The position numbers and the translations under genes are program-made. The notes under the pieces are model-generated. The model did no database searches. It saw only the letters and a program-made list of their open reading frames with translations, and was not told where the DNA came from. A DNA stretch of 64,000 nt, from positions 2,705,499-2,769,498 of the forward strand of contig OY282373.1 of the NCBI GenBank assembly GCA_958295805.1. Direction: 5' to 3'. This DNA comes from an uncultured Nitrospirales bacterium. GTDB lineage: Bacteria > Nitrospirota > Nitrospiria > Nitrospirales > UBA8639. Positions 1 to 64,000 of the stretch are shown here, one piece after another (positions within the stretch are counted from its first letter, which is position 1; each line of letters begins with the position of its first letter).

Positions 1-748
1 TCCCGCTGACCATGGTCCCATGCACCCTTCCTTCCCGGCGGTAGGAAAAAAACAAATCCGACCGGCACATGGTACACGCGTCCACGACGTGGATATGGTC
101 CTGACGGATGCCGAGCGACTTGGCTTGCCACGCGATCAATTCTTTCAAGTCGACGTGGCCGGTCTCCGGCCCGGTGCGCTTGAAGACGGTGGCGGAACGC
201 GGCACGTCCAGCATCAGTTGTTCAATCACCGGCGCATCGACTTCATAACAACACGGTCCGGCCGACGGCCCGATCGCCACGTGGAACGCCGTCGGGTCTC
301 CTCCGAACCGTTCGACCATTTTCCGGGCGGCTTTCGGCACAATGCCGTGCGCGATGCCCCGCCAGCCGGCATGGACCGCGCCCACCGACCCGCGAGAGGA
401 ATCCGCGATCAACACCGGCACGCAATCCGCGGTGCGGACGGTGACGAGCGTCTTGAGTTGATTCGTGATTACGGCGTCCCAGCCGTCGAGAAATTGTTCG
501 CCGACTTTCAGGGGACGATCCAGGACCAGAATCTCCGAGCCGTGTTCCTGACGGACGGACACCACCAAGGGATAGTCGGGTTCCGCGGCCTTGACCGTCC
601 CTCGATTTCCAATGAGTCCTCCATGGTACGGCCCGTGTCGCGTCCCGAAGAAATGCGACACGTGTCGATTCATCTTTCCAAACGACGCGCTCGTGAGTGG
701 AACCAGGGGCTTCATGCGATAGGTTACGTCCTCGGCAACCAGTACCAT
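1..748 (-). CDS. pgeF: Peptidoglycan editing factor PgeF / YfiH (DUF152 laccase-domain protein), 3' end cut by the window edge
   Basis: Absent from the ORF track because it runs off the window. The minus-strand frame from ATG 748-746 (GGAGGAG upstream) reads MVLVAEDVTYRM...RTADCVPVLIAD...VHAGWRGIAHGIV...GPCCYEVD...CTMCRSDLFFSYRREG, the YfiH family signature. A position just downstream of ftsZ is the common synteny. Confidence 0.85.
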   Translation of the reverse strand, partial: MVLVAEDVTYRMKPLVPLTSASFGKMNRHVSHFFGTRHGPYHGGLIGNRGTVKAAEPDYPLVVSVRQEHGSEILVLDRPLKVGEQFLDGWDAVITNQLKTLVTVRTADCVPVLIADSSRGSVGAVHAGWRGIAHGIVPKAARKMVERFGGDPTAFHVAIGPSAGPCCYEVDAPVIEQLMLDVPRSATVFKRTGPETGHVDLKELIAWQAKSLGIRQDHIHVVDACTMCRSDLFFSYRREGRVHGTMVSG

Positions 749-774
749 TTCGTCTCCTCCTTCACGTCAATCGG

Positions 775-1965
775 TTATTTCGCTCTTCTGCGCAAAAAGG
801 TGGGCACGTCCCAATCTTCATCCGCCAACGCATTGCCGTTTTCCGCCAGTCGAGCCGATTCCATGCGTCTCATGTAGGCGGGACGCTCAAGGTCGTCGGC
901 CCCTGAAGAAGCCCGTACCGCGGCCAAGGCGGGTTCAGGAGTCGGAGGCGCATAGAGGTCGGCAGGCTCCGGCGCGGCCGACTGCGACTTCGGCCGCGTG
1001 AGTTCCTGTTGTGATTCAAACCCGGTCGCGATGATCGTGACCACCAGTTCGTCTTCCAACGCCGGGTCAATCACCTGGCCGACGATGATGTTGGCTTTCG
1101 GATCAGCGGCTTCTTTTGCAATGGTGGAGGCTTCATCCACTTCATGGAGAGACAGATTCTCTCCCCCGCTGATGTTGACCAGGAGCCCTTTCGCGCCCTT
1201 GACGCCACTCTCTTCCAACAGCGGACTGCAAATCGCCTGCTTGGCCGCCGCCATGGCGCGATTCGGCCCCTGGGCCGTCCCCATGCCCATCACGGCTCTT
1301 CCGGTGTAACTCATCACCGTTCGCACATCGGCAAAATCGACGTTGACCAGGCCCGGCGTGGTAATCACTTCGGTAATGCCCTTAATCGCCTGACGCAAGA
1401 CGTCATCCGCCACTTTGAAGGCCTCCAGCAACGGCGTGTTTTTCTCCACCAGGTTCAACAGTTTCTGATTGGGAATAATCAGCAACGAATCCACGTGTCG
1501 TCGGAGTTCCCGTAAGCCTTCCTCGGCGTAGCCCATGCGACGATGGCCTTCATATTGAAACGGTTTGGTGACCACGCCGACCGTCAGGATGCCGAGCGAT
1601 TTGGCAATGCCGGCGACGATGGGGGCACCGCCCGTCCCGGTTCCGCCGCCCATGCCCGCGGTGACGAACACCATGTCCGCTCCGTCCAAGGCCTCACGGA
1701 TGTCCGATTCGCTCTCTATGGCGGCCTCCTTGCCCACTTCGGGTTTTGCGCCGGCGCCGAGCCCTTTCGTTCGCTCCAGACCTAATTGAATCTTGTGCGG
1801 GGCGGTGGATTTGAGGATCGCCTGGCGATCGGTATTGGCCACGACAAATTCAACGTTCGTGAGACCGGCGGCGATCATCGTGTTGACCGCGTTGCACCCT
1901 GCGCCACCAATCCCGAGCACTCTGATTTGAATGCGTGCAATGTCTTCCTCTTGCAATGCAAACAT
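775..1965 (-). CDS. ftsZ: Cell division GTPase FtsZ
   Basis: ORF 775..2016 contains [10 protein letters not shown] and [12 protein letters not shown] tubulin signature motifs. Start moved to ATG 1965 (MFALQEED...), which is preceded by AAGGAGG. Confidence 0.97.
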
Positions 1966-2039
1966 GGAATACCTCCTTGGTTCATGACCCGTGGCGAGTG
2001 GCCCGTGGTTCGTCACGGATCACCGGTCACCGACCACTA

Positions 2040-3281
2040 TCAGAAAAAATTGACGACCCAATTCTTCATGCGACCCAACACGCTCCCGAAGCCATTGCCG
2101 CTTTTCCTTCCTCCTCCGACGCTCTCAAATTCCTGGCCACGGTGCGCGTGCAGGATTAACCCCACGACCGTGGAATACATGGGGCTGTTGACCATGTCCC
2201 GCAACCCGCCCACGTTGGCGGGAAGCACGCCCCGTCTCCCCGGTAAATCCAGGATGACTTCGGCGACGTCGGGCATCCCCTTGAGTATGGACGTGCCGCC
2301 GGTGATGACCACGCCCGCGGCCAGTTTGCCCTCATATCCCGATCGACGAATTTCCCGCAGGACCAAGTCGAATATTTCCTCTACCCGCGGTTCGATAATC
2401 TCGGCTATCTCCCGTTTGCTCACGGGACGCGCCGGCCGGCCACCGACGCTCGGGACCGCCACGGTCTCCACGTCGTCCACCATGCGCGCGATCGCTACGC
2501 CGTGATGAACCTTGATGTCTTCTGCATCCGCCAGAGGAGTCCGCAACCCGATTTGCAGGTCGGTCGTCACGTGTTGGCCGCCGATCGGCAGCACCGCGGA
2601 GTGACTGATCGTCCCTTCAGAAAAAATAGCCAGATCCGACGTGCCCCCACCCAGATCGACCATCGCAATCCCCAATTCTCTTTCCTCTTCCGTCAGCACG
2701 GCCTCGCTGGAGGCCAGCGGCTGTAGCACGATATCAACCACGTCCAGTCCGGCCCGATTCACGCATTTCACCAGATTTCTCGCCGAGGTGACCGCCCCCG
2801 TCACGATGTGGACGTCAACCTCCAACCGCGACCCGGAAATCCCCACCGGTTCTCGAATGCCTTCCTGATCGTCCACGATAAACTCACGCGGCAGGACGTG
2901 AAGCACCTGTCGATCGGACGACAACACGGCCGCGGACCGAGCCGTCTCAATGGCGCGCTGCACGTCCGAGCGGGAGACTTCCTCTCGCTTCAGCGCCACC
3001 ACTCCCTTGGCGGTTTCGCTGGAAATGTGCCCACCGGCGATCCCGATGTAGACGGAGTTGATGGCCACGCCCGACATCATTTCCGCGGTTTCCACCGCGG
3101 TTTTAATCGACTCCACGGTGCTTTCGATGTTCACGACCACCCCTTTGCGCAATCCTCTGGAGGGACTCGAACCGAAACCGATAATATTGACGCCCTGGTC
3201 CGTCCCCACCGCGGCGACGATGACGCAAATTTTGGTTGTGCCAATGTCAAGTCCGACCACGATCTGTTCTTTTTTCGCCAT
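2040..3281 (-). CDS. ftsA: Cell division protein FtsA (actin-like ATPase)
   Basis: 413 aa with VGLDIGTTKICVIV and DLGGGTSD actin-fold motifs. Lies between ftsQ and ftsZ. Confidence 0.95.
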   Translation of the reverse strand: MAKKEQIVVGLDIGTTKICVIVAAVGTDQGVNIIGFGSSPSRGLRKGVVVNIESTVESIKTAVETAEMMSGVAINSVYIGIAGGHISSETAKGVVALKREEVSRSDVQRAIETARSAAVLSSDRQVLHVLPREFIVDDQEGIREPVGISGSRLEVDVHIVTGAVTSARNLVKCVNRAGLDVVDIVLQPLASSEAVLTEEERELGIAMVDLGGGTSDLAIFSEGTISHSAVLPIGGQHVTTDLQIGLRTPLADAEDIKVHHGVAIARMVDDVETVAVPSVGGRPARPVSKREIAEIIEPRVEEIFDLVLREIRRSGYEGKLAAGVVITGGTSILKGMPDVAEVILDLPGRRGVLPANVGGLRDMVNSPMYSTVVGLILHAHRGQEFESVGGGRKSGNGFGSVLGRMKNWVVNFF

Positions 3282-3290
3282 GATGTTCGG

Positions 3291-4052
3291 TCATCCTTTC
3301 TTGCGGACGATCACCTTTCCGGCAAATCGTAAATCCACGTCGTGCGGGTCGTGCTGAAGACGCTCCTGAATAGATGGTTCCAGATTGAGATACCGCTGCC
3401 ACGTGGGGAGAAAGTCTTCATTGACCAAGAAGACGAACGCGTCGGCTTTCCCCGTGATGAAACGTGCATCACTCACGTCCACGGTCACCGGCGTCCCAAA
3501 CCGTCGTTGCAGGTGCTCGGCAAAGGAGAGTCCCTTCCGAATCCGATCCTGAGACGCAGGGTCTCCTCCCAGAAGTTTGACGGCAGAAAGACCGACGAGT
3601 CTGGGCAAGCGGCCCATCTGCCCGTCCGAGGCAATGGATAGCACCGCGCCTTGTTTGTCCACGAACAGATCGCCTCCCACGTGTTGAACCACCGCCGCCG
3701 GCTTTCGCTCCACCACGACCACCGCCAAGGTGTGCGGCAGGGCTCGCCCCACGGACGCCGACGACACCCACGGATGAGCCGTCACCCTCTTTTCCAACGT
3801 TGCGAGATCCAACGAGAGCAGAGACCCATGCTCGGGTAATTCCAACAACGAAAGAATTTCTCGACGATCGACGCGGTCCACCCCGGAAATGGACACGTGC
3901 TGAATGCTCGTCCAACCGGCCACGGCTGACGGGAGCCACTGATACCCGGCCAGACCCAGAATCCCCAGGCTCACGAACACCCCACACGCGATCATCCGGA
4001 ATCGCCTCGCCGACGAGGGGTGCCGCGGAAGCGGTCGGTTTCTCCGACTCAT
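3291..4052 (-). CDS. ftsQ: Cell division protein FtsQ (POTRA domain, N-terminal TM helix)
   Basis: 253 aa with one TM helix followed by a POTRA-like segment (ISGVDRVDRREIL). ATGA overlap with the ddl stop. Position is ddl-ftsQ-ftsA. Confidence 0.85.
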   Translation of the reverse strand: MSRRNRPLPRHPSSARRFRMIACGVFVSLGILGLAGYQWLPSAVAGWTSIQHVSISGVDRVDRREILSLLELPEHGSLLSLDLATLEKRVTAHPWVSSASVGRALPHTLAVVVVERKPAAVVQHVGGDLFVDKQGAVLSIASDGQMGRLPRLVGLSAVKLLGGDPASQDRIRKGLSFAEHLQRRFGTPVTVDVSDARFITGKADAFVFLVNEDFLPTWQRYLNLEPSIQERLQHDPHDVDLRFAGKVIVRKKG

Positions 4053-5008
4053 GATCGGCCTCGTCTCGTTCGGAGTTTACGACCCATCCCACTCGATCGA
4101 CGCTGGAATGCAGACTGTAAAATACGTTCCGTCAACGAGTCATACTCAATACCGGCTTGAGCCGCAGACATGGGAAGCAGACTTCTTTGAGTCATGCCGG
4201 GGGTGGTGTTGATTTCCAGAAAAACGGGACGCCCTCGCGTCGTCAGACGAAAATCAACTCGTGCCGCACCGACGCATCCCAGGACGTGGTAGGCACGCAC
4301 GGCCAACTCCTGCACCCGTTGACTCCGGCGCTCGGTTAACGGGGCCGGGCAGAGATAGCGCGTCTCGGCTTTTTCATACTTGGCGGCATAATCGTAGATC
4401 CCGCCCGGCGAGAGAATTTCAATCGGAGGCAGGGCTTCTCCGTCCAACACCGACACGGCGATTTCACGACCCTCGATAAACGATTCCACGAGCACTTCAT
4501 GATCGTGTTCAAAGGCCCGCTTGAGCGCGCGCGTCCATTGCCATGGTTGTCGCACCACCGACACCCCCAGCGTGGAGCCTCCGCGAGCGGGTTTGACGAT
4601 CAGCGGCAGGGGAAGACGCTCGGGGATGATCGGGTGATCGGTTCGTCGGATGACGACCCCCGACGCAATCGAAACGCCGTGGCACCGAACCAACGTCTTG
4701 GCGACCGGTTTATCCATCCCCATCGCACTCGCTTGGACTCCTGAACCGGTATAGGGAATGCCCATCATTTCCAACAGTCCCTGGACCGTCCCATCTTCGC
4801 CTCCCCGACCGTGAAGCGCGAGAAAGGCCAACGTGACGTTGTGCCCCTGTAGTCTGAACGCCAACGAGGTATCCGCGTCCATGCACGTCGCCCGATACCC
4901 TCGTCGGAGCAAGGCCGCATGGACGGCCTGACCCGTTCTGACGGAAACCTCACGCTCGGAGGATTGCCCTCCCATAATCACGCCGATATGCTCAGAAATG
5001 ACGCGCAT
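4049..5008 (-). CDS. ddl: D-alanine--D-alanine ligase
   Basis: ATP-grasp Ddl sequence (GVIMGGQSSEREVSVRTG, LHGRGGEDGTVQGLLE, FLEINTTPGMT). ATG 5008 is preferred over the GTG at 5023 because GAGGGA lies 8 nt upstream and it removes the overlap with murB. Confidence 0.93.
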   Translation of the reverse strand: MRVISEHIGVIMGGQSSEREVSVRTGQAVHAALLRRGYRATCMDADTSLAFRLQGHNVTLAFLALHGRGGEDGTVQGLLEMMGIPYTGSGVQASAMGMDKPVAKTLVRCHGVSIASGVVIRRTDHPIIPERLPLPLIVKPARGGSTLGVSVVRQPWQWTRALKRAFEHDHEVLVESFIEGREIAVSVLDGEALPPIEILSPGGIYDYAAKYEKAETRYLCPAPLTERRSQRVQELAVRAYHVLGCVGAARVDFRLTTRGRPVFLEINTTPGMTQRSLLPMSAAQAGIEYDSLTERILQSAFQRRSSGMGRKLRTRRGRS

Positions 5009-5012
5009 CAGA

Positions 5013-5948
5013 TCATCCCTCACCCACTACTTTCCATTCCAACTCCAGCATCGTGCCCGTTCGATGAAACACGTCCTGTTGAATTTTTTTTATGAGCAGC
5101 AGCATGTCCGTGGCGCGCGCGCGTCCCAGATTCACGATAAAATTGGCGTGCTTTGCCGACACTTGCGCGTCCCCCACTCGATACCCTTTGAGGCCGGCCT
5201 CTTCAATCAAACGCCCGGCCGTGGTGCCGGACGGGTTTTTGAAGACGGACCCGGCATTGGGTTGCGATAAGGGTTGCGAATGCTTTCGATACTGCAAGTA
5301 TGCCTTCGTGCTGGCTTCAAGGTGTTTTTTGGAAGCCGGCGTCAGACGAAGCCGTGCCCCCACCACGACGCCTTCCGGGAGGTCGACGCGACGATACGAA
5401 AAAGCAAGGTCCGCTGCGGCGCAGGTGCGGACGTGACCCTCGGGCGTCACCATTTGAACGGCGTCCAGACAGTTCTGCACGTCCCCCAATTTGGTCCCGG
5501 CGTTCATAACCACTGCCCCGCCGAGGGTTCCAGGGATGCCGACGGCCCATTCAAGCCCGGACAATGACTGACTCACGGCGTAGCCCAGCAGGGTCGGCAG
5601 CCGAACTCCGGCTTCCGCAAACACGATCCGTTCATCCTCTCTGGTCACGGCGGCCAGCTTGGACAGGCTCAAGACCAATCCCCGTACCCCTCCGTCTTTC
5701 ACTAAAAGGTTCGTGCCGCCCAGCACCATGAGAGGGAGACGGGCGGTCGCGGCTTGACGAACGATCCGACGCACGTCGGGAACGTCTTCCGGCACGATCA
5801 GCGCATCCGCGGGCCCTCCGATTCGAAGCGACGTCAACTCCGCCAACGGCGCGTCGAACGTCACCGCACCGCGAACGCCCGAGAGTACCGTCGCAAATTG
5901 CGGAGGCGAGATTGCCGATTTTCGATCTTCGAGTTGACAATCCATCAT
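5013..5948 (-). CDS. murB: UDP-N-acetylenolpyruvoylglucosamine reductase
   Basis: 311 aa with FAD-binding MurB motifs (LRIGGPAD, GGTNLL, AGSVFKNP). dcw position. Confidence 0.93.
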   Translation of the reverse strand: MMDCQLEDRKSAISPPQFATVLSGVRGAVTFDAPLAELTSLRIGGPADALIVPEDVPDVRRIVRQAATARLPLMVLGGTNLLVKDGGVRGLVLSLSKLAAVTREDERIVFAEAGVRLPTLLGYAVSQSLSGLEWAVGIPGTLGGAVVMNAGTKLGDVQNCLDAVQMVTPEGHVRTCAAADLAFSYRRVDLPEGVVVGARLRLTPASKKHLEASTKAYLQYRKHSQPLSQPNAGSVFKNPSGTTAGRLIEEAGLKGYRVGDAQVSAKHANFIVNLGRARATDMLLLIKKIQQDVFHRTGTMLELEWKVVGEG

Positions 5949-5957
5949 CGACGATCC

Positions 5958-7343
5958 TCAAGCTAACGTGTTCAGTAACTCCACGCCCATCTTCCAGACG
6001 TCACCCGCGCCCAGGGTTAACACGCGATCTCCAGGTTGCAGGTCAGGGATCAATCGGCTGACGACGCCGTCCGTTTTCTCCATCCAATGAACCGCCGGAT
6101 GGCCAGCCGCACGAATTCGTTCAGCCAGCGTCTCACCCGACGCGCCCGCGACGGGTGATTCCCCTGCTGCATACACCGGCGTCACGTACAACACGTCCGC
6201 CTGGTCAAACGCTTGGGCGAAGTCATCCAGAAGATCGCGAGTCCGGCTGTACCGGTGGGGCTGAAAGATGACCACCAGACGTCCCGGCCAGACGGTTTTG
6301 ACTGCCGCAAGCGTCAGACGGATTTCCGTGGGATGATGGCCGTAATCATCCACCACCACGATGCCGTCTTTTTCACCGCGAACGTGAAATCGTCGTTCCA
6401 CGCCGGAAAACGCGGCCATGCCGGTTCGAATCAGATCCAACGGGGCATCCAGTTCCAATGCGACGGCGATTGCCGCTAAGGCGTTGGACACGTTGTGGAC
6501 GCCCGGAATATTGAGTCGAAAAGGGCCTAATTCTTTTCCGTGATGCCGCGCACGAAAATTGGTCACCCCGTGCTGAACCGTGATCTCCGTTGCCTGGAAG
6601 TCCGGCACGTGGGCATCCGAGGACGCGTGGAGCCCATAGGTCACGCATCGTTTCCGTATCTGAGGCAACATCGCGCGCAGTCGAACGTCATCCGCGCACA
6701 GAACGGCCGCCCCGTAAAATGGAACTTTATTGACGAATTCCAGAAAGGCCGCTTCCAGCCGATCCATGGACCCGTAATAATCAAGATGTTCGCGATCAAC
6801 GTTCGTCACCACGGCAATCGAGGGAGACAGGCGAAGGAAGGAGCCGTCGCTTTCATCGGCCTCGGCAATCAGCAAGTCACTTCGGCCCAATCTCGCGTGC
6901 GTCCCCATGGCGTTCACCTTGCCGCCAACGACGAACGTCGGGTCAAGGCCGGCGTGGGCCAACACCGACGCCACCAACGACGTCGTGGTGGTTTTGCCGT
7001 GAGCCCCGGCAATCGCCACCCCGAACTTGAGCCGCATGAGTTCAGCCAACATTTCGGCCCGCGGGATCACCGGCACCACGTTCTTTTTCGCGGCGACGAT
7101 TTCGGGATTGGAGTCTTGAACGGCTGAAGAAACCACCACGACTTGCGCTCCGTTCACGTGAGATTCATCGTGCCCGATAAAGATTGTTCCGCCCAACGTT
7201 TCCAGGCGACGCGTCACGTCCGACGACGCAAGGTCAGACCCGGTGACGTGGTAGCCCCGCGTCAACAACACCTCGGCGATGCCGCTCATCCCACTCCCGC
7301 CGACCCCGACGAAGTGAATGTGTTGAATTTTTCGGAACATCAT
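5958..7343 (-). CDS. murC: UDP-N-acetylmuramate--L-alanine ligase
   Basis: 461 aa with HFVGVGGSGMSGIAEVL and GAHGKTTTTS Mur-ligase motifs. Confidence 0.95.
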   Translation of the reverse strand: MMFRKIQHIHFVGVGGSGMSGIAEVLLTRGYHVTGSDLASSDVTRRLETLGGTIFIGHDESHVNGAQVVVVSSAVQDSNPEIVAAKKNVVPVIPRAEMLAELMRLKFGVAIAGAHGKTTTTSLVASVLAHAGLDPTFVVGGKVNAMGTHARLGRSDLLIAEADESDGSFLRLSPSIAVVTNVDREHLDYYGSMDRLEAAFLEFVNKVPFYGAAVLCADDVRLRAMLPQIRKRCVTYGLHASSDAHVPDFQATEITVQHGVTNFRARHHGKELGPFRLNIPGVHNVSNALAAIAVALELDAPLDLIRTGMAAFSGVERRFHVRGEKDGIVVVDDYGHHPTEIRLTLAAVKTVWPGRLVVIFQPHRYSRTRDLLDDFAQAFDQADVLYVTPVYAAGESPVAGASGETLAERIRAAGHPAVHWMEKTDGVVSRLIPDLQPGDRVLTLGAGDVWKMGVELLNTLA

Positions 7344-8452
7344 GCGTCATCCTTGTGGCCAGCGGTCAGTGGCGCGTGGTCACCGGTCACGAGCCGACGA
7401 CACTCGTTGACCATGGTTTCGGCCGCGTCCGTTCGTCGCAACCGCAAACTCCGCTCAGCCATGGACCGAACGCGGTCAGGATGGTGGAGCAACGCCTCGA
7501 GTTCCTGCGCCAACCGCGCTCCGGTCAGACCGGGTTGGAGCAGGACGACGCCGGCCCCCGCTTGCTCCACGATCCGTGCATTGACTTCCTGATGATCGTG
7601 CGTCGCGTGAGGAAACGGTATCAGGATCGACGGTTTTCCACATGCTGCGATCTCCGCCAACGTTGCGGCTCCACATCGAGCAATCACCAGATCCGCTTGA
7701 CGCAACGCCTGCGCCACGTCCTGCACAAACGCCGTGACGTCCACCTTCACCCCTTGATCCCGATAGGCTTCAACCACTCGTTCAAAATCACGTTCACCCG
7801 TTTGATGAATCAGGTGGACGCCGCGAATAAGGGACGAGGACTGAACCGCCTCAACGACGACGGAATTCAGGGCCTTGGCGCCTTGGCTCCCTCCGCAGAC
7901 CAGCACCGTCTTGATCTGACCCGATCCGATACTCGGTGGTGAAGCGAGAAAGGCCTTTCGCAACGGGGTCCCCGCCACCATCACCTTGTTGCGACGAAAA
8001 TAGCGGACGGCCCGTTCGAACGAGACAAAAATTCTGTGAACCAATGGTCCCAACGCCCGGTTGGCCAGTCCTGGAACTGCATTGGGTTCGACCAAGGCTC
8101 GCGTGACGCCCAACCAGAACGCGGCCAACACCACCGGTGGACTGGTATAACCTCCGGTGCCGATCACCAGATCCGCCCGTGACGCGCGTAAGAAGGCAAT
8201 GGATTGCCGAATCGCTCCGGGCAGCAACAGCAGGGCCGTCAACGAAGACCTGACCCCACGGCCCACCACCCCCTGGACGCGCAGGGCTTCAACCTTCCAT
8301 TTCGTCTCCGACAGCATGGTCCGTTCAATCGCTCGCCCCGTCCCGACGAACGTCACGGACGTATTGGGCGCCTGCCGGCAAAACTCCTCGGCCAACGCCA
8401 GTGCCGGGTACACGTGTCCTCCGGTCCCACCGGCGGCAATCACGATGTTCAT
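7340..8452 (-). CDS. murG: Undecaprenyldiphospho-muramoylpentapeptide beta-N-acetylglucosaminyltransferase
   Basis: Canonical N-terminus MNIVIAAGGTGGHVYPALA starts at ATG 8452. The 527-aa ORF in the track is an upstream extension that overlaps ftsW. Confidence 0.93.
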   Translation of the reverse strand: MNIVIAAGGTGGHVYPALALAEEFCRQAPNTSVTFVGTGRAIERTMLSETKWKVEALRVQGVVGRGVRSSLTALLLLPGAIRQSIAFLRASRADLVIGTGGYTSPPVVLAAFWLGVTRALVEPNAVPGLANRALGPLVHRIFVSFERAVRYFRRNKVMVAGTPLRKAFLASPPSIGSGQIKTVLVCGGSQGAKALNSVVVEAVQSSSLIRGVHLIHQTGERDFERVVEAYRDQGVKVDVTAFVQDVAQALRQADLVIARCGAATLAEIAACGKPSILIPFPHATHDHQEVNARIVEQAGAGVVLLQPGLTGARLAQELEALLHHPDRVRSMAERSLRLRRTDAAETMVNECRRLVTGDHAPLTAGHKDDA

Positions 8453-8460
8453 CCCATCCG

Positions 8461-9636
8461 TCACGCCAATCCTCGATGGTACACGGGAACCGCCCGAGAC
8501 ACGCTGAGCAGCATCCCAATGGCCCCCAGACTCACGAGTAACGATGACCCGCCGTAACTCACGAAGGGCAACGTCAGGCCTTTCGTCGGCAGTAATCCGG
8601 ACACCACGCCCATGTTGATGACCACCTGCACCCCCAACAACAAGGTTACGCCGGAAGCCAAGTATCGTCCAAAGGCATCCGGGGCACTGCCGGCAATGTG
8701 AAATCCTCTGACGATCAACACCGTAAATAATCCAAGCAGCACCCCCGTCCCCAAAAACCCGAGTTCTTCTCCAACCAGGGCCAAGACAAAATCCGAATGC
8801 GCTTCCGGCAGAAAAAACAACTTTTGCCGGCCTTCTCCCAATCCCACGCCGAACATTCCACCGTTCCCCAAGGCCACAAATGATTGCGTGAGTTGAAAAC
8901 CGGCATTGGTCGGGTCTTGCCACGGATCTAAAAAATTCAGGAACCGGCGTCGGCGATAATCGGATTGCATAATCAGCAGGTACATCACGGGCAGAAGACT
9001 CAACCCCAGACCCAGGAGATGAGGAATCCTCGCCCCCCCCAGAAACAATAACCCCAACGCGATGATGGTCAGCACCGTCGCCGTTCCCATGTCGGGCTCA
9101 AGCATCACCAGACCGGCCACGCCTCCCACCACCAGAAGGGGCGCCAATACCCCGCGACTCAACGAGGTCACGTCCTGCTCTTTTCGCACGAGGAACGAAG
9201 CCAGGTACAGCACCACGGAGAGTTTCGCCAGTTCTCCCGGTTGAACGGAGAATCCCGCAAGACGCAACCACCGGCGCGCGCCATTGACTTGCGTGCCCAG
9301 CACGGGGATCAACACGACGATCAACAACACGACCGTCAGGCCCAGAACGTACGGCGTCAAGGTTTTCCACACGTCGTACTCCTGTCGAGCCACCCAATGC
9401 AGGACCACGATCCCCAACATGAGCCACAGAATTTGACGTTTCAGAAAAAACATCGAATCGCCGTATCGCGTTTCCGCCATGACGCCGCTGGCACTGAACA
9501 CCATAATCACGCCCATGAGGGCCAACGCATACGTCACTACCAGGACCGTCCGATCCATGGGACCGGTACAGGCGTGGTCGTCCCCACCCTTCCACGCCAA
9601 GGAGAGTTGCGCGTTGTTTGCACGAGGTCGCCGCAT
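8461..9636 (-). CDS. ftsW: Peptidoglycan glycosyltransferase FtsW (SEDS family)
   Basis: 391 aa, polytopic membrane protein with SEDS motifs (PGELAKL, LPEAHSDF, GLLPTKGLTLPFVSYGGSS). The start could instead be ATG 9558 (MDRTVL). Confidence 0.9.
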   Translation of the reverse strand: MRRPRANNAQLSLAWKGGDDHACTGPMDRTVLVVTYALALMGVIMVFSASGVMAETRYGDSMFFLKRQILWLMLGIVVLHWVARQEYDVWKTLTPYVLGLTVVLLIVVLIPVLGTQVNGARRWLRLAGFSVQPGELAKLSVVLYLASFLVRKEQDVTSLSRGVLAPLLVVGGVAGLVMLEPDMGTATVLTIIALGLLFLGGARIPHLLGLGLSLLPVMYLLIMQSDYRRRRFLNFLDPWQDPTNAGFQLTQSFVALGNGGMFGVGLGEGRQKLFFLPEAHSDFVLALVGEELGFLGTGVLLGLFTVLIVRGFHIAGSAPDAFGRYLASGVTLLLGVQVVINMGVVSGLLPTKGLTLPFVSYGGSSLLVSLGAIGMLLSVSRAVPVYHRGLA

Positions 9637-9651
9637 CTGCGTTTCTTCTTC

Positions 9652-11130
9652 TTACTCAACCAGGGCATTCACGAGGTCTCGAAATTGTCGGCCTCGGTCC
9701 CGATAGTCGTGAAACATGTCAAAACTGGCGCAGGCCGGGGAAAACAACACCACGTCACCCGGCTTGGCGATCTCAGCGGCCAGCTTGACTCCCTCGTCCA
9801 GGGACGCCACCCGACTCATCGCCCCTACGCCTGCAATGGCTTCGGCAATGGCTTCGGCCGTTTCTCCGAAGAGGATGCAGTGCGTGACGTTTGGCTTGAG
9901 CGCAGCCTTCAAGCAACGAAAATCACTCCTGCCTTTATCCTGACCACCGAGAAGAATAACGAACGGCCGCCGAAGGCTGCTGACGGCGTTCAACGTGGCG
10001 TCCACGTTGGTCCCCTTGGAATCATTGATAAAGATCACCCCTCGTCGCTCACGCACGACTTCCATCACGTGTTCCAGGCCTCGAAAGGAACGCACCGCGC
10101 GGCTGATGCCCTTCGGAGAACATCCTTGGACCGTGCCGACCGCAACCGCGGCGAGCACGTTGGACACGTTGTGATCCCCGAGAAGCGGAATCTCGTCTCT
10201 CAGCATGACGTTCGTTTGCTGCCCCTGCCATCGAGTCACGATCCCGTCGCCGTTCAACCACGCGCCATGAGGAACCTCCCGGGTTCTGCTGAATTCCATG
10301 AGCCGACCGCGGAGCGATTGGCCGACGTTGCGGCACTGCGGATCATCGGCGTTCAGCACGGCCACGTCCTCGGACGTCTGATTCTGAAAAATTTTGGCTT
10401 TGGCGTTCGCGTATTCGGTAAAACTTGAATATCGGTCGAGGTGATCGGGCGTGACGTTGAGAAGCACCGCGACGTCCGGATGAAACTGGTCGATGGTTTC
10501 TAATTGAAAGCTGGATAATTCCGCGACGATCACGTGAAACGGAACGGGCCCGTCACCGCCGGCGCGTTCGCGTTGATACACGGTCAAGGCAGCCTCCGCT
10601 AACGGTGTTCCGAGGTTTCCGCCCACGAACGGCGTGTACCCGCATTCCTGAAAGATTTTTCCGATGAGGGACACGACGGTACTTTTTCCATTCGTGCCCG
10701 TCACGCCAATGACGGGCACGGAGAACGCCCACGAGGCTAATTCCACCTCTCCGACGATGGGGACGCGTCTCCGTCGCACGGCCTCCAATGCCTTCAGCGC
10801 CGGCGGGACTCCGGGACTCAGGACAACCAGATCCACTGACTCCAGCCCTTTGTCGAATCGCTCGCCGCCGAACAGCCTCACTCCGGCCGTTTGCAAATCG
10901 GAAACGGTCGTTGACCATTCCGGTTCAGGTTTCCGGTCAATCAACGAAACGTCGGCTCCTATTGCCAACAGCAATCGCGCCGCGGCCACGCCGCTTCGTC
11001 CCGCCCCGACCACGGCGACGGAGTGACCCGACAGACCGTTGATCCTTGCTTCGCTTCCCTCTCCCCTCGCGGGAGAGGGGCAGGGTGAGGGAGACAGGAA
11101 ATGAGACGTTGCGTTCATCGTCGTCAGCAT
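9652..11130 (-). CDS. murD: UDP-N-acetylmuramoylalanine--D-glutamate ligase
   Basis: VAVVGAGRSGVAAA Rossmann N-terminus and GVTGTNGKSTV P-loop. The ATG lies 4 nt after the mraY stop. Codons ~12-26 are contributed by a palindromic repeat (see findings). Confidence 0.92.
   Translation of the reverse strand: MLTTMNATSHFLSPSPCPSPARGEGSEARINGLSGHSVAVVGAGRSGVAAARLLLAIGADVSLIDRKPEPEWSTTVSDLQTAGVRLFGGERFDKGLESVDLVVLSPGVPPALKALEAVRRRRVPIVGEVELASWAFSVPVIGVTGTNGKSTVVSLIGKIFQECGYTPFVGGNLGTPLAEAALTVYQRERAGGDGPVPFHVIVAELSSFQLETIDQFHPDVAVLLNVTPDHLDRYSSFTEYANAKAKIFQNQTSEDVAVLNADDPQCRNVGQSLRGRLMEFSRTREVPHGAWLNGDGIVTRWQGQQTNVMLRDEIPLLGDHNVSNVLAAVAVGTVQGCSPKGISRAVRSFRGLEHVMEVVRERRGVIFINDSKGTNVDATLNAVSSLRRPFVILLGGQDKGRSDFRCLKAALKPNVTHCILFGETAEAIAEAIAGVGAMSRVASLDEGVKLAAEIAKPGDVVLFSPACASFDMFHDYRDRGRQFRDLVNALVE
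11057..11079. repeat. REP-like hairpin (ccctctccc-ctcgc-gggagaggg) inside the murD 5' coding region
   Basis: 9-bp perfect stem with a 5-nt loop. The same family (ttccctctcccct...ggagaggg...ggtgag) recurs at 58598-58647. Confidence 0.7.
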
Positions 11131-11134
11131 GAGG

Positions 11135-12211
11135 TCAACGAAGTTTCAAGGTGCTGAGGCTCAGCAGAGTGAGCAGAATCGCCAGGATCCATAATCGAAC
11201 CACAATTTTAGGCTCTTCCCATCCCTTGATCTCAAAATGATGATGTATGGGCGCCATGAGAAAAATCCGCTTCCGCCGTGATCGAAACGACAACACCTGA
11301 AAGATGACGGAGACGGCTTCCATGACGAACACGCCGCCAACCAGAAGCAGCAATAACTCGTGTTTGCTGACCACAGCGACCGTGCCCAATGCCGCCCCAA
11401 GGGGTAAGGACCCGACGTCTCCCATGAACACCGACGCCGGATACGTATTGAACCAGAGGAACCCGAGGCTCGAACCGAAGACGGCCGCCATCAGGACCGC
11501 TAATTCGCCTGCGCCTTCGATGTAGGGAAGTAACAAATAGTCCGACACCACTTTATTTCCGGCGGCATAGGCCACCACGGCGTAGGCCACGGACGCCACC
11601 ACCACCGGACCAATCGCCAACCCGTCCAATCCGTCGGTCAAATTCACGGCGTTGGAACAGCCGACGATCACCAGAATGGCAAACGGAATGTAGAGGGGAC
11701 CCAAGTCCGGCGTAAACGTTTTGAAAAAGGGAACGCTGAGTTCCGTCGAATACCCGGGGGAGGCGTAAAAAACCAAGCCGATGCCCAGGGCAATGCCCAT
11801 TTGAGCCACGAGTTTTTGTACGACGCTTAACCCTTCCGATCGCCCCCGAGAAATTTTGACGTAATCATCGACGAATCCGACGAGTCCGAACCCGACGATG
11901 GACAACATGACGAGCCACACGTAGAGATTGCTCACGTCCGCCCACAGCAGCGTCGAAATCAACACGGCAAAGATAATGAGAAGCCCGCCCATGGTGGGGG
12001 TTCCTTCTTTCGCCAGATGACGACTCGGCCCCTCTTCTCGTATCCGTTGTCCAAGCCGAAATTCCTGCAATTTTTTAATCACGGGCGGAGCCAGGACAAA
12101 CGCGAGAATAAACGCGGTCAGGGCCGCGTAAATAATGCGGACGCTCAAATACCGGAAGACGTTAAAGATTGAAACGTCCGTATGAAGTGGGTAGAGCCAC
12201 AAATACAGCAT
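11135..12211 (-). CDS. mraY: Phospho-N-acetylmuramoyl-pentapeptide transferase
   Basis: 358 aa, polytopic, with MraY motifs (GTPTMGG, NAVNLTDGLDGLA, APIHHHFE). Confidence 0.96.
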   Translation of the reverse strand: MLYLWLYPLHTDVSIFNVFRYLSVRIIYAALTAFILAFVLAPPVIKKLQEFRLGQRIREEGPSRHLAKEGTPTMGGLLIIFAVLISTLLWADVSNLYVWLVMLSIVGFGLVGFVDDYVKISRGRSEGLSVVQKLVAQMGIALGIGLVFYASPGYSTELSVPFFKTFTPDLGPLYIPFAILVIVGCSNAVNLTDGLDGLAIGPVVVASVAYAVVAYAAGNKVVSDYLLLPYIEGAGELAVLMAAVFGSSLGFLWFNTYPASVFMGDVGSLPLGAALGTVAVVSKHELLLLLVGGVFVMEAVSVIFQVLSFRSRRKRIFLMAPIHHHFEIKGWEEPKIVVRLWILAILLTLLSLSTLKLR

Positions 12212-12216
12212 GGGCG

Positions 12217-13650
12217 TTATCCAGCCGCTTGCCGAGTGAGCGCGTCCAGCACGGCTTCCATCTTCATGCCTCTCGAGGCTTTGAGTAAGACCACGTCACC
12301 GGGTTCCGCCAGAGCACGGAGGACCGATGCCGCCTCCCGGACGCGCTGCGTTTCAACGATTCGTGAAGGAGCCATGCCCCGCGCCGCGGCACCGCGAGCA
12401 ATTTCTTTGCCGAGTGCTCCGCACGCAATCAAAAAGGATATCCGCCTGTCCGCGACGTGGGCACCGACTTCCCGATGGAGCGTCCTCGCGTCCTCTCCGA
12501 GTTCCAACATGTCCCCAAGCACGGCAATGGTGCGTTTGGTTTCTCCCAGATTCTTTAACAACGTCACGGCCGCCTTCATGGAATCCGGGTTGGCGTTGTA
12601 ACAATCCTGAATGATGGTGAGACCCCGCCTGGAGCACACGTGCGACCGCATGGCCACCGGTCGAACGCGACTCAGGCCCTCGGCGATTTTGGCGACCGAA
12701 AGCCCCAACACGTGTCCCACCGCCACCGCGGCCAGGGCATTCGACACGTTATGGGTTCCCGGTACGGCCAGGGACAGGCGATGGGCTCGTTGACGTCCGG
12801 TAACGTGGAGACGGAATTCCATTCGCTTCCCTTGTTGTCGTATCTCGCTTCCTCGAACGTCCGCTTGACGCCGTAATCCAAAGGAGACGACCGAACATCG
12901 GGCTCGTCGTCGAAAAAAATGGTAATACGGATCGTCCGCGTTCAAGATAAGGGCGCCGTCATCGGGAAGCGCGGCCAACAACTCGGCTTTTGCGCGGGCG
13001 GACCCGTCTACGTCGCCAAAAAATTCCAGATGGTCACGCCCCACGTTCGTGATGATCCCGATCGTCGGGCGGGCGACGTTTGCCAACCGGCTGGTTTGCC
13101 CTTCGGCGTCCACTCCCAATTCCAGAACCGCGACCTGGTGCGACGCGGTCAACCTCAGAACCGTTTGAGGCAGCCCGATTCGATTGTTCAAATTGCCGAC
13201 CGTCTGCAGAAGACGCCAACGCTGCGAGAGTGCTTTTCCGACCATCTCTTTCGTGGTGGTTTTTCCGTTACTCCCGGTGACGGCAATGACCGGAATATCA
13301 AAACGCCTTCGGTGAAAGGTTGCCAGATCCTGATAGGCTCTTAACGAATCCTTCACCTTGACGACGAGCGGCTCCGACCCACGGATGGCCGCAGACGCAC
13401 GCAGACGTCGGCGGACATCGACGCCGTCCGCGGACGCGGCTTCAATCACCACGCCCTTCGCCCCTTGCTTGAACGCGCCGTCAACAAAGTGATGACCGTC
13501 GAACCGGTCGCCTTTCAAGGCCACGAACAGGTCGCCCTTGCGCACCGCTCGCGAGTCGGTACACAGCCGCCGAATCCGACAATCGATTCTCCCTTTCAGT
13601 AAAGTCCCGCCCGTGGCGGCGAGCACTTCTTCTCCCGTAAACGCGGTCAC
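12217..13650 (-). CDS. murF: UDP-N-acetylmuramoyl-tripeptide--D-alanyl-D-alanine ligase
   Basis: 477 aa with the Mur ligase P-loop AVTGSNGKTTTKE. Lies between murE and mraY. Confidence 0.92.
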   Translation of the reverse strand: MTAFTGEEVLAATGGTLLKGRIDCRIRRLCTDSRAVRKGDLFVALKGDRFDGHHFVDGAFKQGAKGVVIEAASADGVDVRRRLRASAAIRGSEPLVVKVKDSLRAYQDLATFHRRRFDIPVIAVTGSNGKTTTKEMVGKALSQRWRLLQTVGNLNNRIGLPQTVLRLTASHQVAVLELGVDAEGQTSRLANVARPTIGIITNVGRDHLEFFGDVDGSARAKAELLAALPDDGALILNADDPYYHFFRRRARCSVVSFGLRRQADVRGSEIRQQGKRMEFRLHVTGRQRAHRLSLAVPGTHNVSNALAAVAVGHVLGLSVAKIAEGLSRVRPVAMRSHVCSRRGLTIIQDCYNANPDSMKAAVTLLKNLGETKRTIAVLGDMLELGEDARTLHREVGAHVADRRISFLIACGALGKEIARGAAARGMAPSRIVETQRVREAASVLRALAEPGDVVLLKASRGMKMEAVLDALTRQAAG

Positions 13651-13660
13651 CGTGGGACAC

Positions 13661-15220
13661 CTATCCTTTCCGTGCGGACGGCAAGGCCGTCAACAGTTCA
13701 CGGGCCACGTCCCGGTCATCAAACGGATACCGGGTCTTGCCGATGATTTGATAATCTTCATGCCCTTTCCCCGCGATCAACACCACGTCCCCTGCCCGCG
13801 CTTCGAGCAGCGCCGCGCGAATGGCCGTTCGACGATCAGGAATCAAATGGAACGCGCCTCGCCGGGAGGTCGGCAGATCCAACGCCCCCCGTTCAATGTC
13901 CCGTAATATCGATTCAGGATCTTCGGTGCGCGGATTGTCCGCGGTCATGAACACCACGTCACTGCGTTCGGCAGCCACTCGACCCATTTTCGGTCGCTTG
14001 TCCCGGTCACGGTCACCGCCACAACCGAACACCGTAAGAATCCGTCCTTCTCCGAGTCGGCGCGCCGTTGCCAACGCCTTGGCCAGGGCATCGTCGGTAT
14101 GGGCGTAATCCACGATCACTGAAAAGTCCCGTCCGGTCTCCACCCGTTCAAACCGTCCCGGCACGGCCCGGAATTCCCGGATGCCTTCCTGAATGGTGTC
14201 CAGAGACATGCCGCAAGCCATGGCTACGCCCATGCCGGCTAAAAGATTCGACACGTTGTGTTCCCCCACCAAGTCACTCTGAATCTTCACGGATCCAAGA
14301 GGGGTATGGGCCGTAAATCGCGTGCCGTTTCTTGAAAGGTCAAGGTTCGTCGCGTGAAGATCCGCTTCCCGGCGGATGGAATACGTCCAAACCGGTACGA
14401 GCGTCTCGGCCTTGAGTCGGAGTCCCCAGGCGTCGTCAACGTTGATGATGGCCCGTTTAGCTGATGGCTCGTGGCTGGTGCCTTGTGGCCGGTCAACGGC
14501 CGCCGGCCGCCGGTCACTGACCACGAAGTCTCGAAAAAGACGACGCTTCGCTTGATAGTAGGCGTCCATGTCGTGATGGAAATCCAGATGGTCCTGGGAC
14601 AAATTCGTAAAGACCACGACGTCGAACTCACACCCTTCCACCCGATCCAGGGCCAGGGCATGAGACGAGACTTCCAGCACCGCGGAATCCATCCCAACGT
14701 CAACCATCCGGTGTAACAATGACTGGAGCGGAACGGCACCCGGCGTCGTATGACTGGCCGCCCAGTGCTCGGCGCCGATGCGATACCCCACGGTCCCCAG
14801 GAGGCCGGCCCGACGACCGCCAGTCTCCAATAACGCGTGACTGACGTGGGCCACCGTGGTTTTCCCATTGGTGCCCGTGACGCCCACCATGGTCAAGGCG
14901 CGTGAGGGACGCCGAAAAAACTGCGCGGCGAGTTGACCGAGCGCCTTCCGGGAATCCGTCACGGTGACCCACGCGGGACCCGGGCCTTTTTTCAGATGGG
15001 ATGGAACCTGGAACGGGGCTTGTACCACCACGCCGCCGACGTGGGACCGGCAGACTTGTTCGACAAACGCATGACCATCTTCCTGCTGCCCCTTGACGGC
15101 AACGAACAACTGGCTAGTTGTAACGACTCGTGAATCATCGGTGATCCCGGAGATTTCCGAGCCAAGGTTGCCCTCCGTGCTGATCGTGTCAAGGGACATG
15201 AGTAATTCAGACAGTTTCAT
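13661..15220 (-). CDS. murE: UDP-N-acetylmuramoyl-L-alanyl-D-glutamate--2,6-diaminopimelate ligase
   Basis: 519 aa with GVTGTNGKTT and a C-terminal DNPR motif (MTADNPRTEDP) typical of MurE. Confidence 0.94.
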   Translation of the reverse strand: MKLSELLMSLDTISTEGNLGSEISGITDDSRVVTTSQLFVAVKGQQEDGHAFVEQVCRSHVGGVVVQAPFQVPSHLKKGPGPAWVTVTDSRKALGQLAAQFFRRPSRALTMVGVTGTNGKTTVAHVSHALLETGGRRAGLLGTVGYRIGAEHWAASHTTPGAVPLQSLLHRMVDVGMDSAVLEVSSHALALDRVEGCEFDVVVFTNLSQDHLDFHHDMDAYYQAKRRLFRDFVVSDRRPAAVDRPQGTSHEPSAKRAIINVDDAWGLRLKAETLVPVWTYSIRREADLHATNLDLSRNGTRFTAHTPLGSVKIQSDLVGEHNVSNLLAGMGVAMACGMSLDTIQEGIREFRAVPGRFERVETGRDFSVIVDYAHTDDALAKALATARRLGEGRILTVFGCGGDRDRDKRPKMGRVAAERSDVVFMTADNPRTEDPESILRDIERGALDLPTSRRGAFHLIPDRRTAIRAALLEARAGDVVLIAGKGHEDYQIIGKTRYPFDDRDVARELLTALPSARKG

Positions 15221-15226
15221 TCCTTG

Positions 15227-15255
15227 TGGTGTCGCTGCGCCGTCTCATGGCGCCC
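15227..15255. repeat. Dispersed REP-like hairpin (gctgcgccgtctcatggcgcc) in the murE-ftsI spacer
   Basis: Same element as the two copies at 49741-49845 (tgtagcNgcgccatctcatggcgcc). Forms a GC-rich stem around a ctc loop. Confidence 0.6.
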
Positions 15256-15258
15256 AGT

Positions 15259-17112
15259 CTATTCACCGTCGGACGGCTGCACCTGCCCCCGCGAACCGGG
15301 GGTTGAGACGGCCGCCACGTGAGTCTCGTTGCGTTGACGCGGAGCCACGTTGAAATAGCGGAGCGCCTGTTCCGCCACTTCCCGAAACACCGGCGCCGCG
15401 ACCACTCCGCCCCACGCGGGGCCTTGCGGTTCGTCAATCACCACGACGATGGCGAATTCGGGGTCCTCCGCGGGAACAAATCCGACAAACGACCCGATTG
15501 ATTTGGTGGAAGAATACGTGCCCGTCACCGGATCAACCTTCTGCGCCGTTCCGGTCTTTCCCGCCACGTGATACCCGGGAACGGCCGCACGCCATCCCGT
15601 CCCGTTTTCCACCACGTTGACCAGGAGTTCCGTCACGGTTTTTGCGGTTTCGGCACGAATGGGACGGCGACGAATCTGAGGCGTCCGTTTCTTGATAATC
15701 CGACCCTGATGATCTGAAACCTCCCGGACCAGAAACGGCTTCATCAGCCAGCCCTCATTGGCCACGGCCGACACCGCGGTCACCAGTTGCAACGGGGTCA
15801 CGGCAATTTCCTGGCCAATGGCCAACGACGCCAAGGTTCGCTGACTCCAGCGATCCGGACTTCTCAAGATTCCGATCGATTCCCCGGGAAGATCAATGCC
15901 CGTTCTTTCTCCAAAACCGAACGCCCGTAGAAACCGGTAGACCTGCTCACTGCCCAACCCCAACGCCGTTTTCACCGAGGCCACGTTGCTGGAGCGTCGA
16001 ATGGCTTCACGAAACGTCACCCATCCGGCTTTCTCGTGGTCGTGAATAATGGTGCCGCTGATCGGCATCTCGCCGTCTCCGGCGTAAATGAGGGTATCGG
16101 GTTGCACGTGATCCGATTCCAACGCCGCGGCGGCGAGCACCACTTTGAGCGTCGATCCCGGTTCGTAGGGGTCGGTGAGGGCTCGATTTCTCCACACCTG
16201 GGGTGACGTCCGTTGGATATAATTGGGGTCGAACGTAGGTCGCAGGGTCCAGGCGATGATCTCACCGGTTTTGGGGTTCATGACGATAATGGCCCCACCC
16301 TGGGCCTTGGTTGTCGTCATCGCCCGTTCCAAGGCTTGTTCCGCGACGTACTGCATGACTTCATCAATCGTCAGATGGATCGCGTGGCCGGAGAGGGCCT
16401 GATGTTTTCTCTGCCACTCAGGAATGATCTCTCGCCCGAACGCGTCTCGATACAACACCACCTGACGGGCGTACCCCCGGAGGAGGGTATCGTAGCCAAT
16501 TTCCAAACCCTCAAGACCCTGGTTGTCGATTCCTGCAAATCCGAGGACGTGAGCCAACAACGGCCCATTAGGATAAAACCGCCGCGTTTCCATGAGGGTA
16601 TTCACCCCGTCAATGGCAAGGTCCTCCATCCGGGGTCCTGAATGGTCCAGAATTTTTCGTTGAATCCAGACAAAACGTCGTGCTTTGTCCCGCAACCGCT
16701 TTTCCACGTGCGCTTGAGGAAGGTTGAACATTGGTGCGAGTTGGCGAGCCACGAGTTTCGGGTCGTCAATGGAAGTCGGCACGGCATACACGGACGTCAC
16801 GTCAAGGTTCAAAGCCAACGGCTTGCCTTGTCGATCAAGAATGGCGCCCCGACTGGAATCAAGCGTAATCGTCTTTTCATGCTGCCGGCGAGCTTTCTCC
16901 ATCATCCTGTCGGCTTGCAGTACTTGAAGATCAAACAAACGAAGGAAGAGGACGGCAAAGACCGCAAGAAAACCCAGACAAAGGAAGACCCGCCTTCCGG
17001 AGCCCGTCGATCCCTGATCCACGGATGAACGAAGCTGCTCGTAAATATCCGCGCGCCTCCGAGTCATCCACGCACCTGAATCACCATCCCGCCTGATACG
17101 TAAACGAAACAT
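15259..17112 (-). CDS. ftsI: Penicillin-binding protein 3-type peptidoglycan D,D-transpeptidase
   Basis: 617 aa with an N-terminal TM anchor, PBP dimerisation and transpeptidase motifs (STLKV, KTGTAQ). dcw position after ftsL. Confidence 0.9.
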   Translation of the reverse strand: MFRLRIRRDGDSGAWMTRRRADIYEQLRSSVDQGSTGSGRRVFLCLGFLAVFAVLFLRLFDLQVLQADRMMEKARRQHEKTITLDSSRGAILDRQGKPLALNLDVTSVYAVPTSIDDPKLVARQLAPMFNLPQAHVEKRLRDKARRFVWIQRKILDHSGPRMEDLAIDGVNTLMETRRFYPNGPLLAHVLGFAGIDNQGLEGLEIGYDTLLRGYARQVVLYRDAFGREIIPEWQRKHQALSGHAIHLTIDEVMQYVAEQALERAMTTTKAQGGAIIVMNPKTGEIIAWTLRPTFDPNYIQRTSPQVWRNRALTDPYEPGSTLKVVLAAAALESDHVQPDTLIYAGDGEMPISGTIIHDHEKAGWVTFREAIRRSSNVASVKTALGLGSEQVYRFLRAFGFGERTGIDLPGESIGILRSPDRWSQRTLASLAIGQEIAVTPLQLVTAVSAVANEGWLMKPFLVREVSDHQGRIIKKRTPQIRRRPIRAETAKTVTELLVNVVENGTGWRAAVPGYHVAGKTGTAQKVDPVTGTYSSTKSIGSFVGFVPAEDPEFAIVVVIDEPQGPAWGGVVAAPVFREVAEQALRYFNVAPRQRNETHVAAVSTPGSRGQVQPSDGE

Positions 17113-17122
17113 GGTTCGCGTC

Positions 17123-17464
17123 TCACTTTCGTTGGGCTAATCGAAGCGGAGGGTCCTCACTGGAGCCTGCCCCCGAGAACGCGGGGGTTCCGGGTTCAGC
17201 ATTTCCGTTGACGAGATACACTTGTCCCGTGCTTGGGGCTCTCAGCTTCAGTTTTTTTCCTGCTTCTGAGGCAATGCGCTCCGGAGAGGTCAACTGGGAA
17301 AATCTGATCCGCAATCGTTCGTGCTCCTGCTCCAAGGCGGCTTTCTTTTGTAATAAGGCGTCCAGTTCATACCCCGCGCGCACGCCATCCACTTTTCCCC
17401 ACACGTAAAAGAGGAAGATTCCACACAGACTCCCAATGAGGATCGTCCAGAGAAATGGTTTCAT
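17123..17464 (-). CDS. ftsL: Cell division protein FtsL-like (single TM helix plus coiled coil)
   Basis: 113 aa, TM helix then a leucine-rich coiled coil. Its start overlaps the rsmH stop by 4 nt. Called mainly from position and architecture. Confidence 0.6.
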   Translation of the reverse strand: MKPFLWTILIGSLCGIFLFYVWGKVDGVRAGYELDALLQKKAALEQEHERLRIRFSQLTSPERIASEAGKKLKLRAPSTGQVYLVNGNAEPGTPAFSGAGSSEDPPLRLAQRK

Positions 17465-18399
17465 GCGTGCCCCCGCGTGACCGACGTTGCACCCATCCGC
17501 GGCAGCCGTTCAAGAACTCGCAATTTCGCGCTCCGCGCGCGTGGATTGGTTGTGCGTTCCTCCGGGGAAGGCACAACGGGCTTCTTCGTGAGGACGGCCC
17601 ATTGATCCGGAGCATCCTGAGCCAACCCCCGAAACGACTGTTTGACGATGCGATCTTCCAAGGAGTGAAAAGAAATCACGCACGCCCGTGCTCCCGGTGC
17701 CAAGAGGTGCGGGACGTGGGTGAGCACGGTTTGGAGCGCGTCTAATTCATCATTGACCGCGAGACGAAACGCCTGAAACGTCCGCGTCGCAGGGTGCAGG
17801 CGCCCGTGTCGATAAGCCCCGGGCACGGCTCGCTGAATTACGTGTGACAATTCCATCGTGGTCCGAAGAGGCGCGTGGGTGCGAGCGGAGACGATGGCCC
17901 GGGCAATGCGGCGTGAATAGCGTTCTTCCCCGAACGTATAAATCAGGTGCGCCAGTCGGGTTTCTGGCAGCGTGTTGACGAGATGCGCAGCCGATGGTCC
18001 TTGCGTTGGATTCATGCGCATGTCCAAAGGGCCGTCCTGTTGAAAACTGAACCCCCGCTCGGGCTGAGCCAATTGAGCCGAAGACACCCCTAAATCAAAC
18101 ACCATACCGTCCACTTGTTTGACGTTGGCCGAATGCAACGCGGATTGCACGTTTTGAAAATTTTCACAAAAGAGTTTCACCCTGGACTTGTACGCCCGCA
18201 GCTTCGTTTCAGCACAGGTAATGGCCGTGGGGTCCCGATCAATCCCGATGAGAATGCCATCGGGGTCGCTTGCCTCCAGGATACGCTCCGCGGTGCCCGC
18301 CAAGCCGATGGTACAGTCCAGGTAACACCCACGCGCCCTTGGTCGTAACCACGTGACAACCTCCCCCAATAGAACCGGAACATGGAAACCCGTATCCAA
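17461..18399 (-). CDS. rsmH: 16S rRNA (cytosine1402-N4)-methyltransferase
   Basis: 312 aa with HVPVLLGEV, DCTIGLAGTAE and DLGVSS motifs of MraW/RsmH. TTG start at 18399. Confidence 0.95.
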   Translation of the reverse strand: MDTGFHVPVLLGEVVTWLRPRARGCYLDCTIGLAGTAERILEASDPDGILIGIDRDPTAITCAETKLRAYKSRVKLFCENFQNVQSALHSANVKQVDGMVFDLGVSSAQLAQPERGFSFQQDGPLDMRMNPTQGPSAAHLVNTLPETRLAHLIYTFGEERYSRRIARAIVSARTHAPLRTTMELSHVIQRAVPGAYRHGRLHPATRTFQAFRLAVNDELDALQTVLTHVPHLLAPGARACVISFHSLEDRIVKQSFRGLAQDAPDQWAVLTKKPVVPSPEERTTNPRARSAKLRVLERLPRMGATSVTRGHA

Positions 18400-18451
18400 C
18401 TAATCCAGCATTGCCTCCACTTAATTCCACTTTCTCCCACCTAACCGGCGA

Positions 18452-18479
18452 AGTATACCGCTATCAACCGTAATGTCAA
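18452..18479 (-). promoter_or_regulatory. Candidate sigma70 promoter of the dcw cluster (TTGACA-16 nt-TATACT)
   Basis: The minus strand reads TTGACAttacggttgatagcggTATACT, about 50 nt upstream of the rsmH start. Sequence match only. Confidence 0.4.
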
Positions 18480-18497
18480 GCAAATACACAACAAATG

Positions 18498-18660
18498 TCA
18501 TCCTGAGCGCCAAACTGTCATCCTGAGCGAAGCGAAGGATCTGCTTTTCTCCTCCCTGGACCAAAGGTACTAACTGTTCCCGTAATGAACCAGATTCTTC
18601 CCTTCGAGGCACTTCGAGGCTCAGGGCAAGCTCAGGGCAGGCGCTTCGCTCAGAATGAAA
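18498..18660. repeat. MITE-like inverted-repeat element (arms tcatcctgagcgaagcg / cgcttcgctcagaatga)
   Basis: 17-nt inverted arms with 1 mismatch, ~107 bp apart, plus an extra gtcatcctgagcg half-copy. Internal short tandem duplications (cttcgaggc x2, tcagggca x2). Confidence 0.5.
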
Positions 18661-18725
18661 GGGAAACAGAGTAGGAATTTTGCAGAAGGCTCGTCAGGAA
18701 AGGGACAGGACCGAAAACGGAGGGT

Positions 18726-20027
18726 CTACGGGTACAGGCGATACAGCATACGAGGGAAGGGAATGGTTTCGCGGACGTGGGCGAGGCCGCAAATCCAGGC
18801 GACGGCCCGCTCAATGCCCATTCCAAAGCCGGCATGAGGGACGGAACCATAGCGGCGAAGGTCCAAATACCACTGGAACGCTTCCGCGGACAGGTGATGC
18901 GCTTCCAACCGTGCGGCTAAGGTCTGGTAATCATGAATCCGTTGGCCGCCTCCGATGATTTCGCCGTATCCTTCGGGAGCCAACACGTCCATGCAGAGAG
19001 CCCGGTCGGGATTCACGGGGTCCGCCTGCATATAAAAGGCCTTGACCGCTACGGGATAACGGTGGACCAGAACGGGTTTGTCAAATTGATTGGACAAAAG
19101 GGTTTCCTCTTCCGCGCCGAAATCATCGCCTTCTCGCATCGACGACCCCAGGCTCGTGAGCCGCTTCACGACCTCATCATAGGTGAGCCGGGGAAACGGT
19201 GGCACAATCGCTTCCAATTTGGAAATATCCCGTTCCAACGTCTTTAATTCTTCTTGACGGGTTTCCAAAACCCGTTGCACCACCATCGACAAAAAGGCCT
19301 CCGCCAAGTCCATCACGTCGGCCAATTCCGCAAAGGCCACTTCCGGTTCCACCATCCAGAATTCCATCAAATGGCGACGGGTCTTGGATTTCTCCGCGCG
19401 AAACGTCGGACCCAGACAATACACCTTTCCGAAGGCCGCGGCCGCGGCTTCTCCGTATAATTGTCCACTCTGCGTCAAATACGCCATTTGCTCAAAATAG
19501 TCGGTCTGGAAGAGCGTCGTCGTGCCTTCGCACGCGTTCGGCGTGAAAATGGGGGCGTCAATCAGGATAAAGTCTCGTTCCTCGAAAAAGGTTCGACAGG
19601 CTTTCAGAATTTCATGCCGAATTTTCAGGACGGCTTGTTGACGGGTTGAGCGAAGCCACAGGTGCCGGTGGTCCAATAAAAACCCGACGCCATGGTCTTT
19701 GGGTTGAACGGGAAACGGCTCGGCGACGTGAATAATCTCAAGGGCGGTCACTTCCAACTCATAGCCACCCGGAGCCCGCGTATCCGCACGAGGGACGCCG
19801 GTCACGACCAGGGAAGATTCTTGCGTTAATTGATTCGCGAGTTCAAATTGTGTCTCGCCCAACGTCCCTTTATTCACAACGGCCTGAATGTCCCCCGACC
19901 CGTCGCGGATCGTGAGAAACTGGAGTTTGCCGCTTGGTCGACGATGCCGGACCCATCCCTTGAGTTGAACTTCCTGACCGACCATTGTCGCAATGCGTGC
20001 GATGGACACGTGTGGCGGGGCACCCAT
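18726..20027 (-). CDS. asnS: Asparagine--tRNA ligase
   Basis: 433 aa class IIb aaRS with an OB-fold N-terminus ([22 protein letters not shown]) and the AsnRS-type motif [21 protein letters not shown]. Confidence 0.88.
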
Positions 20028-20277
20028 ACTGAAGCTTCACCTCTTCGTCAAACCATGCAAAGACCGACCGCGCCCGAGGAACCGTGTGCCTCGGATGAAG
20101 AAACCTTTGTAAAATTCCCTTTCTCTGTCATCCTTGTATCTGGTCGCTGATTCGGTGCCAAATCTCGTGCTTTGCTCTGCTCTCCCCACCCGCATTCCCT
20201 CTTCGGAAATGCGCCCCTCACAAAGAGACCTTTGCAAAAGTCGGATGACTGCCCCCAGACACTCGTCGATCAACTTC

Positions 20278-20520
20278 GTCATTCCCGCTCCATTTCGTCA
20301 TTCCCGCGAAACCTGTCCCCGACATTTGTTGTCGGGGAGCGGGAATCCAGAAGGAGAGGCAGTACCGCCCTGGACGTAACAGTGAAGGGGATAGGCGGTG
20401 GTTCCCGACGGCGGCTCGGTCGCTTCTCGCTCCCGTGGCCCTTCCTTGAAAACCCAACCTGGATTCCCGCCTTCGCGGGAATGACAAAAGGGGGCGGGCA
20501 TGACGGAAGGGGGATGATTC
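20278..20520. repeat. Copy of the 'gtcattcccgc / gcgggaatcc' palindromic repeat family
   Basis: Contains gtcattcccgcgaaacc..., the hairpin tccccgaca-tttgt-tgtcgggga, and cctggattcccgccttcgcgggaatgacaaaag. Same family as the array at 31118-33310. Confidence 0.7.
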
Positions 20521-20647
20521 TGTCAGCGAATTCGTAAACATTTCCAGGAATGCCATTTTGCAAAGGGCTCATTAAGGGTAAAACGTGGCGAATTGACACC
20601 GACTCAAGGCCAAGACTATCATATTCCTTTTCAAGGAGGTCTGCATA

Positions 20648-20968
20648 ATGAGCTATACCATCACGGTTCGAGAGTTGAAGGATCGATTGGATAAAGGCGA
20701 GCAGGTGTTTTTATTGGACGTTCGGGAGCCCCATGAATATTCCATGGCGAAAATTGAGGGGTCCACGTTGATTCCGTTGGGGACCTTACCCACTTCGCTG
20801 AATCAGCTTGACCCGAATAATGAAATCGTGGCCTTGTGCCATAAGGGCATGCGAAGTGCCGATGCCGTGGGGTTTCTCCTGCAACAGGGGTTTGCCAACG
20901 TGAAAAACCTGATAGGCGGCATTGACGCCTGGTCCGTGGAAATTGATCCTTCCGTTCCGCGATATTGA
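20648..20968 (+). CDS. Rhodanese-domain sulfurtransferase (single domain)
   Basis: 106 aa with the active-site loop CHKGMRS. Strong RBS AAGGAGG upstream. Confidence 0.85.
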   Translation: MSYTITVRELKDRLDKGEQVFLLDVREPHEYSMAKIEGSTLIPLGTLPTSLNQLDPNNEIVALCHKGMRSADAVGFLLQQGFANVKNLIGGIDAWSVEIDPSVPRY

Positions 20969-21014
20969 CCGTTCCGTGCGGAGCCGACCTAAGAGCCAGG
21001 CTCTTGACGACGTT

Positions 21015-21938
21015 CTATCTTTTCCGCTGTTGAAAGAACTTGACGGTTTCGGCTAATCCCTCGGCCAGTGACACCGTCGGCGTCCATCCCGTCTCGTCGT
21101 GCAGTTTGCTCGCATCCAGGACGCTTCGTCGTATTTCCCCTTTTTTAGCCGGACCGTAGATTTCCGGACACGGTGAGTTCGTCAAGTGTTTGACCTGATC
21201 GAAAATAGTATTGACGTTCGTCTCGACCCCGGTGCCCACGTTGAAAATCCCCTGAACGTGGGGGTCCATTACAGCCCGCACGGCTCCCACCACGTCAAAG
21301 ACGTGAACAAAATCCCGCGTTTGCAGTCCATTTCCGTTAATCCGAACTTGTTCACCTTTGAGCATGTGTTGACTGAAGATCGCGACCACGCCGGCCTCTC
21401 CTTCGGGATTTTGTCGCGGGCCGTAAATATTGGCTAACCGGAGGGCCGCGTATCCCATTCCAGCAACGCGATGATAGTACTCCAGATAATATTCCCCCGC
21501 CAGTTTACTGATCCCATACGGGGACATCGGTTGCGTGGGATGCGATTCCGACGCAGGAAACACCCGCTGTTCGCCGTACACCGCGCCGCCCGAAGAGGCA
21601 AAAATGATTTTTCTGGTGCCGTGGGCCACGGCCAATTCCAGGAGATTAATGGTCCCGAGAACGTTCACGTCCGCGTCAAACGCGGGATCCTCCGTAGATT
21701 TTCGGACGTTCATTTGTGCGGCCATGTGTACGATGACCGTGGGCCGCTCTTTTTCTAACACCCGTTTCACGCGGGTACTGCGAACGTCCAATTTGTAGAA
21801 CGCGGCTTCTCGAGGAAGATTTTTGCGGCTCCCCGTCGAGAGGTCGTCAATCACGGAGACGCGATGCCCTTCTTGAACGCACTGGTCAACGACGTGAGAC
21901 CCGATAAATCCTGCACCACCCGTCACTAAAATATCCAT
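21015..21938 (-). CDS. NAD-dependent epimerase/dehydratase (UDP-glucose 4-epimerase-like SDR)
   Basis: Start set at MDILVTGGAGFIGSH (ATG 21938, RBS AAAGGGGAG). YxxxK catalytic motif (YGISK). Confidence 0.85.
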   Translation of the reverse strand: MDILVTGGAGFIGSHVVDQCVQEGHRVSVIDDLSTGSRKNLPREAAFYKLDVRSTRVKRVLEKERPTVIVHMAAQMNVRKSTEDPAFDADVNVLGTINLLELAVAHGTRKIIFASSGGAVYGEQRVFPASESHPTQPMSPYGISKLAGEYYLEYYHRVAGMGYAALRLANIYGPRQNPEGEAGVVAIFSQHMLKGEQVRINGNGLQTRDFVHVFDVVGAVRAVMDPHVQGIFNVGTGVETNVNTIFDQVKHLTNSPCPEIYGPAKKGEIRRSVLDASKLHDETGWTPTVSLAEGLAETVKFFQQRKR

Positions 21939-21991
21939 GGCTCCCCTTTCGATTGAACCCGGTGCGTGAGCATGAACGAACATGACGTGAA

Positions 21992-22759
21992 TTATTGGAG
22001 ACCCGGCGCGGTCCACCGCAGCCCCAACAGAATTTCACGATTCCCCTTTTTTCCTTGAATCGGCGAATCCCGTGTCCCCATGCACTCGAATCCCAGACGT
22101 CCGGCCATTTCCTGAATCCGTTGAGCCGTTTCCCGTCGGAGTGCATCATCCCGCACCACTCCCCCGCGTCCCACCTGCTTCACGCCTACTTCAAATTGCG
22201 GTTTGACCAAGACAATTACCGTTGCCTTCGGAGCAAGAAATTCGACTGCACGGGGCAGCACCAAGCGAAGTGAAATAAAGGAGACGTCGATGGCGACGAG
22301 GTGAATGGGCTCGGGGATGGCCGCAGGAGCGAGATGGCGAATATTACATCGTTCGAGCACGACGACTCGCTCATCCTTTCGGAGGCTCCAATCCAGTTGC
22401 CCGTACCCCACGTCCACGGCATAGACCCGACGGGCGCCCTGCTTGAGGAGACAATCCGTAAACCCGCCCGTCGACGCGCCGATATCCATGGCAACGATCC
22501 CGGGAACGTGAACGGGAAACGCTTCTAACGCGGCAAGAAGCTTTTCCCCTCCGCGACTGACGAACGGGGGTGAATCTTCCAGTTCAATGCTCGCATGGAC
22601 CGCAACCCGTTTGGCTTGCTTGTCCACGCGCATTCCATCGACTTTGACGGCTCCCGCCAGAATCATCCGCTGAGCTTGCTCCCGTGTGGGGACGAAGTGG
22701 CGCGTGACGAGCACTTCGTCAAGCCGCTGTTTTGAGACGTTGGGGTCGTGAGGCATCAA
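21992..22759 (-). CDS. tlyA: TlyA-family rRNA 2'-O-methyltransferase (S4 plus FtsJ domains)
   Basis: 255 aa with RLDEVLVTRHFVPTREQAQRMILAG (S4) and DIGASTGGFTDCLL (SAM motif I). Confidence 0.85.
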   Translation of the reverse strand: MMPHDPNVSKQRLDEVLVTRHFVPTREQAQRMILAGAVKVDGMRVDKQAKRVAVHASIELEDSPPFVSRGGEKLLAALEAFPVHVPGIVAMDIGASTGGFTDCLLKQGARRVYAVDVGYGQLDWSLRKDERVVVLERCNIRHLAPAAIPEPIHLVAIDVSFISLRLVLPRAVEFLAPKATVIVLVKPQFEVGVKQVGRGGVVRDDALRRETAQRIQEMAGRLGFECMGTRDSPIQGKKGNREILLGLRWTAPGLQ

Positions 22760-22819
22760 TTTGGGGAGGACGTCTTCGGCACGCCATTGTCAGGACGGGT
22801 TCACCGGGTGCATCAAGCG

Positions 22820-23080
22820 TCACGAGGAAAGGTCGGCGTTCACCTTCCTGGCCTCTTCATCAATGGAATACGCTTGTAATCGCTTTTTGCCGTCTTTGTC
22901 TTGAACCATAATTTCCACCCGCCGTTCGGCGTCATCCAGCATTTTGAGGCACGTTTTCGAGAGCTTGATCCCATCTTCAAACATCTTCAAGGAATCATTG
23001 AGCGGGAGATCCCCTTTTTCCAACTCGGCCACGATGGTCTCAAGCTTGGCCAAAGCCTCTTCAAATTTTAACGCCGCCAT
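22820..23080 (-). CDS. xseB: Exodeoxyribonuclease VII small subunit
   Basis: 86 aa. FEEALAKLETIVAELEKGDLPLNDSLKMFEDG matches the XseB consensus. Confidence 0.9.
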   Translation of the reverse strand: MAALKFEEALAKLETIVAELEKGDLPLNDSLKMFEDGIKLSKTCLKMLDDAERRVEIMVQDKDGKKRLQAYSIDEEARKVNADLSS

Positions 23081-23122
23081 AGAGTCCTACCCACGTCGAA
23101 GCGAAAGGAAAGTGCGGAAGGC

Positions 23123-23150
23123 ATTATACACCGTGACCATTCGACGTCAA
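23123..23150 (-). promoter_or_regulatory. Candidate sigma70 promoter for xseB (TTGACG-16 nt-TATAAT)
   Basis: The minus strand reads TTGACGtcgaatggtcacggtgTATAAT, ending ~42 nt upstream of the xseB ATG. Confidence 0.4.
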
Positions 23151-23443
23151 GGTTGAGGAGAAGTCCCTCACCGTTGGCATTCCAGGTGTCCTCGTTCAGA
23201 AGGACCGTAGGGAGAGGCTCTGTCATGCAACGTCTCTACACGAATGAAGCGTGAGGTCCCTGATAATTGAGAATGCGTTGATACGGCGACGACCCCGGTA
23301 AGCAGCACTGCGGAATGCGATTATAGGGCACGGCCGGCGCGGGCTTCAAATCCTCGTGAATTGTCACGTCCGCGGAGCGCGCACTGTCGTACTTGTGAGC
23401 CAGCGGCGTGCGGGATTGGTTTGGATTTTTATACTTGGATGGA

Positions 23444-24859
23444 TCACTCTATTTTTTCAACGAGACAGAACAGTCTTCCTTCTGCTAATCGAGCCCGGAG
23501 ACGGTCGCCCACTTGGACGGATTGCGCGTCCGTCACAATCCTGTCGCCGGGACTCGTCTGAATAATGCTGTAGCCGCGAGATAAAATCGCAAGCGGGCTT
23601 AACGTGTGAAGCGTGCTTGTCACGGTTCGCAGTCGATGCCGTCTTTCAGTCAACACCCAGGGCATGGCTCGATGGAGTCGTCGAAACAGTTGTTGCAGCA
23701 ACGTGCTCGCCCGTTGCCACGCTTGTCCCGGCCCCACGCGAAGCAGCGCAGTGGATAAGGCGATCGGTTTCGGACGGGTCACGGCAAGAACGGCGCGGAT
23801 GCCCCTGGTCAGACGGAAACCGAGTCCATCAACTCTTTGCACTTCTCGCTGAATGATCTGCAAGGGATCGGGAAGCGTCCGGGTGCTCACCTCTACCCGA
23901 TTCCGGTGAACCCGCAGGGTGCTCCGCAGGGCTTGAAACAGCCGGACGTTCTTTTCTCGTATCCCCTCTATCAGATCAACGAGCATCGGCGAGATCAATT
24001 CCGCGGCTGCCGACGGCGTCGGCGCTCGCGCATCAGCGGCAAAATCGGCCAACGTGACGTCAACGGCGTGTCCCACCGCTGAGATGATCGGAATACGAGA
24101 GTCGGCAATGGCTCGAACAACCACCTCTTCATTAAAACTCCACAAATCTTCCAGCGATCCTCCGCCTCTTCCCACGATGAGCACGTCCACGTTGCGTCGG
24201 CGATTGGCCAACCTTATGGCCTCCGCAATTTGCCGTGCGGCCCCGGGTCCCTGAACCGCCACGGGAAACAGATGGACGCCGATCACCGGGCAGCGCCGGC
24301 GTACCACCGTCACCACGTCGTGAAGGACGGCTCCCGTTCCTGACGTGATGACGCCGACTCGTCCGGGGAAGAAAGGAAGGGGGCGCTTGCGCGCGGGATC
24401 AAACAAGCCTTCCTGATCGAGTTTTTTCTTGAGTTGTTCAAAGGCAATCTGAAGCGCCCCGATTCCTTTGGGTTCGAGATACTCAACGAGGATTTGATAT
24501 TCCCCTCTAGGTTCATAGACGCTGACGTGACCTTTGACCAACACCATGAGGCCGTCTTCTAACTGAAAGGGGAGAGACGCGGCGACGCGCCGAAACGCCA
24601 CCGCGCGCATTTGCGCGTCCTGATCCTTGAGGGAAAAATATACGTGGCCGGAAGCGGGCGTGCGGAGATTGGAAATTTCCCCTTCGACCCACACGTCCGG
24701 AAACGCCCGTTCAAGCGTCGCGCGAACGGCGGTCGTCAGTTGGGTCACCGTGTAAACAGGCGGTAGAGAAGACACGAGCGTGGAGCGCGGATTTAGTGGA
24801 ATGATTCGACGCGGCGAACCCGTTGGATCCCGGTGGCCTTTCCCGTCGTCGGGTCGCAC
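23444..24859 (-). CDS. xseA: Exodeoxyribonuclease VII large subunit
   Basis: YTVTQLTTAVRATLERAFPDVWVEGEISN OB-fold N-terminus plus an XseA catalytic region. The ATG at 24859 overlaps the upstream gene by 67 nt. A GTG at 24774 (MSSLPPVYTV) is an alternative start. Confidence 0.9.
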   Translation of the reverse strand: MRPDDGKGHRDPTGSPRRIIPLNPRSTLVSSLPPVYTVTQLTTAVRATLERAFPDVWVEGEISNLRTPASGHVYFSLKDQDAQMRAVAFRRVAASLPFQLEDGLMVLVKGHVSVYEPRGEYQILVEYLEPKGIGALQIAFEQLKKKLDQEGLFDPARKRPLPFFPGRVGVITSGTGAVLHDVVTVVRRRCPVIGVHLFPVAVQGPGAARQIAEAIRLANRRRNVDVLIVGRGGGSLEDLWSFNEEVVVRAIADSRIPIISAVGHAVDVTLADFAADARAPTPSAAAELISPMLVDLIEGIREKNVRLFQALRSTLRVHRNRVEVSTRTLPDPLQIIQREVQRVDGLGFRLTRGIRAVLAVTRPKPIALSTALLRVGPGQAWQRASTLLQQLFRRLHRAMPWVLTERRHRLRTVTSTLHTLSPLAILSRGYSIIQTSPGDRIVTDAQSVQVGDRLRARLAEGRLFCLVEKIE

Positions 24860-25581
24860 TCAATCACAACCGCTCCCAACACCGCGGGACCCGTTGCCAC
24901 TTCAAATCGTCGAGGCATCTGCGTAAGAAATTTGTCGATCACCAGATCTTTTTTCATTCCAATCACGGAATTGACCGGACCGGTCATCCCAATATCCGTT
25001 AGATAAGCCGTTCCTTTGGGAAGAATCTGTTCATCCGCGGTTTGCACGTGGGTGTGCGTGCCCACGACCGCCGTGACGTGGCCGTCTAAGTAATGCCCCA
25101 TGGCCGTCTTCTCTGAGGTCGTTTCCGCGTGCATATCCACAATAATACAGGGAGTTCGGCCTTGAAGTTTTTTGACTTCTCGCTTGACCGCGTGAAAGGG
25201 ACAATCCAACGTCGGCATGAACGCCCGACCCATGACTTGGATCAGGCCCACTTTCTCACCGTTCGGCCTGTCAATGACCAGCGATCCTTCACCGGGAGCC
25301 CCATCAGGATAATTGGCCGGACGCAGGATGCGCGGCTCTTTCCGAATATGGTTCACCATTTCCTTTTTATCCCAGACGTGATTTCCGGTCGTGATCGCTG
25401 CAACTCCGAGATCCAACAGATCATCAGCCAAGTCAGGCGTAATGCCGAACCCACCGGCCATGTTCTCTCCATTCGCAAACACCACGTCCACGCGGTGCTC
25501 TTCGATCACCTTCTGGATGGACGTGGTGATGACGCGCCTTCCCGGCTCCCCGACAATGTCGCCGATAAACAGAATAACCAC
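24793..25581 (-). CDS. YmdB-like metallophosphoesterase (TIGR00282 family)
   Basis: 262 aa with MVILFIGDIVGEPGR, NGENMAGGFG and TGNHVWD motifs. Directly downstream of rny, as in many bacteria. Confidence 0.85.
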   Translation of the reverse strand: MVILFIGDIVGEPGRRVITTSIQKVIEEHRVDVVFANGENMAGGFGITPDLADDLLDLGVAAITTGNHVWDKKEMVNHIRKEPRILRPANYPDGAPGEGSLVIDRPNGEKVGLIQVMGRAFMPTLDCPFHAVKREVKKLQGRTPCIIVDMHAETTSEKTAMGHYLDGHVTAVVGTHTHVQTADEQILPKGTAYLTDIGMTGPVNSVIGMKKDLVIDKFLTQMPRRFEVATGPAVLGAVVIECDPTTGKATGIQRVRRVESFH

Positions 25582-25620
25582 GAGTGTCTGCGGTCCTTGT
25601 TGTTGATTCCAGCTACGTCG

Positions 25621-27198
25621 CTATTTGGCAAATTCAACGAATCGACTTTCCCGAATGACCGTCACTTTCACTTGGCCGGGATACGTCATTTCTTTCTCAA
25701 TTTTCTTGGACAAGTCGCGGGACAGATGGAAGGCTTCATTATCCGAAACGTCGTCTTGTCGAACAATGACTCGCACTTCCCGACCGGCCTGAATGGCATA
25801 GGCTTTCTCCACTCCGTTATATCCCGTCGCCAAGCTTTCCAATTTTTCCAATCGTTTGACGTAGGCTTCCAGTGTTTCACGTCTGGCCCCAGGTCGTGCC
25901 GCGGACAAGGCCTCGGCCGCCGCCACCAGCACGGATTCATGGCAAAGGGGTGGAACCTGTTCATGATGCGCGGCAATCGCATTCACGATTTTTTCAGACT
26001 CTCCGTACTTCTTCGCAATTTCGGCCCCCAACATGGCGTGGGTGCCCTCTTCTTCATGACTCACGACTTTCCCGATATCGTGCAACAACGCCCCGCGTTT
26101 CGCCAACTTGATATCCAATCCCAATTCCGCGGCCATAATGCCGCAAATGTATGCGGCTTCACGAGCATGATACAGATTGTTTTGTCCATAGCTGGTCCGG
26201 TAGCGTAACCGACCCAGGAGTTTCACGATCTCGGGATGAAAGTCGGAAAGCCCGAGCTCGAAGATCACTTTTTCAGCTTCTTCTCGCATCACTTTCTCAA
26301 GGTCGCCTTTCACTTTTTCCACGACCTCTTCAATGCGCGTCGGATGGATGCGCCCGTCCTCCATAAGCCGTTCAAGCGAGATTTTGGCAATCTCTCGTCG
26401 CAAGGGATCAAACCCGGACACGATCACCGCTTCCGGTGTTTCGTCAACGATTAAATCCACGCCCGTGGCCGCTTCAAGGGCTCGAATGTTTCGGCCTTCT
26501 CGTCCAATGATTCGTCCCTTCATGCCGTCATTGGCCAGGGATACGACCGAAATCGTGGCTTCATTGACGTAATCACGGGTAATTCGTTGGATCGCGTTGG
26601 TCACGGTTTCTTGCGCTTCTCGTTCGGCGCATTCCCGCGCTTCATCAAGGATGCGCTTCGAGAGTCCCGCTGCTTCCAAACGCACCTCGCTTTCAATTTC
26701 AGCCAACAGTTGCCGTTTGCCTTCTTCCGCGGTCAATCCGGCCACGTGTTCTAACGCTTCCCGATGTTCTTGTATCGTTTGCTCACAGAGGCGTTCTTTT
26801 TTCCCCAACGCCTCTTCCTGTCGCGAAAGCGTGTGGGTACGCTTGCGAAATTCCTCTTCACGACGTTCAAAATTTCCGACTTTTCGTTCCAATCCTTCTT
26901 CGCGTTGCCCCAACCGTTTTTCCAGCCGTTGCAGTTCTCCTCGTTTTTCCTTTTCTCGCTTTTCTATGTCGGCGTTGGATTGAAACAACAGATCTTTCGC
27001 TTCGATTTTGGCTTCCCTCACAAGATTCTCTGCTTCCCGCTCCGCTGATTGGGTTAGCTGACGAACGCGGTCTTCGGCTTCACGACGCCGGGCGGTCAAC
27101 CGAGCACGTTGAATCAGGCCGTTCAACACAAACCCAGCCCCCAGCCCAAGACCTCCCACCACCGCCATGCTCACGATCTCTTCAAAAATGGTCGTCAC
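25621..27198 (-). CDS. rny: Ribonuclease Y
   Basis: 525 aa with an N-terminal TM helix, coiled coil, KH domain (GRIIGREGRNIR) and HD domain (LLHDIGK). GTG start with GAAGGGGG upstream. Confidence 0.95.
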   Translation of the reverse strand: MTTIFEEIVSMAVVGGLGLGAGFVLNGLIQRARLTARRREAEDRVRQLTQSAEREAENLVREAKIEAKDLLFQSNADIEKREKEKRGELQRLEKRLGQREEGLERKVGNFERREEEFRKRTHTLSRQEEALGKKERLCEQTIQEHREALEHVAGLTAEEGKRQLLAEIESEVRLEAAGLSKRILDEARECAEREAQETVTNAIQRITRDYVNEATISVVSLANDGMKGRIIGREGRNIRALEAATGVDLIVDETPEAVIVSGFDPLRREIAKISLERLMEDGRIHPTRIEEVVEKVKGDLEKVMREEAEKVIFELGLSDFHPEIVKLLGRLRYRTSYGQNNLYHAREAAYICGIMAAELGLDIKLAKRGALLHDIGKVVSHEEEGTHAMLGAEIAKKYGESEKIVNAIAAHHEQVPPLCHESVLVAAAEALSAARPGARRETLEAYVKRLEKLESLATGYNGVEKAYAIQAGREVRVIVRQDDVSDNEAFHLSRDLSKKIEKEMTYPGQVKVTVIRESRFVEFAK

Positions 27199-27769
27199 CC
27201 CCTTCTCTGCTCGCGCATGCGAGGTCGCTCACGTACGCTTCTTCAAGGAATCCCCATGGTGCTATCATCATCCGGCAAGACAATGTCTCCCCGGTCGACT
27301 CGTGCCACGGAAACGACGTTTGGAACAGAACGGACAGGAAATAGGAAATGAAACGGCGAAAAAGTGGAAGATCCACTCTTTAGAGACTACGAGGGTGTCG
27401 CCACACGATCACAACGGGTAGAAAAACTTCTGAATTTCGACCTCGTGAACACTCTCCACAACGAACGTGTCTTCGTTGTGGGTAGACTCAGGCAGCTCTC
27501 ATGAGCCGGTTCTCTCAGCATGAGTTTTCTGCCTGATGAAGACTCTTCCTCCAAGTCGGTCATTCTTCATACAACGCAAAATTTAACGCCGGTCAATCAC
27601 TCACACCCTCACATTTCGAAACACCGCGTTCATTTCTTGTCATGTGCCGTCACGCACGGGACCTTCTCTGAAGGCCGCGTGTATCCCTCTGTCAACAGGT
27701 TAACATTTTTACGCACGACAACGGGGGCACGCTATCAGAAGAGTCGAGCCTCATGCAAGGGAATTGACT

Positions 27770-28066
27770 CTAGACGCTGCCACTTGATTCAAGCCGGGAA
27801 TCAATACACGACAGCAACCCATCGGCCCGACGTGCAATCTCCGCCTCACCCGCTTCGCGCCGCCGCTCTTGCTGAAACAGTTGATTCGCGATATTCATTG
27901 CGGCCAGAATCGCAATTTTTGTCGGGGTGGACCGGGTCAATCCTTGTGCCACGGAATGCATTTGCTCTTCAACGTACCGGGCGAGCTCCTGGACGTACTC
28001 TTCATCTTCATGAGGGTGCAAGGCCAACCGCTGGCCATACACGTCAATTTCAATACCCTTAGTCAC
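27770..28066 (-). CDS. zapA: Cell division protein ZapA
   Basis: 98 aa. The pattern IEIDVYGQRLALHPHEDEEYVQELARYVEEQM...AILAAMNIANQL is typical of ZapA. Confidence 0.8.
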   Translation of the reverse strand: MTKGIEIDVYGQRLALHPHEDEEYVQELARYVEEQMHSVAQGLTRSTPTKIAILAAMNIANQLFQQERRREAGEAEIARRADGLLSCIDSRLESSGSV

Positions 28067-28316
28067 GTGTCACCCCATGCAATTCAGTCTCTGACAATTC
28101 AAGCCCGTCCAATTCGTCAAGGATCCGTTCAATGCGGGACTTAATCGTCTTGCGTTCTTCTTCCCAATCGTGAGAAAGGACCTCCTGCTTCATCAATTGC
28201 TCCTGAGTTAAACGTAATTCCTCCTGAAGAGAACTCTTGGTCTGTTTTAATTCCTGGACCATATCCACCAATTGCCGTACCCGGACCTCCAAGGCCTCCA
28301 TTTTTTCAAGACTCAT
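28059..28316 (-). CDS. ZapB-like coiled-coil protein
   Basis: Start set at ATG 28316 (MSLEKMEALEVRVRQLVDMVQELK...). 85 aa, fully coiled coil, overlaps the zapA start. Functional name rests on architecture and context only. Confidence 0.5.
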   Translation of the reverse strand: MSLEKMEALEVRVRQLVDMVQELKQTKSSLQEELRLTQEQLMKQEVLSHDWEEERKTIKSRIERILDELDGLELSETELHGVTRD

Positions 28317-28371
28317 CGTATCAGTCCTTAGATAAAATAAAAATAGAAATGGTTTCGCTAAAATAAAATCT

Positions 28372-30573
28372 TCAGCAATCCGTGTCAAGATAAAGGGCAC
28401 GACATGTTGTGGCATAAAGGTCAAGATATATACGATAACTTGTGATCACTCGCTTGACGTAGCGACGGGTTTCCTTATAAGAAATGAGTTCGACAAATTC
28501 ATCCGGCGCTCGATGGCCGAACTTGGCGACCCACCGTTCGACGGCGTCACGACCGGCATTATACGCGGCGACGGTCTGAATCCAATTCCCTTCATAGGTC
28601 CTGAGCAATTCACCAACGTAGGCCACTCCCAGACGGACGTTGAAATCGCCTTCGAATAAATTCTCCCGATCCACGGAGCCAATGCCTAATTGACGCGCGA
28701 GTCGATCGGCCGTCTTCGGCATTAATTGCATCAATCCCACGGCTCCGACCGGCGACAATGCCGTTGGATTATACAAACTTTCCTCACGGATAATCCCAGC
28801 CACGAGATACGGGTCCACGTGCTGAGACGCGTGGCTCCGTATCGTGTTGACATATCCCGTGGGATACGCCATCTTCCATAACGGAGAATCGGCGGAAATC
28901 TGACGACGGGCGAGTCGATCCCGAAAATGACGTCGGGCGATTTTCAAAGCGGATTCGTAATCTCCGGCTTCCATCATCCGAAGCGCCAACGCATAGAGAA
29001 TCTGAGGACGAGCGCGATAGTGTTTCTTGACCAGCGACAATTCTCCACCGGCTTCCCGGCGAAGCCCGAGCGTCAACAGTTCTTTGGCTTTTTGGAAATG
29101 CACGTTGGTTTGGAGGACAGACGGATCGGGAACGTTCATCGTCTTTGTCCCCCAAGATTCCCGTTGGGCACGTCCACCCGACAGCGGTCCCCGGAGACGG
29201 GATTGCGCCAGTTGGCCATAGTAGGTCATGGGCCAAGCCGCCACGTGCTGATACAACGTCTGAGCCTCACCGTCTCGCCCCATGCGTTCAAGCGTCCGCG
29301 CTTGCCAATAGCGTGCCCGGTTTCTCCAGCTTTGAGCAGGAGAGACGGCCGTGATCGATTCAAAGGAATCAACCGCGTCCTGCCAGACGCCTCGTTGATA
29401 CTGCAACCACCCCAAACGCCATAACGCTTCGACTTTGACCTTCGCATCGCCAGCCGACTGAGCAGCGCGTTCATAGGCGATACGTGCCTCCTGAATCTTG
29501 TTTTCTCCCTCAGCCCATACGCCGTATAACCACTGGATTCGGGCCCGTTCATTCACACCTAAGCCCGGAGGCCCGGCATCGCGAAGTTGCACCAGCAACC
29601 GGCCTTGATCCTGCCGCAAGTACACTTTGGCCAACCACACCGCGGCTTTTCCGGCCACTGCGGAAGCGGTCGTTGACAGTTGATGGAAAATGCGTGCGGC
29701 CTGCGGATACTGCTTCAACCGTACATGGGCCATGCCTAATTGAAAGCGTCTCTTCGTATCACTCGGATTCTCGGCCAAAAACGTCCGCAAATCCTGAATC
29801 ACTTCCTCAAATCGTGCCAAGTCATAAAACGTATCGGCTCGTCGAGCATAGTCCTCCGCCGCGGGCTGCCACTGGAGCGACTCCGACTGGTCTGATTGCA
29901 CGATTTGATTGACACGACGCGCTTCAGGTGATTCAGGATAGTTCCACCAGATTTGACGAAGCCATTTTTGAGCCTCAGACGTCTGTTGCCGTTGAACGGC
30001 ACAATCAGCCAGCACGGACAAAGCCCGAGGTGCGTGAAGAGAATCAGGATCACCTGAAGTGGCTCGTCGCAGGTGATGAGCGGCGTGCGGACAATCCCCG
30101 TCCTCATACCAGGCAAACCCCGCGTGATACAGCGCGTCACGTCTCAAGGCGGACGTGGGGTCAACCTCCAACGCCGCCTCAAACATCAGCGCCGATTCAC
30201 GAGAAGAACCCATCCGTCCCAATGCTTGACCGAGTTTCACGAGCACGTAGTCTTCCAAGAGTGGAAACCCCTGGCGTGCCGCACGCAAATAAGGAAGTGC
30301 CTGCATTGGACCACGTTCGAGAAAGGACCATCCGACTCGAAACCCGGCGCGCCGAGCCCATATCGTTCCCGGATACTCCTCCTGAACACGCCGAAAACGT
30401 TCCACCTGCAAGAGCACCTGCTCGGGGTTCGAATCGGCAAAATCCACGGCTTGACGAAAACAGGCTTCCGCCGATGCGCACCCGCCGTCTGCAACCGCCG
30501 GCATGGCTTGAGCACCGGTCAGAAACAGAAGAATGAGGAAGCTATTCAGACAAACCAGTAAACGAGACGGCAT
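28372..30573 (-). CDS. slt: Soluble lytic murein transglycosylase (Slt70-like: superhelical repeat region plus C-terminal SLT domain)
   Basis: C-terminal SLT motifs (IIREESLYNP, GAVGLMQLMPKTA, AYNAG). Start placed at ATG 30573 (MPSRLLVCLNSFLILLFLTGAQA signal peptide). The track ORF begins at an upstream TTG (30627). Confidence 0.85.
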   Translation of the reverse strand: MPSRLLVCLNSFLILLFLTGAQAMPAVADGGCASAEACFRQAVDFADSNPEQVLLQVERFRRVQEEYPGTIWARRAGFRVGWSFLERGPMQALPYLRAARQGFPLLEDYVLVKLGQALGRMGSSRESALMFEAALEVDPTSALRRDALYHAGFAWYEDGDCPHAAHHLRRATSGDPDSLHAPRALSVLADCAVQRQQTSEAQKWLRQIWWNYPESPEARRVNQIVQSDQSESLQWQPAAEDYARRADTFYDLARFEEVIQDLRTFLAENPSDTKRRFQLGMAHVRLKQYPQAARIFHQLSTTASAVAGKAAVWLAKVYLRQDQGRLLVQLRDAGPPGLGVNERARIQWLYGVWAEGENKIQEARIAYERAAQSAGDAKVKVEALWRLGWLQYQRGVWQDAVDSFESITAVSPAQSWRNRARYWQARTLERMGRDGEAQTLYQHVAAWPMTYYGQLAQSRLRGPLSGGRAQRESWGTKTMNVPDPSVLQTNVHFQKAKELLTLGLRREAGGELSLVKKHYRARPQILYALALRMMEAGDYESALKIARRHFRDRLARRQISADSPLWKMAYPTGYVNTIRSHASQHVDPYLVAGIIREESLYNPTALSPVGAVGLMQLMPKTADRLARQLGIGSVDRENLFEGDFNVRLGVAYVGELLRTYEGNWIQTVAAYNAGRDAVERWVAKFGHRAPDEFVELISYKETRRYVKRVITSYRIYLDLYATTCRALYLDTDC

Positions 30574-30801
30574 CGTTTTCAAAAAATGTTTCAAACCAAA
30601 CGGCTTCGCCCCGTAAGACGTCGTCAAGGGCTTGTGTTCGGGAATGAAGAAGAGTAGGGCAAAAAAGGTACAGGGTTAAGACTCGGCGATTACTTGGTCA
30701 ACAAGTCTTGCAGCTTCTAAAAAGGCTTCAATGAGTTGCAATCCAGAAGAAAAATCGTAGATGAGCTGACTCTTTTTTGCAGAGGAATACATTGAACCTA
30801 T

Positions 30802-30877
30802 TGGGGTGAGTGACGGGTCTCGAACCCGCAGCCTCCTGAGCCACAGTCAGGCGCTCTACCCTTGAGCTACACCCACC
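30802..30877 (-). tRNA. tRNA-His (anticodon GTG), CCA encoded
   Basis: The reverse complement GGTGGGTGTAGCTCAAGGGTAGAGCGCCTGACTGTGGCTCAGGAGGCTGCGGGTTCGAGACCCGTCACTCACCCCA folds as a cloverleaf. Anticodon loop is CTGTGGC, and the extra G(-1) pairs with C73, as expected for tRNA-His. Confidence 0.95.
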
Positions 30878-31117
30878 ACCCACAGAGTTCAAACATCGGA
30901 AGGGTTTTCAGGGTATGGGGAGCAGAGGGTAACAAAAACCCTACCCCGTCGCAAGACAATGTATAATCCCACTTAACCCTCACTCCGGCACTCTCCCGGC
31001 TAGGGAGAGCTTTGCAAAAATCGTCGTTCCTGGAGATGGTCAGTCATTTGCCGACGGAATAAAGGGCTTGCCCACTCGTACCGCTGGCGGCGAGAACCTG
31101 AAACTCCCTCCCATGTT

Positions 31118-32124
31118 CCCCCCGTCATTCCCACCGTCTCGCCCCCGTCATTCCCACCGTCTCGCCCCCATCATTCCCGCCGTCTGCTCCCCATCATTCC
31201 CGCCGTCTGCCTCCGTCATTCCCACCATCTGCCCCCGTCATTCCCGCCATCTGCTCCCCGTCATTCCCACCATCTGCCCCCGTCATTCCCGCCGTCTGCC
31301 CCCGTCATTCCCGCCATCTCGCCCCCTGTCATTCCCGCCATTTCACCTCCTGTCATTCCCGCAGTTTTTAGCGGGAATCCAGGGGAAGAACACGGGACGC
31401 CCGGATCCCCTCACCAGTGCGTGCGGATGGAAAAAGACTCTGGATTCCCGCTTTCGCGAGAATGACAAACGGGAGGCGGACATGACACAAGGAGAGACAC
31501 GGACATGACACGGGGGAGACACGGGCATAACACGGAGGGAGTCCGCGGGAGAGTTCTCCCGCGCCCCCACCGTCTGCTCCCGTCGTCTCGCCCCACCCCG
31601 TCATTCCCGTCGTCTCGCCCCACCCCGTCATTCCTGCCGTCTGCCCACCCCGTCATTCCCGCCATCTGCCCACCCTGTCATTCCCGCCATTTCACCCCCT
31701 GTCATTCCCGCAGTTTTTAGCGGGAATCCAAGGGAAGGGCACGGGACGCCCGGATCCCCTCACCAGCGCGTGCGGATGGGGAAAAGACTCTGGATTCCCG
31801 CTTTCGCGAGAATGACAAACGGGAGGCGGACATGACACAAGGGGAGACACGGGCATAACACGGGGGGAGTCCGCGGGAGAGTTCTCCCGCGCCCCCACCG
31901 TCTGCTCCCGTCGTCTCGCCCCACCCCGTCATTCCTGCCGTCTGCCCACCCCGTCATTCCTGCCGTCTGCCCACCCCGTCATTCCCGCCATCTGCCCACC
32001 CTGTCATTCCCGCCATTTCACCCCCTGTCATTCCCGCAGTTTTTAGCGGGAATCCAGGGGAAGGGCACGGGACGCCCGGATTCTCTCACCAGCGCGTGGC
32101 GGATGGGAAAAAGACTCTGGATTC
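31118..32124. repeat. Higher-order repeat array of the 'gtcattcccgc' family
   Basis: About ten head-to-tail 21-25-nt units (consensus cccgtcattcccgccgtctgcc) at 31118-31350. A ~330-350-nt superunit then recurs, with the hairpin gtcattcccgcagtttttagcgggaatcc at 31352, 31701 and 32027. Each superunit also carries ctggattcccgctttcgcgagaatgac and the 9-bp-stem hairpin cgcgggaga-gt-tctcccgcg. Confidence 0.9.
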
Positions 32125-33155
32125 TCTAAATTCACAAACGAAGTGCAACACCTTGCTAAGGTGTTGTCATGGGCACCCACTATCACCACCTCACCCTGGA
32201 AGACCGATGTGACATGGCCCGACTATACGCCGCCGGGCGCTCGCTCCGGCAAATCGCGGCAGCTTTGGATCGCCCGCCATCAACCGTGGCTCGCGAAATG
32301 AAGCGCAATCGCTCCCGCACCGAGGGCTACCAGCCCCGCTATGCCGAGCAGCAGGCCCGCGCCCGCCGGTGGCGCGGGGCCAAGCTGGATCGCGATGCCC
32401 CCCTCCGCACCACAGTCCTCACCCACCTCCAACAGGGCTGGACCCCCGAGCAAGTCGCAGGCCGCCTCGCCCGCGACGCCGGGCGCCCCGTCCTCTCGCA
32501 CGAAACCATCTACCGCTTCCTCTACGCTCAGATCACCCGGACGAAAACCTATGCCTGGCGCCACTATCTCCCTCACGCCAAAGCCACCCGCGGCCGCCGA
32601 CGCACACGTCGCAGCCCCGCCGCCTTGATGGCTCACCGCCGCCCCCTCGCCGACCGCCCCGCCGCCGCCGCTGACCGCCAGACCCCGGGCCACTGGGAAG
32701 CCGATCTGATGCTCTTCCGCACCTACGGCCAAGCCGTCCTCACTCTCCACGAACGCACCTCCCGCCTTCTCCTCGCCGTGCGCCCCCCGGGCAAAGCCGC
32801 CGCTCCCATCGCCCATGCCCTCACCCACCTCCTCACGCCCGTGCCCCCTCACGGCCGCCAGACCGTCACCTTCGACAATGGGACGGAATTCGCCTATCAT
32901 CACCGCCTCCATGCTCTCGGCATCGAGACCTTCTTCTGTGACCTTTACGCCCCCTGGCAGAAAGGCGGCGTCGAGAACGCCATCGGCCGCCTGCGTCGCA
33001 CCCTGCCCCGTAAAACCGACTTGGCGACTCTGTCCGACCAGCGGTTTCATCACCTAGTCCACGCTTACAACCACACCCCGCGGAAATGCCTCGGGTATGC
33101 CACCCCCGCGGAGATTTTTATCCACCAAGTGTTGCACTTGAAATGTGAATCCACA
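32125..33155 (+). mobile_element. IS30-family insertion sequence (~1.03 kb)
   Basis: Imperfect ~27-bp terminal inverted repeats: left tctaaattcacaaacgaagtgcaacac, right end reverse complement tgtggattcacatttcaagtgcaacac. Flanking ttc duplication (32122-32124 and 33156-33158). Removing the element restores gactctggattcccgctttcgcgagaatgac, which is intact in the two upstream superunits. Confidence 0.85.
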
Positions 33156-33176
33156 TTCCCGCTTTCGCGAGAATGA
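32169..33176 (+). CDS. IS30-family DDE transposase
   Basis: 335 aa with an N-terminal HTH (GRSLRQIAAALDRPPSTVAREMKRN) and DDE region motifs GHWEADL, DNGTEF, PWQKGGVEN. The stop codon lies 21 nt beyond the right inverted repeat. Confidence 0.9.
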   Translation: MGTHYHHLTLEDRCDMARLYAAGRSLRQIAAALDRPPSTVAREMKRNRSRTEGYQPRYAEQQARARRWRGAKLDRDAPLRTTVLTHLQQGWTPEQVAGRLARDAGRPVLSHETIYRFLYAQITRTKTYAWRHYLPHAKATRGRRRTRRSPAALMAHRRPLADRPAAAADRQTPGHWEADLMLFRTYGQAVLTLHERTSRLLLAVRPPGKAAAPIAHALTHLLTPVPPHGRQTVTFDNGTEFAYHHRLHALGIETFFCDLYAPWQKGGVENAIGRLRRTLPRKTDLATLSDQRFHHLVHAYNHTPRKCLGYATPAEIFIHQVLHLKCESTFPLSRE

Positions 33177-33310
33177 CAAACGGGAGGCGGACATGACACA
33201 AGAGAAGGAACGGGCATGACAGAGGAGAGACACGGGCATGACTCTACGGTGCAAGTGGGACGATTGGCGTGGTGCTGGATTCCTGGTTGCACGGGCATGA
33301 CACAGGGAGT
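33156..33310. repeat. Remainder of the third repeat superunit, displaced by the IS30 element
   Basis: ttcccgctttcgcgagaatgacaaacgggaggcggacatgacacaag... continues the sequence interrupted at 32124. Confidence 0.8.
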
Positions 33311-33377
33311 GAGGAGAAATTTAGTTCGGCCTGTGCCCTGATGATTTTCCCTCCATCAGTCGAATGTGCTCATCCGG

Positions 33378-34124
33378 TCATGCACTCCGTTGAAGGCGCC
33401 GGGCAAACGCCGTCTGCATCTCGTCCACAATCGCGTGAGCTGCCGCACAGGGATCCGGGGCATCCCGAATCGGCCGGCCGACCACGACGTAATCGGCTCC
33501 GGATTCAATCGCCTGGTAAGGCGTGGTGGCGCGGGCATGATCGTCAACTCCTGCCCCGGCGGGCCGGACGCCGGGCGTGACAATCAAAAATGGGAAAGGG
33601 ATTTCCGATCGGATGGTCCTGGATTCCTGCCCCGAGGCAATGACCCCGTCACACCCTGATTGAGACGCCATTCTTGCGCGAGCCGCCACGAGGCGTTCGA
33701 CGCTCCAGGTGGAACCACATTCCTCCAGATCCGACCGATCAAAACTGGTCAACACCGTAACCCCGAGGATTTTCATCTCCGGATTGACGGCCCGTCCTCG
33801 CACGGCCGCGGCCATGGTCTTCCGGTGAGCATGCACGGTGATGAAGGACACGCCCAAGTCTGCGACGCTCGCGGTTGTCCGTTGGACCGTCTCGTCAATA
33901 TCCAGAAATTTCAAGTCGAGAAACACGGGCTTCCCCCGATCCTGAGCCAGACGGATGATCGCCGGTCCTTCGCGCGTAAAGAGTTCCAAGCCGATTTTCA
34001 CCACCCCGACCGACGAATGAACGCGATCAAGCAACGCTTCCGCGGCCGCAGCCGTGGACACGTCCAAGGCAAAAATGAGTCGCTCTTTGGCTTGAATCCC
34101 CAACCCTAGGTGATTCCCGTCCAT
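33378..34124 (-). CDS. pyrF: Orotidine 5'-phosphate decarboxylase
   Basis: 248 aa with LIFALDV, VKIGLELF and FLDLKFLDI motifs of type-1 OMP decarboxylase. Confidence 0.9.
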   Translation of the reverse strand: MDGNHLGLGIQAKERLIFALDVSTAAAAEALLDRVHSSVGVVKIGLELFTREGPAIIRLAQDRGKPVFLDLKFLDIDETVQRTTASVADLGVSFITVHAHRKTMAAAVRGRAVNPEMKILGVTVLTSFDRSDLEECGSTWSVERLVAARARMASQSGCDGVIASGQESRTIRSEIPFPFLIVTPGVRPAGAGVDDHARATTPYQAIESGADYVVVGRPIRDAPDPCAAAHAIVDEMQTAFARRLQRSA

Positions 34125-34204
34125 GCTTGCATCTTTTCCATTGACCGGTTATAAGGGGCCATGCTATCAATGACACCCTATTGAGAAAGGATCGAAGACA
34201 CACT

Positions 34205-34477
34205 ATGGCCGTTGTTCATAAATCAGCCATCAAACGAGCCCGACAGGCAGAAAAGCGTCACCACCGAAACCGTGTGATTCTGCACGGCACCAAAACCGTC
34301 GTCAAAAAGTTCAAAGCCACGATCCAGCAACAAGACGCGCAATCGGCTCAAACCCTTCTCCGGGAAGCCACTTCAGCCTTGCACAAAGCCGTGACCAAAG
34401 GGACGCTCCATCGGAACACCGCTTCCCGACGGATTTCTCAACTCGCGACCCAACTCAACCGGCTCGCAGCGAAATAA
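34205..34477 (+). CDS. rpsT: 30S ribosomal protein S20
   Basis: MAVVHKSAIKRARQAEKRHHRNR... The start is ATG 34205, not the upstream TTG at 34181. Confidence 0.93.
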   Translation: MAVVHKSAIKRARQAEKRHHRNRVILHGTKTVVKKFKATIQQQDAQSAQTLLREATSALHKAVTKGTLHRNTASRRISQLATQLNRLAAK

Positions 34478-34510
34478 TCCGACATCGACGTTCTCTTCGT
34501 CCTCCCACGT

Positions 34511-35614
34511 TCAATGAGGAGTACCAGAGCTTCGCCCTCCCTGCGCAGAGGCAGGGCCGTGCCTCACGGCGCCCTGTGCCGATCGACACAAGTCGAAGAT
34601 TAAGACACGCATGATGCACTGAGGCGAGCCGGCGGCTCCACCTTTCAGCGAACGATCCGTTTGAGAAAACAGGGCAAAGGCTTCTGGAAAATGTGACAGA
34701 GGGATCCGTTTGATTCCGGCAAAGAACGCCCTTTGCCGAAACGGCGGGATCCCCAAGGATTTGCCCACCACGGCCTCACCGACTCCACGACTGAGGCCGT
34801 CCTTGGCCTTCCAAAGCCGACGGTACTGCCACAGCAACGCCCCAAGAATTTGAAGTGGAGCCTGGCCCGTTTCCAAATTCTTCTCCAAAATGTTGAGGGC
34901 TCTGGAATAATCGGCTTGCATAATGGTTCCCGCCAAGTCAAACACCGAGGCACCGGGCTCCATGCCTTGGACGGCTAAGACGTCCTGAGCTTTGACCGTT
35001 TCTCCCCGTGGCAAATACAGGGCCAACTTCTCTAATTCCCGCCGGACCCTGTACAACCCCTCACCGGCCATGTCTTTCAACAGACCAGCCGCTTCAGGAT
35101 CAAGACGAAGGCTCAAGCGCGCGGCTTCCTGACGAACCCAACCCACTGGTTGATTGTCGCGCAAGGGAGCACAATCCACCACCACCGCCTGCTTTTTCAA
35201 CGCTTGGACCCACTTCATCCGACCGTCCAGTTTTGCCGCGGAAACGATCAGGGTCGTGGAATCGGAAGGCGAGGAAAAGTACGGAACGAGTCTTTCGCCT
35301 TCTCGGGCCGGAAGTTTGTCCGCCCATTTAAGCAGCACGACTTGATGCGTGGCCAGAAACGGCATTTCCTGGACACACGCCAGAAGTTCCTGTGCATTGG
35401 TTTCGTCCCCATACAGCACGTGAAAGGCAAAGAGATCGGCGTCGGGGGTTTGGGTCATCCTGGCGTCGCTCATGCTCGCGTCCGTTGAACCGGCCGAGCC
35501 GTCGCGTCGAATCTTCTCAATGGCTTGATCGCGCAGACAGTCTTCTTCTCCAAGGAGCAGATACACCCCCTTCCCTTGGAAGGACGAGCCGCGTTCGCGA
35601 GGCTTGCTCACCAT
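34511..35614 (-). CDS. holA: DNA polymerase III subunit delta
   Basis: 367 aa with a YLLLGEEDCL N-terminus typical of HolA. Canonical leuS-lptE-holA synteny. Confidence 0.8.
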   Translation of the reverse strand: MVSKPRERGSSFQGKGVYLLLGEEDCLRDQAIEKIRRDGSAGSTDASMSDARMTQTPDADLFAFHVLYGDETNAQELLACVQEMPFLATHQVVLLKWADKLPAREGERLVPYFSSPSDSTTLIVSAAKLDGRMKWVQALKKQAVVVDCAPLRDNQPVGWVRQEAARLSLRLDPEAAGLLKDMAGEGLYRVRRELEKLALYLPRGETVKAQDVLAVQGMEPGASVFDLAGTIMQADYSRALNILEKNLETGQAPLQILGALLWQYRRLWKAKDGLSRGVGEAVVGKSLGIPPFRQRAFFAGIKRIPLSHFPEAFALFSQTDRSLKGGAAGSPQCIMRVLIFDLCRSAQGAVRHGPASAQGGRSSGTPH

Positions 35615-35644
35615 GGTATCTCCCCAATACGTCCCCTTGACGGA

Positions 35645-36310
35645 TTACACAACGGGGGCCGCCGAACGTTCACGCAGGCTGGTTGAGGGAGGATCCGGAG
35701 AGGCTTGGGATTGAGTCGAAGAGAACGTCCCTTGATCCCAGGCGTGCCAAAATGCCGCGGCCAACCGTTCCATGGCTTCTTGTCCGGCCTGCTCCAGGGC
35801 CCGGTCTTGCAGGACTTGATTGAACTGAATGACGTCCTGGCTCCCCTCAACGTCGGCGGCGCGATTCACAAAAAACTCTCCGGTGCCCGTCGCCGTTTTC
35901 TTCCACAGCACGTTGCTCGTCGATCGATGTTCCACCGTGACGCGCACTACCGCCTGCACGCGACTTTCCCGTATCTGGGCAGTGGAAAACGTCAGGGAAG
36001 GGACCGTCACCGAGACGATCTCCCCCTTTATCACATAATCGGCTTGGGCCACCTCAGCCACGACTTGCGCTCCACTGCTGACGGTAAATTCCTGCCGCAT
36101 ATAGTCGGTATAGGCGGATTCCAGGTTGCGGTAGAACGTCCGGTTCGCCACGTCCTGAATGGCTAATCGGACCGACGGCCCTTCAGCCCGTTGTACGGAA
36201 CCGCCCCCGATTCGCGGACCGGGTCCTTCCACTGAAAATCGGTAGCCGCACCCGATAAGGGAAGCGAGCACCATCAAGACCACGAGGAGAGACGAGAGCA
36301 ATCTGTTCAT
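35645..36310 (-). CDS. lptE: LptE-like outer-membrane lipoprotein
   Basis: Start at ATG 36310 gives MNRLLSSLLVVLMVLASLIGC with a lipobox cysteine. Its position between leuS and holA supports the name; sequence similarity was not verifiable by eye. Confidence 0.6.
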   Translation of the reverse strand: MNRLLSSLLVVLMVLASLIGCGYRFSVEGPGPRIGGGSVQRAEGPSVRLAIQDVANRTFYRNLESAYTDYMRQEFTVSSGAQVVAEVAQADYVIKGEIVSVTVPSLTFSTAQIRESRVQAVVRVTVEHRSTSNVLWKKTATGTGEFFVNRAADVEGSQDVIQFNQVLQDRALEQAGQEAMERLAAAFWHAWDQGTFSSTQSQASPDPPSTSLRERSAAPVV

Positions 36311-36326
36311 CACGTGACTTCCCCTT

Positions 36327-38969
36327 TCAGACGACAAAATTCACCAATTTTTTTTCGACGTAAATCACTTTTCGCGGCGTCGCTCCTTTCAGCCATTCCA
36401 ATACTTTTCCATCGCTGCGCGCGAGATCGAGAACGGCCTCTTCGTTCGCATCGGTCGGCACGCGAATCTTGCTGCGCAACTTGCCGTTCACCTGAAGGGG
36501 GATCGTCATCTCCTCGTGGGTCACGAGATCGGGGTCAAACGTCGGCCACGCCTGATGCGCAAGACTCGGCGCGTTTCCCATCCCTTCCCACAATTCCTCG
36601 GCTACGTGGGGGGCAAACGGCGACAGCAATAAGACAAAAGCTTCGGCCGACGCGCGCGGCAGGGGACCGTCTTTGGTGATGTCCCGCACGAAGACCATCA
36701 ATTTCGCAATAGCGGTATTCAAACTCATTTCCTCAAGGTCCTGCGTCACGCCTTGAACGGTACGAGCGGTAAGTCGCGCTTGCTCCAGCGTTCCACTTCC
36801 TTCCACGATCGGCGCCGGCGACCCGTCTTGTCCGTGGTCACTCGTCAACAGACGATAGGCGCGCTGCAGAAAACGAGACACCCCCGGAATGGATTCCGTG
36901 GACCACGGCGCCCCTTTGTCCAACGGGCCCATGAACATTTCATACAGCCGCATGGCATCGGCGCCGTACTCGGCAATAATGTCATCCGGATTCACCACGT
37001 TCCCCCGGCTCTTGGACATCTTCTCCGTCACTTGTTCCAACGCCAGCCCCTCGATCGTCGGGTGAAGGGGCACGCCTTGTTCGGACCATTTCACGTCTTG
37101 GGAAGGCACCCATCGCGCCTTGAGTTCCTTGCCGGTTTTGTGGTGAACCGGGGAGTCGTGGTTCCACCGCACATCCGAAACGGAATACGATTGTGCCGAA
37201 CATGAAGGATCATCCGAAAGGTTGTTATCAAAGTACCGATAGCTGTGCCCGAGGATCATCCCGGGATTCAGCAATTTTTGAAACGGCTCAGGTGTATGCA
37301 CCAACCCGAGGTCATACAGCACCTTATGCCAGAACCGGGAATACAACAGGTGCAGCACCGCGTGCTCGGCTCCGCCAACGTACAAGTCAACCGGCATCCA
37401 GTGGCGTTCCGCCTCGTTGGACCACGGCTCCCGGGTATTGCGGGGATCGCAAAAGCGAAGGTAATACCAACAGCTTCCGGCCCACTGGGGCATGGTATTG
37501 GTATCACGCAAGGCCTTGCGTCCGGTCCGGGGATCGACGACTGCCATCCACTCGTGGGCACGAGCCAGCGGCGGTTCAAATTCCCCACTCGGTCGAAAGT
37601 CTTCCAACTCCGGGAGCAGCACCGGCAAATCCGATTCAGGCACGAGGGTCGTCGTGCCGTCTTCCAGGTGCATCACGGGAAAGGGCTCTCCCCAATACCG
37701 CTGCCGGCTGAAGAGCCAATCGCGCAATTTATACGTCACGGTCTTTTCGCCCCTGCCGCGTTGTTCCAGCCACTCGGCCATGCGCGTCTTCGCTTCGGGA
37801 GTGGGCAAGCCGTTCAAAAAGTCAGAATTCACGTTTGTGCCGTCACCGATAAACGCTTCGGTGGCACTATCGCCTCCGGATACGACTTCGACAATCGGCA
37901 AGTGAAACCGTTTCGCAAAGGCATAGTCCCGCGTATCATGAGCCGGGACCGCCATAATGGCCCCCGTCCCATAGGTGGCCATCACGTAATCCGCAATCCA
38001 GATCGGGAGGGGCGTGCCCGTGACCGGATGAACGGCATACGCCCCGGTGAAGACCCCGGTCTTCTCCCCCAGCTCGGCGATACGCGCCCGTTCACTCCGA
38101 CGGGACACGTTCTCCACGTAAGTCTCCACCGCCGAACGCTGCTCCGTCGTCGTGATCGCCGACACGATGGCATGCTCCGGAGCGAGGACCATATACGTCG
38201 CCCCGAAGAGGGTGTCGGGACGGGTGGTAAACACCTCAATCATGCGTGGCTCCTGCCCGGAGACCCCAAAGAAGATTTTGGCGCCTTCCGAACGGCCGAC
38301 CCATTCCCGCTGCATCCGCTTGATGGATTCGGGCCAATCCACGAGATCAAGGTCTTCAATCAACCGCTCGGCATAGGCCGTAATCCGAAGCATCCACTGC
38401 CGCATGGGCATCCGCACCACCGGATGCCCGCCTCGTTCACTCTTCCCATCAATGACTTCTTCATTGGCCAGCACCGTTCCCAACGCCGGGCACCAATTCA
38501 CCGGCACCTCGGCTAAATACGCCAACCCTTTTTCATAGAGTTTGCAAAAGATCCACTGCGTCCACCGCACGTATTGCGGATCGGTGGTATCGATTTCCCG
38601 TGACCAGTCGTAGTCCATCCCCAAGGCCTGGAATTGGCGTTTGAAGGTTTCCACGTTCCGTCTCGTGGTGTCTCGCGGATGGGTGCCGGTTTCAATCGCG
38701 TATTGTTCGGCCGGCAGGCCGAAGGCGTCCCACCCCATCGGGTGCAGGACGTTAAAGCCGCGCATCCGTTTATAGCGAGCCATGATATCCGTGGCGATGT
38801 AGCCCTTGGGGTGCCCCACGTGGAGTCCGGCCCCGGACGGATACGGGAACATGTCCAGCACGTAAAATTTGGGTTTGGTGGAGTCGACGTCGGAACGAAA
38901 CGTCTGATGCTCACGCCAGTAGGCTTGCCACTTTTTTTCGATAGCCTGGTGATCGTACAGTTTGGCCAT
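36327..38969 (-). CDS. leuS: Leucine--tRNA ligase
   Basis: Start set at ATG 38969 ([18 protein letters not shown]). HVGH-type ([10 protein letters not shown]) and KMSKS ([10 protein letters not shown]) class I signatures. The 998-aa track ORF is an upstream extension. Confidence 0.97.
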
Positions 38970-39160
38970 GGGCTGGAGACGCGCTGGTTGGGTCAGGCTC
39001 GCTTCGAAGAAACCGGATGAGCAGAAAATGTACCACAGGGATGGACGGCCGACAAGATAATCGTTGAGTGAACGCCCACGCTTGGCAGATTGCCGATTTT
39101 GTATGATGTTCCGCTCTTTGAGTCCAAACGAACGCCATTGCCACACCGTGCGACAGACTG

Positions 39161-39721
39161 ATGCCGCGCATCTTCGACAACATTGAACAGCATCTCCGAA
39201 CGGCCCTGGCCAAAACCATGGCGGTTTCCGACCGAGCATGGATGGACCGCGACGGCAAAAGTGTGACCGAAAGCCAGTTCGAGATTCTGCGGACAGCGGA
39301 ATGCCCGCCCGACGCGCCGGCACTGCCGCGTCACGAGACGCATCACAAACTGGTCAGCGAGGCGACAGAACACGTCGCCCGCGAAGAAAAACAAGTGGGA
39401 GGCCAACTCGGCCGCCCCTCCAGCGCCCGCTTCCGCGCGTATGAACGCCTCAAGCGTTACGCCGAAAGCGTCAAGGACACGCTGTTCGACACTGCGCCAC
39501 TCCATCGCGCCATTGACGACGTCTACCGCCACCCCCTGCGCCAAGCCGCGGTGGATACGTTAAACCGGCAACTGCGCAGCGGCGTCTCCGACGGGGCCCT
39601 TGCCGAGATGGTCATCGCACTCAGAGACGAAGACCGGCTCTGCATCGTACACGGAGAGGAGGAAGCCCAGGAACCGAAGATCATCTGTTCCATGGGCTTA
39701 ATTGGACGGGACGATAGTTGA
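39161..39721 (+). pseudogene. Short ORF, possibly a deletion remnant of a large PLD/helicase-type defence gene
   Basis: The N-terminal 26 aa ([26 protein letters not shown]) resemble, from memory, the start of PLD-domain helicase proteins. The similarity stops abruptly at SDRA. No Shine-Dalgarno sequence. The remainder has no recognisable catalytic motif. Could also be an intact small protein. Confidence 0.3.
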
Positions 39722-39897
39722 AACCCCGTGGGTGAGCAGAGACGACGCGGACTGCGTATATTCCCAAGGATTGAGCACGTCAACGCCCGTCGGCGCAAAG
39801 TCATCAGCGTTTCGAGTCACCACCGTCATCCCGTGAACGAATGCCGTGGCTGCGATGAGCATATCGCGATCCGGGCGTGGGTCGGCACCGGACGCGA
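39698..39897 (-). pseudogene. C-terminal fragment of a PIN-domain (VapC) toxin gene
   Basis: The translation DRDMLIAATAFVHGMTVVTRNADDFAPTGVDVLNPW is the conserved VapC C-terminal third. The N-terminal two thirds are missing and replaced by the 3' end of the SGNH gene. Confidence 0.55.
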
Positions 39898-41667
39898 TCA
39901 ACGGCCTTGTTCGCCCTCCACCGCGCCAACGGGGAACTCGACCTTCCATATCTGGCCGTCGTCGGGTGTGGACTGCCCTGTTCTGATGCGGGTGATGGGG
40001 TAGTCGGGGAGCGGACGCTTCGCAAGGCACTTGGCGCTAAAGACCAGAGCACCCATTGAGCCGTGGTTAGCGTAGTGGAAATCCAGATTGTCGAAGCCGT
40101 ACTGCCGGCGATCGGCCGGCAGGTCTGCCACGTCTTCCGGGACGACGTGCAGGAAGAACTGCGCTTGCACATCTGCCGCGCTGCACGGCGACTTGAGGTA
40201 AGTCACCGTATTCTCGCGAAGATAGATGTCGAAGTCGGAGCGGGCCACCGGTTCGCCGGACGCGACGGACTCATAGTCCGTCAGCCAGGAAGGAGGTGGC
40301 GGAGGCGCGGTCGGGCGCTTTCGCGTCGCGCAGATCTCCTGATTCTCCTTCAGGTATTCGAGCAGGGCTTCCGCCGCCCATTGATGGCCGGCCACGTTCC
40401 AGTGGCCGTCGTACGCCCACTGCGCATCCCTCCGGGGCTCGGCGCCCTGCCGGAGGATGTAGTCGTGCTGGTCGATGACGGGAATGCCTCGCGGTTCGGC
40501 CAGCGCGGTCAGGCGGTCGAATCCGAAGTCGCCTAGGTTGCGCATGTCGTGTGTGGACAGGATGACCAACGCGGCACCGTCGCGGTCCGCGCGTTCCCTG
40601 AACTGGTCCAGCGCGAAGGCCGTGAAGTCCAGGGCGTCCTCGTAGACGGGCGGCAAATCCTGTTCGTACATGAACCGATCATTGAGGCCATTGAGGCCAT
40701 CCCGCATCGTCGGCCGCCACCCATCAAGCAGCGCGGCGTAGCGAGGGGAGCGCCGGCTCAGCAGCGCCACCTGGGGCACCAGTTCGGGATCGGTGTCGTA
40801 CGAGGAAGAAGCGCGCCTCTTGGCATCCAGCCAGTTCGCGAAGAGAGACAATGCCGGTAGGTGGTCCATGGCGCGCGTATGCCAAGGTGCAGGTGGAGGA
40901 GGCACCGCGGCAAATCGGGACTCCCCGAGATAGGGCGGTCGCAGCGTAATGCTCCCATCCGCGCCTCGTGTCGCGGAAACCCTCTTGAGTCGGTCTGGGT
41001 CCTCTCCCCGGTACAATCCATCCAGGATCGGCGCATTGCTCATGAAGTCGTTGGAAACGAAGACGAGCACCAACAGAGCGGGACGCAGATACCGTGCGAA
41101 TTCGTCGTAGTACGCCAGTTGGTTGATTTGGCCGGTGCCGCTGACCCCGAACGCCGAGGTCGTGACGTCCAGATGGGGTAGTTCCTGGGTGGCGAGTGCC
41201 TCCAGCCGAACGTGAAATTTGTCGGCGATGGGAACCTGGAGCGCCTCCACAAAAGAATCGCCGATCATGGCGATGTGGCAGCTTGCCGCGGCGCGCTCGA
41301 GGCCGATGGGTTCGCGGTCCAGGAATCCCAGGCTGTTGGTTCGTGATTCAGTCCAGAAATCAAGGCCGTTCGTCCAACGCCCCTCCGCGTTGGGCATGAA
41401 AATACGCCCGACTCTTGAAGACCAAGCGTAGGGAGCGTTGCTCTCCCCGAAGGGCACCGTCAGCCGGAAGTACGCTTCACCGACGACTCCAATCAGCGCC
41501 AGGCCGCCCACGAGAAACAGCGCGTTCCAGCCGACCAGGCGCAGCGCACGGCGGATTCTTCTGGGGGGAGGGGGGTATTCGCCGCGCGTTCTCGTGCTAG
41601 ACATCGTGTGTTGTTCTCCTGTGGTCGTGGGTTGGCCGTCTGCATCATCGTTCCTGTACGTATTCAT
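39898..41667 (-). CDS. Membrane-anchored SGNH/GDSL-type hydrolase or acyl-transfer protein (AlgX/AlgJ-like)
   Basis: Start set at ATG 41667 (GGAGAG upstream). TM helix (LRLVGWNALFLVGGLALIGVV), block I IAMIGDSF, and a late DGHWN (DxxH) motif. Confidence 0.65.
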   Translation of the reverse strand: MNTYRNDDADGQPTTTGEQHTMSSTRTRGEYPPPPRRIRRALRLVGWNALFLVGGLALIGVVGEAYFRLTVPFGESNAPYAWSSRVGRIFMPNAEGRWTNGLDFWTESRTNSLGFLDREPIGLERAAASCHIAMIGDSFVEALQVPIADKFHVRLEALATQELPHLDVTTSAFGVSGTGQINQLAYYDEFARYLRPALLVLVFVSNDFMSNAPILDGLYRGEDPDRLKRVSATRGADGSITLRPPYLGESRFAAVPPPPAPWHTRAMDHLPALSLFANWLDAKRRASSSYDTDPELVPQVALLSRRSPRYAALLDGWRPTMRDGLNGLNDRFMYEQDLPPVYEDALDFTAFALDQFRERADRDGAALVILSTHDMRNLGDFGFDRLTALAEPRGIPVIDQHDYILRQGAEPRRDAQWAYDGHWNVAGHQWAAEALLEYLKENQEICATRKRPTAPPPPPSWLTDYESVASGEPVARSDFDIYLRENTVTYLKSPCSAADVQAQFFLHVVPEDVADLPADRRQYGFDNLDFHYANHGSMGALVFSAKCLAKRPLPDYPITRIRTGQSTPDDGQIWKVEFPVGAVEGEQGR

Positions 41668-41683
41668 TCGATCTCTCCGCCCG

Positions 41684-41949
41684 TCAGTCCGGCTCGAACG
41701 AACCCGCATACTCGCGCTTGAGCGAGGGGTACTGCTCCGCCTTGCGCAGAAAGCAGTTGCCGATGGCGAGGCAATCAATATCCGTGCCCAGGAAGCAGCG
41801 GAAGGCGTCCGTTGGGGTACAGACGATGGGCTCGCCGCGCACGTTGAAGCTGGTGTTCACGATGACCGGGCAGCCTGTCTTGGCTTTGAAGGCTTCCAGC
41901 AGCGCATGGTAGCAGGGGTTGGTTTCGCAGTCAACGGTCTGCACGCGGG
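41684..41949 (-). pseudogene. Carbamoyltransferase (NodU/CmcH family), C-terminal fragment
   Basis: The translation VQTVDCETNPCYHALLEAFKAKTGCPVIVNTSFNVRGEPIVCTPTDAFRCF is the conserved C-terminal block of the family. It is cut at 41949 by the IS. Confidence 0.8.
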
Positions 41950-43772
41950 TGTTAGAGCAAAGCGATAATGTCCCCTAATGAGCAAAGCTAAGATGTCCCC
42001 TTTGAGGAAGGGGGACAAGGGATGGCGAAGCCAGAAGAGGGGATGACCATGCGCGAGGTGGACCGGCTGGAAGTGATCCGGGAGGTCGTGGGGAAGCGGC
42101 TGGTGCAACGGGAAGCGGGGGAGCGGTTGAGGCTGAGTGTGCGGCAAGTGAAGCGGCTGGTGCGGCGCTACCGGGAGTTGGGGGCGAAGGGGCTGATTTC
42201 GGGGCATCGGGGGCGCAAGGCGAGCAACGCGATAGCGCCGGAGGTTCGGGCAGAGATCTTGGCGGTGGTGCGGGAGCGCTACGAAGATTTTTCACCGACC
42301 CTGGCCTGGGAGAAGCTGTGGGAGGGGCACGGCTACCGGGTGTCGGTGGAGACCTTGCGCAAGTGGATGGCGGCAGCGGGGCTGTGGCGGTCGAAGAAGC
42401 GCCGGGGGATGCGGGTGCATCACAGCCGTCCCCGGCGACAGGCCGTGGGCGAGTTGGTGCAGATCGACGGCTCGCCGCACCGATGGTTCGAGGAGCGGGG
42501 GCCGTCATGCACCCTGATCGTGTTCATCGACGACGCCACCAGCCGGCTCATGGCCCTGCGTTTCGTCGAGGCCGAGACCACCGAAGCCTACATGAGGACC
42601 CTGCGCGGGTATCTGGACCAGTACGGTCGTCCGGTGGCCATCTATTCGGACAAGCACAGCATCTTCCGGGTCACTCAACAGGACCGCGAGGGCGAACGGA
42701 CTCAGTTCACCCGGGCGCTTCAAACCCTGGACATCCAACCCATCCACGCCAACACCCCCCAGGCCAAGGGCCGGGTGGAACGGGCCAACGAGACCCTCCA
42801 GGACCGCTTGGTCAAGGAGTTGCGCCTTTGCGGCATCCACTCCATCAACGAGGCCAATGCCTTCGTGCCCAAGTACATGGCTGACCACAACCGCCGCTTC
42901 GCCCGCCCGCCCCACAACCCCCACGACGCCCACCGCCCAGTGCTGCACGACCCCGATTCCCTCAACCTCATCGTGAGCTGCCACTCCACCCGCAAGCTGA
43001 GCCGCAACCTCACCCTGAGATACCGCAACAGGGAATACCAAGTCTTGAACCAAGGCAGGGGCTACCGCCTGCGCTCAAGCCCCGTCACCGTGTGCGAGGA
43101 CTTCGACGGTCGCGTCACCCTGTTATGTCAGGGCCAGACCCTCGACTACCGCATCCTCGCCCAAGGCCCAACTCCCATCCCGGTGGACGACGAGAAGAGC
43201 CTCCACCGAACCGTCGACACCGCCCGTGGGCTCCAACGCAAACGCCCCAAGTACAAACCCTCCCCAGACCACCCCTGGAACCGCTGGAGACACCCCCCCT
43301 CCTCTCCTGTCTCGCACCCTCCCCGCTAACCCCCCGCCCCTCGGAGCGGAAGGGTTGGCCTCAGGGGCTTCCGGCGCCGCAGCCAAGGGAGGGGGACTGC
43401 AACCGCGTGAGCGGTTGCAACTCTGCGCTGCCTCAAACCCGCCCATGGCCCTGCGCCTGATCATCCACAGCCCCCTGGGGGTGGGTCAGCCTCCAGCCAC
43501 TCACCGCAGCGATCATCACCCGGCCCAAGCCGAACCGGGCCCCTCCAGGGGTATCTCCTCGACACCCTCTCCCTGTCTTGTCTTGACCGTTCCTGCCCCC
43601 CTTCGCGCGAGCGCGTGAAGCCTGTGGGCAACCGGCGGTCGGGGGGAGGCAGCGACGGGGTTGTCCACAGGCCACCCCACGACGCCCTTGGAGCACCAAC
43701 CTCCCATTCCAAAACCTCCCAAGGGGACATCTTCGCTTTGCTCAAAGGGGACATCTTGGCTTTGGGTTGACA
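41950..43772 (+). mobile_element. Single-ORF rve-transposase insertion sequence (ISNCY/IS1202-group-like), 1,823 bp
   Basis: Termini tgttagagcaaagcgataatgtcccc and tgtcaacccaaagccaagatgtcccc (reverse complement of the right end). Two (a)atgtcccc(t) subterminal repeats at each end. Perfect 15-bp direct repeat cggtctgcacgcggg at 41935-41949 and 43773-43787. Confidence 0.85.
42022..43329 (+). CDS. DDE (rve/integrase-core) transposase with N-terminal HTH
   Basis: 435 aa with MTMREVDRLEVIREVV...SVRQVKRLVRRYRELG (HTH), and IDGSPHRWFEERGP...FIDDATSRL...YSDKHSIF...TPQAKGRVERANETLQDRL (DDE core). No IstB-like helper ORF follows. Confidence 0.85.
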   Translation: MAKPEEGMTMREVDRLEVIREVVGKRLVQREAGERLRLSVRQVKRLVRRYRELGAKGLISGHRGRKASNAIAPEVRAEILAVVRERYEDFSPTLAWEKLWEGHGYRVSVETLRKWMAAAGLWRSKKRRGMRVHHSRPRRQAVGELVQIDGSPHRWFEERGPSCTLIVFIDDATSRLMALRFVEAETTEAYMRTLRGYLDQYGRPVAIYSDKHSIFRVTQQDREGERTQFTRALQTLDIQPIHANTPQAKGRVERANETLQDRLVKELRLCGIHSINEANAFVPKYMADHNRRFARPPHNPHDAHRPVLHDPDSLNLIVSCHSTRKLSRNLTLRYRNREYQVLNQGRGYRLRSSPVTVCEDFDGRVTLLCQGQTLDYRILAQGPTPIPVDDEKSLHRTVDTARGLQRKRPKYKPSPDHPWNRWRHPPSSPVSHPPR

Positions 43773-43917
43773 CGGTCTGCACGCGGGCGGAATAGTCCAC
43801 GTGGGTCCCGTAACAACCATCTTCCCACGATGCCCCGATGTGAGAGAAACACCATGCTTGACCCTTTTGCCTTACTGTATTAGTCTCCTTGGTAAGGAGA
43901 CCTGCCATGATCGTCAA
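43773..43917 (-). pseudogene. Carbamoyltransferase remnant upstream of the IS insertion
   Basis: ...GTHVDYSARVQT joins in frame to VDCETNP... once the IS and one copy of the 15-bp repeat are removed. The gene's N-terminal ~400 codons are absent. Confidence 0.6.
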
Positions 43918-44149
43918 AATTACGTCAAAGCGTCAGGTCACGTTTCCTGCGCGGGTATTGGACACGCTGGGGGTCGGCCCGGGCGACCAACTCGAACTGG
44001 AAGAGGGTTCTGACGGCTTCATTCTGCGGCCTCGGCGGATCGATCCGACTTTCATCCCGCCGCTACGGGACAAGATCGATCCTGACGCCGAACCGATTGA
44101 CATGGAGACGTTCCGAAGTCAGCCCTATGACCCTTCGCTACGGGATTGA
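43907..44149 (+). CDS. AbrB/MazE/SpoVT-type antitoxin (VapB-like)
   Basis: MIVKITSKRQVTFPARVLDTLGVGPGDQLELEE is the swapped-hairpin AbrB motif. RBS TAAGGAGA upstream. Confidence 0.8.
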   Translation: MIVKITSKRQVTFPARVLDTLGVGPGDQLELEEGSDGFILRPRRIDPTFIPPLRDKIDPDAEPIDMETFRSQPYDPSLRD

Positions 44150-44522
44150 CACATCCGTGCTTGTGCGGCTGCTGACCGGCAAACCTCCCGACGCGTTCTC
44201 TTATTGCGAAAAAGCACTGAGAACGTTGGCGGAAAGCGGGGCAGAAATTTTTGCATCGAATCAGGTCATTGGGGAAACCTACGTCACGGTCCAGCACCAT
44301 TATGGCGTGTCCAGAGCCGACGCCCGCGCCAGTCTGCTCTACGTGTTACGCAGTGGACTGGTTGCTCCCCTGAACGGGCACTCCGTTATCGCGGCACTTG
44401 AATCATCTGGCGGCCCGGGGCTGTTCGACCGCTTGATTGCCGACGAGTACTCCCGCGCCGGCATGGAAGTCCTCACGCTGGATCGCAAGATGACCACTCT
44501 GCCCGCAACAAGACGGCTTTAA
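44127..44522 (+). CDS. PIN-domain toxin (VapC-like)
   Basis: Start at MTLRYGIDTSVLVRLL overlaps the antitoxin end. Acidic PIN residues (IDTS, NQVIGET, DRLIA). Confidence 0.75.
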   Translation: MTLRYGIDTSVLVRLLTGKPPDAFSYCEKALRTLAESGAEIFASNQVIGETYVTVQHHYGVSRADARASLLYVLRSGLVAPLNGHSVIAALESSGGPGLFDRLIADEYSRAGMEVLTLDRKMTTLPATRRL

Positions 44523-44544
44523 CGGGAACGCCGGCGCTCTTTCC

Positions 44545-47500
44545 ATGCCCGCCAAGTTCGACAAAAACGCCGTAAGAAGCCACCTGGAGCATTTCGCGCT
44601 CCAAACCCTGTTCATCAAGGAACTCGGCTGGGACCACGGCGGCGCGGACACCGACGCCGCCGTAGGCAGCCAGACGTTTGCGCTGCACGCTATTGCCCAC
44701 AAACGCGGCATGGTCGCCTATCAATGTGTGGCAACATCCGACGACGCTTTCCCGGACCATCCCACCCGCCAGAAGATCGAGCGAATTGTTGCCAAAACCG
44801 TCCGCGAACATCTCATCGTGTACGCCACCCACGACCTGAACTCACAGTGCTGGCAATGGGTCAAGCGCGAGCCGGGCAGCCCGGACCGGACTCGCACACA
44901 CGTCTATAGCCGGGGGCAGTCGGGCGAAGCCTTGATCCAAAAACTGGAGCATCTTGTCTTCACCTCGGACGAGGAAGAAAACGTGACTCTTGTTGATGTG
45001 ACGGGCCGGGTCCGGACGGCCTTCGTGGAGAAAGTCACCAAGGGGTTCTACGACCGGTTCAAAAAGGAGCACTCTGCTTTTCTGACCTTCATTGATGGCA
45101 TCACGAACGTAGCTGACCGCGAATGGTACGCCTCACTGATGCTCAATCGCATGATGTTCATCTACTTCATCCAGAAGCGCGGCTTCCTTGACAACGACCC
45201 AAACTACCTGCGCAACCGCCTGGAACGGGTGCGACGGCAACAGGGGAACGGCAACTTCCACAGCTTCTACCGGCTGTTCCTGCTACGGCTGTTTCACGAG
45301 GGACTTGGCCAACCTGCGGCCGACCGCACCCCGGAATTGGCCACGTTGCTCGGCCGCGTGCCGTACCTCAACGGCGGCCTGTTCGACGTCCACGACCTGG
45401 AGCGCGACAACCTGAACATCCGCATCCCCGACGAAGCCTTCAAGCAAATCTTCGCGTTCTTCGACGCCTATCAGTGGCACCTTGACGACCGGCCGCTCCG
45501 CGATGACAACGAGATCAACCCCGACGTGCTGGGCTACATCTTCGAGAAATACATCAACCAGAAGCAGATGGGCGCCTACTACACCAAGGAGGACATCACC
45601 GGCTACATCAGCCGCAACACCGTCCTGCCGTTCCTGTTCGACCGAACAAAACAGGACTGTTCGATTGCCTTCAAGCCCGGCGGCGGAGTCTGGCGCCTGT
45701 TGGCGGATGACCCGGACCGGTATGTCTACGAAGCCGTCCGTCACGGCGTCACCTATGACGTTCACCAAAAGAAAGCTCTAGCCGAAAAGCGGGAACTGCC
45801 GCCCGAGATCGCCGCGGGGCTGAACGACGTGGCGCAACGCGGCGGTTGGAATCAGCCGGCCCCGCCCGAGTATGCCCTGCCGACCGAGACGTGGCGCGAG
45901 CACGTGGCCCGACGGCAACGCTATGAGGAAATCCGCGCCAAACTCGCCGCGGGCGAGGTCACGTCGATCAACGACCTCATCACCTACAATTTGGACATCG
46001 AACAATTCGCCTTGGATGTGATCGCGGGCAGCGAAGGCCTGGAACTGGTCCGCGCCTTCTGGAAGGCGATGCAGAGCGTCTCCATCCTTGACCCGACGTG
46101 CGGGTCCGGCGCGTTCCTGTTCGCCGCGCTCAACGTCCTGGAGCCGCCTGCCTGGACGCCATGCGTGGCTTCCTCAACGACCTGGAACACTCGAAACGCA
46201 AGTACCGCCCGGAAAAACTCAGCGACTTCCGCAACGTGCTGCACCAAGTCGAAGAACACGCCAGCGAACGCTACTTCGTCCTCAAGTCCATCATCATCAA
46301 CAACCTGTACGGCGTGGACATCATGGAAGAGGCGGTAGAAATCTGCAAACTCCGCCTGTTCCTCAAGCTCGTGGCGCAACTGGACACCTACGACCAGATC
46401 GAACCGCTGCCCGACGTCGACTTCAACGTCCGCGCCGGCAACACGCTGGTCGGCTTCACGTCACTGGAGGAAATACGGAAAGCCTTCACGATGACGGCTG
46501 GCGGTCAGCGCAGAATGCTGTACGCGGAAGACGAAAAAAAGCTGAGACGCATTGAAGAAGAGGCCGAACTCGCCGACCGTGCCTTTCATCAGTTCCGCGC
46601 CATGCAGACCAAGCGCGGCATGAACGCCGGCGCGTTCGCCAGCGCAAAGTCTGATCTACGGAAGCAACTTGATAATTTGCGGAACGAATTGGACGAATAT
46701 TTGTCCGGCGAATACGGCGCTAAAACCGACGACGAAACGGCTTACCAACAATGGCGCAACAGCCACCAGCCGTTTCACTGGTTCGTCGAGTTCTACGGGA
46801 TCATGCACAACGGCGGCTTTGACGTAGTCATCGGGAATCCGCCGTATGTGGAACTCTCTACGACAAACCGACAATATCGACCGAGGAATTTTCTTACTGA
46901 GACGTGCGGAAATCTTTATGCTCTTTGCACCGAGCGGGCATTTACATTGCTACACCAACGGGCTCGGTTCAGTTTTATTGTTCCCCTCAGCGTTCAGACA
47001 ACAGCTAGGATGAACAACCTGCAACAATTGTTTATTCAAGAGAAGCGGCACATCTATCTCAGCACGTTCGATGTGTATCCAAGCAAGCTGTTCGAAGGGG
47101 CGAAACAAAGAATCAGCCTGCTCATATCAACCGAACGCTTCGATAAATCTCGATTCTGGACTACATCCTACAATCGTTGGCGGCCAGAGGAAAGAAACAC
47201 ATTATTTTCAACCCTTCGATATTACCGATCATACTTGGACGAAAATTGTTGCGTGATTCCCAAACTTGGAAACAGGATTGTAGAACAAATTCTCCACAAA
47301 CTGAGCAAGTATGGTTCAGTGTCATACAAGCAAAACCCTGTGGCTCCATCATTCTACGTGCATCGAATTCCATATAACTACGTTAAGGCGTTTGATTTTG
47401 TCCCTTACTTTTGGAGTGAAATTGATGGTCGGAAAAAATCTGAGGACTACAAACCATATCAATTAGACCTGCAAGAGGTGACTGGTTCTTTGCTGGCCGT

Positions 47501-47870
47501 ACTCAACTCAAACCTTTTCTTTTGGTGGTGGTATTCGCTGTTTGAAGGATACCATTGTGGACGTCACGAGATTTTCTCGTTTCCAATCGGCATTCGGCAG
47601 ATGAAGGATGAGATTTGTGAAAATCTTGCTGCTTTCGCAGTGCAACTCATGAAAGATTACAAACAACATAGTGGACGAAAGACAGCCAACTACAAAGCAA
47701 AAGGCAAAGTCGAATACGACGAGTATTATCCCAGGAAATCTAAACCCATCATTGACGAAATCGACCGCGTGCTAGCCAAACACTACGGCTTCACGGACGA
47801 AGAGTTGGACTTCATCATCAACTACGACATCAAGTATCGGATGGGGCGGGAAGACTTGGATCGGGATTGA
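44545..47870 (+). pseudogene. Large gamma-class N6-adenine DNA methyltransferase (Eco57I/type IIG-like), copy 1, frameshifted
   Basis: Two overlapping track ORFs (44545..46338 and 46098..47870) together align end-to-end with the intact paralog at 52027-55353. Motif I is ILDPTCGSGAFL and motif IV is VIGNPPYV. The frame breaks at 46146/46147, where 10 nt present in copy 2 (atgtacgtcg) are missing. Confidence 0.85.
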
Positions 47871-47885
47871 CGGAAACTGACAGCC

Positions 47886-48374
47886 ATGGTCAAGAGAACG
47901 GTCTATATCGAAACATCTGTCGTATCCTACCTGACGGCTCGGCCTACGAGCGATTTGCTGGCGGCGGATTGGCAGAAAATCACGGTTGACTGGTGGGAGA
48001 CACGGAGAAATCAATTTGACCTCTATACGTCCGACGTCACGGTTGAAGAGGCCCGTCGGGGTAATCCTGATGCTGGGGCACGCCGTCTCGAAGCGTTGTC
48101 CGGCATTCCGATACTGCCGATCACACAGGCTGCTGTAGGGCTATCGAAGCAACTTTTTCAGGGCGGGGCGCTTCCAGCCAAAGCCGAAAACGATGCCCTG
48201 TACGTTGCCGTATCCGCGGTGCATGGGGTCGATTACTTATTGACTTGAAACTGCCGGCATCTCGATAATGCAGAGCGCAAGCCCATTGTACGGAAGGTTT
48301 GTGCGTTGCACGGGTATATCTGCCCTGAGATCTGTACCCCCCAAGAACTCATGGAAGAACTTGAATGTGTCTGA
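47886..48374 (+). pseudogene. PIN-like toxin-family gene interrupted by an in-frame TGA
   Basis: MVKRTVYIETSVVSYLTARPTSDLL...DALYVAVSAVHGVDYLLT*NCRHLDNAERKPIVRKVCALHGYICPEICTPQELMEEL. The stop at 48246-48248 sits where this family has a conserved Trp (LLTWNC), and the frame stays open to 48374. Confidence 0.65.
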
Positions 48375-48585
48375 CGAAATCATCGAGGAGTTGTGGCGAA
48401 TCAAAGACGAAATAGCCCGCGAACATGGATACGACGTCGGATCGCTCGCCGCCTATCTCCAAAGCAAGGAGCAGACGGAGGGACGGCAAGTGGTGGATTT
48501 GCAATCCCTGAAGAAGGCTGCCAGACAAGACGAATCGCCGCCACCCTCATGTTCCGGAGCTTTCCGGTCAAAGGGAAGTTCATGA
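48361..48585 (+). CDS. Small hypothetical protein (antitoxin-like partner of the PIN-like gene)
   Basis: Starts at TTG 48361 or GTG 48367 (MSDEIIEELWRIKDEIAREHGYD...). Overlaps the end of the PIN-like frame and overlaps the next gene by ATGA. Confidence 0.4.
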   Translation: MNVSDEIIEELWRIKDEIAREHGYDVGSLAAYLQSKEQTEGRQVVDLQSLKKAARQDESPPPSCSGAFRSKGSS

Positions 48586-48782
48586 AGCTGCGTGTTGCTC
48601 AAGAAGCTGACGCGCTCTACCTCCGCCTCGACGAGTCCGCCATCATCAACTCCGAAGAAGTTTCGCCGGGCGTCGTACTCGACTACAACGATGCAAACGA
48701 AGTGGTCGGCATAGAACTGCTCCACCTCTCGAAACGCTCCTCCACGCTCAACCTCTCTGCCCTGCAATTTGAAACGACGTAA
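48582..48782 (+). CDS. DUF2283-family small protein
   Basis: MKLRVAQEADALYLRLDESAIINSEEVSPGVVLDYNDANEVVGIELLHLSKR matches the DUF2283 pattern (ADALYIRL...GVILDYD...VGIEIL). Confidence 0.75.
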   Translation: MKLRVAQEADALYLRLDESAIINSEEVSPGVVLDYNDANEVVGIELLHLSKRSSTLNLSALQFETT

Positions 48783-48866
48783 CCGCCAGAACCCCATTCA
48801 CTTCTGACAGGCCGGGGCCGTGCGGCTTCCTACGGAGTTCGTCTGCGGGATTCGTCGGGTCAAAAA

Positions 48867-49022
48867 CTCGCACCGCCGGTGCGAGAAATTGGGGATTTGT
48901 CAAAAGTGCAACCATTGGTTGCACTCATTCAATGGGGTCTCCATCCTGTCGTTGCTCTCAAGCTGATGCGGCAGTTTTTGTGGACTATCGGGAAAAGGAA
49001 AAACTCCAACCACTGGTTGGAG
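48867..49022 (+). promoter_or_regulatory. Three 19-nt perfect palindromes (9-bp arms, 1-nt centre) upstream of the DprA-like gene
   Basis: A is ctcgcaccgccggtgcgag (48867-48885), B is gtgcaaccattggttgcac (48906-48924), and C is ctccaaccactggttggag (49004-49022). Each is preceded by an A-run (caaaaa, caaaa, gaaaaa). C contains the GGAG that lies 7 nt before the TTG start at 49030. Confidence 0.55.
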
Positions 49023-49029
49023 TAATGAG

Positions 49030-49683
49030 TTGAGTCAAGCATTGGGAATGGATCCTGAGCATCAAACGCTGTTAAGGCCCGGCGCTTCCGACTATCCGGC
49101 GGTGTTGCGGCGTTGCTCCGAGGATGGGCGTCCGCTTGCCGTCATGGTACGGGGCAACCTCGGCGTGCTTGATGTACCGCTGCTCGGGTTCTTTTGCTCC
49201 GTGCGCTCCCCCGGTGACGTGATTCTCAAAACTTACGACTTGGCCAAGACGCTGCGCCATGCCGACGTGACGATCATCGGCGGGTTCCAGTCGCCGATGG
49301 AAAAAGAGTGCCTGGACGTTCTGTTGCGGGGCACGGCGTCCGTCGTCGTCTGTCCGGCCCGGGGATTCAATCACATGCGAACCCCGAAAAACTGGAAGCC
49401 GCCCATAGCCGAAGGCCGCCTGTTGCTCCTCTCGTTCTTCGACGGCAACGTCCGCCGTCCCACCACGGCCCTGGCCGCCAAGCGCAACGCCTACGTCGCC
49501 ACCCTGGCCAACCGCCTCCTCATCGCCCACGCTGAACAAGACAGCAAAACCGAAACGTTGTGCAGGGACGCCCTGACCCAAGGCAAGCAGGTCTTCACCC
49601 TGGACTCCCCAGACAACGCCTCCCTGATCGAACTTGGTGCCCTCCCCGTCGCAGCGGACGACCTCACCGCACTCTTCGCCTAG
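49030..49683 (+). CDS. DprA/Smf-like (SLOG/Rossmann-fold) protein, divergent, no C-terminal DNA-binding extension
   Basis: 217 aa. The order of DprA blocks is preserved: DYPAVL, LLGFFCSVRSPG, IIGGFQSPMEKECLDVLLRG in place of SGxAxGID..AH, VVVCPARGF, RLLLLSFF, KRNAYVATLANRLLIAHAEQDSKTE, GKQVFTL. Start is TTG 49030 or ATG 49048. Confidence 0.65.
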   Translation: MSQALGMDPEHQTLLRPGASDYPAVLRRCSEDGRPLAVMVRGNLGVLDVPLLGFFCSVRSPGDVILKTYDLAKTLRHADVTIIGGFQSPMEKECLDVLLRGTASVVVCPARGFNHMRTPKNWKPPIAEGRLLLLSFFDGNVRRPTTALAAKRNAYVATLANRLLIAHAEQDSKTETLCRDALTQGKQVFTLDSPDNASLIELGALPVAADDLTALFA

Positions 49684-49740
49684 GGCCTGTTCATACGAAT
49701 GCAACGCCTCGAAGATACGCACGAACATGATGAACCCCTC

Positions 49741-49845
49741 TCCGCTCTCTGTAGCTGCGCCATCTCATGGCGCCGAGGGGACCATGCCGGATGCGAAGCG
49801 GCGTTGGCTCTCCGCTCTTCTGTAGCGGCGCCATCTCATGGCGCC
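49741..49845. repeat. Two copies of the REP-like element tccgctct(c/t)ctgtagcNgcgccatctcatggcgcc
   Basis: Copies at 49741-49774 and 49811-49845. Each contains the hairpin ggcgccat-ctc-atggcgcc (8-bp stem). A related copy lies at 15227-15255. Confidence 0.8.
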
Positions 49846-50026
49846 CGTCGTGGTATTCCAAACACTCTCACCGACCCATCTCGGGCTAGGCAGGGAGGCG
49901 AGATAAGACATGTCCCTGCCTCCGAGCAGGGATCACGCAACGACGAACCACGGGACGGCAATCAAGTCCATTCAATAAGTCATCGTGCCAACGGGCACAA
50001 AAGAACGCGGTTCGTTCCTTGCCTTA

Positions 50027-50055
50027 TTGAGAGAACCAAAGCCGGTTCATATAAT
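50027..50055 (+). promoter_or_regulatory. Candidate sigma70 promoter for rmuC (TTGAGA-17 nt-TATAAT)
   Basis: TTGAGAgaaccaaagccggttcaTATAAT, followed by GGAGGA and the rmuC ATG 24 nt downstream of the -10 box. Confidence 0.45.
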
Positions 50056-50078
50056 GTAACGAAACGGAGGATCGACCA

Positions 50079-51302
50079 ATGGAATGGATAATCGGCGGGA
50101 CTATCGGATTGCTTATCGGCGGCACGGTCTGCTGGTTCGTTCAGGAATTTCGGACCAGAAGCAAATTGGACAAGGAGTCGGCCAAACACGAGGTGGAAAT
50201 GGCCGGGTTGCAGGCACGTCTAGAGACTGCCGACAACGCCCAACAGATTATCGAGTCGGCGAAAACGCAAATGGGTGAAACATTCAGAGCGGCCGCCGCC
50301 GATGCATTGAGTGGTAACAACAAACAGTTTTTGAGCCTGGCCAACGAAAATTTTGACAAGACGATGGAATCTGCTAAAGGCGAGTTTCACCGGCGATACC
50401 AGCAGTTTCAGGATATGGTGAAACCACTGGCGGAAAACTATAGCAAGCTCAATCCGCAGATTGATTCACTGATTACGCAGGTGCAGGCCGCTAATGCGGA
50501 AACCAACAAATTGTCTGCTGCGCTTACCGACAATCGTCGCGTCGGGAATTGGGGCGAGATTCAATTGCGACGGGTGGTTGAGCTTGCCGGTATGACTGAT
50601 TATTGCGACTTTATTGAGCAGGCGACCGGCGGCAGTTCACAAGACCGTCCCGATTTGATTGTGACGCTGCCGGAGCGGCGTGCCGTTGTCGTGGACGCCA
50701 AAGCGTCCACCGCCGCGTACATGGAAGCGCAGCAGGCGGAGGATGACGAAACCGCCAATGTTGCCTGGAAGAAACACGCTGCCGCGTTGAGACGCCAAGT
50801 CACCGAGTTGGCCCGTAGAAATTATGGCCAGAAAACTGAAGGCGCTCTTGATTTTGTCGTGATGTTCGTGCCGGGAGACCAGTTTCTCTCTGCGGCCCTG
50901 AACACCGACCGCGATCTGTTGGAATATGCGATGGACCGCCGGGTTGCCATCGCTACGCCGGCGTCGCTGATTGCGATGCTGTGGGCCATCAACAACGGTT
51001 GGCAACAGTTCCGCCTTGCCCAGGATGCCCGGCAAATCAAAGAAGTGGGCGAAGACATGCACAAGCGGATGCTCAAATTCATCAGTGACTATCAGAACGT
51101 CGGCAAGGAATTGAAAAGCGCCGTGACCGCTTTCAACGAATCTATCGGTTCGTTCGATGAGCGAATTGTCCCTAAAGGACGACAGTTCTCCAAAATGGTT
51201 ACGGGCGATGATCGGTTCGAGATTCCGCATGCGATTGACCCGTCGCTGCGCACTTCCCGCTACGCCACACCCCCCGCTTCGACCACTGACGGCGACGACT
51301 AG
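50079..51302 (+). CDS. rmuC: DNA recombination protein RmuC
   Basis: 407 aa with an N-terminal TM helix, a long coiled coil, and a nuclease-like core (NWGEIQLRRVVELAGM...DLIVTLPERRAVVVDAKAS...FVVMFVPGDQF). Confidence 0.88.
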   Translation: MEWIIGGTIGLLIGGTVCWFVQEFRTRSKLDKESAKHEVEMAGLQARLETADNAQQIIESAKTQMGETFRAAAADALSGNNKQFLSLANENFDKTMESAKGEFHRRYQQFQDMVKPLAENYSKLNPQIDSLITQVQAANAETNKLSAALTDNRRVGNWGEIQLRRVVELAGMTDYCDFIEQATGGSSQDRPDLIVTLPERRAVVVDAKASTAAYMEAQQAEDDETANVAWKKHAAALRRQVTELARRNYGQKTEGALDFVVMFVPGDQFLSAALNTDRDLLEYAMDRRVAIATPASLIAMLWAINNGWQQFRLAQDARQIKEVGEDMHKRMLKFISDYQNVGKELKSAVTAFNESIGSFDERIVPKGRQFSKMVTGDDRFEIPHAIDPSLRTSRYATPPASTTDGDD

Positions 51303-51436
51303 CGTCTTGGGTCGACGAATTCAGACAAGTGATCTCATCTTCTCAAATAGATGACCGTACGCATGTCGTCGTTCACACCACCTACCATCGGGCTCTTGGA
51401 ATTCAGGCAAGAAAGTAAAGGCGGGGAACGAGTGAC

Positions 51437-51706
51437 TTACGCCACCCGTCTTGCTTCGGCAGCCTTGGCAAGATCATACGTCGCCTGCACGTTCAGCCAC
51501 AGCTTCGGCGACGTACCCAGAATGTCGGCCAGATCGAGGGCGGCCTCGGCGGTGATGCCTCGCTTGCCTCGTATCAGCTCATTCAGGCGCGCTCGGCTCC
51601 AGCCGATCTTTTGGGCGAACGCCGCTTGGGTTATTCCCATGGGATCGAGAAATTCCTCACGCAGCATTTCACCGGGATGAAAAGGATTTTCTGGTTGTTG
51701 ATCCAC
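51437..51706 (-). CDS. higA: HigA-family antitoxin (XRE-type HTH)
   Basis: HPGEMLREEFLDPMGITQAAFAQKIGWSRARLNELIRGKRGITAEAALDLADILGTSPKLWLNVQ. GTG start with AGGAGG upstream. Confidence 0.85.
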   Translation of the reverse strand: MDQQPENPFHPGEMLREEFLDPMGITQAAFAQKIGWSRARLNELIRGKRGITAEAALDLADILGTSPKLWLNVQATYDLAKAAEARRVA

Positions 51707-51720
51707 TGCTTTTGCCTCCT

Positions 51721-51926
51721 TTAGTGATAGTCGATGATTTGCACGTCATAGGCCTACCCCTTACTCCATTGAAACCAGAACGTTGCCAAATGTCTGAATC
51801 ACGTCCGCATGTTATCGGAACCCGATAATAATGACAAAATCGGCAATGGCTTGCGTGAACGGATGCACGTTCGCGTTGACTGCCAGGCGTGGTCCATCTG
51901 CCGAATGAATCCGTTGTCTTCATCAT
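51721..51926 (-). pseudogene. Decayed higB (RelE/ParE-fold killer) gene
   Basis: One frame reads WFQWSKG*AYDVQIIDYH*, the HigB C-terminal motif interrupted by TAG. The upstream part is only readable in another frame. The stop lies 14 nt before the higA start, as in higBA operons. Confidence 0.45.
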
Positions 51927-52026
51927 TTCACTTTTTCAGAGAATTTGTATTATTCTTGAGACAAAGGATTGTAGATTGAGGCTTTGTGGAGGACAACAAG
52001 TCGATGGTCAATCCGAGGAATTCCCG

Positions 52027-55000
52027 ATGCGGACACTCAACGGAACCAACGTCACGCAACATCTGAAGAACTTCGATCTCCGCACGCTGTTCATTGAAGA
52101 ACTGGGCTGGGACCAGGGCGGAACCGATACCGACGCCACCGTGGGCAACCAAACGTTCACGTTGCAGGCCATTGCACACGCACGCGGCATGGTGGCCTAT
52201 CAATGCGTGGCGGACGTTGACGATGTTTTCCCCGATCATCCGACCCGCCGGAAGATCGAGAGAGCCGTTGCCAAAACCGTCCGCGAACACGTCATCGTCT
52301 ACCCTTCACGCGACAGGAACGCCCTGTACTGGCAATGGGTGAAGCGCGAGCAGGGGAGGCCTGATCGATCTCACGCGTCCATTTATCACCTGGACCACCC
52401 GGACGACGCGATGATCCAGAAGTTGAGGCATCTTGTCTGTACGCCGGACGAGGAAGATAACAACCCGAGCCTCGCCGATGGATCGGACCGAATGCTCGCG
52501 GCCTTCGACGTTGAGAAAGTCATCAGGCAGTTCTACGACCGTTTGAAAAAACAGCGCGACGGGTTTCAGAGATTCATCAAAGGCATCCCGACCCTTGCAG
52601 ACAGGGAATGGTACGCCTCGCTGATGCTGAACCGGATCATGTTTCTCTACTTCATCCAGAAGCGGGGCTTCCTTGACGGCGACCCGGACTATCTGCGCAA
52701 CCGCCTTGAACGCATGCAATGGACACGGGGGAAGGACCGCCTCCAACGGTTCTACCGGCTGTTTCTCCTGAAACTGTTCCACGAGGGGTTGAGTCGGCCA
52801 GAGGCCGAGCGAGCACCGGAATCAGCGGAATTGCTCGGCACGGTCCCCTATCTCAACGGCGGCCTGTTCGACGTACACGACCTGGAGCGCGACAACCCGG
52901 ACATCCGCATCCCGGACGAAGCCTTCGTGAAAATTTTCGCCTTCTTCGACGCCTATCAGTGGCATCTTGACGACCGGCCGCTCCGCAACGACAACGAGAT
53001 CAATCTCGACGTGCTGGGCTCCATCTTTGAGAAGTACGTCAACCAGAAGCAGATGGGCGCCTACTACACCAAGGAGGACGTCACCGGTTACATCAGCCGC
53101 AACACCGTCCTGCCGTTCCTGTTCGACCGTGTGAAACAGGATTGTTCGAGTGCGTTCAAGCCCGGCGGCGGAGTGTGGCGGCTGCTGGCGGACGACCCTG
53201 ACCGGTACGTCTACGAAGCCGTCCGTCACGGTGTCACCTATGACGTTCACAAACAGGAAGCCCTGGCCGACAGACGCGAATTGCCGCCCGAGGTCGCCGC
53301 GGGGCTGCACGACGTGGCGCAACGCGGCGGCTGGAACGAAGCGGCCCCGTCCGAGTACGCCCTGCCGACCGAGACGTGGCGCGAGCACGTGGTCCGCCGG
53401 CAACGTTATGAGGAAATCCGCGCCAAACTCGCCGCGGGCGAGGTGACGTCGATCAACGACCTCATCACCTACAATTTGGACGTCGAACAATTCGCCCAGG
53501 ACGTGATCGCGGGCAGCGAAGGCCCGGAACTGGTCCGCGCCTTCTGGAAGGCACTCACCACCGTCTCCATCCTCGACCCGACCTGCGGGTCCGGCGCGTT
53601 TCTGTTGGCCGCGATGAACGTGCTGGAGCCGATGTACGTCGCCTGCCTGGACGCCATGCGGGAACACCTTGATGACCTGACGCGCTCGACGCACACGCAC
53701 GGCCCGGAGCATCTGAACGATTTTCGCACGATACTTGACCGCGTGGCGGCACATGCCGGCGAACGCGACTTCATCCTCAAGTCCATCATTGTCAACAACG
53801 TGTACGGCGTGGACATCATGGACGAGGCCGTGGAACTCTGCAAACTGCGCCTGCTCCTGAAACTGTTCGCGGAGACGAGGGCCGACCGGATCGAACCACT
53901 GCCCGACGTGGCCCTCAACGTCCGTGCGGGCAACACGCTCGTGGGTTTCACGTCGATCAAGGAAATACAGGAAGCGTTCGTCATGACCCAAGGCGACCAG
54001 CGGAGAATGCTCTACCCCGAAGACGAGACCGAACTGACGCGCATTAAAACGCGCGCCGAAGCCGCCGACCTGGCCTTTCGCCATTTCCGCGACGTGCAGG
54101 CCGAGCACGGCGTGGGTGCAGGCGCGTTCGCCCACGCGAAGTCGGATCTGCGGGAACGACTCGACGACCTGCGCAACGAATTCAACGAATATTTGGCCGG
54201 CAACTACGGCGTCGAGACCGCTGACGAAGGGGCCTACCGGCAATGGCGTCACAGCCACCGGCCTTTCCATTGGTTCATCGAATTCTACGGCGTCATGAAC
54301 GGCGGCGGGTTCGACGTGCTCATCGGGAATCCGCCTTACCTGAAATACAGTCAGGTGAAGAATCATGACACCGTCAAGGGCTACGCCACCCGATCCTGCG
54401 GCAATCTGTTCGCATTGATGATGGAACGAAGCACGCGCCTCTCTCATTCGGAAAGCTTCTTGAGCATGATGGTCCCGCTGAGTGGACACAGCACAAAGAA
54501 AATGCTCCCGTTGATGAACACGTTTTATAAGTCGTTCACGTCGTGCCACCTGTTCAACATCAGCGCCGACGCCCATCCAGGCGTTTTGCTTCCCGGAGCC
54601 AGATTCAGGTTGGCGATCTTTATCACGTCAAATCGTGGAAAGGGAATCTTCACGACTGGGTATTCACGATGGTACGCAGCGGAGGGGGGCCATCTGTTCA
54701 GCCTCTTGCAGTACACGCCCATCGGGACCATCCACTATCCAACCGCCATTCCAAAGGTCTCAAGTCCTCTGCATCTACAGATTTTGCAGAAACTGTACGC
54801 GTATCAAGAAAGCCTGCACGATTCGCTCAGTTCCAGACCGTTGTCTGATCGGGTGCTGCTCTATCATTCATCACCGGTTAATTGGATTCGAGCGCATACG
54901 ACGACGCCATATTTTTACAACCAGCGAGACGGTGAAAAAACGTCCGTCAAGTTGAAACCTCTCTACCAGAACAACGGGACCGAGAGTTTACAGGGAATCC

Positions 55001-55353
55001 TCTGTAGCACGGTGTTCTTTATCTGGTGGCTGTCTCATTCGGACTGCTGTGACTTGAACCGACAGGAGATCGAGACGTTTCCCAAGTGTCGAAGTGCGAA
55101 ATTCGTCTCGCTGTCTCACCGGTTAGAAGATGACATGCGGGTTCATGCAAAACGACATCGTTATCCCGACAAGACGACGGGAAGAATTGAATACGACGAA
55201 TTTGTTATGAAAATGTCCAAACCGCTCATAGACGACGTTGATGCCGTCCTGGCCGAGCACTACGGTTTCACGGACGAGGAATTGGATTTCATCATCAACT
55301 ACGATATCAAGTACCGCATGGGCTTGAACAATCTGAGCAGTGACGGGGAATGA
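52027..55353 (+). CDS. Large gamma-class N6-adenine DNA methyltransferase (Eco57I/type IIG-like), copy 2, intact
   Basis: 1,108 aa from ATG 52027 (GAGGAA upstream). Motif I is ILDPTCGSGAFL, motif IV is LIGNPPYL, and PYLNGGLFD and GAYYTKEDVTGYI helper motifs are present. Paralog of 44545-47870 except for residues after NPPY. Confidence 0.9.
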   Translation: MRTLNGTNVTQHLKNFDLRTLFIEELGWDQGGTDTDATVGNQTFTLQAIAHARGMVAYQCVADVDDVFPDHPTRRKIERAVAKTVREHVIVYPSRDRNALYWQWVKREQGRPDRSHASIYHLDHPDDAMIQKLRHLVCTPDEEDNNPSLADGSDRMLAAFDVEKVIRQFYDRLKKQRDGFQRFIKGIPTLADREWYASLMLNRIMFLYFIQKRGFLDGDPDYLRNRLERMQWTRGKDRLQRFYRLFLLKLFHEGLSRPEAERAPESAELLGTVPYLNGGLFDVHDLERDNPDIRIPDEAFVKIFAFFDAYQWHLDDRPLRNDNEINLDVLGSIFEKYVNQKQMGAYYTKEDVTGYISRNTVLPFLFDRVKQDCSSAFKPGGGVWRLLADDPDRYVYEAVRHGVTYDVHKQEALADRRELPPEVAAGLHDVAQRGGWNEAAPSEYALPTETWREHVVRRQRYEEIRAKLAAGEVTSINDLITYNLDVEQFAQDVIAGSEGPELVRAFWKALTTVSILDPTCGSGAFLLAAMNVLEPMYVACLDAMREHLDDLTRSTHTHGPEHLNDFRTILDRVAAHAGERDFILKSIIVNNVYGVDIMDEAVELCKLRLLLKLFAETRADRIEPLPDVALNVRAGNTLVGFTSIKEIQEAFVMTQGDQRRMLYPEDETELTRIKTRAEAADLAFRHFRDVQAEHGVGAGAFAHAKSDLRERLDDLRNEFNEYLAGNYGVETADEGAYRQWRHSHRPFHWFIEFYGVMNGGGFDVLIGNPPYLKYSQVKNHDTVKGYATRSCGNLFALMMERSTRLSHSESFLSMMVPLSGHSTKKMLPLMNTFYKSFTSCHLFNISADAHPGVLLPGARFRLAIFITSNRGKGIFTTGYSRWYAAEGGHLFSLLQYTPIGTIHYPTAIPKVSSPLHLQILQKLYAYQESLHDSLSSRPLSDRVLLYHSSPVNWIRAHTTTPYFYNQRDGEKTSVKLKPLYQNNGTESLQGILCSTVFFIWWLSHSDCCDLNRQEIETFPKCRSAKFVSLSHRLEDDMRVHAKRHRYPDKTTGRIEYDEFVMKMSKPLIDDVDAVLAEHYGFTDEELDFIINYDIKYRMGLNNLSSDGE

Positions 55354-55396
55354 CGCCATGCCGCCTGAAGGGCAATCGAATGGTTCCTTGCTTTAG

Positions 55397-55512
55397 CTGG
55401 AGGACGTGGAACGCGCCGTTGCCGAAGGGGCGCGTGACGAGTGATCGCGCTTGATACCAACGTTCTGGTTCGTTATCTGGTGACATTGCTGGACCCGTCA
55501 ACGCGGACTTAA
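55397..55512 (+). pseudogene. vapBC stub (last 15 codons of an antitoxin plus first ~17 codons of a PIN toxin)
   Basis: ...LEDVERAVAEGARDE* overlaps by GTGA with VIALDTNVLVRYLV, the conserved PIN N-terminus. The frame then leaves the family pattern and stops after 24 codons. Confidence 0.5.
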
Positions 55513-55513
55513 C

Positions 55514-56728
55514 CTAAGAAGCCGTCTCCATCGTTCGTTTGATAAATTGTCCGAACAGGGGAACGGCAAAGCAATATTTCCCATGTCTATTCTTAAAGAT
55601 AAGGCCTGCATCGCTCAATCGAGCCAGCATCTGATTTACCTGGCTATGACTGATTGGTTTTTGGAGTTGAGACCGTGAGGCCTCAGCTATTTCATTTCCC
55701 GTGAATTCACTCTCGCTTGTCGTCAGATTGGCAATAATCCAAAGCAAGTCCTTTTGTCGTTCCGTGACCTTTGCCCATCTTCCCGCATAAAAATCCGAGT
55801 CTAATTTAGAAATAATCGCTTCGGCGGGGACAATTGTATTTTCCCCGGCTTCAATTTGTTGCAACCACGTGTCATACGCTTCTTTGCAGATAAATTGGAT
55901 AAAATAGGGATATCCTCCCGACATCCCCACAATGCGATTGACTGATTTCTCGTTAAATCTGATAGGACATTCTGCATCTTGAATCGGTTTCAGGATCGCG
56001 TCTTTTGTATCTTCCTCCGACAGTCTCTTCAAAAATAAGACGTGAAACATTCTTTCAGAATACGTTCGTGCCTCTACGAGTTTAGGGAACAACGTCGGCA
56101 GGCCCGTCAATACCAACAGATAACTCAAATTTTTTCGCTGTAACGATTGGAAAACTTCTAAGATGAGCGATAAGGGAAATTGCTCTTTTTTGGCTTGGTC
56201 CGACATGTTTTGTGCTTCATCATAGGCAAAAATTATCCCTTTCTTCTGAAGCTGAGGTAGAAATGCCCAAATATATTCAAGAACGTATTTGAGCTTGTCT
56301 GAGACGAGCCCGGGAGTTTCATCATAGAGTCTTCGCAAAAATGGATAAGCGAGTGTGTCTTTCGCTTGCGTCTCAATAAAACCAGCAGATTCTGGAGCGG
56401 GCCGCGTCACCGTAATTCGGGACGTGATTACCGACATATCTCTCAGGATTCTGGTTGCCACGCTTTCTTCACTGATACTGACCGATTCAGAAAGGTCGTT
56501 TCCTACCCACAGCCAACCTTCTTGGATGGCAATCGGCTTGAGAGATTCTAATAGCACGGTTTTTCCTACCCCTCGAAGCCCAGTAATGACGAGATTTTCT
56601 AAAATGGTCGTTTGCCGTAACAGCCGTCTGAATTCTATCTCCTCTTCTTTACGCCCTGCGAGATAGGGAGGCATATGACCTGCTCCTGGCTTAAACGGGT
56701 TGGTAAAAGGTGGATGCTTTATTTCCAT
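55514..56728 (-). CDS. AAA-type ATPase with C-terminal winged-helix (Orc1/Cdc6-like, 'archaeal ATPase' family)
   Basis: 404 aa. FTNPFKPGAGHMPPYLAGRKEEEIEF, Walker A GLRGVGKTVLL, Walker B IIFAYDEAQ. The C-terminal segment QVNQMLARLSDAGLIFKNRHGKYCFAVPLF looks like a wHTH. Visibly AT-rich relative to its neighbours. Confidence 0.75.
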   Translation of the reverse strand: MEIKHPPFTNPFKPGAGHMPPYLAGRKEEEIEFRRLLRQTTILENLVITGLRGVGKTVLLESLKPIAIQEGWLWVGNDLSESVSISEESVATRILRDMSVITSRITVTRPAPESAGFIETQAKDTLAYPFLRRLYDETPGLVSDKLKYVLEYIWAFLPQLQKKGIIFAYDEAQNMSDQAKKEQFPLSLILEVFQSLQRKNLSYLLVLTGLPTLFPKLVEARTYSERMFHVLFLKRLSEEDTKDAILKPIQDAECPIRFNEKSVNRIVGMSGGYPYFIQFICKEAYDTWLQQIEAGENTIVPAEAIISKLDSDFYAGRWAKVTERQKDLLWIIANLTTSESEFTGNEIAEASRSQLQKPISHSQVNQMLARLSDAGLIFKNRHGKYCFAVPLFGQFIKRTMETAS

Positions 56729-56777
56729 ATTCGTTTTTTACTAAAAAAATTCAATTAAATTTATTTATTGCAGTACT

Positions 56778-56806
56778 TTTATATTTCAATATAAATTTAT
56801 TGTCAA
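56778..56806 (-). promoter_or_regulatory. Candidate sigma70 promoter of the ATPase gene (TTGACA-17 nt-TATAAA)
   Basis: The minus strand reads TTGACAataaatttatattgaaaTATAAA within a very AT-rich 137-bp spacer. The imperfect palindrome ttattgtcaacaataa overlaps the -35 box. Confidence 0.45.
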
Positions 56807-56865
56807 CAATAAACAGGTATAAATTTTCCATGATTGGGACAGGTCTGATAGCGAACAAATTCAGG

Positions 56866-58578
56866 TCAGCGTGGTTTTTTGCGGGATTTGGCCGATTTTG
56901 ATCTTGAGGACGGGACGACGAAGGCTTGGCCGCGGAGTTTGCGATGGTAGGTAATGGCGAAGCGATGCGCTTCGTCCCGGATGCGTTGGACGAATCGAGA
57001 GGCGGGCGACGTGGGAGACAGGATGAGCGGTTCGCGACTCCCGGGCGAATAGAGTCGTTCTTCTTTGTCCCCTTTGGCTTTGGCTAACCCGATAACGGAA
57101 AGACGGCGAAGGCCGAGAGCCCGTAAGGCGTCCACCGCGGCTCCCAACTGTCCCATGCCGCCGTCAATCAGGATGAGATCCGGAAGCGGCAGGGCTTTCT
57201 CGTTCCGGGGACCAAGTGTTCCACCGTACCGGCGCTTGACGACTTCATGCATGCTCGCAACGTCATTCGCCCCTTCGACCGTCTTGATACGAAACCGCCG
57301 GTAATCGGCTTTCTTCATTGTTCCGTCTTCCCAGACCACCATTGAGGCCACGGAATGAGTGCCCATGGTATTGGAAATATCAAACCCTTCTACCCGACTC
57401 GGCACGGTTGCCAATCCCAGCAGACGTTGCAACGCCTCGGTTTCCTTTTGTTCCGCCGCCCTTTTGCACAGATGATCGTCAAGAGCCGCAGCCGCATTAT
57501 CTTGGGCCAACTGGAGCAGCCGGGCTTTCACGCCGCGTTCGGGAGTCAGAACCCGAACCGCCCGACCCTTCTTCTGGCTGAGCCAGCGTTGAATCAACTC
57601 GTGATCGGACAATGGCTGAGGCACGAACAATTCCTTGGGCGGCATGGTTTCCTTATTATAAAATTGCTCAATGGCCGACCGAATCAGTTCATCATCGGAC
57701 GCCTCTTTCGTATCAGCCCAAAAGAAGTCTTTGCGGGCAATCAACAAACCGCCACGCACGAACAAGAGTTGCAAGTCCGCCGCCGTCCCCATCCTGGCCA
57801 AGCCGATGACGTCCTGATCCACCGGCCCGATTTGCGCCACGCGCTGTTTTTCCAAGGTCTTGGAGACGTTCATCATGCGATCCCGCAGTCGTGCCGCTTC
57901 TTCAAAGGCTTGCCGGTCGGCGGCGGCTTCCATGTCTTTGCGCAATCCATCCAGCAATTCCTTGTCCCGCCCCTCAAGAAAGCATCGAACCTGTTTCACG
58001 ATGCGATGATAGTCTTCCTGCGATTGGTTGCCGGTACAGGGAGCCATGCAGCGTTTGATTTCAAATTCCAGACAGGCCCGGTCCGCGGTGCCATTGATGT
58101 CGATCGTACACGTGGCCAGCGGGAACACTTTTTTGATGACTTTCAAGGTGTCCCGAAGCGCCCCTGCCGGCACGTACGGACCAAAATACAGCGCCCCATC
58201 GTTCGTCACGCGACGCACAATCGAGAGACGTGGAAAATTGTCCTTCACCGGTAATCGGAGGTAGGGATAGTGCTTGTCGTCACGCAGCACGACGTTGAAC
58301 CGCGGACGATGGCGTTTGACCAGATTGCTTTCCAGCAGAAGCGCCTCCAATTCAGACGTGGTGACGAGCGTTTCAACGTCATGAACCAGGGTCATCAACA
58401 CGCGCGTTTTGGGACTCGGGTCGTTGCCTTTTTGGAAATATGAGCGCACCCGGTCCGCCAACACGCGGGCTTTTCCGACGTAGAGGATTTCGCCGTCCTT
58501 CCCTTTCATGAGGTACACGCCCGGTTGATCGGGCAGATGATCCAGACTGGATTGAAGCTGACTGGATGGCTGAATCAC
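56866..58578 (-). CDS. uvrC: Excinuclease ABC subunit C
   Basis: 570 aa with a GIY-YIG N-terminus (GVYLMKGKDGEILYVGKA), a UvrBC-interaction region, and an Endo V-like domain with C-terminal HhH. Confidence 0.96.
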   Translation of the reverse strand: MIQPSSQLQSSLDHLPDQPGVYLMKGKDGEILYVGKARVLADRVRSYFQKGNDPSPKTRVLMTLVHDVETLVTTSELEALLLESNLVKRHRPRFNVVLRDDKHYPYLRLPVKDNFPRLSIVRRVTNDGALYFGPYVPAGALRDTLKVIKKVFPLATCTIDINGTADRACLEFEIKRCMAPCTGNQSQEDYHRIVKQVRCFLEGRDKELLDGLRKDMEAAADRQAFEEAARLRDRMMNVSKTLEKQRVAQIGPVDQDVIGLARMGTAADLQLLFVRGGLLIARKDFFWADTKEASDDELIRSAIEQFYNKETMPPKELFVPQPLSDHELIQRWLSQKKGRAVRVLTPERGVKARLLQLAQDNAAAALDDHLCKRAAEQKETEALQRLLGLATVPSRVEGFDISNTMGTHSVASMVVWEDGTMKKADYRRFRIKTVEGANDVASMHEVVKRRYGGTLGPRNEKALPLPDLILIDGGMGQLGAAVDALRALGLRRLSVIGLAKAKGDKEERLYSPGSREPLILSPTSPASRFVQRIRDEAHRFAITYHRKLRGQAFVVPSSRSKSAKSRKKPR

Positions 58579-58597
58579 GTCGGTTTCAGTTCGGCTT

Positions 58598-58647
58598 CCC
58601 TCTCCCCTGAAAGGAGAGGGCCGGAGCCCGTCCCCGCGAACGCGGGG
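58598..58647. repeat. REP-like double hairpin (ccctctcc-cctgaaa-ggagaggg and ccccgcg-aa-cgcgggg)
   Basis: Intergenic between uvrC and the VOC gene. Shares the 5' context tcg(g)cttccctctcccct with the element in murD at 11051-11079. Confidence 0.7.
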
Positions 58648-58691
58648 GTGAGAGTGAGTTCGTCGCTGCGCGACCTTCGTGCGCCTCCCTG

Positions 58692-59090
58692 CTAGGCAAC
58701 GGCCGCACCCGGCGGTCCTTCAATCAACTCCACTTCGTAGCCGTCCGGCGCATCGATAAAAATAAATCGGCTGCCCGAAGACGTTTGAGTCGGGCCGTCC
58801 GTGATGGGGATATTCTTCGCCTGCAACTGCTCAATGGTCTGATCCAGATCATCAACTTCAAACGCCAAGTGGACCAGGTCTTCCTGCACGTGGACGGGAC
58901 CACTCGTGGGAAAGCTACACAGTTCAATAAGTTCATCGCTATTGGGAACCGACAGAAAGGCCAACTGCGAGCCGCGGGGGGAAACGTTGCGTTCCAATAC
59001 CGCAAGCCCCAGCACGTCTCGATAAAACGCAATCGTGGCCTCCACGTCACTGACGCGCATTCGCGTGTGCAACAACTTTTTGACGATCAT
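58692..59090 (-). CDS. VOC-family protein (glyoxalase I-like)
   Basis: 132 aa. LHTRMRVSDVEATIAFYRDVLGL...HLAFEVDDLD...DAPDGYEVELIE is the paired beta-alpha-beta-beta-beta pattern. Confidence 0.8.
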   Translation of the reverse strand: MIVKKLLHTRMRVSDVEATIAFYRDVLGLAVLERNVSPRGSQLAFLSVPNSDELIELCSFPTSGPVHVQEDLVHLAFEVDDLDQTIEQLQAKNIPITDGPTQTSSGSRFIFIDAPDGYEVELIEGPPGAAVA

Positions 59091-59363
59091 CTCAGTCGTC
59101 CTTTCTCACGGAGCCGTGGTGATCTCGCCTGTTTTCCGGGCCGCACGTGATGCGGCAGCCACGACAATATTGTACTGAACCCTGTGCCTTCCAACAATAC
59201 AACCCGGCTTTTGAACCCGGGGGCAGTTCGGAAATCGTATTGCCTCACCTCCTCCATTGGCGTACACTACACTGCCTTCGTCACGACAAGATCCTGAATG
59301 CGAATCAGTTTCATGTTTTCTCTACGACCCAATTTTTCCGTTGCGCCTTCTCCGCCCTTCATC

Positions 59364-60812
59364 ATGATTCAGCAAAACGCTCAACCCGGGAGTTTCTGGT
59401 ACGCCCGGCTTGCGGGAACACTGTTGGCCCTCTGCATGGCAGCCGTCTCTCCTCTTCCGGCTTTTGCAGAAGGGTTCAGAATCATTGACCAAAGCGCGGC
59501 AGCCACGGGTCAAGGTGGAGCATTTGCCGCGCAAGCCGATGACCCCTCAGCCGTGCATTTCAATCCGGCCGCCATGACGGACCTGCCTGGGCTACAACTG
59601 ACGATGGGGACGCTTCTGGTGAATGGGGACATTGACGTGATGCCCGCGTCCGGCCCAGCCGTTGCCGGTGACTTCGGCGGCACGTTTGCCAATCCTCCGC
59701 CCAGCAGTTTCTTCGTCACCGCCAGACTTCGCGATTTTGGAATTTCTTCGCTCGATTTTTTGACGCTGGGGCTTGGTGTTCATTCACCCTTCGGCAACCT
59801 CATCCACTATCCACCTTCGTCCAGCCTCGCCCCGGTCCTCACGAAATCAGCCGCTCCCATCATCGACATCAAACCCACCGTGGCGGTCAGGGTCCATCCC
59901 TCGTTCGCACTCGGGTTTGGGTTGGATATTTATACGTTTTCCGGCTTATTCGGCGAAGGCCACGTGGAATCGCAGCAACGGTTAGGGCTGGAATTTCTGT
60001 TTCCTCCACGGAATGCGTTAGGATTAGGTCGCCCAGGAGACGACGTTGAACTGAATGGCCGTGACACCGCGCTAGGGTATAACGTGAGTCTCCTGTTCAC
60101 CCCGCTCCGCAATGATCACGAGCAACCCCTGGTCAACCTCGCCGTTGTGTATCGAAGCCAAGCCACGCTGAACCTGACAGGACAGTTTCTGAACAAAAGT
60201 CAAGGCGTTGCTTTGGGGGCCCAAGCTGATCTGACCTTGCCGCAAGTGGTGACGGCCGGCCTTGCCGTGTGGCCCATACGGAACGCCCAACGCGAATGGA
60301 AGGTGGAAGTGGATTTAGATTACGCCGATTGGACCTCGTTCGACAACGTCGACATCAGGCTCTCCAACGGCGTCACGCTGCCGTTCCCGCGAAACTGGAA
60401 GGATTCGTATGTCTTCATGGCGGGCACTGAATACAAATGGATAAACCCCGCTCAGTTGCCGGCTTGGGACATTGCGGTTCGGGGTGGATATTCGTTTGCC
60501 GATAGCCCCGTGCCCGAACGAACCTTTCGTCCCGACGTTCCAGATTCGGACTATCATGCGTACTCCATCGGCCTTGGATTTCTCTGTCGGAACGGCGGCG
60601 TCTTTCTAGGCGTCATCTCATGCGGAAACGAAGGACGCCGTTCTTTGGGGGTCGCCGCCATTGGATTCGACGTGGCCTATCAGGGCATTTTCTACCAATC
60701 CCGCGGAATTTTTCAGAATATCGACCCGCGGATCAACGGAACGTGGGATACCACCATCCACGTGTGGTCATTGAATCTCCGCATGAATTTCGACGTGCCC
60801 CGATCACTCTGA
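59364..60812 (+). CDS. Outer-membrane transport protein, OMPP1/FadL/TodX family
   Basis: Signal peptide MIQQNAQPGSFWYARLAGTLLALCMAAVSPLPAFA, then the family N-terminal hatch GFRIIDQSAAATGQGGAFAAQADDPSAVHFNPAAM and a C-terminal aromatic end. The track ORF starts earlier, at 59298. Confidence 0.8.
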   Translation: MIQQNAQPGSFWYARLAGTLLALCMAAVSPLPAFAEGFRIIDQSAAATGQGGAFAAQADDPSAVHFNPAAMTDLPGLQLTMGTLLVNGDIDVMPASGPAVAGDFGGTFANPPPSSFFVTARLRDFGISSLDFLTLGLGVHSPFGNLIHYPPSSSLAPVLTKSAAPIIDIKPTVAVRVHPSFALGFGLDIYTFSGLFGEGHVESQQRLGLEFLFPPRNALGLGRPGDDVELNGRDTALGYNVSLLFTPLRNDHEQPLVNLAVVYRSQATLNLTGQFLNKSQGVALGAQADLTLPQVVTAGLAVWPIRNAQREWKVEVDLDYADWTSFDNVDIRLSNGVTLPFPRNWKDSYVFMAGTEYKWINPAQLPAWDIAVRGGYSFADSPVPERTFRPDVPDSDYHAYSIGLGFLCRNGGVFLGVISCGNEGRRSLGVAAIGFDVAYQGIFYQSRGIFQNIDPRINGTWDTTIHVWSLNLRMNFDVPRSL

Positions 60813-60822
60813 TTCTTCTGAA

Positions 60823-60853
60823 GCCTGACGTCGCCGGTCAGGCGACGTCAGGC
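60823..60853. terminator. 13-bp-stem hairpin between convergent genes (possible bidirectional terminator)
   Basis: gcctgacgtcgcc-ggtca-ggcgacgtcaggc. It starts 11 nt after the porin stop and overlaps the last codons of the FkbM gene. There is no clear T-tract. Confidence 0.4.
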
Positions 60854-61570
60854 GTATTGACCGTTCAACAACACACAATCCATCTCCATGACGGACAGAT
60901 TATCTTTCCTGCTGACAGGATAGAAGCCCGTCACAACGAAACCATATTCTTCACTTTTCTTGAGAAAGGCAAGATAGTGCGGCATATTGGAATAGATGGG
61001 TATCAGAGAAATTTCCGATAAGACGCAAACGATGCGTTCCATCACCATGATCGCTCCCTTGAATACCTCCAGGTCGTAGCCTTGCGTATCAATTTTCAAG
61101 AGAATTCGTCTCTTATCAAAATTCATCACTTGAGTGGTCAAAAAGTTTTCGACCGTACTGACTTCGACCACTTCTTCGTATAACACCTTTATGCGTCCGA
61201 ACGTTTCTTTTCCAAAATCGTTCGGTTTGAGAAAAGATGAAAAATCCGATGCTTCCGTGACGTTGACTGTTTTTTTGTCGCAAGCGTCGCCCATGGCTAT
61301 GTTGTGAGCGAACCACCGATGATCGCCGGAACATGCTGCTCTCAGAGATTCAAACGTCTTACTCACGGGTTCAAACGAATGAATGTCTCCTTTATATCCT
61401 TCACTCCTTAACGTCGTTGCGAATTGGCCCGAGTTCGCACCGATGTCCAACACAAGGTCTATTTCATGCAGATGTATCAGATTGGTAAGGTGAGAATTCA
61501 AAGTCGGGTGTTTGTTGCGCTTGATCATTTCATATCCGAATAATCTCGCAATTTTATTATGCAGCTTCAT
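60848..61570 (-). CDS. FkbM-family SAM-dependent methyltransferase
   Basis: 240 aa with VLDIGANSGQFA (motif I) and IHSFEPVSKTFESL, typical of the FkbM family. AT-rich relative to its flanks. Confidence 0.75.
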   Translation of the reverse strand: MKLHNKIARLFGYEMIKRNKHPTLNSHLTNLIHLHEIDLVLDIGANSGQFATTLRSEGYKGDIHSFEPVSKTFESLRAACSGDHRWFAHNIAMGDACDKKTVNVTEASDFSSFLKPNDFGKETFGRIKVLYEEVVEVSTVENFLTTQVMNFDKRRILLKIDTQGYDLEVFKGAIMVMERIVCVLSEISLIPIYSNMPHYLAFLKKSEEYGFVVTGFYPVSRKDNLSVMEMDCVLLNGQYA

Positions 61571-61854
61571 GCCTTTCTCTCCTCATTTTCTGAAAAATAT
61601 GGATGGTGTGCAGACGTTCAATATCAGACGTTCCCTCCTCCCTTGAAGGAAAGGGACGGACAATACGGACTCACCGCATTTTCTGAAGAATCTGAAAATT
61701 TTTCAATGATCCAACAGTCAGTTCCATAGGGACCGTTGAGTGTGGGATCGTCGTTATGTGATCACTGCCGACTCCGTGTTGAACAGACAACGCGGCAATT
61801 TGATGATTTCTTGTCAGCGGCATAAGATGCCGCAGCTACGGGAAGCGCCTCCTC

Positions 61855-62709
61855 ATGGACATCAATGCTGAAACTCAATTGTGTGGCGTGCTTGGCCATC
61901 CGGTGAAGCATTCCCTTTCCCCGGCCATTCATAATGCGGCGTTTCACCACTTGGGCCTGAATTACGTGTACTTGGCTTTTCCCGTGGAAGACCTTCCTCA
62001 CGCCATTCAAGGAATACGCGCATTAGGGAACCTGCGAGGGTTCAGCGTCACGATTCCCCATAAGGTGTCGGTCATGCCGCACCTTGATGCCATTGATCCC
62101 ACGGCGCACCACGTCGGCGCCGTGAATACCATCGTCAAATCGGGCCATACGCTTTCGGGATGGAACACCGATGCGTCCGGTGCTCTTCAGGCGTTACAGC
62201 ACGCGGGGGTCGAATTCGCGGAGACACGGGTCGTCATGCTTGGTTCCGGCGGGGCCGCCCGTGCCATTGCGTTCGGCCTCGCTCTGAACGCGCCCATCGC
62301 GCACCTCACCATCCTTGGGATTGAAGAAGAGGAACGCCGGCGGCTGGCCAATGATCTTCGTGAAGGCACGAAGCTTCCCATTGACGACCGACCGCTCACC
62401 ACGGAAACGTTGGAGCCGACCTTGGCTCAATCCCAACTCATGATTCACTGCACGCCCGTTGGGATGGTCCCCCATACCGACGAGACCTGTGTGCCCAGAA
62501 GTTTTTTGAATCCGAACCTGACGGTCATGGATATTGTCTACAACCCCTTGGACACTCGCTTGCTGAAGGACGCTCGTGAAACCGGATGCCGAACCATTCG
62601 CGGATTAGAAATGTTCCTGCATCAGGCCGTTGCGCAATTCGAGTTGTGGACGGGCCAACGGGCACCGGTGACCGTCATGCGACGGGTGTTGGAGTCTTCC
62701 TTTTCATGA
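61855..62709 (+). CDS. aroE: Shikimate dehydrogenase
   Basis: 284 aa with GHPVKHSLSPAIHNAAF, NVTIPHK-like SVTIPHK, and the GSGGAARA NADP site. Confidence 0.93.
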   Translation: MDINAETQLCGVLGHPVKHSLSPAIHNAAFHHLGLNYVYLAFPVEDLPHAIQGIRALGNLRGFSVTIPHKVSVMPHLDAIDPTAHHVGAVNTIVKSGHTLSGWNTDASGALQALQHAGVEFAETRVVMLGSGGAARAIAFGLALNAPIAHLTILGIEEEERRRLANDLREGTKLPIDDRPLTTETLEPTLAQSQLMIHCTPVGMVPHTDETCVPRSFLNPNLTVMDIVYNPLDTRLLKDARETGCRTIRGLEMFLHQAVAQFELWTGQRAPVTVMRRVLESSFS

Positions 62710-63227
62710 ATCTTGTCCTGATCGGGTATCGAGGAACCGGAAAAAGCACCGTCGCAAAAATCCTCGCCACGCGGCTCGGGTGGCAGGCGGTCTCCACGGA
62801 CGCCCGAATCATTGAGCAGGCCCAGCAAACCATTCCGGACATTGTGGCGCAATACGGCTGGGACCACTTTCGAGACCTCGAAACCGAGACGTGCTCCGCG
62901 CTCAAAGAACGCGATCATCTGGTCATCGATACCGGCGGCGGGATTATCCTCAGAACAAAAAATCTGGACGCCCTCAAACTCAATGGCTTGGTGTTTTGGC
63001 TGACGGCAACGGTTTCGACGATTACGCGGCGCATCTCCCAGGATACGCAACGCCCTTCGCTCACCGGTGGAAAGACGTTCATTGAAGAAATTCAAGACGT
63101 TTTAACCGAACGCACTCCGAAATACCAAGCCGCGGCCGATCACGTGATTGCCACCGACCACGCTTCCCCAGAAGACATCGCCTCCCAGATTATGACCACG
63201 TTCCACCGCCGCATAGAGGACGCATGA
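62706..63227 (+). CDS. aroK: Shikimate kinase
   Basis: Start at ATG 62706 (ATGA overlap with aroE). MNLVLIGYRGTGKSTVAKILA P-loop and DTGGG motif. Confidence 0.92.
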   Translation: MNLVLIGYRGTGKSTVAKILATRLGWQAVSTDARIIEQAQQTIPDIVAQYGWDHFRDLETETCSALKERDHLVIDTGGGIILRTKNLDALKLNGLVFWLTATVSTITRRISQDTQRPSLTGGKTFIEEIQDVLTERTPKYQAAADHVIATDHASPEDIASQIMTTFHRRIEDA

Positions 63228-63706
63228 ACGCCAGTTCCCCGGAGAACCTTCCTTCTTTCGACTTCACCTGGATTCGGTGGCTGCTGGACAGTTATGCTTT
63301 CTGGTTGCGATGCGAACTCATTGATCGGACGGGCACGATTGAAGAACAGAGCAAACGGCTCTATTTTTCTCCTTTTGTAGTGGCCTCTCACGCCAATGCG
63401 GACGACCCCGTTCTTAATTACGGCAATCAACGGGCTCTCCGTCTGTGGGAAGGGACTTGGGAGGAATTTACCGCAACTCCTTCTCGATTAACCGCAGAAC
63501 CCTTGAATCAAATTGAGCGGGCTCAGATGCTCAATCAGGCCGCCACGCAGGGATGTATTACGAATTACCAGGGGCGACGCATTTCACGAACGGGACGACG
63601 GTTTCTCGTGAAAGAGGCCACGGTCTGGAACGTCCTGGATGAGCACGGGACCACACAAGGGCAAGCCGCGACGTTTTCACGGTGGCAATACTTGGACGAG
63701 GAATAA
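63224..63706 (+). CDS. MEKHLA-domain protein
   Basis: 160 aa. PVLNYGNQRALRLWEGTWEEF...GCITNYQGRRISRTGRRFLVKEATVWNVLDEHGTTQGQAATF matches the MEKHLA pattern. ATGA overlap with aroK. Confidence 0.7.
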   Translation: MNASSPENLPSFDFTWIRWLLDSYAFWLRCELIDRTGTIEEQSKRLYFSPFVVASHANADDPVLNYGNQRALRLWEGTWEEFTATPSRLTAEPLNQIERAQMLNQAATQGCITNYQGRRISRTGRRFLVKEATVWNVLDEHGTTQGQAATFSRWQYLDEE

Positions 63707-64000
63707 AAGGGACGGTTCCGATTTTAACTTTCACGCGCCCTCTTGGTCTCAGCACCCGAATGTTGGCCATTTCCCGTAGTAGACGGTTTCACCTGTCGGC
63801 CGTCGAATTACCGCCCGACGAATGGGGTTCTACACGGGACAACGTGTTCACCAACTGGAGACCCTGAATCGCTTGGATACTGGCCCTTGTCGAAATCTCC
63901 GAGAAGCACGAGAGCCAGTTCAAATTCTTGTACGGGCCATTCGTTATCGCAGTAGAAAGGAAAGGAAATTTCAATGACGCAGCTCACGCAATTTCCGAGA

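Follow-up and report, generated by a model that had tools for sequence, protein, structure and literature searches.

Organization of the locus

The window (the 64,000-nucleotide stretch of Nitrospirales DNA analysed here) carries, between leuS and uvrC, an island with two genes for PglX/Eco57I-like gamma-class N6-adenine DNA methyltransferases, each with its own C-terminal target-recognition domain (TRD) (Table 1). An earlier note on this DNA had described two collinear, directly repeated genes of about 1,100 aa, with the motifs PYLNGGLF, GAYYTKED, DPTCGSGAFL and NPPY and an N-terminal WQWVKRE block. We found the direct repeat and every one of these motifs in both copies, while the length applies to copy 2 and not to copy 1, which is frameshifted and split into two ORFs. 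The identity of roughly nine in ten nucleotides given for 45361-45650 against 52846-53135 was measured at 91.0%; as a general level it holds only across about 45440-46040, and elsewhere up to NPPY the copies are 70-80% identical. The target-recognition regions at the C-terminal end bear essentially no relation to each other (about 45% nucleotide and 33% amino acid identity), and over the final ~150 nt identity is 73%. How similar two TRDs are does not follow how similar the rest of the methylase protein is, and the TRDs are lower in GC (Table 1).

Table 1. Features of the island in the window, with positions, strand and basis.
Feature	Position	Strand	Basis or detail
PLD-SNF2 partner remnant, 186 aa	39161-39721	+	tblastn with seven full-length partners, 55-79% identity
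4.07-kb insertion relative to L083, between partner remnant and MazE/PIN pair	39756-43828		blastn
Unannotated ORF within the insertion	39898-41778	-	
Insertion sequence (IS)	41950-43771	+	Pfam, repeats, blastn gap against L001
IS transposase ORF (HTH_32 plus rve)	42022-43329	+	Pfam
MazE-like antitoxin	43889-44149	+	Pfam
PIN-domain toxin	44097-44522	+	Pfam
Methyltransferase copy 1, pseudogene	44545-47870	+	10-nt deletion at 46144/46145
Copy 1, N-terminal module	about 44545-44955	+	
Copy 1, motif I	46090-46119	+	
Copy 1, NPPY	46836-46847	+	
Copy 1, TRD (43% GC)	about 46851-47700	+	
PIN-like ORF, 120 aa	47886-48248	+	Pfam
105-aa ORF	48268-48585	+	
DUF2283 ORF	48582-48782	+	Pfam
DprA-like (DNA_processg_A) protein, 217 aa, B214 family	49030-49683	+	Pfam
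RmuC-family protein, lineage-specific cargo between the methylase genes	50079-51302	+	Pfam, 261 bits
Xre-type HTH protein, 89 aa, divergent from copy 2	51437-51706	-	Pfam HTH_3/HTH_31
Methyltransferase copy 2, intact, 1108 aa	52027-55353	+	
Copy 2, N-terminal module	52027-52434	+	
Copy 2, motif I	53575-53604	+	
Copy 2, NPPY	54328-54339	+	
Copy 2, TRD (51% GC)	about 54341-55180	+	
AAA_16-type P-loop ATPase, 404 aa, between copy 2 and uvrC	55514-56728	-	weak Pfam match

The gamma-class assignment follows the order of motif I, NPPY and a C-terminal TRD. DPTCGSGAFL and NPPY were invariant in alignments of 42 and 78 sequences, and Pfam matched the methylases to Eco57I and MmeI_Mtase. Residues 4-1100 of copy 2 matched positions 3-1096 of 1100 in the PADLOC model PDLC03628 (974 bits), which is named REase_MTase_IIG, or 'Type IIG restriction enzyme-methyltransferase'. 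More than 7,700 homologues of copy 2 were found, the best of them 55-98% identical over 98-100% of the query, and Slr6050 of Synechocystis was 42.6% identical across 99% of the length. The N-terminal module, helical region, methylase domain and conserved C-terminal tail are all homologous within this PDLC03628/Slr6050 family. For a full-length model of moderate quality (pLDDT 67.5), the best structural matches were BrxX/PglX (9ewz, 8q56 and 8c45), with CamA, M.TaqI and DrdV next.

The remaining genes of the island were compared with related loci. The MazE/PIN pair, nested between the partner gene and copy 1, has the same position in the sister genomes L083 and L084, and the small cargo genes at 47886-48782 were likewise called in L083 and in the close relative L001. 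The DprA-like protein resembles PsyrA/ShosA in PADLOC, scored far under the NCBIfam dprA cutoff, and has a near-identical L001 orthologue within the B214 cluster. The RmuC-family gene was found in L001, L013, L083 and L084, and the Xre-type gene is kept in sister loci. The ATPase gene is lineage-specific, being present in L001, L013 and L083 and absent from L084 and the other loci, so it does not count among the family's conserved neighbours.

Decay of the locus in the window

Copy 1 lacks 10 nt just past the SAM-binding motif I; the missing bases are CGCTGTACAA in the sister genomes and CGATGTACGT in copy 2. Copy 1 therefore reads as two overlapping ORFs (44545-46338 and 46098-47870; 597 and 590 aa), and the frameshift separates motif I from NPPY. 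When the 10 nt were put back, no further stop codon was present. The orthologue is intact in L083 (P0020, 1111 aa) and in L084, two sister Nitrospirales genomes with an intact locus, of which L083 is the closer. Copy 1 of L001 is also inactivated, independently, through different indels. The dN/dS ratio was 0.25-0.35 overall and 0.25-0.34 for copy 2 against its orthologues, and did not distinguish copy 1, which is broken, from copy 2, which is intact.

Upstream of copy 1 lies the remnant of a gene for a phospholipase-D-type nuclease fused to an SNF2 helicase (PLD-SNF2). In the remnant, residues ~963-1120 of the partner follow residues 1-26 in the same reading frame, with loss of the PLD and helicase domains, and a Pfam search of its 186 aa gave no match. 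The lesion is a 2,811-nt in-frame deletion, corresponding to L083 5878-8688. The earlier note had overlooked both this remnant and the frameshift in copy 1. Its statement that no separate restriction endonuclease is present is correct for intact genes, but the remnant persists, and the sister genomes have the complete gene at this position. The insertion stands in place of L083 9207-9281 (blastn); its segment 40134-41949 is common to the window and L001. The IS within it, which L001 lacks, carries inverted repeats at its termini, and a 16-nt sequence is repeated perfectly, in direct orientation, on either side of it (41934-41949 and 43772-43787). Relative to L083, the partner deletion, the insertion and the copy 1 frameshift were each mapped at base resolution.

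These results indicate that the module is decaying in the window's genome, with the nuclease subunit deleted and copy 1 broken. With a remnant of the partner only, where L083 and L084 have the intact gene, the window holds a decayed member of a PLD-SNF2 plus methylase module; since only copy 2 is intact, at most a solitary m6A methylase is left. The intact and decayed alleles among near-identical strains show the order of loss, nuclease first and methylase after.

A PLD-SNF2 gene accompanies the methylase across phyla

We surveyed the neighbourhoods of the best 80 of at least 589 homologous loci. A ~1130-aa PLD(HKD)-nuclease/SNF2-helicase gene lay directly upstream of the methylase gene on the same strand in loci from many phyla (Acidobacteriota, Chloroflexota, Latescibacterota, Poribacteria, Nitrospirota, Cyanobacteria and Planctomycetota), and in about 93% of the informative loci among these 80. 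The gene was at least 90% covered in 68 of the 80 loci, truncated where the contig ended in another 4, and wholly absent from three (L040, L060 and L066). The gap to the methylase gene was often 16 nt or less, or the two genes overlapped. The partner consists of an N-terminal single-HKD phospholipase-D-type nuclease fused to a RapA-like SNF2 helicase (Pfam PLDc_2, SNF2-rel_dom and Helicase_C), with the HKD motif, Walker A, DESH and motif VI each at least 90% conserved in 62 sequences. Downstream, 49 of the 68 informative loci of this set carried a ~214-aa DprA-like gene in the same orientation.

Clustering of the flanking ORFs in the best 80 of at least 589 loci returned the PLD-SNF2 and DprA-like genes as the only conserved neighbours, and PglZ/BrxC/BrxL and DrmA/DrmB are therefore not conserved neighbours. 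The homologues surveyed thus show no conserved BREX or DISARM setting; the earlier note's observation that pglZ, brxC, brxL, drmA and drmB are missing also holds throughout the leuS-uvrC island of the window. Defence cargo was found inside the operons of homologous loci, including SMODS plus Cap17, AbiJ, MTaX1-HNH, Schlafen-like and Dsr1-like genes, an E1/E2/ubiquitin-like gene set and toxin-antitoxin pairs.

Taken with the decay described above, these data make it likely that both methylases are modification and specificity subunits of a PLD-SNF2 restriction-like module that is being lost from the window's genome. This putative ATP-dependent, restriction-like module is widespread, unstudied and apparently undescribed. 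The earlier note had offered fused type IIG enzymes, orphan methylases and the modification arm of an uncharacterised defence system as options. The last is favoured for the family, because PLD-SNF2 lies upstream in about 93% of informative loci and the BREX and DISARM genes are not conserved; the orphan option fits the window today, because here the partner gene is lost, a frameshift disrupts copy 1 and copy 2 stands alone; the type IIG option is probably wrong.

The family might instead comprise solitary, regulatory or housekeeping m6A methylases, functionally unrelated to the adjoining helicase-nuclease. Same-strand adjacency in seven named phyla, often overlapping or within 16 nt, argues against this, as do TRD swapping and low-GC TRDs, which are typical of defence specificity subunits, and the defence cargo and toxin-antitoxin pairs nested in the operon. 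We therefore regard such a solitary role as unlikely, even though copy 2 persists partnerless in the window (dN/dS 0.25-0.3), the partner is missing from 3 of the best 80 of at least 589 loci, and Hagemann et al. read slr6050 as essential for viability (PMC6105098).

The N-terminal module

The N-terminal ~135 aa of the methylases are confidently predicted to form an alpha/beta module (pLDDT about 90) with the topology alpha-alpha-beta-beta-beta-alpha-beta-beta-beta-alpha, in which the model contains a restriction-endonuclease-like alpha-beta-beta-beta-alpha-beta arrangement. Residues L21, G27, W28, G54, P69, R74, E87, H88, W102, W104 and G110 are at least 95% conserved in 78 sequences; E87 is missing from Slr6050. 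The earlier note had been unable to place a nuclease motif in this domain, and its caution was right, because no PD-(D/E)xK residues are conserved in these 78 sequences. The profile search that it had suggested gave no Pfam family match at an E value of 10 or less, and no sequence match was found in the PDB. Foldseek returned no significant neighbour (best E about 0.03); the best matches, marginal and non-significant, were a protein with a 'putative restriction endonuclease domain' and SPARDA chains, whose DREN nuclease domain is of the PD-(D/E)xK type. The module also occurs in the unrelated protein P0133 as four tandem divergent copies, so a binding role fits better than a catalytic one. The module is not an evident nuclease, and we infer a role in binding or coupling.

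These observations bear on the reading of both proteins as self-contained type IIG enzymes, in which the N-terminal ~135-190 aa would be the endonuclease, as in MmeI, BpuSI and Eco57I. The predicted topology (pLDDT about 90) and the non-significant Foldseek matches are consistent with it, as are the full-length match to PADLOC's type IIG-named model and the weak HSDR_N similarity in Slr6050 pointed out by Hagemann et al. (PMC6105098). However, a D...(D/E)xK pattern is not conserved in the 78 sequences, and neither is an acidic/lysine triad. The missing Pfam (E of 10 or less) and PDB sequence matches, the tandem copies in P0133 and the dedicated PLD nuclease next door in about 93% of informative loci point the same way; PglX homologues, moreover, were once listed as type IIG in REBASE from homology alone (PMC12707154). 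Taken together, this makes the type IIG reading improbable, with a small residual likelihood of a cryptic nuclease in the module.

Comparison with known systems

The closest solved fold is that of BREX PglX/BrxX (9ewz, 8q56 and 8c45; about 1000-1100 aligned columns), which shares with the window's family a helical N-terminal region, the gamma-class N6A methylase domain and a C-terminal TRD. The sole family member with an assigned motif (GAAGGC) is also BREX-like in its asymmetric site and one-strand methylation. The family differs from PglX in sequence (12-13% identity), in its extra ~135-aa N-terminal alpha/beta module, and in having a PLD-SNF2 fusion as partner in place of PglZ, BrxC, BrxL, BrxA and BrxB. 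Class 1 DISARM comprises the DrmD SNF2 helicase, the DrmMI methylase, DrmA, DrmB and the DrmC PLD nuclease; there too the gene for an Eco57I-like N6A methylase has an SNF2 helicase gene beside it, the system includes a PLD nuclease, and we obtained partial profile matches to DrmD and DrmMI. In the window's family, by contrast, PLD is fused to the SNF2 protein, and DrmA and DrmB (DUF1998 helicase) are missing.

The methylases are thus not members of BREX or DISARM, and that they are PglX or DrmMI themselves is highly improbable. The nearest solved structures are BrxX/PglX, PADLOC and NCBIfam gave partial matches to PglX and DrmMI, and the partner helicase partially matched DrmD and BrxHI/BrxHII. 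All scores nevertheless fell far below the cutoffs: at best 62 bits for NCBIfam PglX against 500 for BREX-1, 21-48 bits against 400-900 for the other types, and 123-130 bits for the partner against 610 for DrmD. Nor are the core genes, such as pglZ/brxC and drmA/drmB, conserved in the best 80 of at least 589 loci or present in the leuS-uvrC island.

Type ISP (LlaGI, LlaBIII) and Type III (Mod/Res) systems likewise combine a nuclease, an SF2 motor, an N6A methylase and a TRD, and Type III has a similar two-gene layout of Mod plus Res. Their sites are asymmetric with one-strand methylation (PMC12707154), a trait that the assigned family member shares. In the present module, the nuclease is an N-terminal PLD/HKD domain and not Mrr or PD-(D/E)xK, and a RapA-like SNF2 protein serves as motor; a PglX-like methylase of the gamma class takes the place of the beta-class Mod, and in Type ISP all parts lie in one chain. 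The Type-2 BREX-related (Hma-like) systems of Rakesh and Krishnan (2026) have an effector with an N-terminal HKD nuclease, a RapA-like Swi2/Snf2 motor and C-terminal extra domains, paired with an N6A methylase and proposed to be RM-like (PMC12839542). Those systems have a DUF499 ATPase, a DUF1156-type methylase with an internal TRD, and DUF3780 (PMC12839542), whereas the methylase here is Eco57I/PglX-like with a C-terminal TRD, and ATPase and DUF3780 genes are not conserved neighbours in the best 80 of at least 589 loci.

The module is a compact candidate defence system with a BREX part (the PglX-like methylase), DISARM parts (SNF2 plus PLD) and Type III/ISP logic. Somewhat short of an even chance, in our estimate, is the broader proposal that the trio of PLD-SNF2, PglX-like methylase with the hitherto unannotated N-terminal 'GW...WxW' module and DprA-like protein constitutes a distinct, undescribed class of ATP-dependent RM system, mis-filed as 'type IIG', common among environmental phyla (at least 589 species-level genomes) and serving as an anchor for TA and defence insertions, with one motor-nuclease and two methylases in Nitrospirales.

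Proposed mechanism and relation to Slr6050

The methylase would read a short asymmetric motif and, in host DNA, methylate one of the two strands. On foreign DNA that lacks this mark, it would engage the helicase-nuclease, leading to ATP-driven translocation and cutting. Type ISP and Type III systems follow a two-site collision logic; by analogy with such collision models, cutting may occur where two helicase-nuclease chains meet, and, as each chain has one HKD motif, it should need two chains. In the window's Nitrospirales lineage, one helicase-nuclease is paired with two methylase paralogues of differing TRDs. Thousands of ~1100-aa proteins are labelled type IIG or 'DNA methyltransferase'; our data indicate that these serve as the M/S subunit in a system of two components, the other being the neighbouring PLD-SNF2 protein, which provides the nuclease.

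This arrangement could account for a puzzling result in the model cyanobacterium Synechocystis. Slr6050 (tentatively M.Ssp6803IV; 1100 aa), encoded on plasmid pSYSX of Synechocystis sp. PCC 6803, belongs to the same family as copy 2 and shares its N-terminal module, motifs and C-terminal tail. It is the sole remaining candidate for GA(m6A)GGC, assigned by elimination, and segregation of its deletion mutant failed (PMC6105098). We infer that this non-segregation reflects self-restriction: a knockout would be unobtainable because the cognate nuclease remains present. The Slr6050 TRD is 26% identical to that of copy 2, so its recognition sequence probably differs. Unlike the window, pSYSX lacks a DprA-like gene within 9 kb downstream and has an intact partner gene, a PLD-SNF2 homologue (54% identical) annotated as 'helicase-related protein' upstream of slr6050. 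A VapC pair lies between the two genes, at the position that corresponds to the MazE/PIN pair of the window.

Conserved neighbours of the methylase genes

For 80 homologous loci we clustered by blastp the ORFs of the 10-kb flanking sequences, and the results showed only two recurring neighbour families. The first is a protein of about 1130 aa encoded immediately upstream of the methylase on the same strand, with the Pfam order PLDc_2/RE_NgoFVII at the N-terminus, SNF2-rel_dom and Helicase_C, that is, a PLD (HKD) nuclease fused to an SNF2 helicase (PLD-SNF2). In an alignment of 62 sequences, conservation of its HKD (LHAKLYL..D..GSSNLT), Walker A (GDVVGLGKT), DESH and QRAGRVDRIGQ motifs was 90% or higher. 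The nearest PDB relative by sequence was RapA, and the top PADLOC model was an unnamed 'HKD+Snf2' cluster; the DrmD, BrxH and DpdE models matched the helicase core only, and NCBIfam scores were far under every cutoff. The second family, encoded downstream of the methylase, is a DprA-like protein (PF02481) of about 214 aa, similar to the PADLOC PsyrA and ShosA models.

Neighbour counts were taken from tblastn, because antisense shadow ORFs distorted the ORF-based count. PLD-SNF2 was at least 90% covered at 68 of the 80 loci, cut by a contig end at four, reduced to a remnant at two and absent from three, with three further loci not assessable; its strand was always that of the methylase, and the gap between the two genes was often 16 nt or less. 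Of the 68 loci with 5 kb or more of sequence downstream, 49 had the DprA-like gene. A '1190-aa divergent neighbour' (cluster c5), considered as an alternative partner, gave no Pfam, PADLOC or PDB match and was rejected, since tblastn placed it as an antisense shadow ORF over PLD-SNF2 in high-GC genomes.

Toxin-antitoxin pairs (MazE/PIN, VapC) were repeatedly nested between PLD-SNF2 and the methylase, and a variable defence cargo separated the methylase from the DprA-like gene; it included SMODS with Cap17, AbiJ, MTaX1-HNH, Schlafen/AlbA_2, Dsr1-like proteins and AAA_15/21 ATPases. Across loci L002-L082 the operon appeared as an insertion hotspot, with toxin-antitoxin pairs amid the core genes and defence cargo past the methylase.

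A tblastn search of plasmids identified Synechocystis PCC 6803 slr6050, on pSYSX, as a family member (1100 aa, 42.6% identity, 99% coverage). The gene order there, helicase, VapC pair and slr6050, is the arrangement of the family loci, and the helicase, a PLD-SNF2 homologue, shows 54% identity along its whole length. Downstream of the methylase lies an E1/E2/ubiquitin-like gene set, and no DprA-like gene was found within 9 kb downstream. Slr6050 was tentatively called M.Ssp6803IV by Hagemann et al., who attributed GA(m6A)GGC to it by elimination, an assignment also entered in REBASE; its expression in E. coli failed, and segregation of a deletion mutant was not achieved (PMC6105098).

Family membership and comparison with known systems

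The methylases belong to a family that is already catalogued, as 'type IIG' in PADLOC and as M.Ssp6803IV in REBASE. The intact methylase of the window, copy 2, matched Eco57I and MmeI_Mtase and, weakly, DUF7814 in Pfam, and scored 974 bits end to end against PADLOC PDLC03628 ('type IIG restriction enzyme-methyltransferase'). The PADLOC PglX and DrmMI models gave partial matches only, the NCBIfam PglX models scored far under their cutoffs, a PDB sequence search with copy 2 returned no match, and looking up the exact sequences of copy 2 and the remnant ORF described below gave none either. Copy 2 had more than 7,700 homologues in a large protein database, of which the best 120, a few close relatives aside, were mostly about 1100 aa and 54-63% identical over the full length. 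In a scan with one genome per species, at least 589 relatives were found; those listed included Acidobacteriota, Dehalococcoidia, Latescibacterota, Poribacteria, Nitrospirota, Cyanobacteria, Planctomycetota and others, and the closest among them was a Nitrospirales MAG (83%). The full-length AlphaFold model of copy 2 was of moderate quality (pLDDT 67.5), and its best structural matches in the PDB were BREX BrxX/PglX, followed by CamA, M.TaqI and DrdV.

The earlier note had considered a fused type IIG enzyme, a reading that failed because no nuclease signature was found. Assignment to BREX, DISARM or DUF499-centred BREX-related systems failed likewise, their defining genes being absent, and membership of the type-2 BREX-related systems was rejected against the system definition on the same ground. 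The module, PLD-SNF2 with a PglX-like methylase and often the DprA-like protein, has the PglX-like methylase in common with BREX, the SNF2 and PLD parts with DISARM and the HKD-Snf2 effector with type-2 BREX-related systems, and in its logic it resembles the Type III and Type ISP enzymes. No description of the module emerged when the searchable literature, a scope outside which subscription journals and REBASE fall, was searched for the gene combination, slr6047 and MTaX1.

The N-terminal module of the methylase

Residues 1-215, modelled from an alignment, reached a pLDDT of about 90 over residues 10-130, with the element order alpha-alpha-beta-beta-beta-alpha-beta-beta-beta-alpha, a predicted topology that resembles the restriction-endonuclease fold. 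Foldseek of this model against the PDB gave no significant match; the top matches, at E about 0.03, were SPARDA chains, whose DREN nuclease domain is of the PD-(D/E)xK type, along with one protein labelled 'putative restriction endonuclease domain'. Residues L21, G27, W28, G54, P69, R74, E87, H88, W102, W104 and G110 were at least 95% conserved in 78 diverse members, and E87 is missing from Slr6050. The earlier note could place no nuclease motif with confidence in this domain, and the alignments agreed: no D...(D/E)xK pattern was found, and the strands where it would sit read xFxLxAVAHKRGxVVYxC. The domain search that it proposed was equally bare, with Pfam empty for residues 1-190 and only noise at E ≤10 for the module. 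We concluded that the N-terminal module has no catalytic role or, at a minimum, is no PD-(D/E)xK nuclease.

A profile search with the module returned 1,318 representative clusters. Among the best 150, the module lay at or near the N-terminus in all except P0133 and P0121, and the proteins were either about 1050-1190 aa or short, the short ones probably being fragments. P0133, an unrelated metagenomic protein of 1050 aa, carries four tandem divergent copies, flanked, as judged by eye, by an N-terminal part that is cNMP-binding-like and a C-terminal part that is cysteine-rich and 4Fe-4S-like, and P0121 (300 aa) carries two. Because of these repeated copies, the sequences suggest a mobile binding module; in the methylase it probably serves in binding or coupling.

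The locus in the window is a decayed example of the module

The island in the window is bounded by leuS and uvrC. In two sister Nitrospirales genomes, L083 (97-98% identical) and L084, the locus is intact and runs leuS, PLD-SNF2 (1123-1129 aa), MazE, PIN, copy 1 (1100-1111 aa), small ORFs, the DprA-like gene, RmuC, HTH, methylase copy 2 (1108 aa) and uvrC. The window copy is a decayed example, and compared with L083 it carries a clean 2,811-nt deletion within the partner gene, a 4.07-kb insertion (39756-43828, IS included) and a 10-nt deletion in copy 1. The earlier statement that no separate endonuclease partner is present thus holds for an intact gene but not for a PLD-SNF2 remnant, which is retained (table).

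Features of the locus and its surroundings in the window
Feature	Position	Strand	Size	Description
tRNA-His(GTG)	30802-30876	minus		Only tRNA gene of the window
Partner (PLD-SNF2) remnant	39161-39721		186-aa ORF	Residues 1-26 in-frame with ~963-1120 (tblastn)
ORF in inserted DNA	39898-41778	minus	626 aa	
IS	41950-43771		~1.8 kb	Transposase 42022-43329 (HTH_32 + rve); terminal inverted repeats with tandem sub-repeats
Copy 1, ORF a	44545-46338		597 aa	ORF listing, translation
Copy 1, ORF b	46098-47870		590 aa	Overlaps ORF a; ORF listing, translation
Copy 2	52027-55353		1108 aa	ATG at 52027; intact (ORF listing and translation)
AAA_16/ATPase_2-type P-loop protein	55514-56728	minus		Between copy 2 and uvrC; possible C-terminal winged-helix domain

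The IS sits between the two copies of a perfect direct repeat of 16 nt, ACGGTCTGCACGCGGG (whole span 41934-43787), and it is missing from the close relative L001; its insertion is therefore recent. About 2.2 kb of the inserted DNA (39756-41949) is common to the window and L001 and absent from L083 and L084. The 626-aa ORF within it could not be assigned with confidence from Pfam, NCBIfam or PADLOC, a weak GDSL-lipase match being the only one, and in L001 a Carbam_trans_C fragment adjoins its counterpart. The L001 locus ends short of the partner-deletion region. The AAA_16 gene was present in L001, L013 and L083, before uvrC, and not in L084. The tRNA-His gene lies about 8 kb from the island, not at its boundary.

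Copy 1, which the earlier note had taken for one gene of about 1,100 aa, proved to be two overlapping ORFs. Global and local DNA alignments placed its 10-nt gap at 46144/46145, directly 3' of the SAM-binding DPTCGSGAFL...NVLEP, where the sister genomes have CGCTGTACAA. With the 10 nt put back, no further stop codon was found, and copy 1 is therefore a recent pseudogene. In L001, copy 1 keeps the 10 nt and is broken by two different 1-nt indels. Phase variation of copy 1 was considered unlikely and rejected, the 10-nt deletion lying outside any repeat tract and L001 being broken elsewhere. The start and length of copy 2 are as in its homologues. Of the 412 positions that are highly conserved in the family, it differs from the consensus at 49, K52 of the N-terminal module among them; its catalytic motifs are intact. 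A dN/dS comparison did not tell the broken copy 1 apart from the intact copy 2.

Divergence between the two methylase copies

The motifs named in the earlier note occur in both copies, and its visual estimate of about nine in ten identical nucleotides in a sampled stretch was borne out (91.0% measured). Nucleotide identity between the copies was 70-80% over the first 900 nt, 87-95% at about 45440-46040 and 71-79% from ~46040 as far as NPPY; it fell to about 45% across the target-recognition domain (TRD) at the C-terminus and was 73% in the final 150 nt; protein identity was 72% as far as NPPY and 33% in the TRD. Third codon positions were 78-92% identical in residues 300-500 compared with 60-70% in the flanks, which suggests, from sequence comparison, gene conversion in the central part of the genes, to which constraint may also contribute.

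The GC content of the TRD was 43% in copy 1 (46851-47700) and 51% in copy 2 (54341-55180), compared with 59-61% in the rest of each gene. The copy-1 TRD is of one type in the window and L083 and of others in L084 and L013; the copy-2 TRD is unchanging across the window, L083, L084 and L013. The low GC and the variable copy-1 TRD among otherwise close strains point to replacement of the TRDs through horizontal exchange.

Proposed mechanism and decay of the module

From the observed domain content, operon conservation, motif conservation and lesions in the window, the following mechanism can be proposed. The methylase TRD would read a short asymmetric site and methylate one strand, Slr6050 with GAAGGC being the only, tentative, data point, and unmethylated sites would license PLD-SNF2 translocation and cutting. 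Each helicase-nuclease chain has one HKD motif, and in the PLD nucleases Nuc, BfiI and SauUSI an active site is built from two such motifs, so that two chains should have to dimerise before they can cleave. Dimerised cleavage would fit a two-site collision mechanism analogous to that of Type III and Type ISP enzymes. On this mechanism, it would be self-restriction by the intact upstream partner that prevented segregation of the slr6050 deletion. PsyrA and ShosA are the DprA-like antitoxins of their toxin-antitoxin systems, and by analogy a regulatory or safeguarding role might, very tentatively, be considered for the DprA-like protein.

Decay would have begun with deletion of the nuclease, after which copy 1 was presumably broken differently in two strains, an order to be expected because the methylase then protects against nothing. 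Two further loci, L016 (9753-9986) and L040 (9100-9264), keep the last ~75 PLD-SNF2 residues directly upstream of an intact methylase. As these loci also retain only the 3' end, nuclease loss of this kind seems to recur, and the 3' end of PLD-SNF2 may carry expression signals of the methylase. The methylase or PLD-SNF2 is split or interrupted in several other genomes (L008, L012, L081 and L050), with a large insertion in L008, a helicase frameshift at about residue 540 in L012 and the methylase in two ORFs in L081; decay of the module is therefore common.

Follow-up and report, generated by a model that had tools for sequence, protein, structure and literature searches.

The window analysed here, the whole stretch of 64,000 nt, comes from an uncultured Nitrospirales bacterium (GCA_958295805.1, contig OY282373.1, 2,705,499-2,769,498 of the forward strand). 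The genes considered below lie between leuS and uvrC (Table 1), and the order leuS, cassette, uvrC-fadL was also found in the Nitrospirales loci L027 and L051. The initial annotation had proposed positions 47886-56728 as one module; the genes are real but do not form a single unit, and the locus reaches far upstream of that segment, adding a VapBC pair, an ISNCY transposase and a helicase remnant.

Table 1. Features of the leuS-uvrC interval, in window positions
Feature	Position	Strand	Support or remark
leuS	36327-39323	minus	left chromosomal border of island
HKD(PLD)-SNF2 helicase-nuclease remnant	39161-39721	plus	tblastn with L002 helicase against the window
Strain-specific 4.07-kb insertion	39756-43828	n/a	missing from conspecific L174
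626-aa ORF, function unassigned	39898-41778	minus	inside the 4.07-kb insertion
ISNCY transposase	42022-43329	plus	NCBIfam transpos_ISNCY_2, 459.5 bits (cut-off 250)
VapB (MazE-type antitoxin)	43889-44149	plus	Pfam
VapC (PIN toxin)	44097-44522	plus	Pfam
Methylase copy 1, pseudogene	44545-47870	plus	type-IIG-like gamma N6-adenine MTase with TRD
PIN-domain toxin pseudogene	47886-48374	plus	Pfam PIN, 1.3e-4
72-aa small partner ORF of PIN	48367-48585	plus	overlaps PIN stop codon
DUF2283 small protein, 66 aa	48582-48782	plus	Pfam, 2.2e-14
Three 19-21-nt palindromes	48867-49023	n/a	A-run before each
Stand-alone DprA Rossmann-fold protein, 211 aa	49048-49683	plus	PF02481, 1.6e-11
Two copies of REP-like dispersed palindrome	49757-49844	n/a	GCGCCATCTCATGGCGC
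RmuC	50079-51302 (with promoter 50027-51302)	plus	Pfam PF02646, 1.2e-77
Last 38 codons of 552-aa gene, function unassigned	51302-51415	plus	tblastn
HigA antitoxin	51437-51706	minus	Pfam HTH_3, 3e-11
Methylase copy 2, intact, 1108 aa	52027-55353	plus	TRD unlike that of copy 1
AAA ATPase (AAA_16/ATPase_2-like)	55514-56728	minus	all Pfam matches below cut-offs
uvrC	56866-58578	minus	Pfam; right chromosomal border of island

Genes and features of the interval

The helicase remnant joins residues 1-26 to residues ~750-907, with ~720 codons lost internally, and its ends match those of the intact helicase of L027. A conspecific contig (L174), which is 96.5-98.5% identical to the window at the nucleotide level, carries the helicase gene (1123 aa), methylase copy 1 (1112 aa) and higB intact, and it has neither the ISNCY block nor the AAA gene. 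The 626-aa ORF beside the transposase gave no defence-family matches in profile searches. The VapBC pair (43889-44522) sits between the helicase and the methylase, in a slot where a VapC homologue was found at 15 and an antitoxin at 21 of 80 loci, and where Synechocystis pSYSX also has a toxin-antitoxin pair.

Two large methylase genes in direct repeat, reported at first reading, were confirmed. Both are type-IIG-like N6-adenine methyltransferases of the ~1,100-aa class with the Pfam domains Eco57I and MmeI_Mtase, sharing 79.6% nucleotide identity across 2,285 nt and a conserved 3' tail, with a longest exact run of 41 nt and 48% amino acid identity in the C-terminal half. Copy 2 matched PADLOC PDLC03628 over profile positions 3-1096 of 1100 (2.6e-293), and copy 1 matched it in two halves (4e-192 and 1.5e-147); alignment to copy 2 and to the copy 1 orthologue of L009 located a 10-bp deletion near 46150 in copy 1.

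The segment of ~4.1 kb between the copies contains, as annotated, a PIN-like gene, DUF2283, triple palindromes, a DprA-like gene and RmuC, the genes being backed by Pfam. The PIN gene is a nonsense pseudogene, in which codon 121 (48246-48248), encoding Trp in 8 of 8 homologues, has changed from TGG to an in-frame TGA. A PIN homologue follows the methylase at 11 of 80 loci, and the 72-aa ORF, which had no family matches in profile searches, accompanies a PIN homologue at 16 of 80. DUF2283 was present at 30 of 80 loci, usually immediately 5' of the DprA-like gene. The three palindromes may represent terminator-like hairpins of the minus strand, judging from their sequence; the proximal one is kept in L009 and L010, and similar palindromes 5' of the DprA-like gene were seen elsewhere in L033 and L068 only. 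The REP-like palindrome has a third copy at 15237 (chance expectation, 0.05), and L009 and L010 carry a single copy at the position of the two.

The DprA-like protein matched PADLOC PsyrA at 2.6e-16 and scored 42 bits against the DprA equivalog profile, for which the cut-off is 191. Its AF2 model (pLDDT 92) had DprA (3uqz, 3maj, 4ljk) and ShosA (8zva) as the best Foldseek matches, with a TM of ~0.75, and the GSR-like and RN motifs aligned with those of SpDprA. Its relative ShosA binds ssDNA and RecA (PMC12961424).

A helicase-methylase-DprA-like cassette across genomes

In a widespread cassette of a helicase-nuclease and a methylase, which apparently carries no established name, the DprA-like gene often takes third place. 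In a DprA-anchored set of 80 species-level loci, collected by strict peptide patterns and biased to MAGs of sponge and coral symbionts, the methylase was found at 61 loci and the HKD(PLD)-SNF2 helicase at 51, both always upstream and on the same strand. When the ORFs of the 80 loci were clustered without bias, the identical three-family core was recovered, and no other family recurred with the DprA-like gene at a comparable rate. Conversely, in an independent set of 80 metagenome loci, collected with the methylase as anchor, the helicase was adjoining in 73. The DprA-like gene lay 3' of the methylase in 13 of the 20 contigs that extend at least 5 kb further downstream and in 19 of the 31 that extend at least 3 kb, starting no more than 132 nt from the methylase end in 10 cases. 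The co-localisation spans at least 10 phyla with varying flanking genes, such as uvrC in Nitrospirales and OTCase/GlyRS in L001-L004. Thus, the protein that the initial annotation had placed at 49030-49683, and for which it had raised the question of co-occurrence, does co-localise with the methylase family, and also with an HKD-SNF2 helicase that had gone unnoticed.

About 35-40% of the helicase-methylase loci are without the DprA-like gene, indicating an accessory role, not an obligate one. At 19 of the 80 DprA-anchored loci, such as L051, it is kept although the helicase and methylase are gone, and purifying selection acts on it in three genomes that have no helicase match within reach (10 kb upstream in L009 and L010), which fits an autonomous function better than strict dependence on the helicase. 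Since homologues were absent from the plasmid and phage collections searched, the gene is not an independently travelling mobile cassette in those collections.

A partly characterised relative is found on Synechocystis pSYSX, where the order is helicase, VapC pair and slr6050. The methylases are 43-53% identical to slr6050, for which the target is tentatively GA(m6A)GGC (PMC6105098). A knockout of slr6050 never segregated (PMC6105098), as would be expected with an active restriction partner.

Local additions and the two methylase copies

Membership of RmuC and the AAA ATPase in a module, as first proposed, did not hold. RmuC does have its own near-consensus promoter, as had been described (50027-50055; TTGAGA-17-TATAAT, sigma-70-like at 11/12 and kept in L010), and was found at 2 of 80 loci, limited to the closest Nitrospirales relatives, its homologues elsewhere being in unrelated gene contexts. 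The ATPase that follows copy 2 convergently is likewise present as annotated, its AAA_16/ATPase_2 matches being sub-threshold; it lies on a strain-specific AT-rich insertion (55533-56765; GC 0.458 vs ~0.58 nearby) and was found at 0 of 80 loci, being missing from L009, L010 and the conspecific contig. Between RmuC and HigA, a 552-aa gene is full-length in L009 and L010. HigA, too, appears to be a local addition, orphaned by a ~210-bp deletion that removed higB, which is intact in L009 and L174; the gene was rightly placed in the segment, but it is on the minus strand, and the plus-strand ORF at 51351-51680 is spurious. RmuC, HigBA and the AAA ATPase have no relation to the cassette and accreted at the hotspot.

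The earlier suggestion of built-in specificity switching found no supporting evidence. On such a model the two methylases would be an active/silent pair, and recombination over the conserved 2.3 kb, with help from RmuC and the DprA-like protein, would transfer TRDs or remove the spacer. The copies do have different TRDs and conserved flanks, and their 41-nt exact runs exceed typical minimal pairing lengths. Furthermore, TRDs have been exchanged over evolutionary time, given that the N-terminal halves of copy 1 in the window and in L009 are 84% identical and the C-terminal halves 50%, and short duplicated methylase 3' tails lie 3' of embedded genes at several loci, suggesting recombination at that conserved tail. 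However, overall identity is only 79.6%, neither an invertase nor a site-specific recombinase is present, and the scaffold copy of the window strain is itself broken. The two copies fall into separate clades of the family tree, so that they are not recent duplicates, and orthologues are closer (84% and 83% amino acid identity) than paralogues (75% and 68%), arguing against concerted evolution or gene conversion since the species split. The conspecific contig is collinear at 96.5-97.4% through both copies and the whole spacer, with no recombination between the copies, and L009 and L010 also retain the spacer. Most DprA-like loci have one methylase copy, which indicates that the DprA-like gene is not there for exchange between two, and RmuC is present at 2 of 80 loci. 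A switching locus is therefore very improbable. Copy 2 represents another member of the family, of a separate clade and with a different TRD. TRDs do turn over on evolutionary time, which is ordinary for such methylases.

Interpretation and relation to known systems

It is unlikely, though worth more weight than switching, that all genes including the DprA-like gene are unrelated hotspot residents and that the DprA-like protein acts alone, for instance as a repair factor or an antitoxin-like orphan. The island demonstrably gathers unrelated genes (ISNCY, AAA ATPase, HigBA and RmuC), the DprA-like gene is missing from 7 of the 20 well-covered methylase loci, and where it occurs without the methylase it lies next to other embedded defence genes (AbiJ-like, GmrSD_N) or to housekeeping genes. 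The gene also continues under purifying selection after helicase loss. Against this stand the order and strand of the three genes, fixed over many phyla with different flanks and often with gaps of less than 132 nt, the lack of any comparably recurrent family, and the absence from plasmid and phage collections. It is also quite improbable that the methylases are true single-chain type IIG enzymes with an N-terminal nuclease, of which copy 2 would be complete alone and the helicase a separate neighbouring system. The end-to-end match to PADLOC REase_MTase_IIG is consistent with this, as are the weak HSDR_N similarity reported for the Synechocystis protein (PMC6105098) and a model of the N-terminal 130 aa, which has an alpha-beta-beta-beta-alpha-beta-type topology and weak matches (E 0.016-0.17) to PD-(D/E)xK proteins, for example the SPARDA nuclease domain, Hjc and a putative REase. 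However, the N-terminal domain had no significant fold or sequence match to solved nucleases or the MmeI nuclease domain, no clear D...(D/E)xK triad was seen among its invariant residues, and the helicase adjoins the methylase far too regularly for a chance neighbour.

Taken together, we consider it probable (roughly 70%) that the leuS-uvrC interval is a defence hotspot founded by a restriction-type cassette, now consisting of the decayed cassette and accreted genes. An internal deletion has removed most of the helicase, a frameshift disrupts methylase copy 1, a nonsense codon interrupts the PIN gene and higB is lost, although some frameshifts in long-read MAGs are possibly assembly errors, uvrC itself being split in L174. 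The DprA-like gene, methylase copy 2 and RmuC are intact and under purifying selection (dN/dS of ~0.3, ~0.32 and ~0.3, respectively). Each of the two original hypotheses, module and accretion, is thus correct for a different subset of genes, the linkage of the DprA-like gene to the methylase being the part of the module that stood.

The cassette comprises, on one strand and in this order, an HKD(PLD)-nuclease/SNF2-helicase, a 1,100-aa gamma-class N6-adenine methyltransferase with its own TRD and, in ~60% of cases, the DprA-fold protein, with inter-gene slots that gather toxin-antitoxin and small defence genes repeatedly. The data show the identities of the genes, their co-localisation, the DprA-like fold, the pseudogenes and the variation between strains; from these we infer restriction activity, cooperation of the helicase and methylase, and a role of the DprA-like protein as follows. 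The methylase may mark host sites and also serve in target recognition, allowing the ATP-driven helicase-nuclease to cleave DNA that is unmarked, and the two proteins would then be comparable to a Type ISP or Type III enzyme divided over two genes. The DprA-like protein may bind ssDNA, and most likely would either recruit RecA for the repair of collateral self-damage or sense ssDNA intermediates, as reported for ShosA.

Type ISP (LlaGI/LlaBIII) and Type III enzymes bring together a nuclease and an SF2 translocase with a TRD and an N6-adenine methyltransferase of the gamma or beta class. They would be the likeliest mechanistic analogues of the cassette, a likeness to which the probable asymmetric short target of the Synechocystis homologue, GAAGGC, adds (PMC6105098). 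The cassette differs in distributing over two genes the functions that these enzymes hold in a single chain, in having its nuclease as an HKD/PLD domain at the helicase N-terminus instead of an Mrr or C-terminal PD-ExK domain, and in its extra DprA-like gene. Type IIG enzymes (MmeI/Eco57I family; REBASE M.Ssp6803IV = slr6050) share the full-length PDLC03628 match, whereas the cassette methylase is nearly always paired with the HKD-SNF2 helicase, and the fold search did not demonstrate a nuclease domain of its own. BREX-related (BR) type 2 and Hma systems contain an N-terminal HKD endonuclease with a Swi2/Snf2 helicase, an N6-MTase and embedded defence genes (PMC12839542; PMC11232893), all of which the cassette shares; however, its helicase matched HmaA and DrmD weakly (HmaA only at 2.4e-18), a DUF499 ATPase or DUF3780 gene was found at 0 of 80 loci, and the Hma systems characterised so far use an m5C methylase together with a C-terminal NOV_C nuclease. 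DnmA-YeeB-YeeC, a relic in Bacillus subtilis and reportedly antiphage in Vibrio crassostreae, likewise combines an MmeI-like methylase without an REase motif, an SF2 helicase and a third protein (PMC9973331); compared by description, it differs in gene order, in its T5orf172/GIY-YIG third gene and in a helicase without an HKD domain. Finally, the DprA-like protein consists of the RF domain only (211 aa), without SAM or C-terminal domains and without a PRTase or RecQ-like toxin partner, and it has in common with canonical DprA and with ShosA/PsyrA, the antitoxins of ShosTA and PsyrTA, the Rossmann-fold domain itself, at 18-22% identity.

Conservation of the helicase–methylase–DprA-like cassette

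The initial annotation had read the genes around the two methylase copies either as a switching or recombination module or as a plain accretion of defence genes. Comparison across genomes indicates that an HKD(PLD)-SNF2 helicase, an N6-adenine methylase of ~1,100 aa with a target-recognition domain (TRD) and the DprA-like protein form a genuine, conserved cassette that apparently has no name yet. Homologues of the DprA-like protein form a tight family (65-70% identity, ~210 aa, >1,300 database matches); an exact-sequence look-up of the window protein and of one database match (P0001) matched no contig. The first contexts had, in this order, a PLD-SNF2 helicase (1119 aa), a methylase (1148 aa), MTaX1-HNH, an optional DUF2283 gene and the DprA-like gene. 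A DprA-anchored scan, with one genome per GTDB species and peptide-pattern searches that are biased toward close relatives, yielded 80 loci, in which genes were counted over the 10 kb upstream, same strand only. The methylase was present in 61/80 and the HKD-SNF2 helicase in 51/80, followed by DUF2283 (30/80), the antitoxin of VapC (21/80), VapC between helicase and methylase (15/80), PIN with its small ORF (11-16/80) and MTaX1-HNH (10/80). Query-free clustering of all ORFs in these loci returned the identical three-family core. The loci include Latescibacterota, Binatia, Nitrospirales, Vicinamibacterales, Entotheonella, Chloroflexota, Spirochaetia, Gemmatimonadota, Gammaproteobacteria and others, and as the neighbours on either side vary from phylum to phylum, the cassette moves as one unit.

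The reverse test took the methylase N-terminal region as its anchor and covered 80 metagenome loci (soil, freshwater, sediment and peat; 52-67% identical). The helicase adjoined the methylase in 73/80, and a DprA-like gene lay downstream in 13 of the 20 contigs with at least 5 kb of downstream sequence and in 19 of the 31 with at least 3 kb, starting no more than 132 nt from the methylase end in ten cases. Seven well-covered methylase loci without it shared no substitute third gene downstream. From these counts, the helicase and the methylase are taken as the core, and the DprA-like protein as a frequent accessory, so that the suspected co-occurrence of the latter with the methylase family is borne out from both anchors. 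The DprA-like gene also persists in core-less loci, beside AbiJ-like, GmrSD_N or housekeeping genes.

Synechocystis PCC 6803 offers a tractable model of the two-gene core: its plasmid pSYSX carries an orthologous helicase (52% identity), a pair of a hypothetical gene and VapC, and slr6050 (M.Ssp6803IV), without the DprA-like gene. The methylase slr6050 has been tentatively assigned to GA(m6A)GGC, and its knockout failed to segregate (PMC6105098), which is what an active restriction partner predicts. A toxin–antitoxin (TA) pair lies between helicase and methylase both on pSYSX (8350-8983 of the compared locus) and in the window; the two VapCs are not detectably similar, and the slot seems to have been filled independently. 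Directly after the pSYSX cassette, on the minus strand (12787-15408), DUF6527, a ThiF-family E1, an E2/UBC and a multiubiquitin-domain gene form a ubiquitin-like conjugation cluster.

Decay and accretion at the window locus

Between the methylase copies, the order is a PIN gene, a small partner ORF, DUF2283, three palindromes, the DprA-like ORF, two REP-like palindromes, RmuC and HigA. This placement of the PIN, DUF2283, palindrome, DprA-like and RmuC elements, the convergent AAA ATPase after copy 2 and a promoter of RmuC's own (11/12 sigma-70-like) agree with the initial annotation; its plus-strand higA ORF is spurious, with HigA being encoded on the minus strand.

Features of the window locus and its surroundings
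Feature	Window position	Strand	Remark
tRNA-His	30802-30876		adjoins 2-kb high-GC stretch 31000-33000 (GC 0.65) with strong negative GC skew
Helicase remnant ORF	39161-39721		HKD(PLD)-SNF2 helicase residues 1-26 joined to ~750-907
ISNCY/626-aa block	39756-43828		4.07 kb
TA pair	43889-44522		
Methylase copy 1	44545-47870	+	two overlapping ORFs
Three related palindromes	48867-49023		CTCGCACC-GCC-GGTGCGAG, GTGCAACC-ATT-GGTTGCAC, CTCCAACC-ACT-GGTTGGAG; A-run before each
DprA-like ORF	49048-49683		211 aa
17-nt palindrome	15237-15253, 49757-49773, 49828-49844		GCGCCATCTCATGGCGC; 0.05 expected
Remnant of 552-aa gene	51302-51415		final 38 codons
HigA	inter-copy segment	-	
Methylase copy 2	52027-55353	+	
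AAA ATPase	3' of copy 2	convergent	absent block 55533-56765 (GC 0.458) in L174; uvrC beyond

The island is decayed and larger than initially delimited, and the cassette is half-dead in the window strain. The segment 5' of copy 1 contains VapBC, an ISNCY transposase (459.5 bits vs a cut-off of 250), a 626-aa ORF and the helicase remnant. Compared with copy 2 and with its L009 orthologue (L009 and L010 being the closest sister species), copy 1 has lost 10 bp near 46150; the PIN gene has a TGA where eight homologues carry Trp, higB is missing, and a 552-aa gene located between RmuC and HigA in relatives is reduced to its 3' end. In the sister species, this ORF (L009 12112-13770, L010 12148-13803; 96% identical between both) has no Pfam match; it is deleted in the window species. 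The conspecific contig L174, which shares 96.5-98.5% identity with the window along 19 kb, retains a 1123-aa helicase, a 1112-aa copy 1 and higB, all three intact, and lacks both the ISNCY/626-aa block and the AAA ATPase. Frameshifts in metagenome-assembled genomes may include assembly errors; uvrC of L174 is split into two ORFs (14007-15651), which suggests frameshift errors in that assembly, and the split copy 2 of L174 (675 + 413 aa) may thus be an artefact. The dN/dS was ~0.3 for the DprA-like gene, RmuC and copy 2, and 0.1-0.2 for uvrC. Helicase deletion, frameshift, IS insertion and gene gain distinguish conspecific genomes and leave orphan methylases, which could act epigenetically.

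The order leuS, cassette, uvrC-fadL is common to other Nitrospirales; one compared locus (L027) has a complete cassette with uvrC ~5 kb beyond, and another (L051) has only its tail, DUF2283 and the DprA-like gene. RmuC occurs at this locus only in the window species (L174), L175, L009 and L010, and its homologues elsewhere have unrelated neighbourhoods. Its domain is nearly complete (PF02646, 261 bits, profile positions 3-284 of 291), and it scores 116 against the E. coli equivalog PRK10361 (cut-off 810). A native association of RmuC with aroE was also considered; since the L089 aroE is only 38% identical, the proximity is coincidental. The module initially proposed thus separates into the conserved helicase, methylase and DprA-like cassette, the additional methylase copy, and accreted genes, namely RmuC (2/80 DprA-anchored loci), the AAA ATPase (0/80), HigA and the IS element.

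Elsewhere, the slot between the methylase and the DprA-like gene holds AbiJ-like (AbiJ_NTD4 + DUF7014) or GmrSD_N genes (L061 8810-9754, L043 8886-9680, L026 8594-9307, L059 8694-9890), and acts as a hotspot in which defence genes are embedded. In Latescibacterota, an AAA_14/DUF4143 ATPase (PADLOC candidate PDC-S01, 1e-55) lies convergently and directly after the DprA-like gene (L002-L004 8894-10222; L012-L021), the same relative position as that of the window AAA ATPase, to which it is unrelated.

As for the palindromes, the three before the DprA-like gene look like minus-strand terminator hairpins. The proximal one is kept in L009 and L010, and near-identical ones precede the DprA-like gene in two distant genomes (L033, L068, just upstream of 10001). 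Their role as a conserved operator was rejected, as they were found upstream of the DprA-like gene in only 5/81 loci and the window shows no enrichment of their core pattern. The 17-nt palindrome seems to be a REP-like or terminator element dispersed in the window genome; L009 and L010 carry one copy 3' of the DprA-like gene.

The two methylase copies

Both copies contain Eco57I and MmeI_Mtase domains. The methylase scores 5.9e-20 and 1.5e-6 for these, and its translation shows the gamma-class N6A methyltransferase order, motif I (DPTCGSGAFL) and then motif IV (NPPY), with a C-terminal TRD in the same chain. Copy 2 matched the PADLOC type IIG profile PDLC03628 at 2.6e-293 (positions 3-1096 of 1100), and the halves of copy 1 at 4e-192 and 1.5e-147, with end-to-end coverage. 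A PDB sequence search with the methylase gave no match, and the AF2 model of its N-terminal region (residues 1-210; pLDDT 83) had no significant PDB fold match (best ones E >= 0.014 and TM <= 0.26), so that an endonuclease domain within the same chain is a possibility. The 120 best database homologues of this region (P0241-P0360) all fell short of full length (460-951 aa vs ~1,100-1,150); frequent pseudogenisation, frameshift errors in long reads or listing bias could account for this. A programmed frameshift site was rejected, since the true disruptions in the loci are scattered over many different positions.

The copies share 79.6% nucleotide identity over 2,285 nt and a conserved 134-nt 3' tail, the longest exact run being 41 nt, and the ~1-kb target-recognition region separating the conserved parts is unalignable between them. 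Comparison of copy 1 with that of L009 (84% identical in the N-terminal half, 50% in the C-terminal half) shows that TRDs have been replaced on an evolutionary time scale. This arrangement had raised the idea of built-in switching by recombination between the copies, against which several results argue. A tree calculated from the conserved N-terminal region (540 aa) groups copy 1 with L009 copy 1 and places copy 2 in a different clade, together with the copies of L009 and L010. Orthologues are closer than paralogues for both: 84% for copy 1 vs L009 copy 1 and 83-89% for copy 2 vs the L009 and L010 copies, compared with 75% between the window copies. Copy 2 is a further member of this methylase family, from a separate clade. 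Most DprA-like loci have a single methylase copy, and no recombinase or inverted repeats are present at the methylase-copy locus. L174 is collinear with the window over the inter-copy segment and both TRDs, and the structural variants seen in this comparison are those of decay and insertion, as opposed to recombination between the copies. Phase-variable or shufflon-type restriction-modification loci have near-identical repeats or a site-specific recombinase together with variants, whereas the identity here is 79.6% and the conspecific contig is collinear.

Isolated duplicated fragments consisting only of the methylase 3' tail (the last ~25-40 residues, with the conserved ...FTDEELDFIINYDIKYRMG) were observed 3' of embedded genes such as MTaX1-HNH, in L002 (7705-7791) and in L003-L005, L013, L019, L022, L025 and L046. 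They resemble scars left by cassette insertion, and would fit insertion of cassettes by recombination at the conserved 3' tail.

Proposed function and relation to known systems

The DprA-like protein is a Rossmann-fold domain throughout. It matched PF02481 with 44.3 bits (cut-off 29.6) and fell far below the equivalog level of TIGR00732 (42.2 vs 191). A PDB sequence search gave only E = 0.16; with its AF2 model (pLDDT 92), the best Foldseek matches were DprA of three species (3uqz, 3maj, 4ljk; E 1e-12) and ShosA, the antitoxin of ShosTA (TM ~0.75, 18-22% identity). In the alignment to pneumococcal DprA (3uqz), CSxR lies over GSR and RN over RNR; ssDNA binding and RecA loading, properties of canonical DprA, are putative here, the correspondence being at the level of motifs. 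ShosA reportedly binds ssDNA and RecA and counters DNA damage from its own toxin (PMC12961424).

The most likely mechanism is that the intact cassette would carry out ATP-dependent restriction of unmethylated DNA, with the DprA-like protein as an accessory handling ssDNA and RecA. More broadly, we assign a probability of about 0.35 to the reading that the helicase, the TRD-bearing N6A methylase and the DprA-fold protein form an undescribed three-component restriction-type immune system, in which the DprA-like protein couples restriction to ssDNA/RecA, for repair of self-damage or sensing of incoming ssDNA, and the gaps between its genes serve TA and Abi cassettes as a conserved docking site. 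If a DprA-fold protein does belong with a restriction cassette, restriction would be linked to RecA/ssDNA handling; to our knowledge, such a link for DprA-like proteins has so far been known only in the ShosTA toxin-antitoxin system. Searches of the open-access literature found no specific account of a DprA/SLOG link to restriction-modification with an HKD-SNF2 helicase.

Membership in Hma, BREX-related (BR) type 2, DISARM, ShosTA/PsyrTA and DnmA-YeeBC was rejected because the defining partners are missing. The helicase (PLDc_2/NgoFVII-type HKD, SNF2 and Helicase_C domains) matches defence models of a generic or partial kind only ("HKD+Snf2" 2e-51, DrmD 1.3e-34, HmaA 2.4e-18), and no NCBIfam family cut-off was reached by any of the three cassette proteins. 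DISARM class 1 has DrmA, DrmB (DUF1998) and DrmC with DrmD and DrmMI, whereas the cassette shows only partial similarity to DrmD and DrmMI (5e-25), and ORF clustering of the 80 loci revealed no further conserved large genes as DISARM partners. BR type 2 and Hma combine a DUF499 ATPase (+ DUF3780) with helicase and methylase; these are absent from the cassette loci, where clustering within 10 kb on either side gave no recurrent DUF499-like family. ShosTA and PsyrTA carry an adjacent PRTase (ShosT) or RecQ-like (PsyrT) toxin, and neither neighbours the DprA-like gene in the window or among the recurrent families of the 80 loci. The Rossmann-fold domain is common to canonical DprA and the DprA-like protein, whereas the flanking SAM and C-terminal domains belong only to the former. 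PADLOC models label the methylase family as stand-alone type IIG, and would flag the DprA-like protein only as an incomplete PsyrTA/ShosTA match. Like type IIG enzymes, the window methylase has methyltransferase and C-terminal TRD in one chain; those enzymes act alone, whereas a separate HKD-SNF2 helicase adjoins this methylase family at most loci of either anchor. The fixed pairing with the helicase and the frequent DprA-like protein point to a separate ATP-dependent system, one mislabelled by present tools.

What the first reader, a model, noticed from the sequence alone, without database searches (positions are those of the whole stretch)
49030..49683. Stand-alone DprA-like (SLOG-fold) protein with the canonical SGxAxGID motif replaced
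- The 217-aa protein keeps the order and spacing of DprA Rossmann-fold blocks.
- It has GGFQSPMEKE where DprA has SG.A.GID..AH.
- It lacks the SAM-like N-terminal domain and the C-terminal DML1/winged-helix domain of competence DprA.
- Truncated SLOG-family proteins have been proposed as nucleotide or ssDNA sensors in conflict systems.
- Its location inside a defence-type island rather than a competence context suggests a non-canonical role, such as a sensor, anti-restriction factor or recombination mediator.
Basis: partly seen in the sequence, partly recalled or inferred. Interest (0 to 1): 0.6.

Follow-up and report, generated by a model that had tools for sequence, protein, structure and literature searches.

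The report
DprA-like third gene of restriction operon
This small DprA-like protein is not a lone gene: it is the conserved last gene of a widespread, unnamed and untested three-gene restriction-modification-like defence operon (nuclease-helicase, DNA methylase, DprA-like protein), and here it is the only intact survivor of a broken copy.

Summary
The ORF (49030-49683, 217 aa) is real. A high-confidence model (pLDDT 93.6) has the DprA Rossmann/SLOG fold, with no SAM-like or winged-helix domains. The SGxAxGID block reads GGFQSPME, but its Gly and acidic residue are kept.

"Stand-alone" is wrong. The only conserved neighbours in 72 loci from many phyla are a type IIG-like N6-adenine methyltransferase (49 loci) and an HKD(PLD)-SNF2 nuclease-helicase (35 loci), always upstream on the same strand. 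In 401 Nitrospirota genomes, 12 of 13 assessable close helicase orthologs have this gene 3-12 kb downstream. The three proteins co-evolve (Mantel r 0.82-0.88). Ten natural fusions join the domain to an NPPY-less copy of that methyltransferase.

The window's copy is decayed. The helicase has an in-frame deletion of about 935 codons and methylase copy 1 has a 10-nt deletion. The DprA-like gene is intact (dN/dS 0.19-0.37).

Most likely it is a DNA-binding partner or regulator of the methylase (inferred). Rivals are a ShosA/PsyrA-like damage-mitigating role and nucleotide sensing. I found no paper describing the trio. The scan has met the same trio on other DNA several times. Interest is moderate.

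The parts
49030..49683 (+). DprA-like (SLOG fold) protein, 217 aa from the TTG start, or 211 aa from the ATG at 49048. The ORF is intact. The hallmark motif GGFQSPMEKE lies at residues 84-93.
   Evidence: - ORF.
- Pfam DprA and PADLOC PsyrA matches.
- Structural model and Foldseek.
- Family alignments.
- dN/dS 0.19-0.37.
39161..39721 (+). Remnant of the operon's HKD(PLD)-SNF2 nuclease-helicase. It is an in-frame internal deletion: residues 1-26 match the helicase N-terminus and residues 26-182 match its last ~157 residues. About 935 codons, holding the nuclease and motor domains, are missing.
   Evidence: - Genome search with the helicase.
- BLASTP of the C-terminal part (76% identity).
- Matches to both the N- and C-termini of full-length helicases.
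43889..44522 (+). MazE-type antitoxin (43889-44149) and PIN toxin (44097-44522). This is a cargo pair lodged between helicase and methylase, as in other loci of the family.
   Evidence: - Pfam.
- Same position in L008-L013 and many L0xx loci.
44545..47870 (+). Methyltransferase copy 1 (type IIG-like, Eco57I/MmeI-type N6-adenine MTase). This is the operon's own methylase, a pseudogene through a 10-nt deletion just after SAM motif I (about 46145), which splits it into ORFs 44545-46338 and 46098-47870.
   Evidence: - ORFs and Pfam.
- DNA alignment against copy 2.
47886..48782 (+). Cargo slot between methylase and the DprA-like gene. It holds a PIN-domain gene (47886-48248, apparently truncated), an unassigned ORF (48268-48585) and DUF2283 (48582-48782).
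   Evidence: - Pfam.
- The same slot in other loci holds MTaX1-HNH, a 331-aa protein, PIN, DUF2283, an AbiJ-like gene or Gabija.
48868..49022 (.). Three perfect 19-nt palindromes upstream of the gene. The last one (49004-49022) overlaps the Shine-Dalgarno sequence of the TTG start. They are found in the close Nitrospirales relatives, not across the family.
   Evidence: - Sequence.
- Palindrome scan of 73 upstream regions.
51889..55353 (+). Methyltransferase copy 2, an intact paralog of 1154 aa with NPPY present. It is the only intact potential partner of the DprA-like protein in this genome.
   Evidence: - ORF and Pfam.
- PADLOC REase_MTase_IIG, E = 2.6e-293.
- Conserved at the same place in L023 and L024.

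Best explanation
The protein is the third, terminal component of a widespread three-gene restriction-modification-like defence operon. I found no name for it and no paper describing it.

The three genes (domain assignments are shown; the roles in brackets are inferred):
- Gene 1 is an HKD(PLD) nuclease fused to an SNF2-type motor (the presumed restriction effector).
- Gene 2 is a large type IIG/PglX-like N6-adenine methyltransferase with its own target-recognition region (presumed to mark self DNA).
- Gene 3 is this single-domain DprA-fold protein.

Inferred mechanism:
- The DprA-like protein binds nucleic acid. It keeps counterparts of DprA's ssDNA-contacting arginines.
- It acts on or with the methyltransferase, as a loading or stimulating subunit or as a switch between methylation and restriction.
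- This would limit self-damage by the nuclease-helicase.

Shown here:
- The fold.
- The conserved gene order.
- Co-inheritance of the three genes.
- Natural fusion of the domain to an inactive copy of the methyltransferase.

Inferred only:
- DNA binding.
- A physical contact with the methylase.
- The direction of the effect.

In this window the operon is dead. The helicase-nuclease is gutted by an in-frame deletion and methylase copy 1 is frameshifted. The DprA-like gene is therefore an intact relic. At most it could still work with the intact methylase paralog 2.2 kb downstream.
For: Conserved gene order:
- Contexts of three homologs show the order HKD-helicase, MTase, optional cargo, DprA-like gene.
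- Among 61 loci with at least 9 kb of upstream flank, 37 have both partners upstream on the same strand and 46 have at least one.
- Unbiased clustering of 1208 ORFs finds only the MTase (49 of 72 loci) and the helicase (35 of 72) as shared neighbours. The next cluster reaches 15 loci.
- Members at only 37-43% identity still start 62-130 bp after the MTase.

Count starting from the helicase:
- In a sample of 401 Nitrospirota genomes there are 16 full-length close helicase orthologs.
- 12 have the DprA-like gene 3-12 kb downstream on the same strand.
- 3 cannot be assessed because of contig ends.
- 1 complete genome lacks it.

Co-inheritance:
- Pairwise distances of the three proteins correlate, with Mantel r 0.82-0.88 and p = 0.0005.

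Link to the methylase:
- Ten proteins of 690-770 aa fuse the MTase N-terminal domain and an MTase-like domain to this DprA-like domain. Motif I is kept and NPPY is lost in all ten.

Fold and residues:
- The model matches DprA and ShosA.
- HpDprA R143 aligns with the invariant R152. R170 aligns with R179. R52 lies next to the conserved R59 (with residue roles taken from PMC12961424).

Precedent:
- H. pylori DprA binds N6-adenine MTases, stimulates methylation and shields DNA from restriction enzymes (PMC3597690).

Decay of the local operon:
- Shown: - Purifying selection acts on the gene, with dN/dS 0.19-0.37.
Against: - No biochemical or genetic data exist for any member of the family.
- The link to the MTase rests on gene order and on fusions to a catalytically dead MTase-like domain. 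Those fusions sit in housekeeping contexts and may have a different function.
- Copies without any MTase or helicase nearby are common: about 15 of 61 loci and about 16 Nitrospirota genomes. So the gene may have value on its own, or it simply survives because it is small.
- One complete genome has the helicase without the DprA-like gene. Several loci have an intact helicase with a broken DprA-like gene (L094, G163). It is therefore not strictly required.
- The protein is near neutral (pI 7.7), which is not typical of a strong DNA binder.
- Linked genes share history by default, so the Mantel result shows one unit of inheritance, not an interaction.
Confidence: 0.6

Rival explanations
1. ShosA/PsyrA-like 'antitoxin' or damage-mitigation role. 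The DprA-like protein would not act on the methylase. It would bind ssDNA and recruit RecA to repair breaks that the system's own HKD nuclease-helicase makes in host DNA, or it would restrain that helicase. Phage ssDNA would titrate it away and unleash restriction or abortive infection.
For: - The best defence-library match is PsyrA (E = 2.6e-16), with a weaker one to ShosA.
- The family profile is closer to the host's PsyrA-type paralog (95%, E = 1.8e-8) than to its canonical DprA (86%, E = 5e-6).
- ShosA (8ZVA) is among the top structural matches.
- ShosA neutralises its toxin without binding it, through ssDNA binding and RecA (PMC12961424).
- PsyrA partners with a helicase, as here.
Against: - No RecQ-like or PRTase toxin gene is a conserved neighbour.
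- The natural fusions are to the MTase-like domain, not to the helicase.
- Loci exist with an intact helicase and a broken or absent DprA-like gene (L094, G163, G289). That is unexpected for a strict antitoxin.
- The family lacks the SAM-like domain, which the ShosA paper reports as needed for ShosA stability.
- The RecA-interaction surface was not tested.
Confidence: 0.2
2. Nucleotide-centred SLOG role. The domain would bind or hydrolyse a nucleotide or a modified nucleotide (LOG-like), or sense a nucleotide signal, rather than bind DNA. It would gate the system that way.
For: - The fold belongs to the SLOG superfamily, and LOG, YgdH, Moco carrier protein and YpsA appear as weaker structural matches.
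- The most diverged block, GGFQSPME, sits at the strand-to-helix junction (residues 85-91 in the model). From general knowledge of Rossmann-type folds, not tested here, that is where phosphates are usually bound.
- The invariant E91 could be catalytic.
Against: - DprA-branch structures score about seven orders of magnitude better than nucleotide-binding SLOG members.
- Counterparts of the DprA ssDNA-binding arginines are kept.
- No nucleotide-generating enzyme (cyclase, TIR, SIR2) is a conserved neighbour.
Confidence: 0.1
3. An independent gene in this genome. The DprA-like protein would work with the adjacent RmuC as a local recombination module, or as an anti-restriction factor, unrelated to the methylases.
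For: - RmuC lies 396 bp downstream.
- The order DprA-like, RmuC, MTase copy 2 is shared with two related Nitrospirales genomes (L023, L024).
- The DprA-like gene is intact while its operon partners are broken.
Against: - RmuC is next to the gene only in those three close relatives among 72 loci.
- In L024 the DprA-like ortholog has a premature stop while RmuC and MTase copy 2 stay intact.
- There are no homologs in the phage or plasmid collections.
Confidence: 0.05

Closest known systems
Competence protein DprA/Smf (PF02481; structures 3UQZ, 4LJK, 3MAJ)
   Same: - Same Rossmann/SLOG fold (TM 0.70-0.77).
- The Ser of the 'GSR' motif, the 'RN' motif and the 'xEA' block are conserved.
- Counterparts of two to three ssDNA-binding arginines are kept.
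- H. pylori DprA interacts with and stimulates N6-adenine methyltransferases (PMC3597690).
   Different: - Only 16-26% identity.
- No SAM-like N-terminal domain and no C-terminal winged-helix domain.
- SGxAxGID has become GGFQSPME.
- It fails the NCBIfam DprA equivalog cut-off (42 against 191 bits).
- It is encoded in a restriction-type operon, not in a housekeeping or competence context. The host has its own canonical DprA.
ShosA (ShosTA) and PsyrA (PsyrTA/RqlHI), the DprA-like antitoxins of defence toxin-antitoxin systems
   Same: - A DprA-fold protein used in anti-phage defence.
- The best PADLOC match is PsyrA.
- ShosA is a top structural hit.
- PsyrA pairs with an SF2 helicase.
   Different: - The partner genes differ: an HKD-SNF2 helicase plus a methyltransferase, instead of a RecQ-like/PRTase toxin.
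- It is a single domain of about 210 aa, against 300-480 aa with extra domains.
- The hallmark motif has diverged.
- The host genome carries a separate PsyrTA-type pair elsewhere.
MANTIS (Gao_RL, type-2 BREX-related systems: MtsA-D)
   Same: - An HKD-nuclease/SF2-helicase effector together with a large N6-adenine methyltransferase that needs accessory factors.
- Methylation-based discrimination of self from non-self.
   Different: - No DUF499 AAA+ ATPase (MtsA) or DUF3780 (MtsB) is conserved in these loci.
- The accessory position is filled by a DprA-fold protein.
- The mechanism of the trio is untested.
Class 1 DISARM (DrmD SNF2, DrmMI methylase, DrmA/B/C)
   Same: - The methylase hits DrmMI models (E = 1.9e-25) and the helicase hits DrmD (E = 6.8e-8).
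- A PLD nuclease activity is part of the system.
   Different: - DrmA and DrmB (DUF1998) are absent.
- The PLD domain is fused to the SNF2 motor.
- DISARM has no DprA-like component.

Membership tests
DprA/Smf (PF02481; TIGR00732 equivalog) | DprA-type Rossmann (SLOG) fold and a Pfam domain match above the gathering score | tested here: met
   - Pfam: 44.3 bits against a cut-off of 29.6.
- Foldseek top hits are DprA structures, TM 0.70-0.77, E about 1e-11.
DprA/Smf (PF02481; TIGR00732 equivalog) | Equivalog-level similarity to bona fide DprA | tested here: not met
   - TIGR00732: 42.2 bits against a cut-off of 191.15.
- NF008007: 24.6 bits against a cut-off of 495.
DprA/Smf (PF02481; TIGR00732 equivalog) | Conserved SGxAxGID motif | tested here: not met
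   The family has [GS]GF[QH]SP[MI]E. Only the Gly and the acidic residue are retained.
DprA/Smf (PF02481; TIGR00732 equivalog) | Accessory SAM-like N-terminal domain and/or C-terminal winged-helix (DML1-like) domain | tested here: not met
   The 217-aa chain is entirely the Rossmann domain in the model. The host's canonical DprA is 370 aa and has both extensions.
DprA/Smf (PF02481; TIGR00732 equivalog) | ssDNA binding and loading of RecA | not testable with these tools
   Only residue conservation could be checked. R152 is invariant (HpDprA R143), R179 matches R170, and R59 lies next to R52.
PsyrA (antitoxin of PsyrTA/RqlHI) | Match to the PsyrA profile | tested here: met
   PADLOC PDLC03927, E = 2.6e-16, but only positions 100-295 of 398.
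PsyrA (antitoxin of PsyrTA/RqlHI) | Adjacent RecQ-like helicase toxin (PsyrT) | tested here: not met
   - No RecQ-like gene lies next to it in the window.
- None is among the conserved neighbour clusters of the 72 loci.
- The genome's PsyrTA-type pair is at another place.
ShosA (antitoxin of ShosTA) | Adjacent PRTase toxin (ShosT) and a SAM-like domain | tested here: not met
   - Only a weak ShosA match, E = 1.2e-4, over 50 residues.
- No PRTase neighbour.
- No SAM-like domain.
Unnamed trio: HKD-SNF2 helicase / type IIG-like MTase / DprA-like protein | The gene lies downstream of, and on the same strand as, the MTase and the HKD-helicase | tested here: met
   - Family level: 37 of 61 loci have both partners, and 12 of 13 assessable helicase-first cases are linked.
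- Window: a helicase remnant at 39161-39721 and the broken MTase at 44545-47870 lie upstream on the same strand.
Unnamed trio: HKD-SNF2 helicase / type IIG-like MTase / DprA-like protein | Family hallmark motif GF[QH]SP[MI]E and a single-domain protein of about 200-240 aa | tested here: met
   GGFQSPMEKE at residues 84-93; 217 aa.
MANTIS / Gao_RL / type-2 BREX-related | DUF499 AAA+ ATPase (MtsA) and DUF3780 (MtsB) alongside the methylase and the HKD-helicase | tested here: not met
   - No further large gene is conserved in the 72 loci.
- The Pfam lists of called genes in L001-L013 show neither domain.
Class 1 DISARM | DrmA helicase and DrmB (DUF1998) together with DrmD, DrmMI and DrmC | tested here: not met
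   Only partial DrmD and DrmMI similarity. No DrmA- or DrmB-like conserved neighbour.

The most novel reading that the evidence does not exclude
The DprA-fold protein would be an obligate co-factor that couples DNA-structure sensing to the methyltransferase. The signals sensed would be ssDNA, gaps or replication forks. The protein would decide whether the trio methylates (self, replicating DNA) or hands the site to the HKD-SNF2 nuclease (invader). This would be an ATP-independent functional counterpart of MtsA/MtsB in MANTIS. The dead-methylase/DprA fusions would then be domesticated DNA-structure readers. A second open possibility is that the gene marks and helps maintain the cargo slot where other defence genes (Gabija, AbiJ-like, HNH, toxin-antitoxin pairs) accumulate.
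Probability: 0.3. Interest if true: 0.7.

Novelty: new variant of a known kind. Interest (0 to 1): 0.45.

Why it matters
- Methylation-based defence systems beyond classical R-M (BREX, DISARM, MANTIS) all raise one open question: how the methylase and the nuclease are controlled so that self DNA is spared.
- This trio is a minimal version with only one small accessory protein, and that protein has a well-studied fold. It would be a tractable model for that question.
- It would also extend the emerging theme of DprA-fold proteins as regulators in phage defence (ShosA, PsyrA) to restriction-type systems.
- For annotation, these genes should not be called "DNA-processing protein DprA" or taken as evidence of natural competence.
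- For this particular genome the gene is a relic of a decayed operon, so its local biological weight is small.

Tried and rejected
- **Conserved upstream regulatory element.** The three 19-nt palindromes are present only in the close Nitrospirales relatives, plus one positional analogue in an Entotheonella contig. They are not family-wide.
- **DprA-like/RmuC module.** RmuC is a neighbour only in three related genomes.
- **Plasmid or phage carriage and anti-restriction.** There is no match in PLSDB, apart from one ordinary Smf at E = 7e-3, and none in the phage collection.
- **Alternative partners in orphan loci.** None was found. These loci hold remnants of the same island or housekeeping flanks.
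- **Context of the MTase-like/DprA fusions.** Two loci show unrelated housekeeping neighbours, so they give no further functional clue.
- **Literature.** I found no description of a DprA-like gene in an HKD-helicase/MTase operon. The original SLOG paper (Burroughs et al., NAR 2015) is not held, so an earlier mention there cannot be excluded.
- **Folding a natural fusion to inspect the interface.** Not run, because the tool returns no coordinates or PAE from which an interface could be judged.

Full report
**1. The observation**

The ORF at 49030-49683 (+) exists and encodes 217 aa from a TTG start. A GGAG sequence lies 7 nt upstream of that start. Homologs, and the gene call held in the protein database, begin at the ATG at 49048, which gives 211 aa.

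Profile matches:
- Pfam DNA_processg_A (PF02481) matches above its gathering score: 44.3 against 29.6 bits, residues 13-194.
- The NCBIfam DprA equivalogs are missed by a wide margin: 42 against 191 bits.
- In PADLOC the best match is PsyrA (E = 2.6e-16), with a weak ShosA hit. Both are DprA-like antitoxins of defence toxin-antitoxin systems.

Structure:
- An AlphaFold2 model built on a 32-sequence family alignment is confident, with mean pLDDT 93.6 and pTM 0.90.
- Foldseek against the PDB returns DprA from S. pneumoniae, R. palustris and H. pylori, and ShosA (8ZVA), at E about 1e-11 to 1e-10 and TM 0.70-0.77.
- Other SLOG members (Moco carrier protein, YgdH/LOG, YpsA) follow at E of 1e-4 or weaker.
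- The whole chain is the Rossmann domain.

The fold claim and the claim of missing flanking domains therefore hold.

**2. The motif**

I aligned the protein with the host's own canonical DprA (370 aa, elsewhere in the genome) and with its PsyrA-type paralog.
- The family reads IGGFQSPMEKE where DprA reads VSGMARGIDAAAH.
- This is a divergence rather than a loss. G85 is invariant, and the invariant E91 lies opposite the Asp of GID.
- [GS]GF[QH]SP[MI]E is kept in members down to 37% identity.
- The Ser of 'GSR' (S57), the 'RN' pair (R152, N153) and the 'xEA' block are retained.

The ShosA paper (PMC12961424) lists R52, R143 and R170 as the ssDNA-binding arginines of H. pylori DprA. Using the HMMER alignment to that protein:
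- R143 corresponds to the invariant R152.
- R170 corresponds to R179, which is K or R across the family.
- R52 lies one position from the conserved R59.

Nucleic-acid binding is thus plausible but unproven. The protein is near neutral, with pI 7.7.

**3. It is not stand-alone**

More than 1300 homologs exist, many 60-70% identical and spread across phyla.

Neighbourhood evidence:
- The contexts of three homologs showed one recurring order: HKD(PLD)+SNF2 helicase (about 1120 aa), type IIG-like MmeI/Eco57I methyltransferase (about 1150 aa), variable small genes, then the DprA-like gene.
- I fetched 72 loci from named genomes: Latescibacterota, Binatia, Vicinamibacterales, Nitrospirales, Entotheonella, Dehalococcoidia, Gammaproteobacteria, Spirochaetia and others.
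- Of 61 loci with at least 9 kb of upstream flank, 37 carry both partners upstream on the same strand and 46 carry at least one.
- An unbiased clustering of all 1208 neighbouring ORFs found only those two genes to be widely shared: 49 and 35 of 72 loci, always upstream and co-oriented. No other cluster exceeds 15 loci.
- In the most divergent members (37-43% identity) the gene starts 62-130 bp after the methylase stop. The core is therefore three genes.
- The gap between methylase and DprA-like gene is a cargo slot. In different loci it holds MTaX1-HNH, a 331-aa protein, PIN, DUF2283, an AbiJ-like gene or a Gabija pair.

These loci were found with the DprA-like protein as bait. So I repeated the count from the other side in 401 Nitrospirota genomes:
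- There are 16 full-length close orthologs of the helicase.
- 12 have the DprA-like gene 3-12 kb downstream on the same strand.
- 3 end at contig borders and cannot be judged.
- 1 complete genome lacks the gene.

Pairwise distances of the three proteins are strongly correlated (Mantel r 0.82-0.88, p = 0.0005, 21 complete loci). This shows inheritance as one unit, although linkage alone would produce the same result.

**4. Link to the methylase**

The exhaustive representative search revealed proteins of 690-770 aa with this domain at the C-terminus.
- In all eight scanned with PADLOC (and in a ninth and tenth by alignment), the N-terminal part is homologous to this operon's methylase, matching model PDLC03628. 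It comprises the N-terminal domain plus the catalytic domain.
- All ten keep a recognisable SAM motif I (xDPxCGxGxRL).
- All ten have lost the NPPY catalytic motif.

This Rosetta-stone-type fusion points to the methylase, not the helicase, as the protein the DprA-like domain works with. The two fusion loci I could inspect lie among housekeeping genes, so the fusions look like domesticated derivatives. Their weight as evidence is limited.

**5. State of the locus in this window**

The island between leuS and uvrC holds a decayed copy of the operon.
- **Helicase.** The 186-aa ORF at 39161-39721 is the helicase with an in-frame internal deletion. Residues 1-26 match the N-terminus and residues 26-182 match the last ~157 residues. 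The nuclease and motor domains are gone.
- **Insertion.** About 4 kb, including an IS transposase, follows the remnant.
- **Cargo.** Next come the MazE/PIN pair that other loci also carry at this position.
- **Methylase copy 1.** It is broken by a 10-nt deletion just after motif I.
- **Cargo slot.** It holds a PIN gene that looks truncated and DUF2283.
- **DprA-like gene.** It is intact.
- **Downstream.** RmuC, a HigA-type gene and an intact methylase paralog follow.

MTaX1 is absent from the genome.

A related Nitrospirales genome (L023) has the fuller version: MazE, PIN, MTase, MTaX1-HNH, DUF2283, the 331-aa protein, PIN, the DprA-like gene, RmuC and MTase copy 2. In another relative (L024) the upstream methylase is a stub and the DprA-like ortholog has a premature stop.

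The window's gene shows purifying selection. dN/dS is 0.19 against distant homologs and 0.37 against the closest one. It is therefore either a recent relic or still useful, perhaps with methylase copy 2.

**6. Mechanism**

- Shown: the DprA fold, the conserved position as third gene, co-inheritance, and fusion to an inactive methylase-like scaffold.
- Inferred: the protein binds DNA and acts on or with the methylase, by stimulating or loading it or by gating the choice between methylation and restriction. That would limit self-damage.
- Precedent: H. pylori DprA physically binds N6-adenine methyltransferases, stimulates methylation and shields DNA from restriction enzymes (PMC3597690).
- Comparison: MANTIS, a related helicase-nuclease/methylase system, needs two accessory proteins to load its methylase (preprint 10.64898/2026.09.23.753747). 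Those proteins (DUF499, DUF3780) are not conserved here.

The main rival is a ShosA/PsyrA-like role: ssDNA- and RecA-dependent mitigation of damage, or restraint of the helicase.
- For it: the PsyrA profile match, and a slightly closer profile relation to the host's PsyrA-type paralog than to its canonical DprA.
- Against it: the fusion partner is the methylase, and loci exist with an intact helicase but a broken or missing DprA-like gene.

A nucleotide-sensing or hydrolysing SLOG role and a local DprA-RmuC module are less likely.

The anti-restriction idea is disfavoured because phage and plasmid collections hold no homolog.

**7. Novelty**

I found no paper that describes a DprA-like component of an HKD-helicase/methylase operon. 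The founding SLOG paper could not be read.

Earlier notes of this scan describe the same trio, independently, on other genomes as widespread and unnamed. My tests agree with them.

The system is a new variant of methylation-based restriction. The protein is a new, diverged branch of defence-associated DprA-like proteins. The particular copy in this window is a remnant.

Noticed in passing
own genome G000:C1:298915-302523 (locus L015): A PsyrTA-type pair lies elsewhere in the genome. It consists of a 482-aa DprA-like protein (canonical SGAAQGID motif, C-terminal HTH-like tail) next to a RecQ-like helicase whose C-terminus carries a PRTase-like motif.
   Followed up: partly
window 39161-39721: The helicase 'tombstone' is an in-frame internal deletion that keeps the first 26 and the last ~157 codons of an ~1120-aa HKD-SNF2 protein. 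The remaining ORF is still open.
   Followed up: yes
window 48868-49022: Three perfect 19-nt palindromes (9-bp arms, 1-nt centre) lie upstream of the DprA-like gene, and the last covers its Shine-Dalgarno sequence. They are shared with the close Nitrospirales relatives L023 and L024. An Entotheonella contig (L084) has a different palindrome at the same offset.
   Followed up: partly
window 49745-49850: Just downstream of the DprA-like stop there are two copies of a hairpin-forming motif (GCGCCAT CTC ATGGCGC) about 70 nt apart. They could be terminators or REP-like elements.
   Followed up: no
window 47886-48585: The PIN-domain ORF (120 aa) ends early compared with homologs. The following 105-aa ORF has no family match. 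This may be a frameshifted toxin plus a small antitoxin-like gene.
   Followed up: no
loci L026, L029 (about 6.1-9.7 kb and 7.4-9.3 kb): A Gabija-like pair (OLD-type ATPase/TOPRIM plus UvrD-like helicase) sits as cargo between the methylase position and the DprA-like gene in Latescibacterota genomes. An AbiJ-like gene (AbiJ_NTD4 + DUF7014) fills the same slot in nine loci.
   Followed up: partly
loci L095 (8136-10415) and L096 (3869-5989): Proteins that fuse an NPPY-less methylase-like domain to the DprA-like domain lie among housekeeping genes. One sits directly upstream of S-adenosylmethionine synthetase.
   Followed up: partly
window 36327-39323; L051 4825-8100; L002 11959-14946: In three different lineages the island abuts an aminoacyl-tRNA synthetase gene (leuS, valS, glyQS). 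This may be chance or a preferred insertion neighbourhood.
   Followed up: no
own genome G000:C1:108861-111419 and 1928613-1930973: Two further HKD/SNF2-type helicase ORFs of about 1120-1170 aa (28-38% identical to the operon's helicase) lie elsewhere in the genome. They are presumably parts of other restriction-like systems.
   Followed up: no
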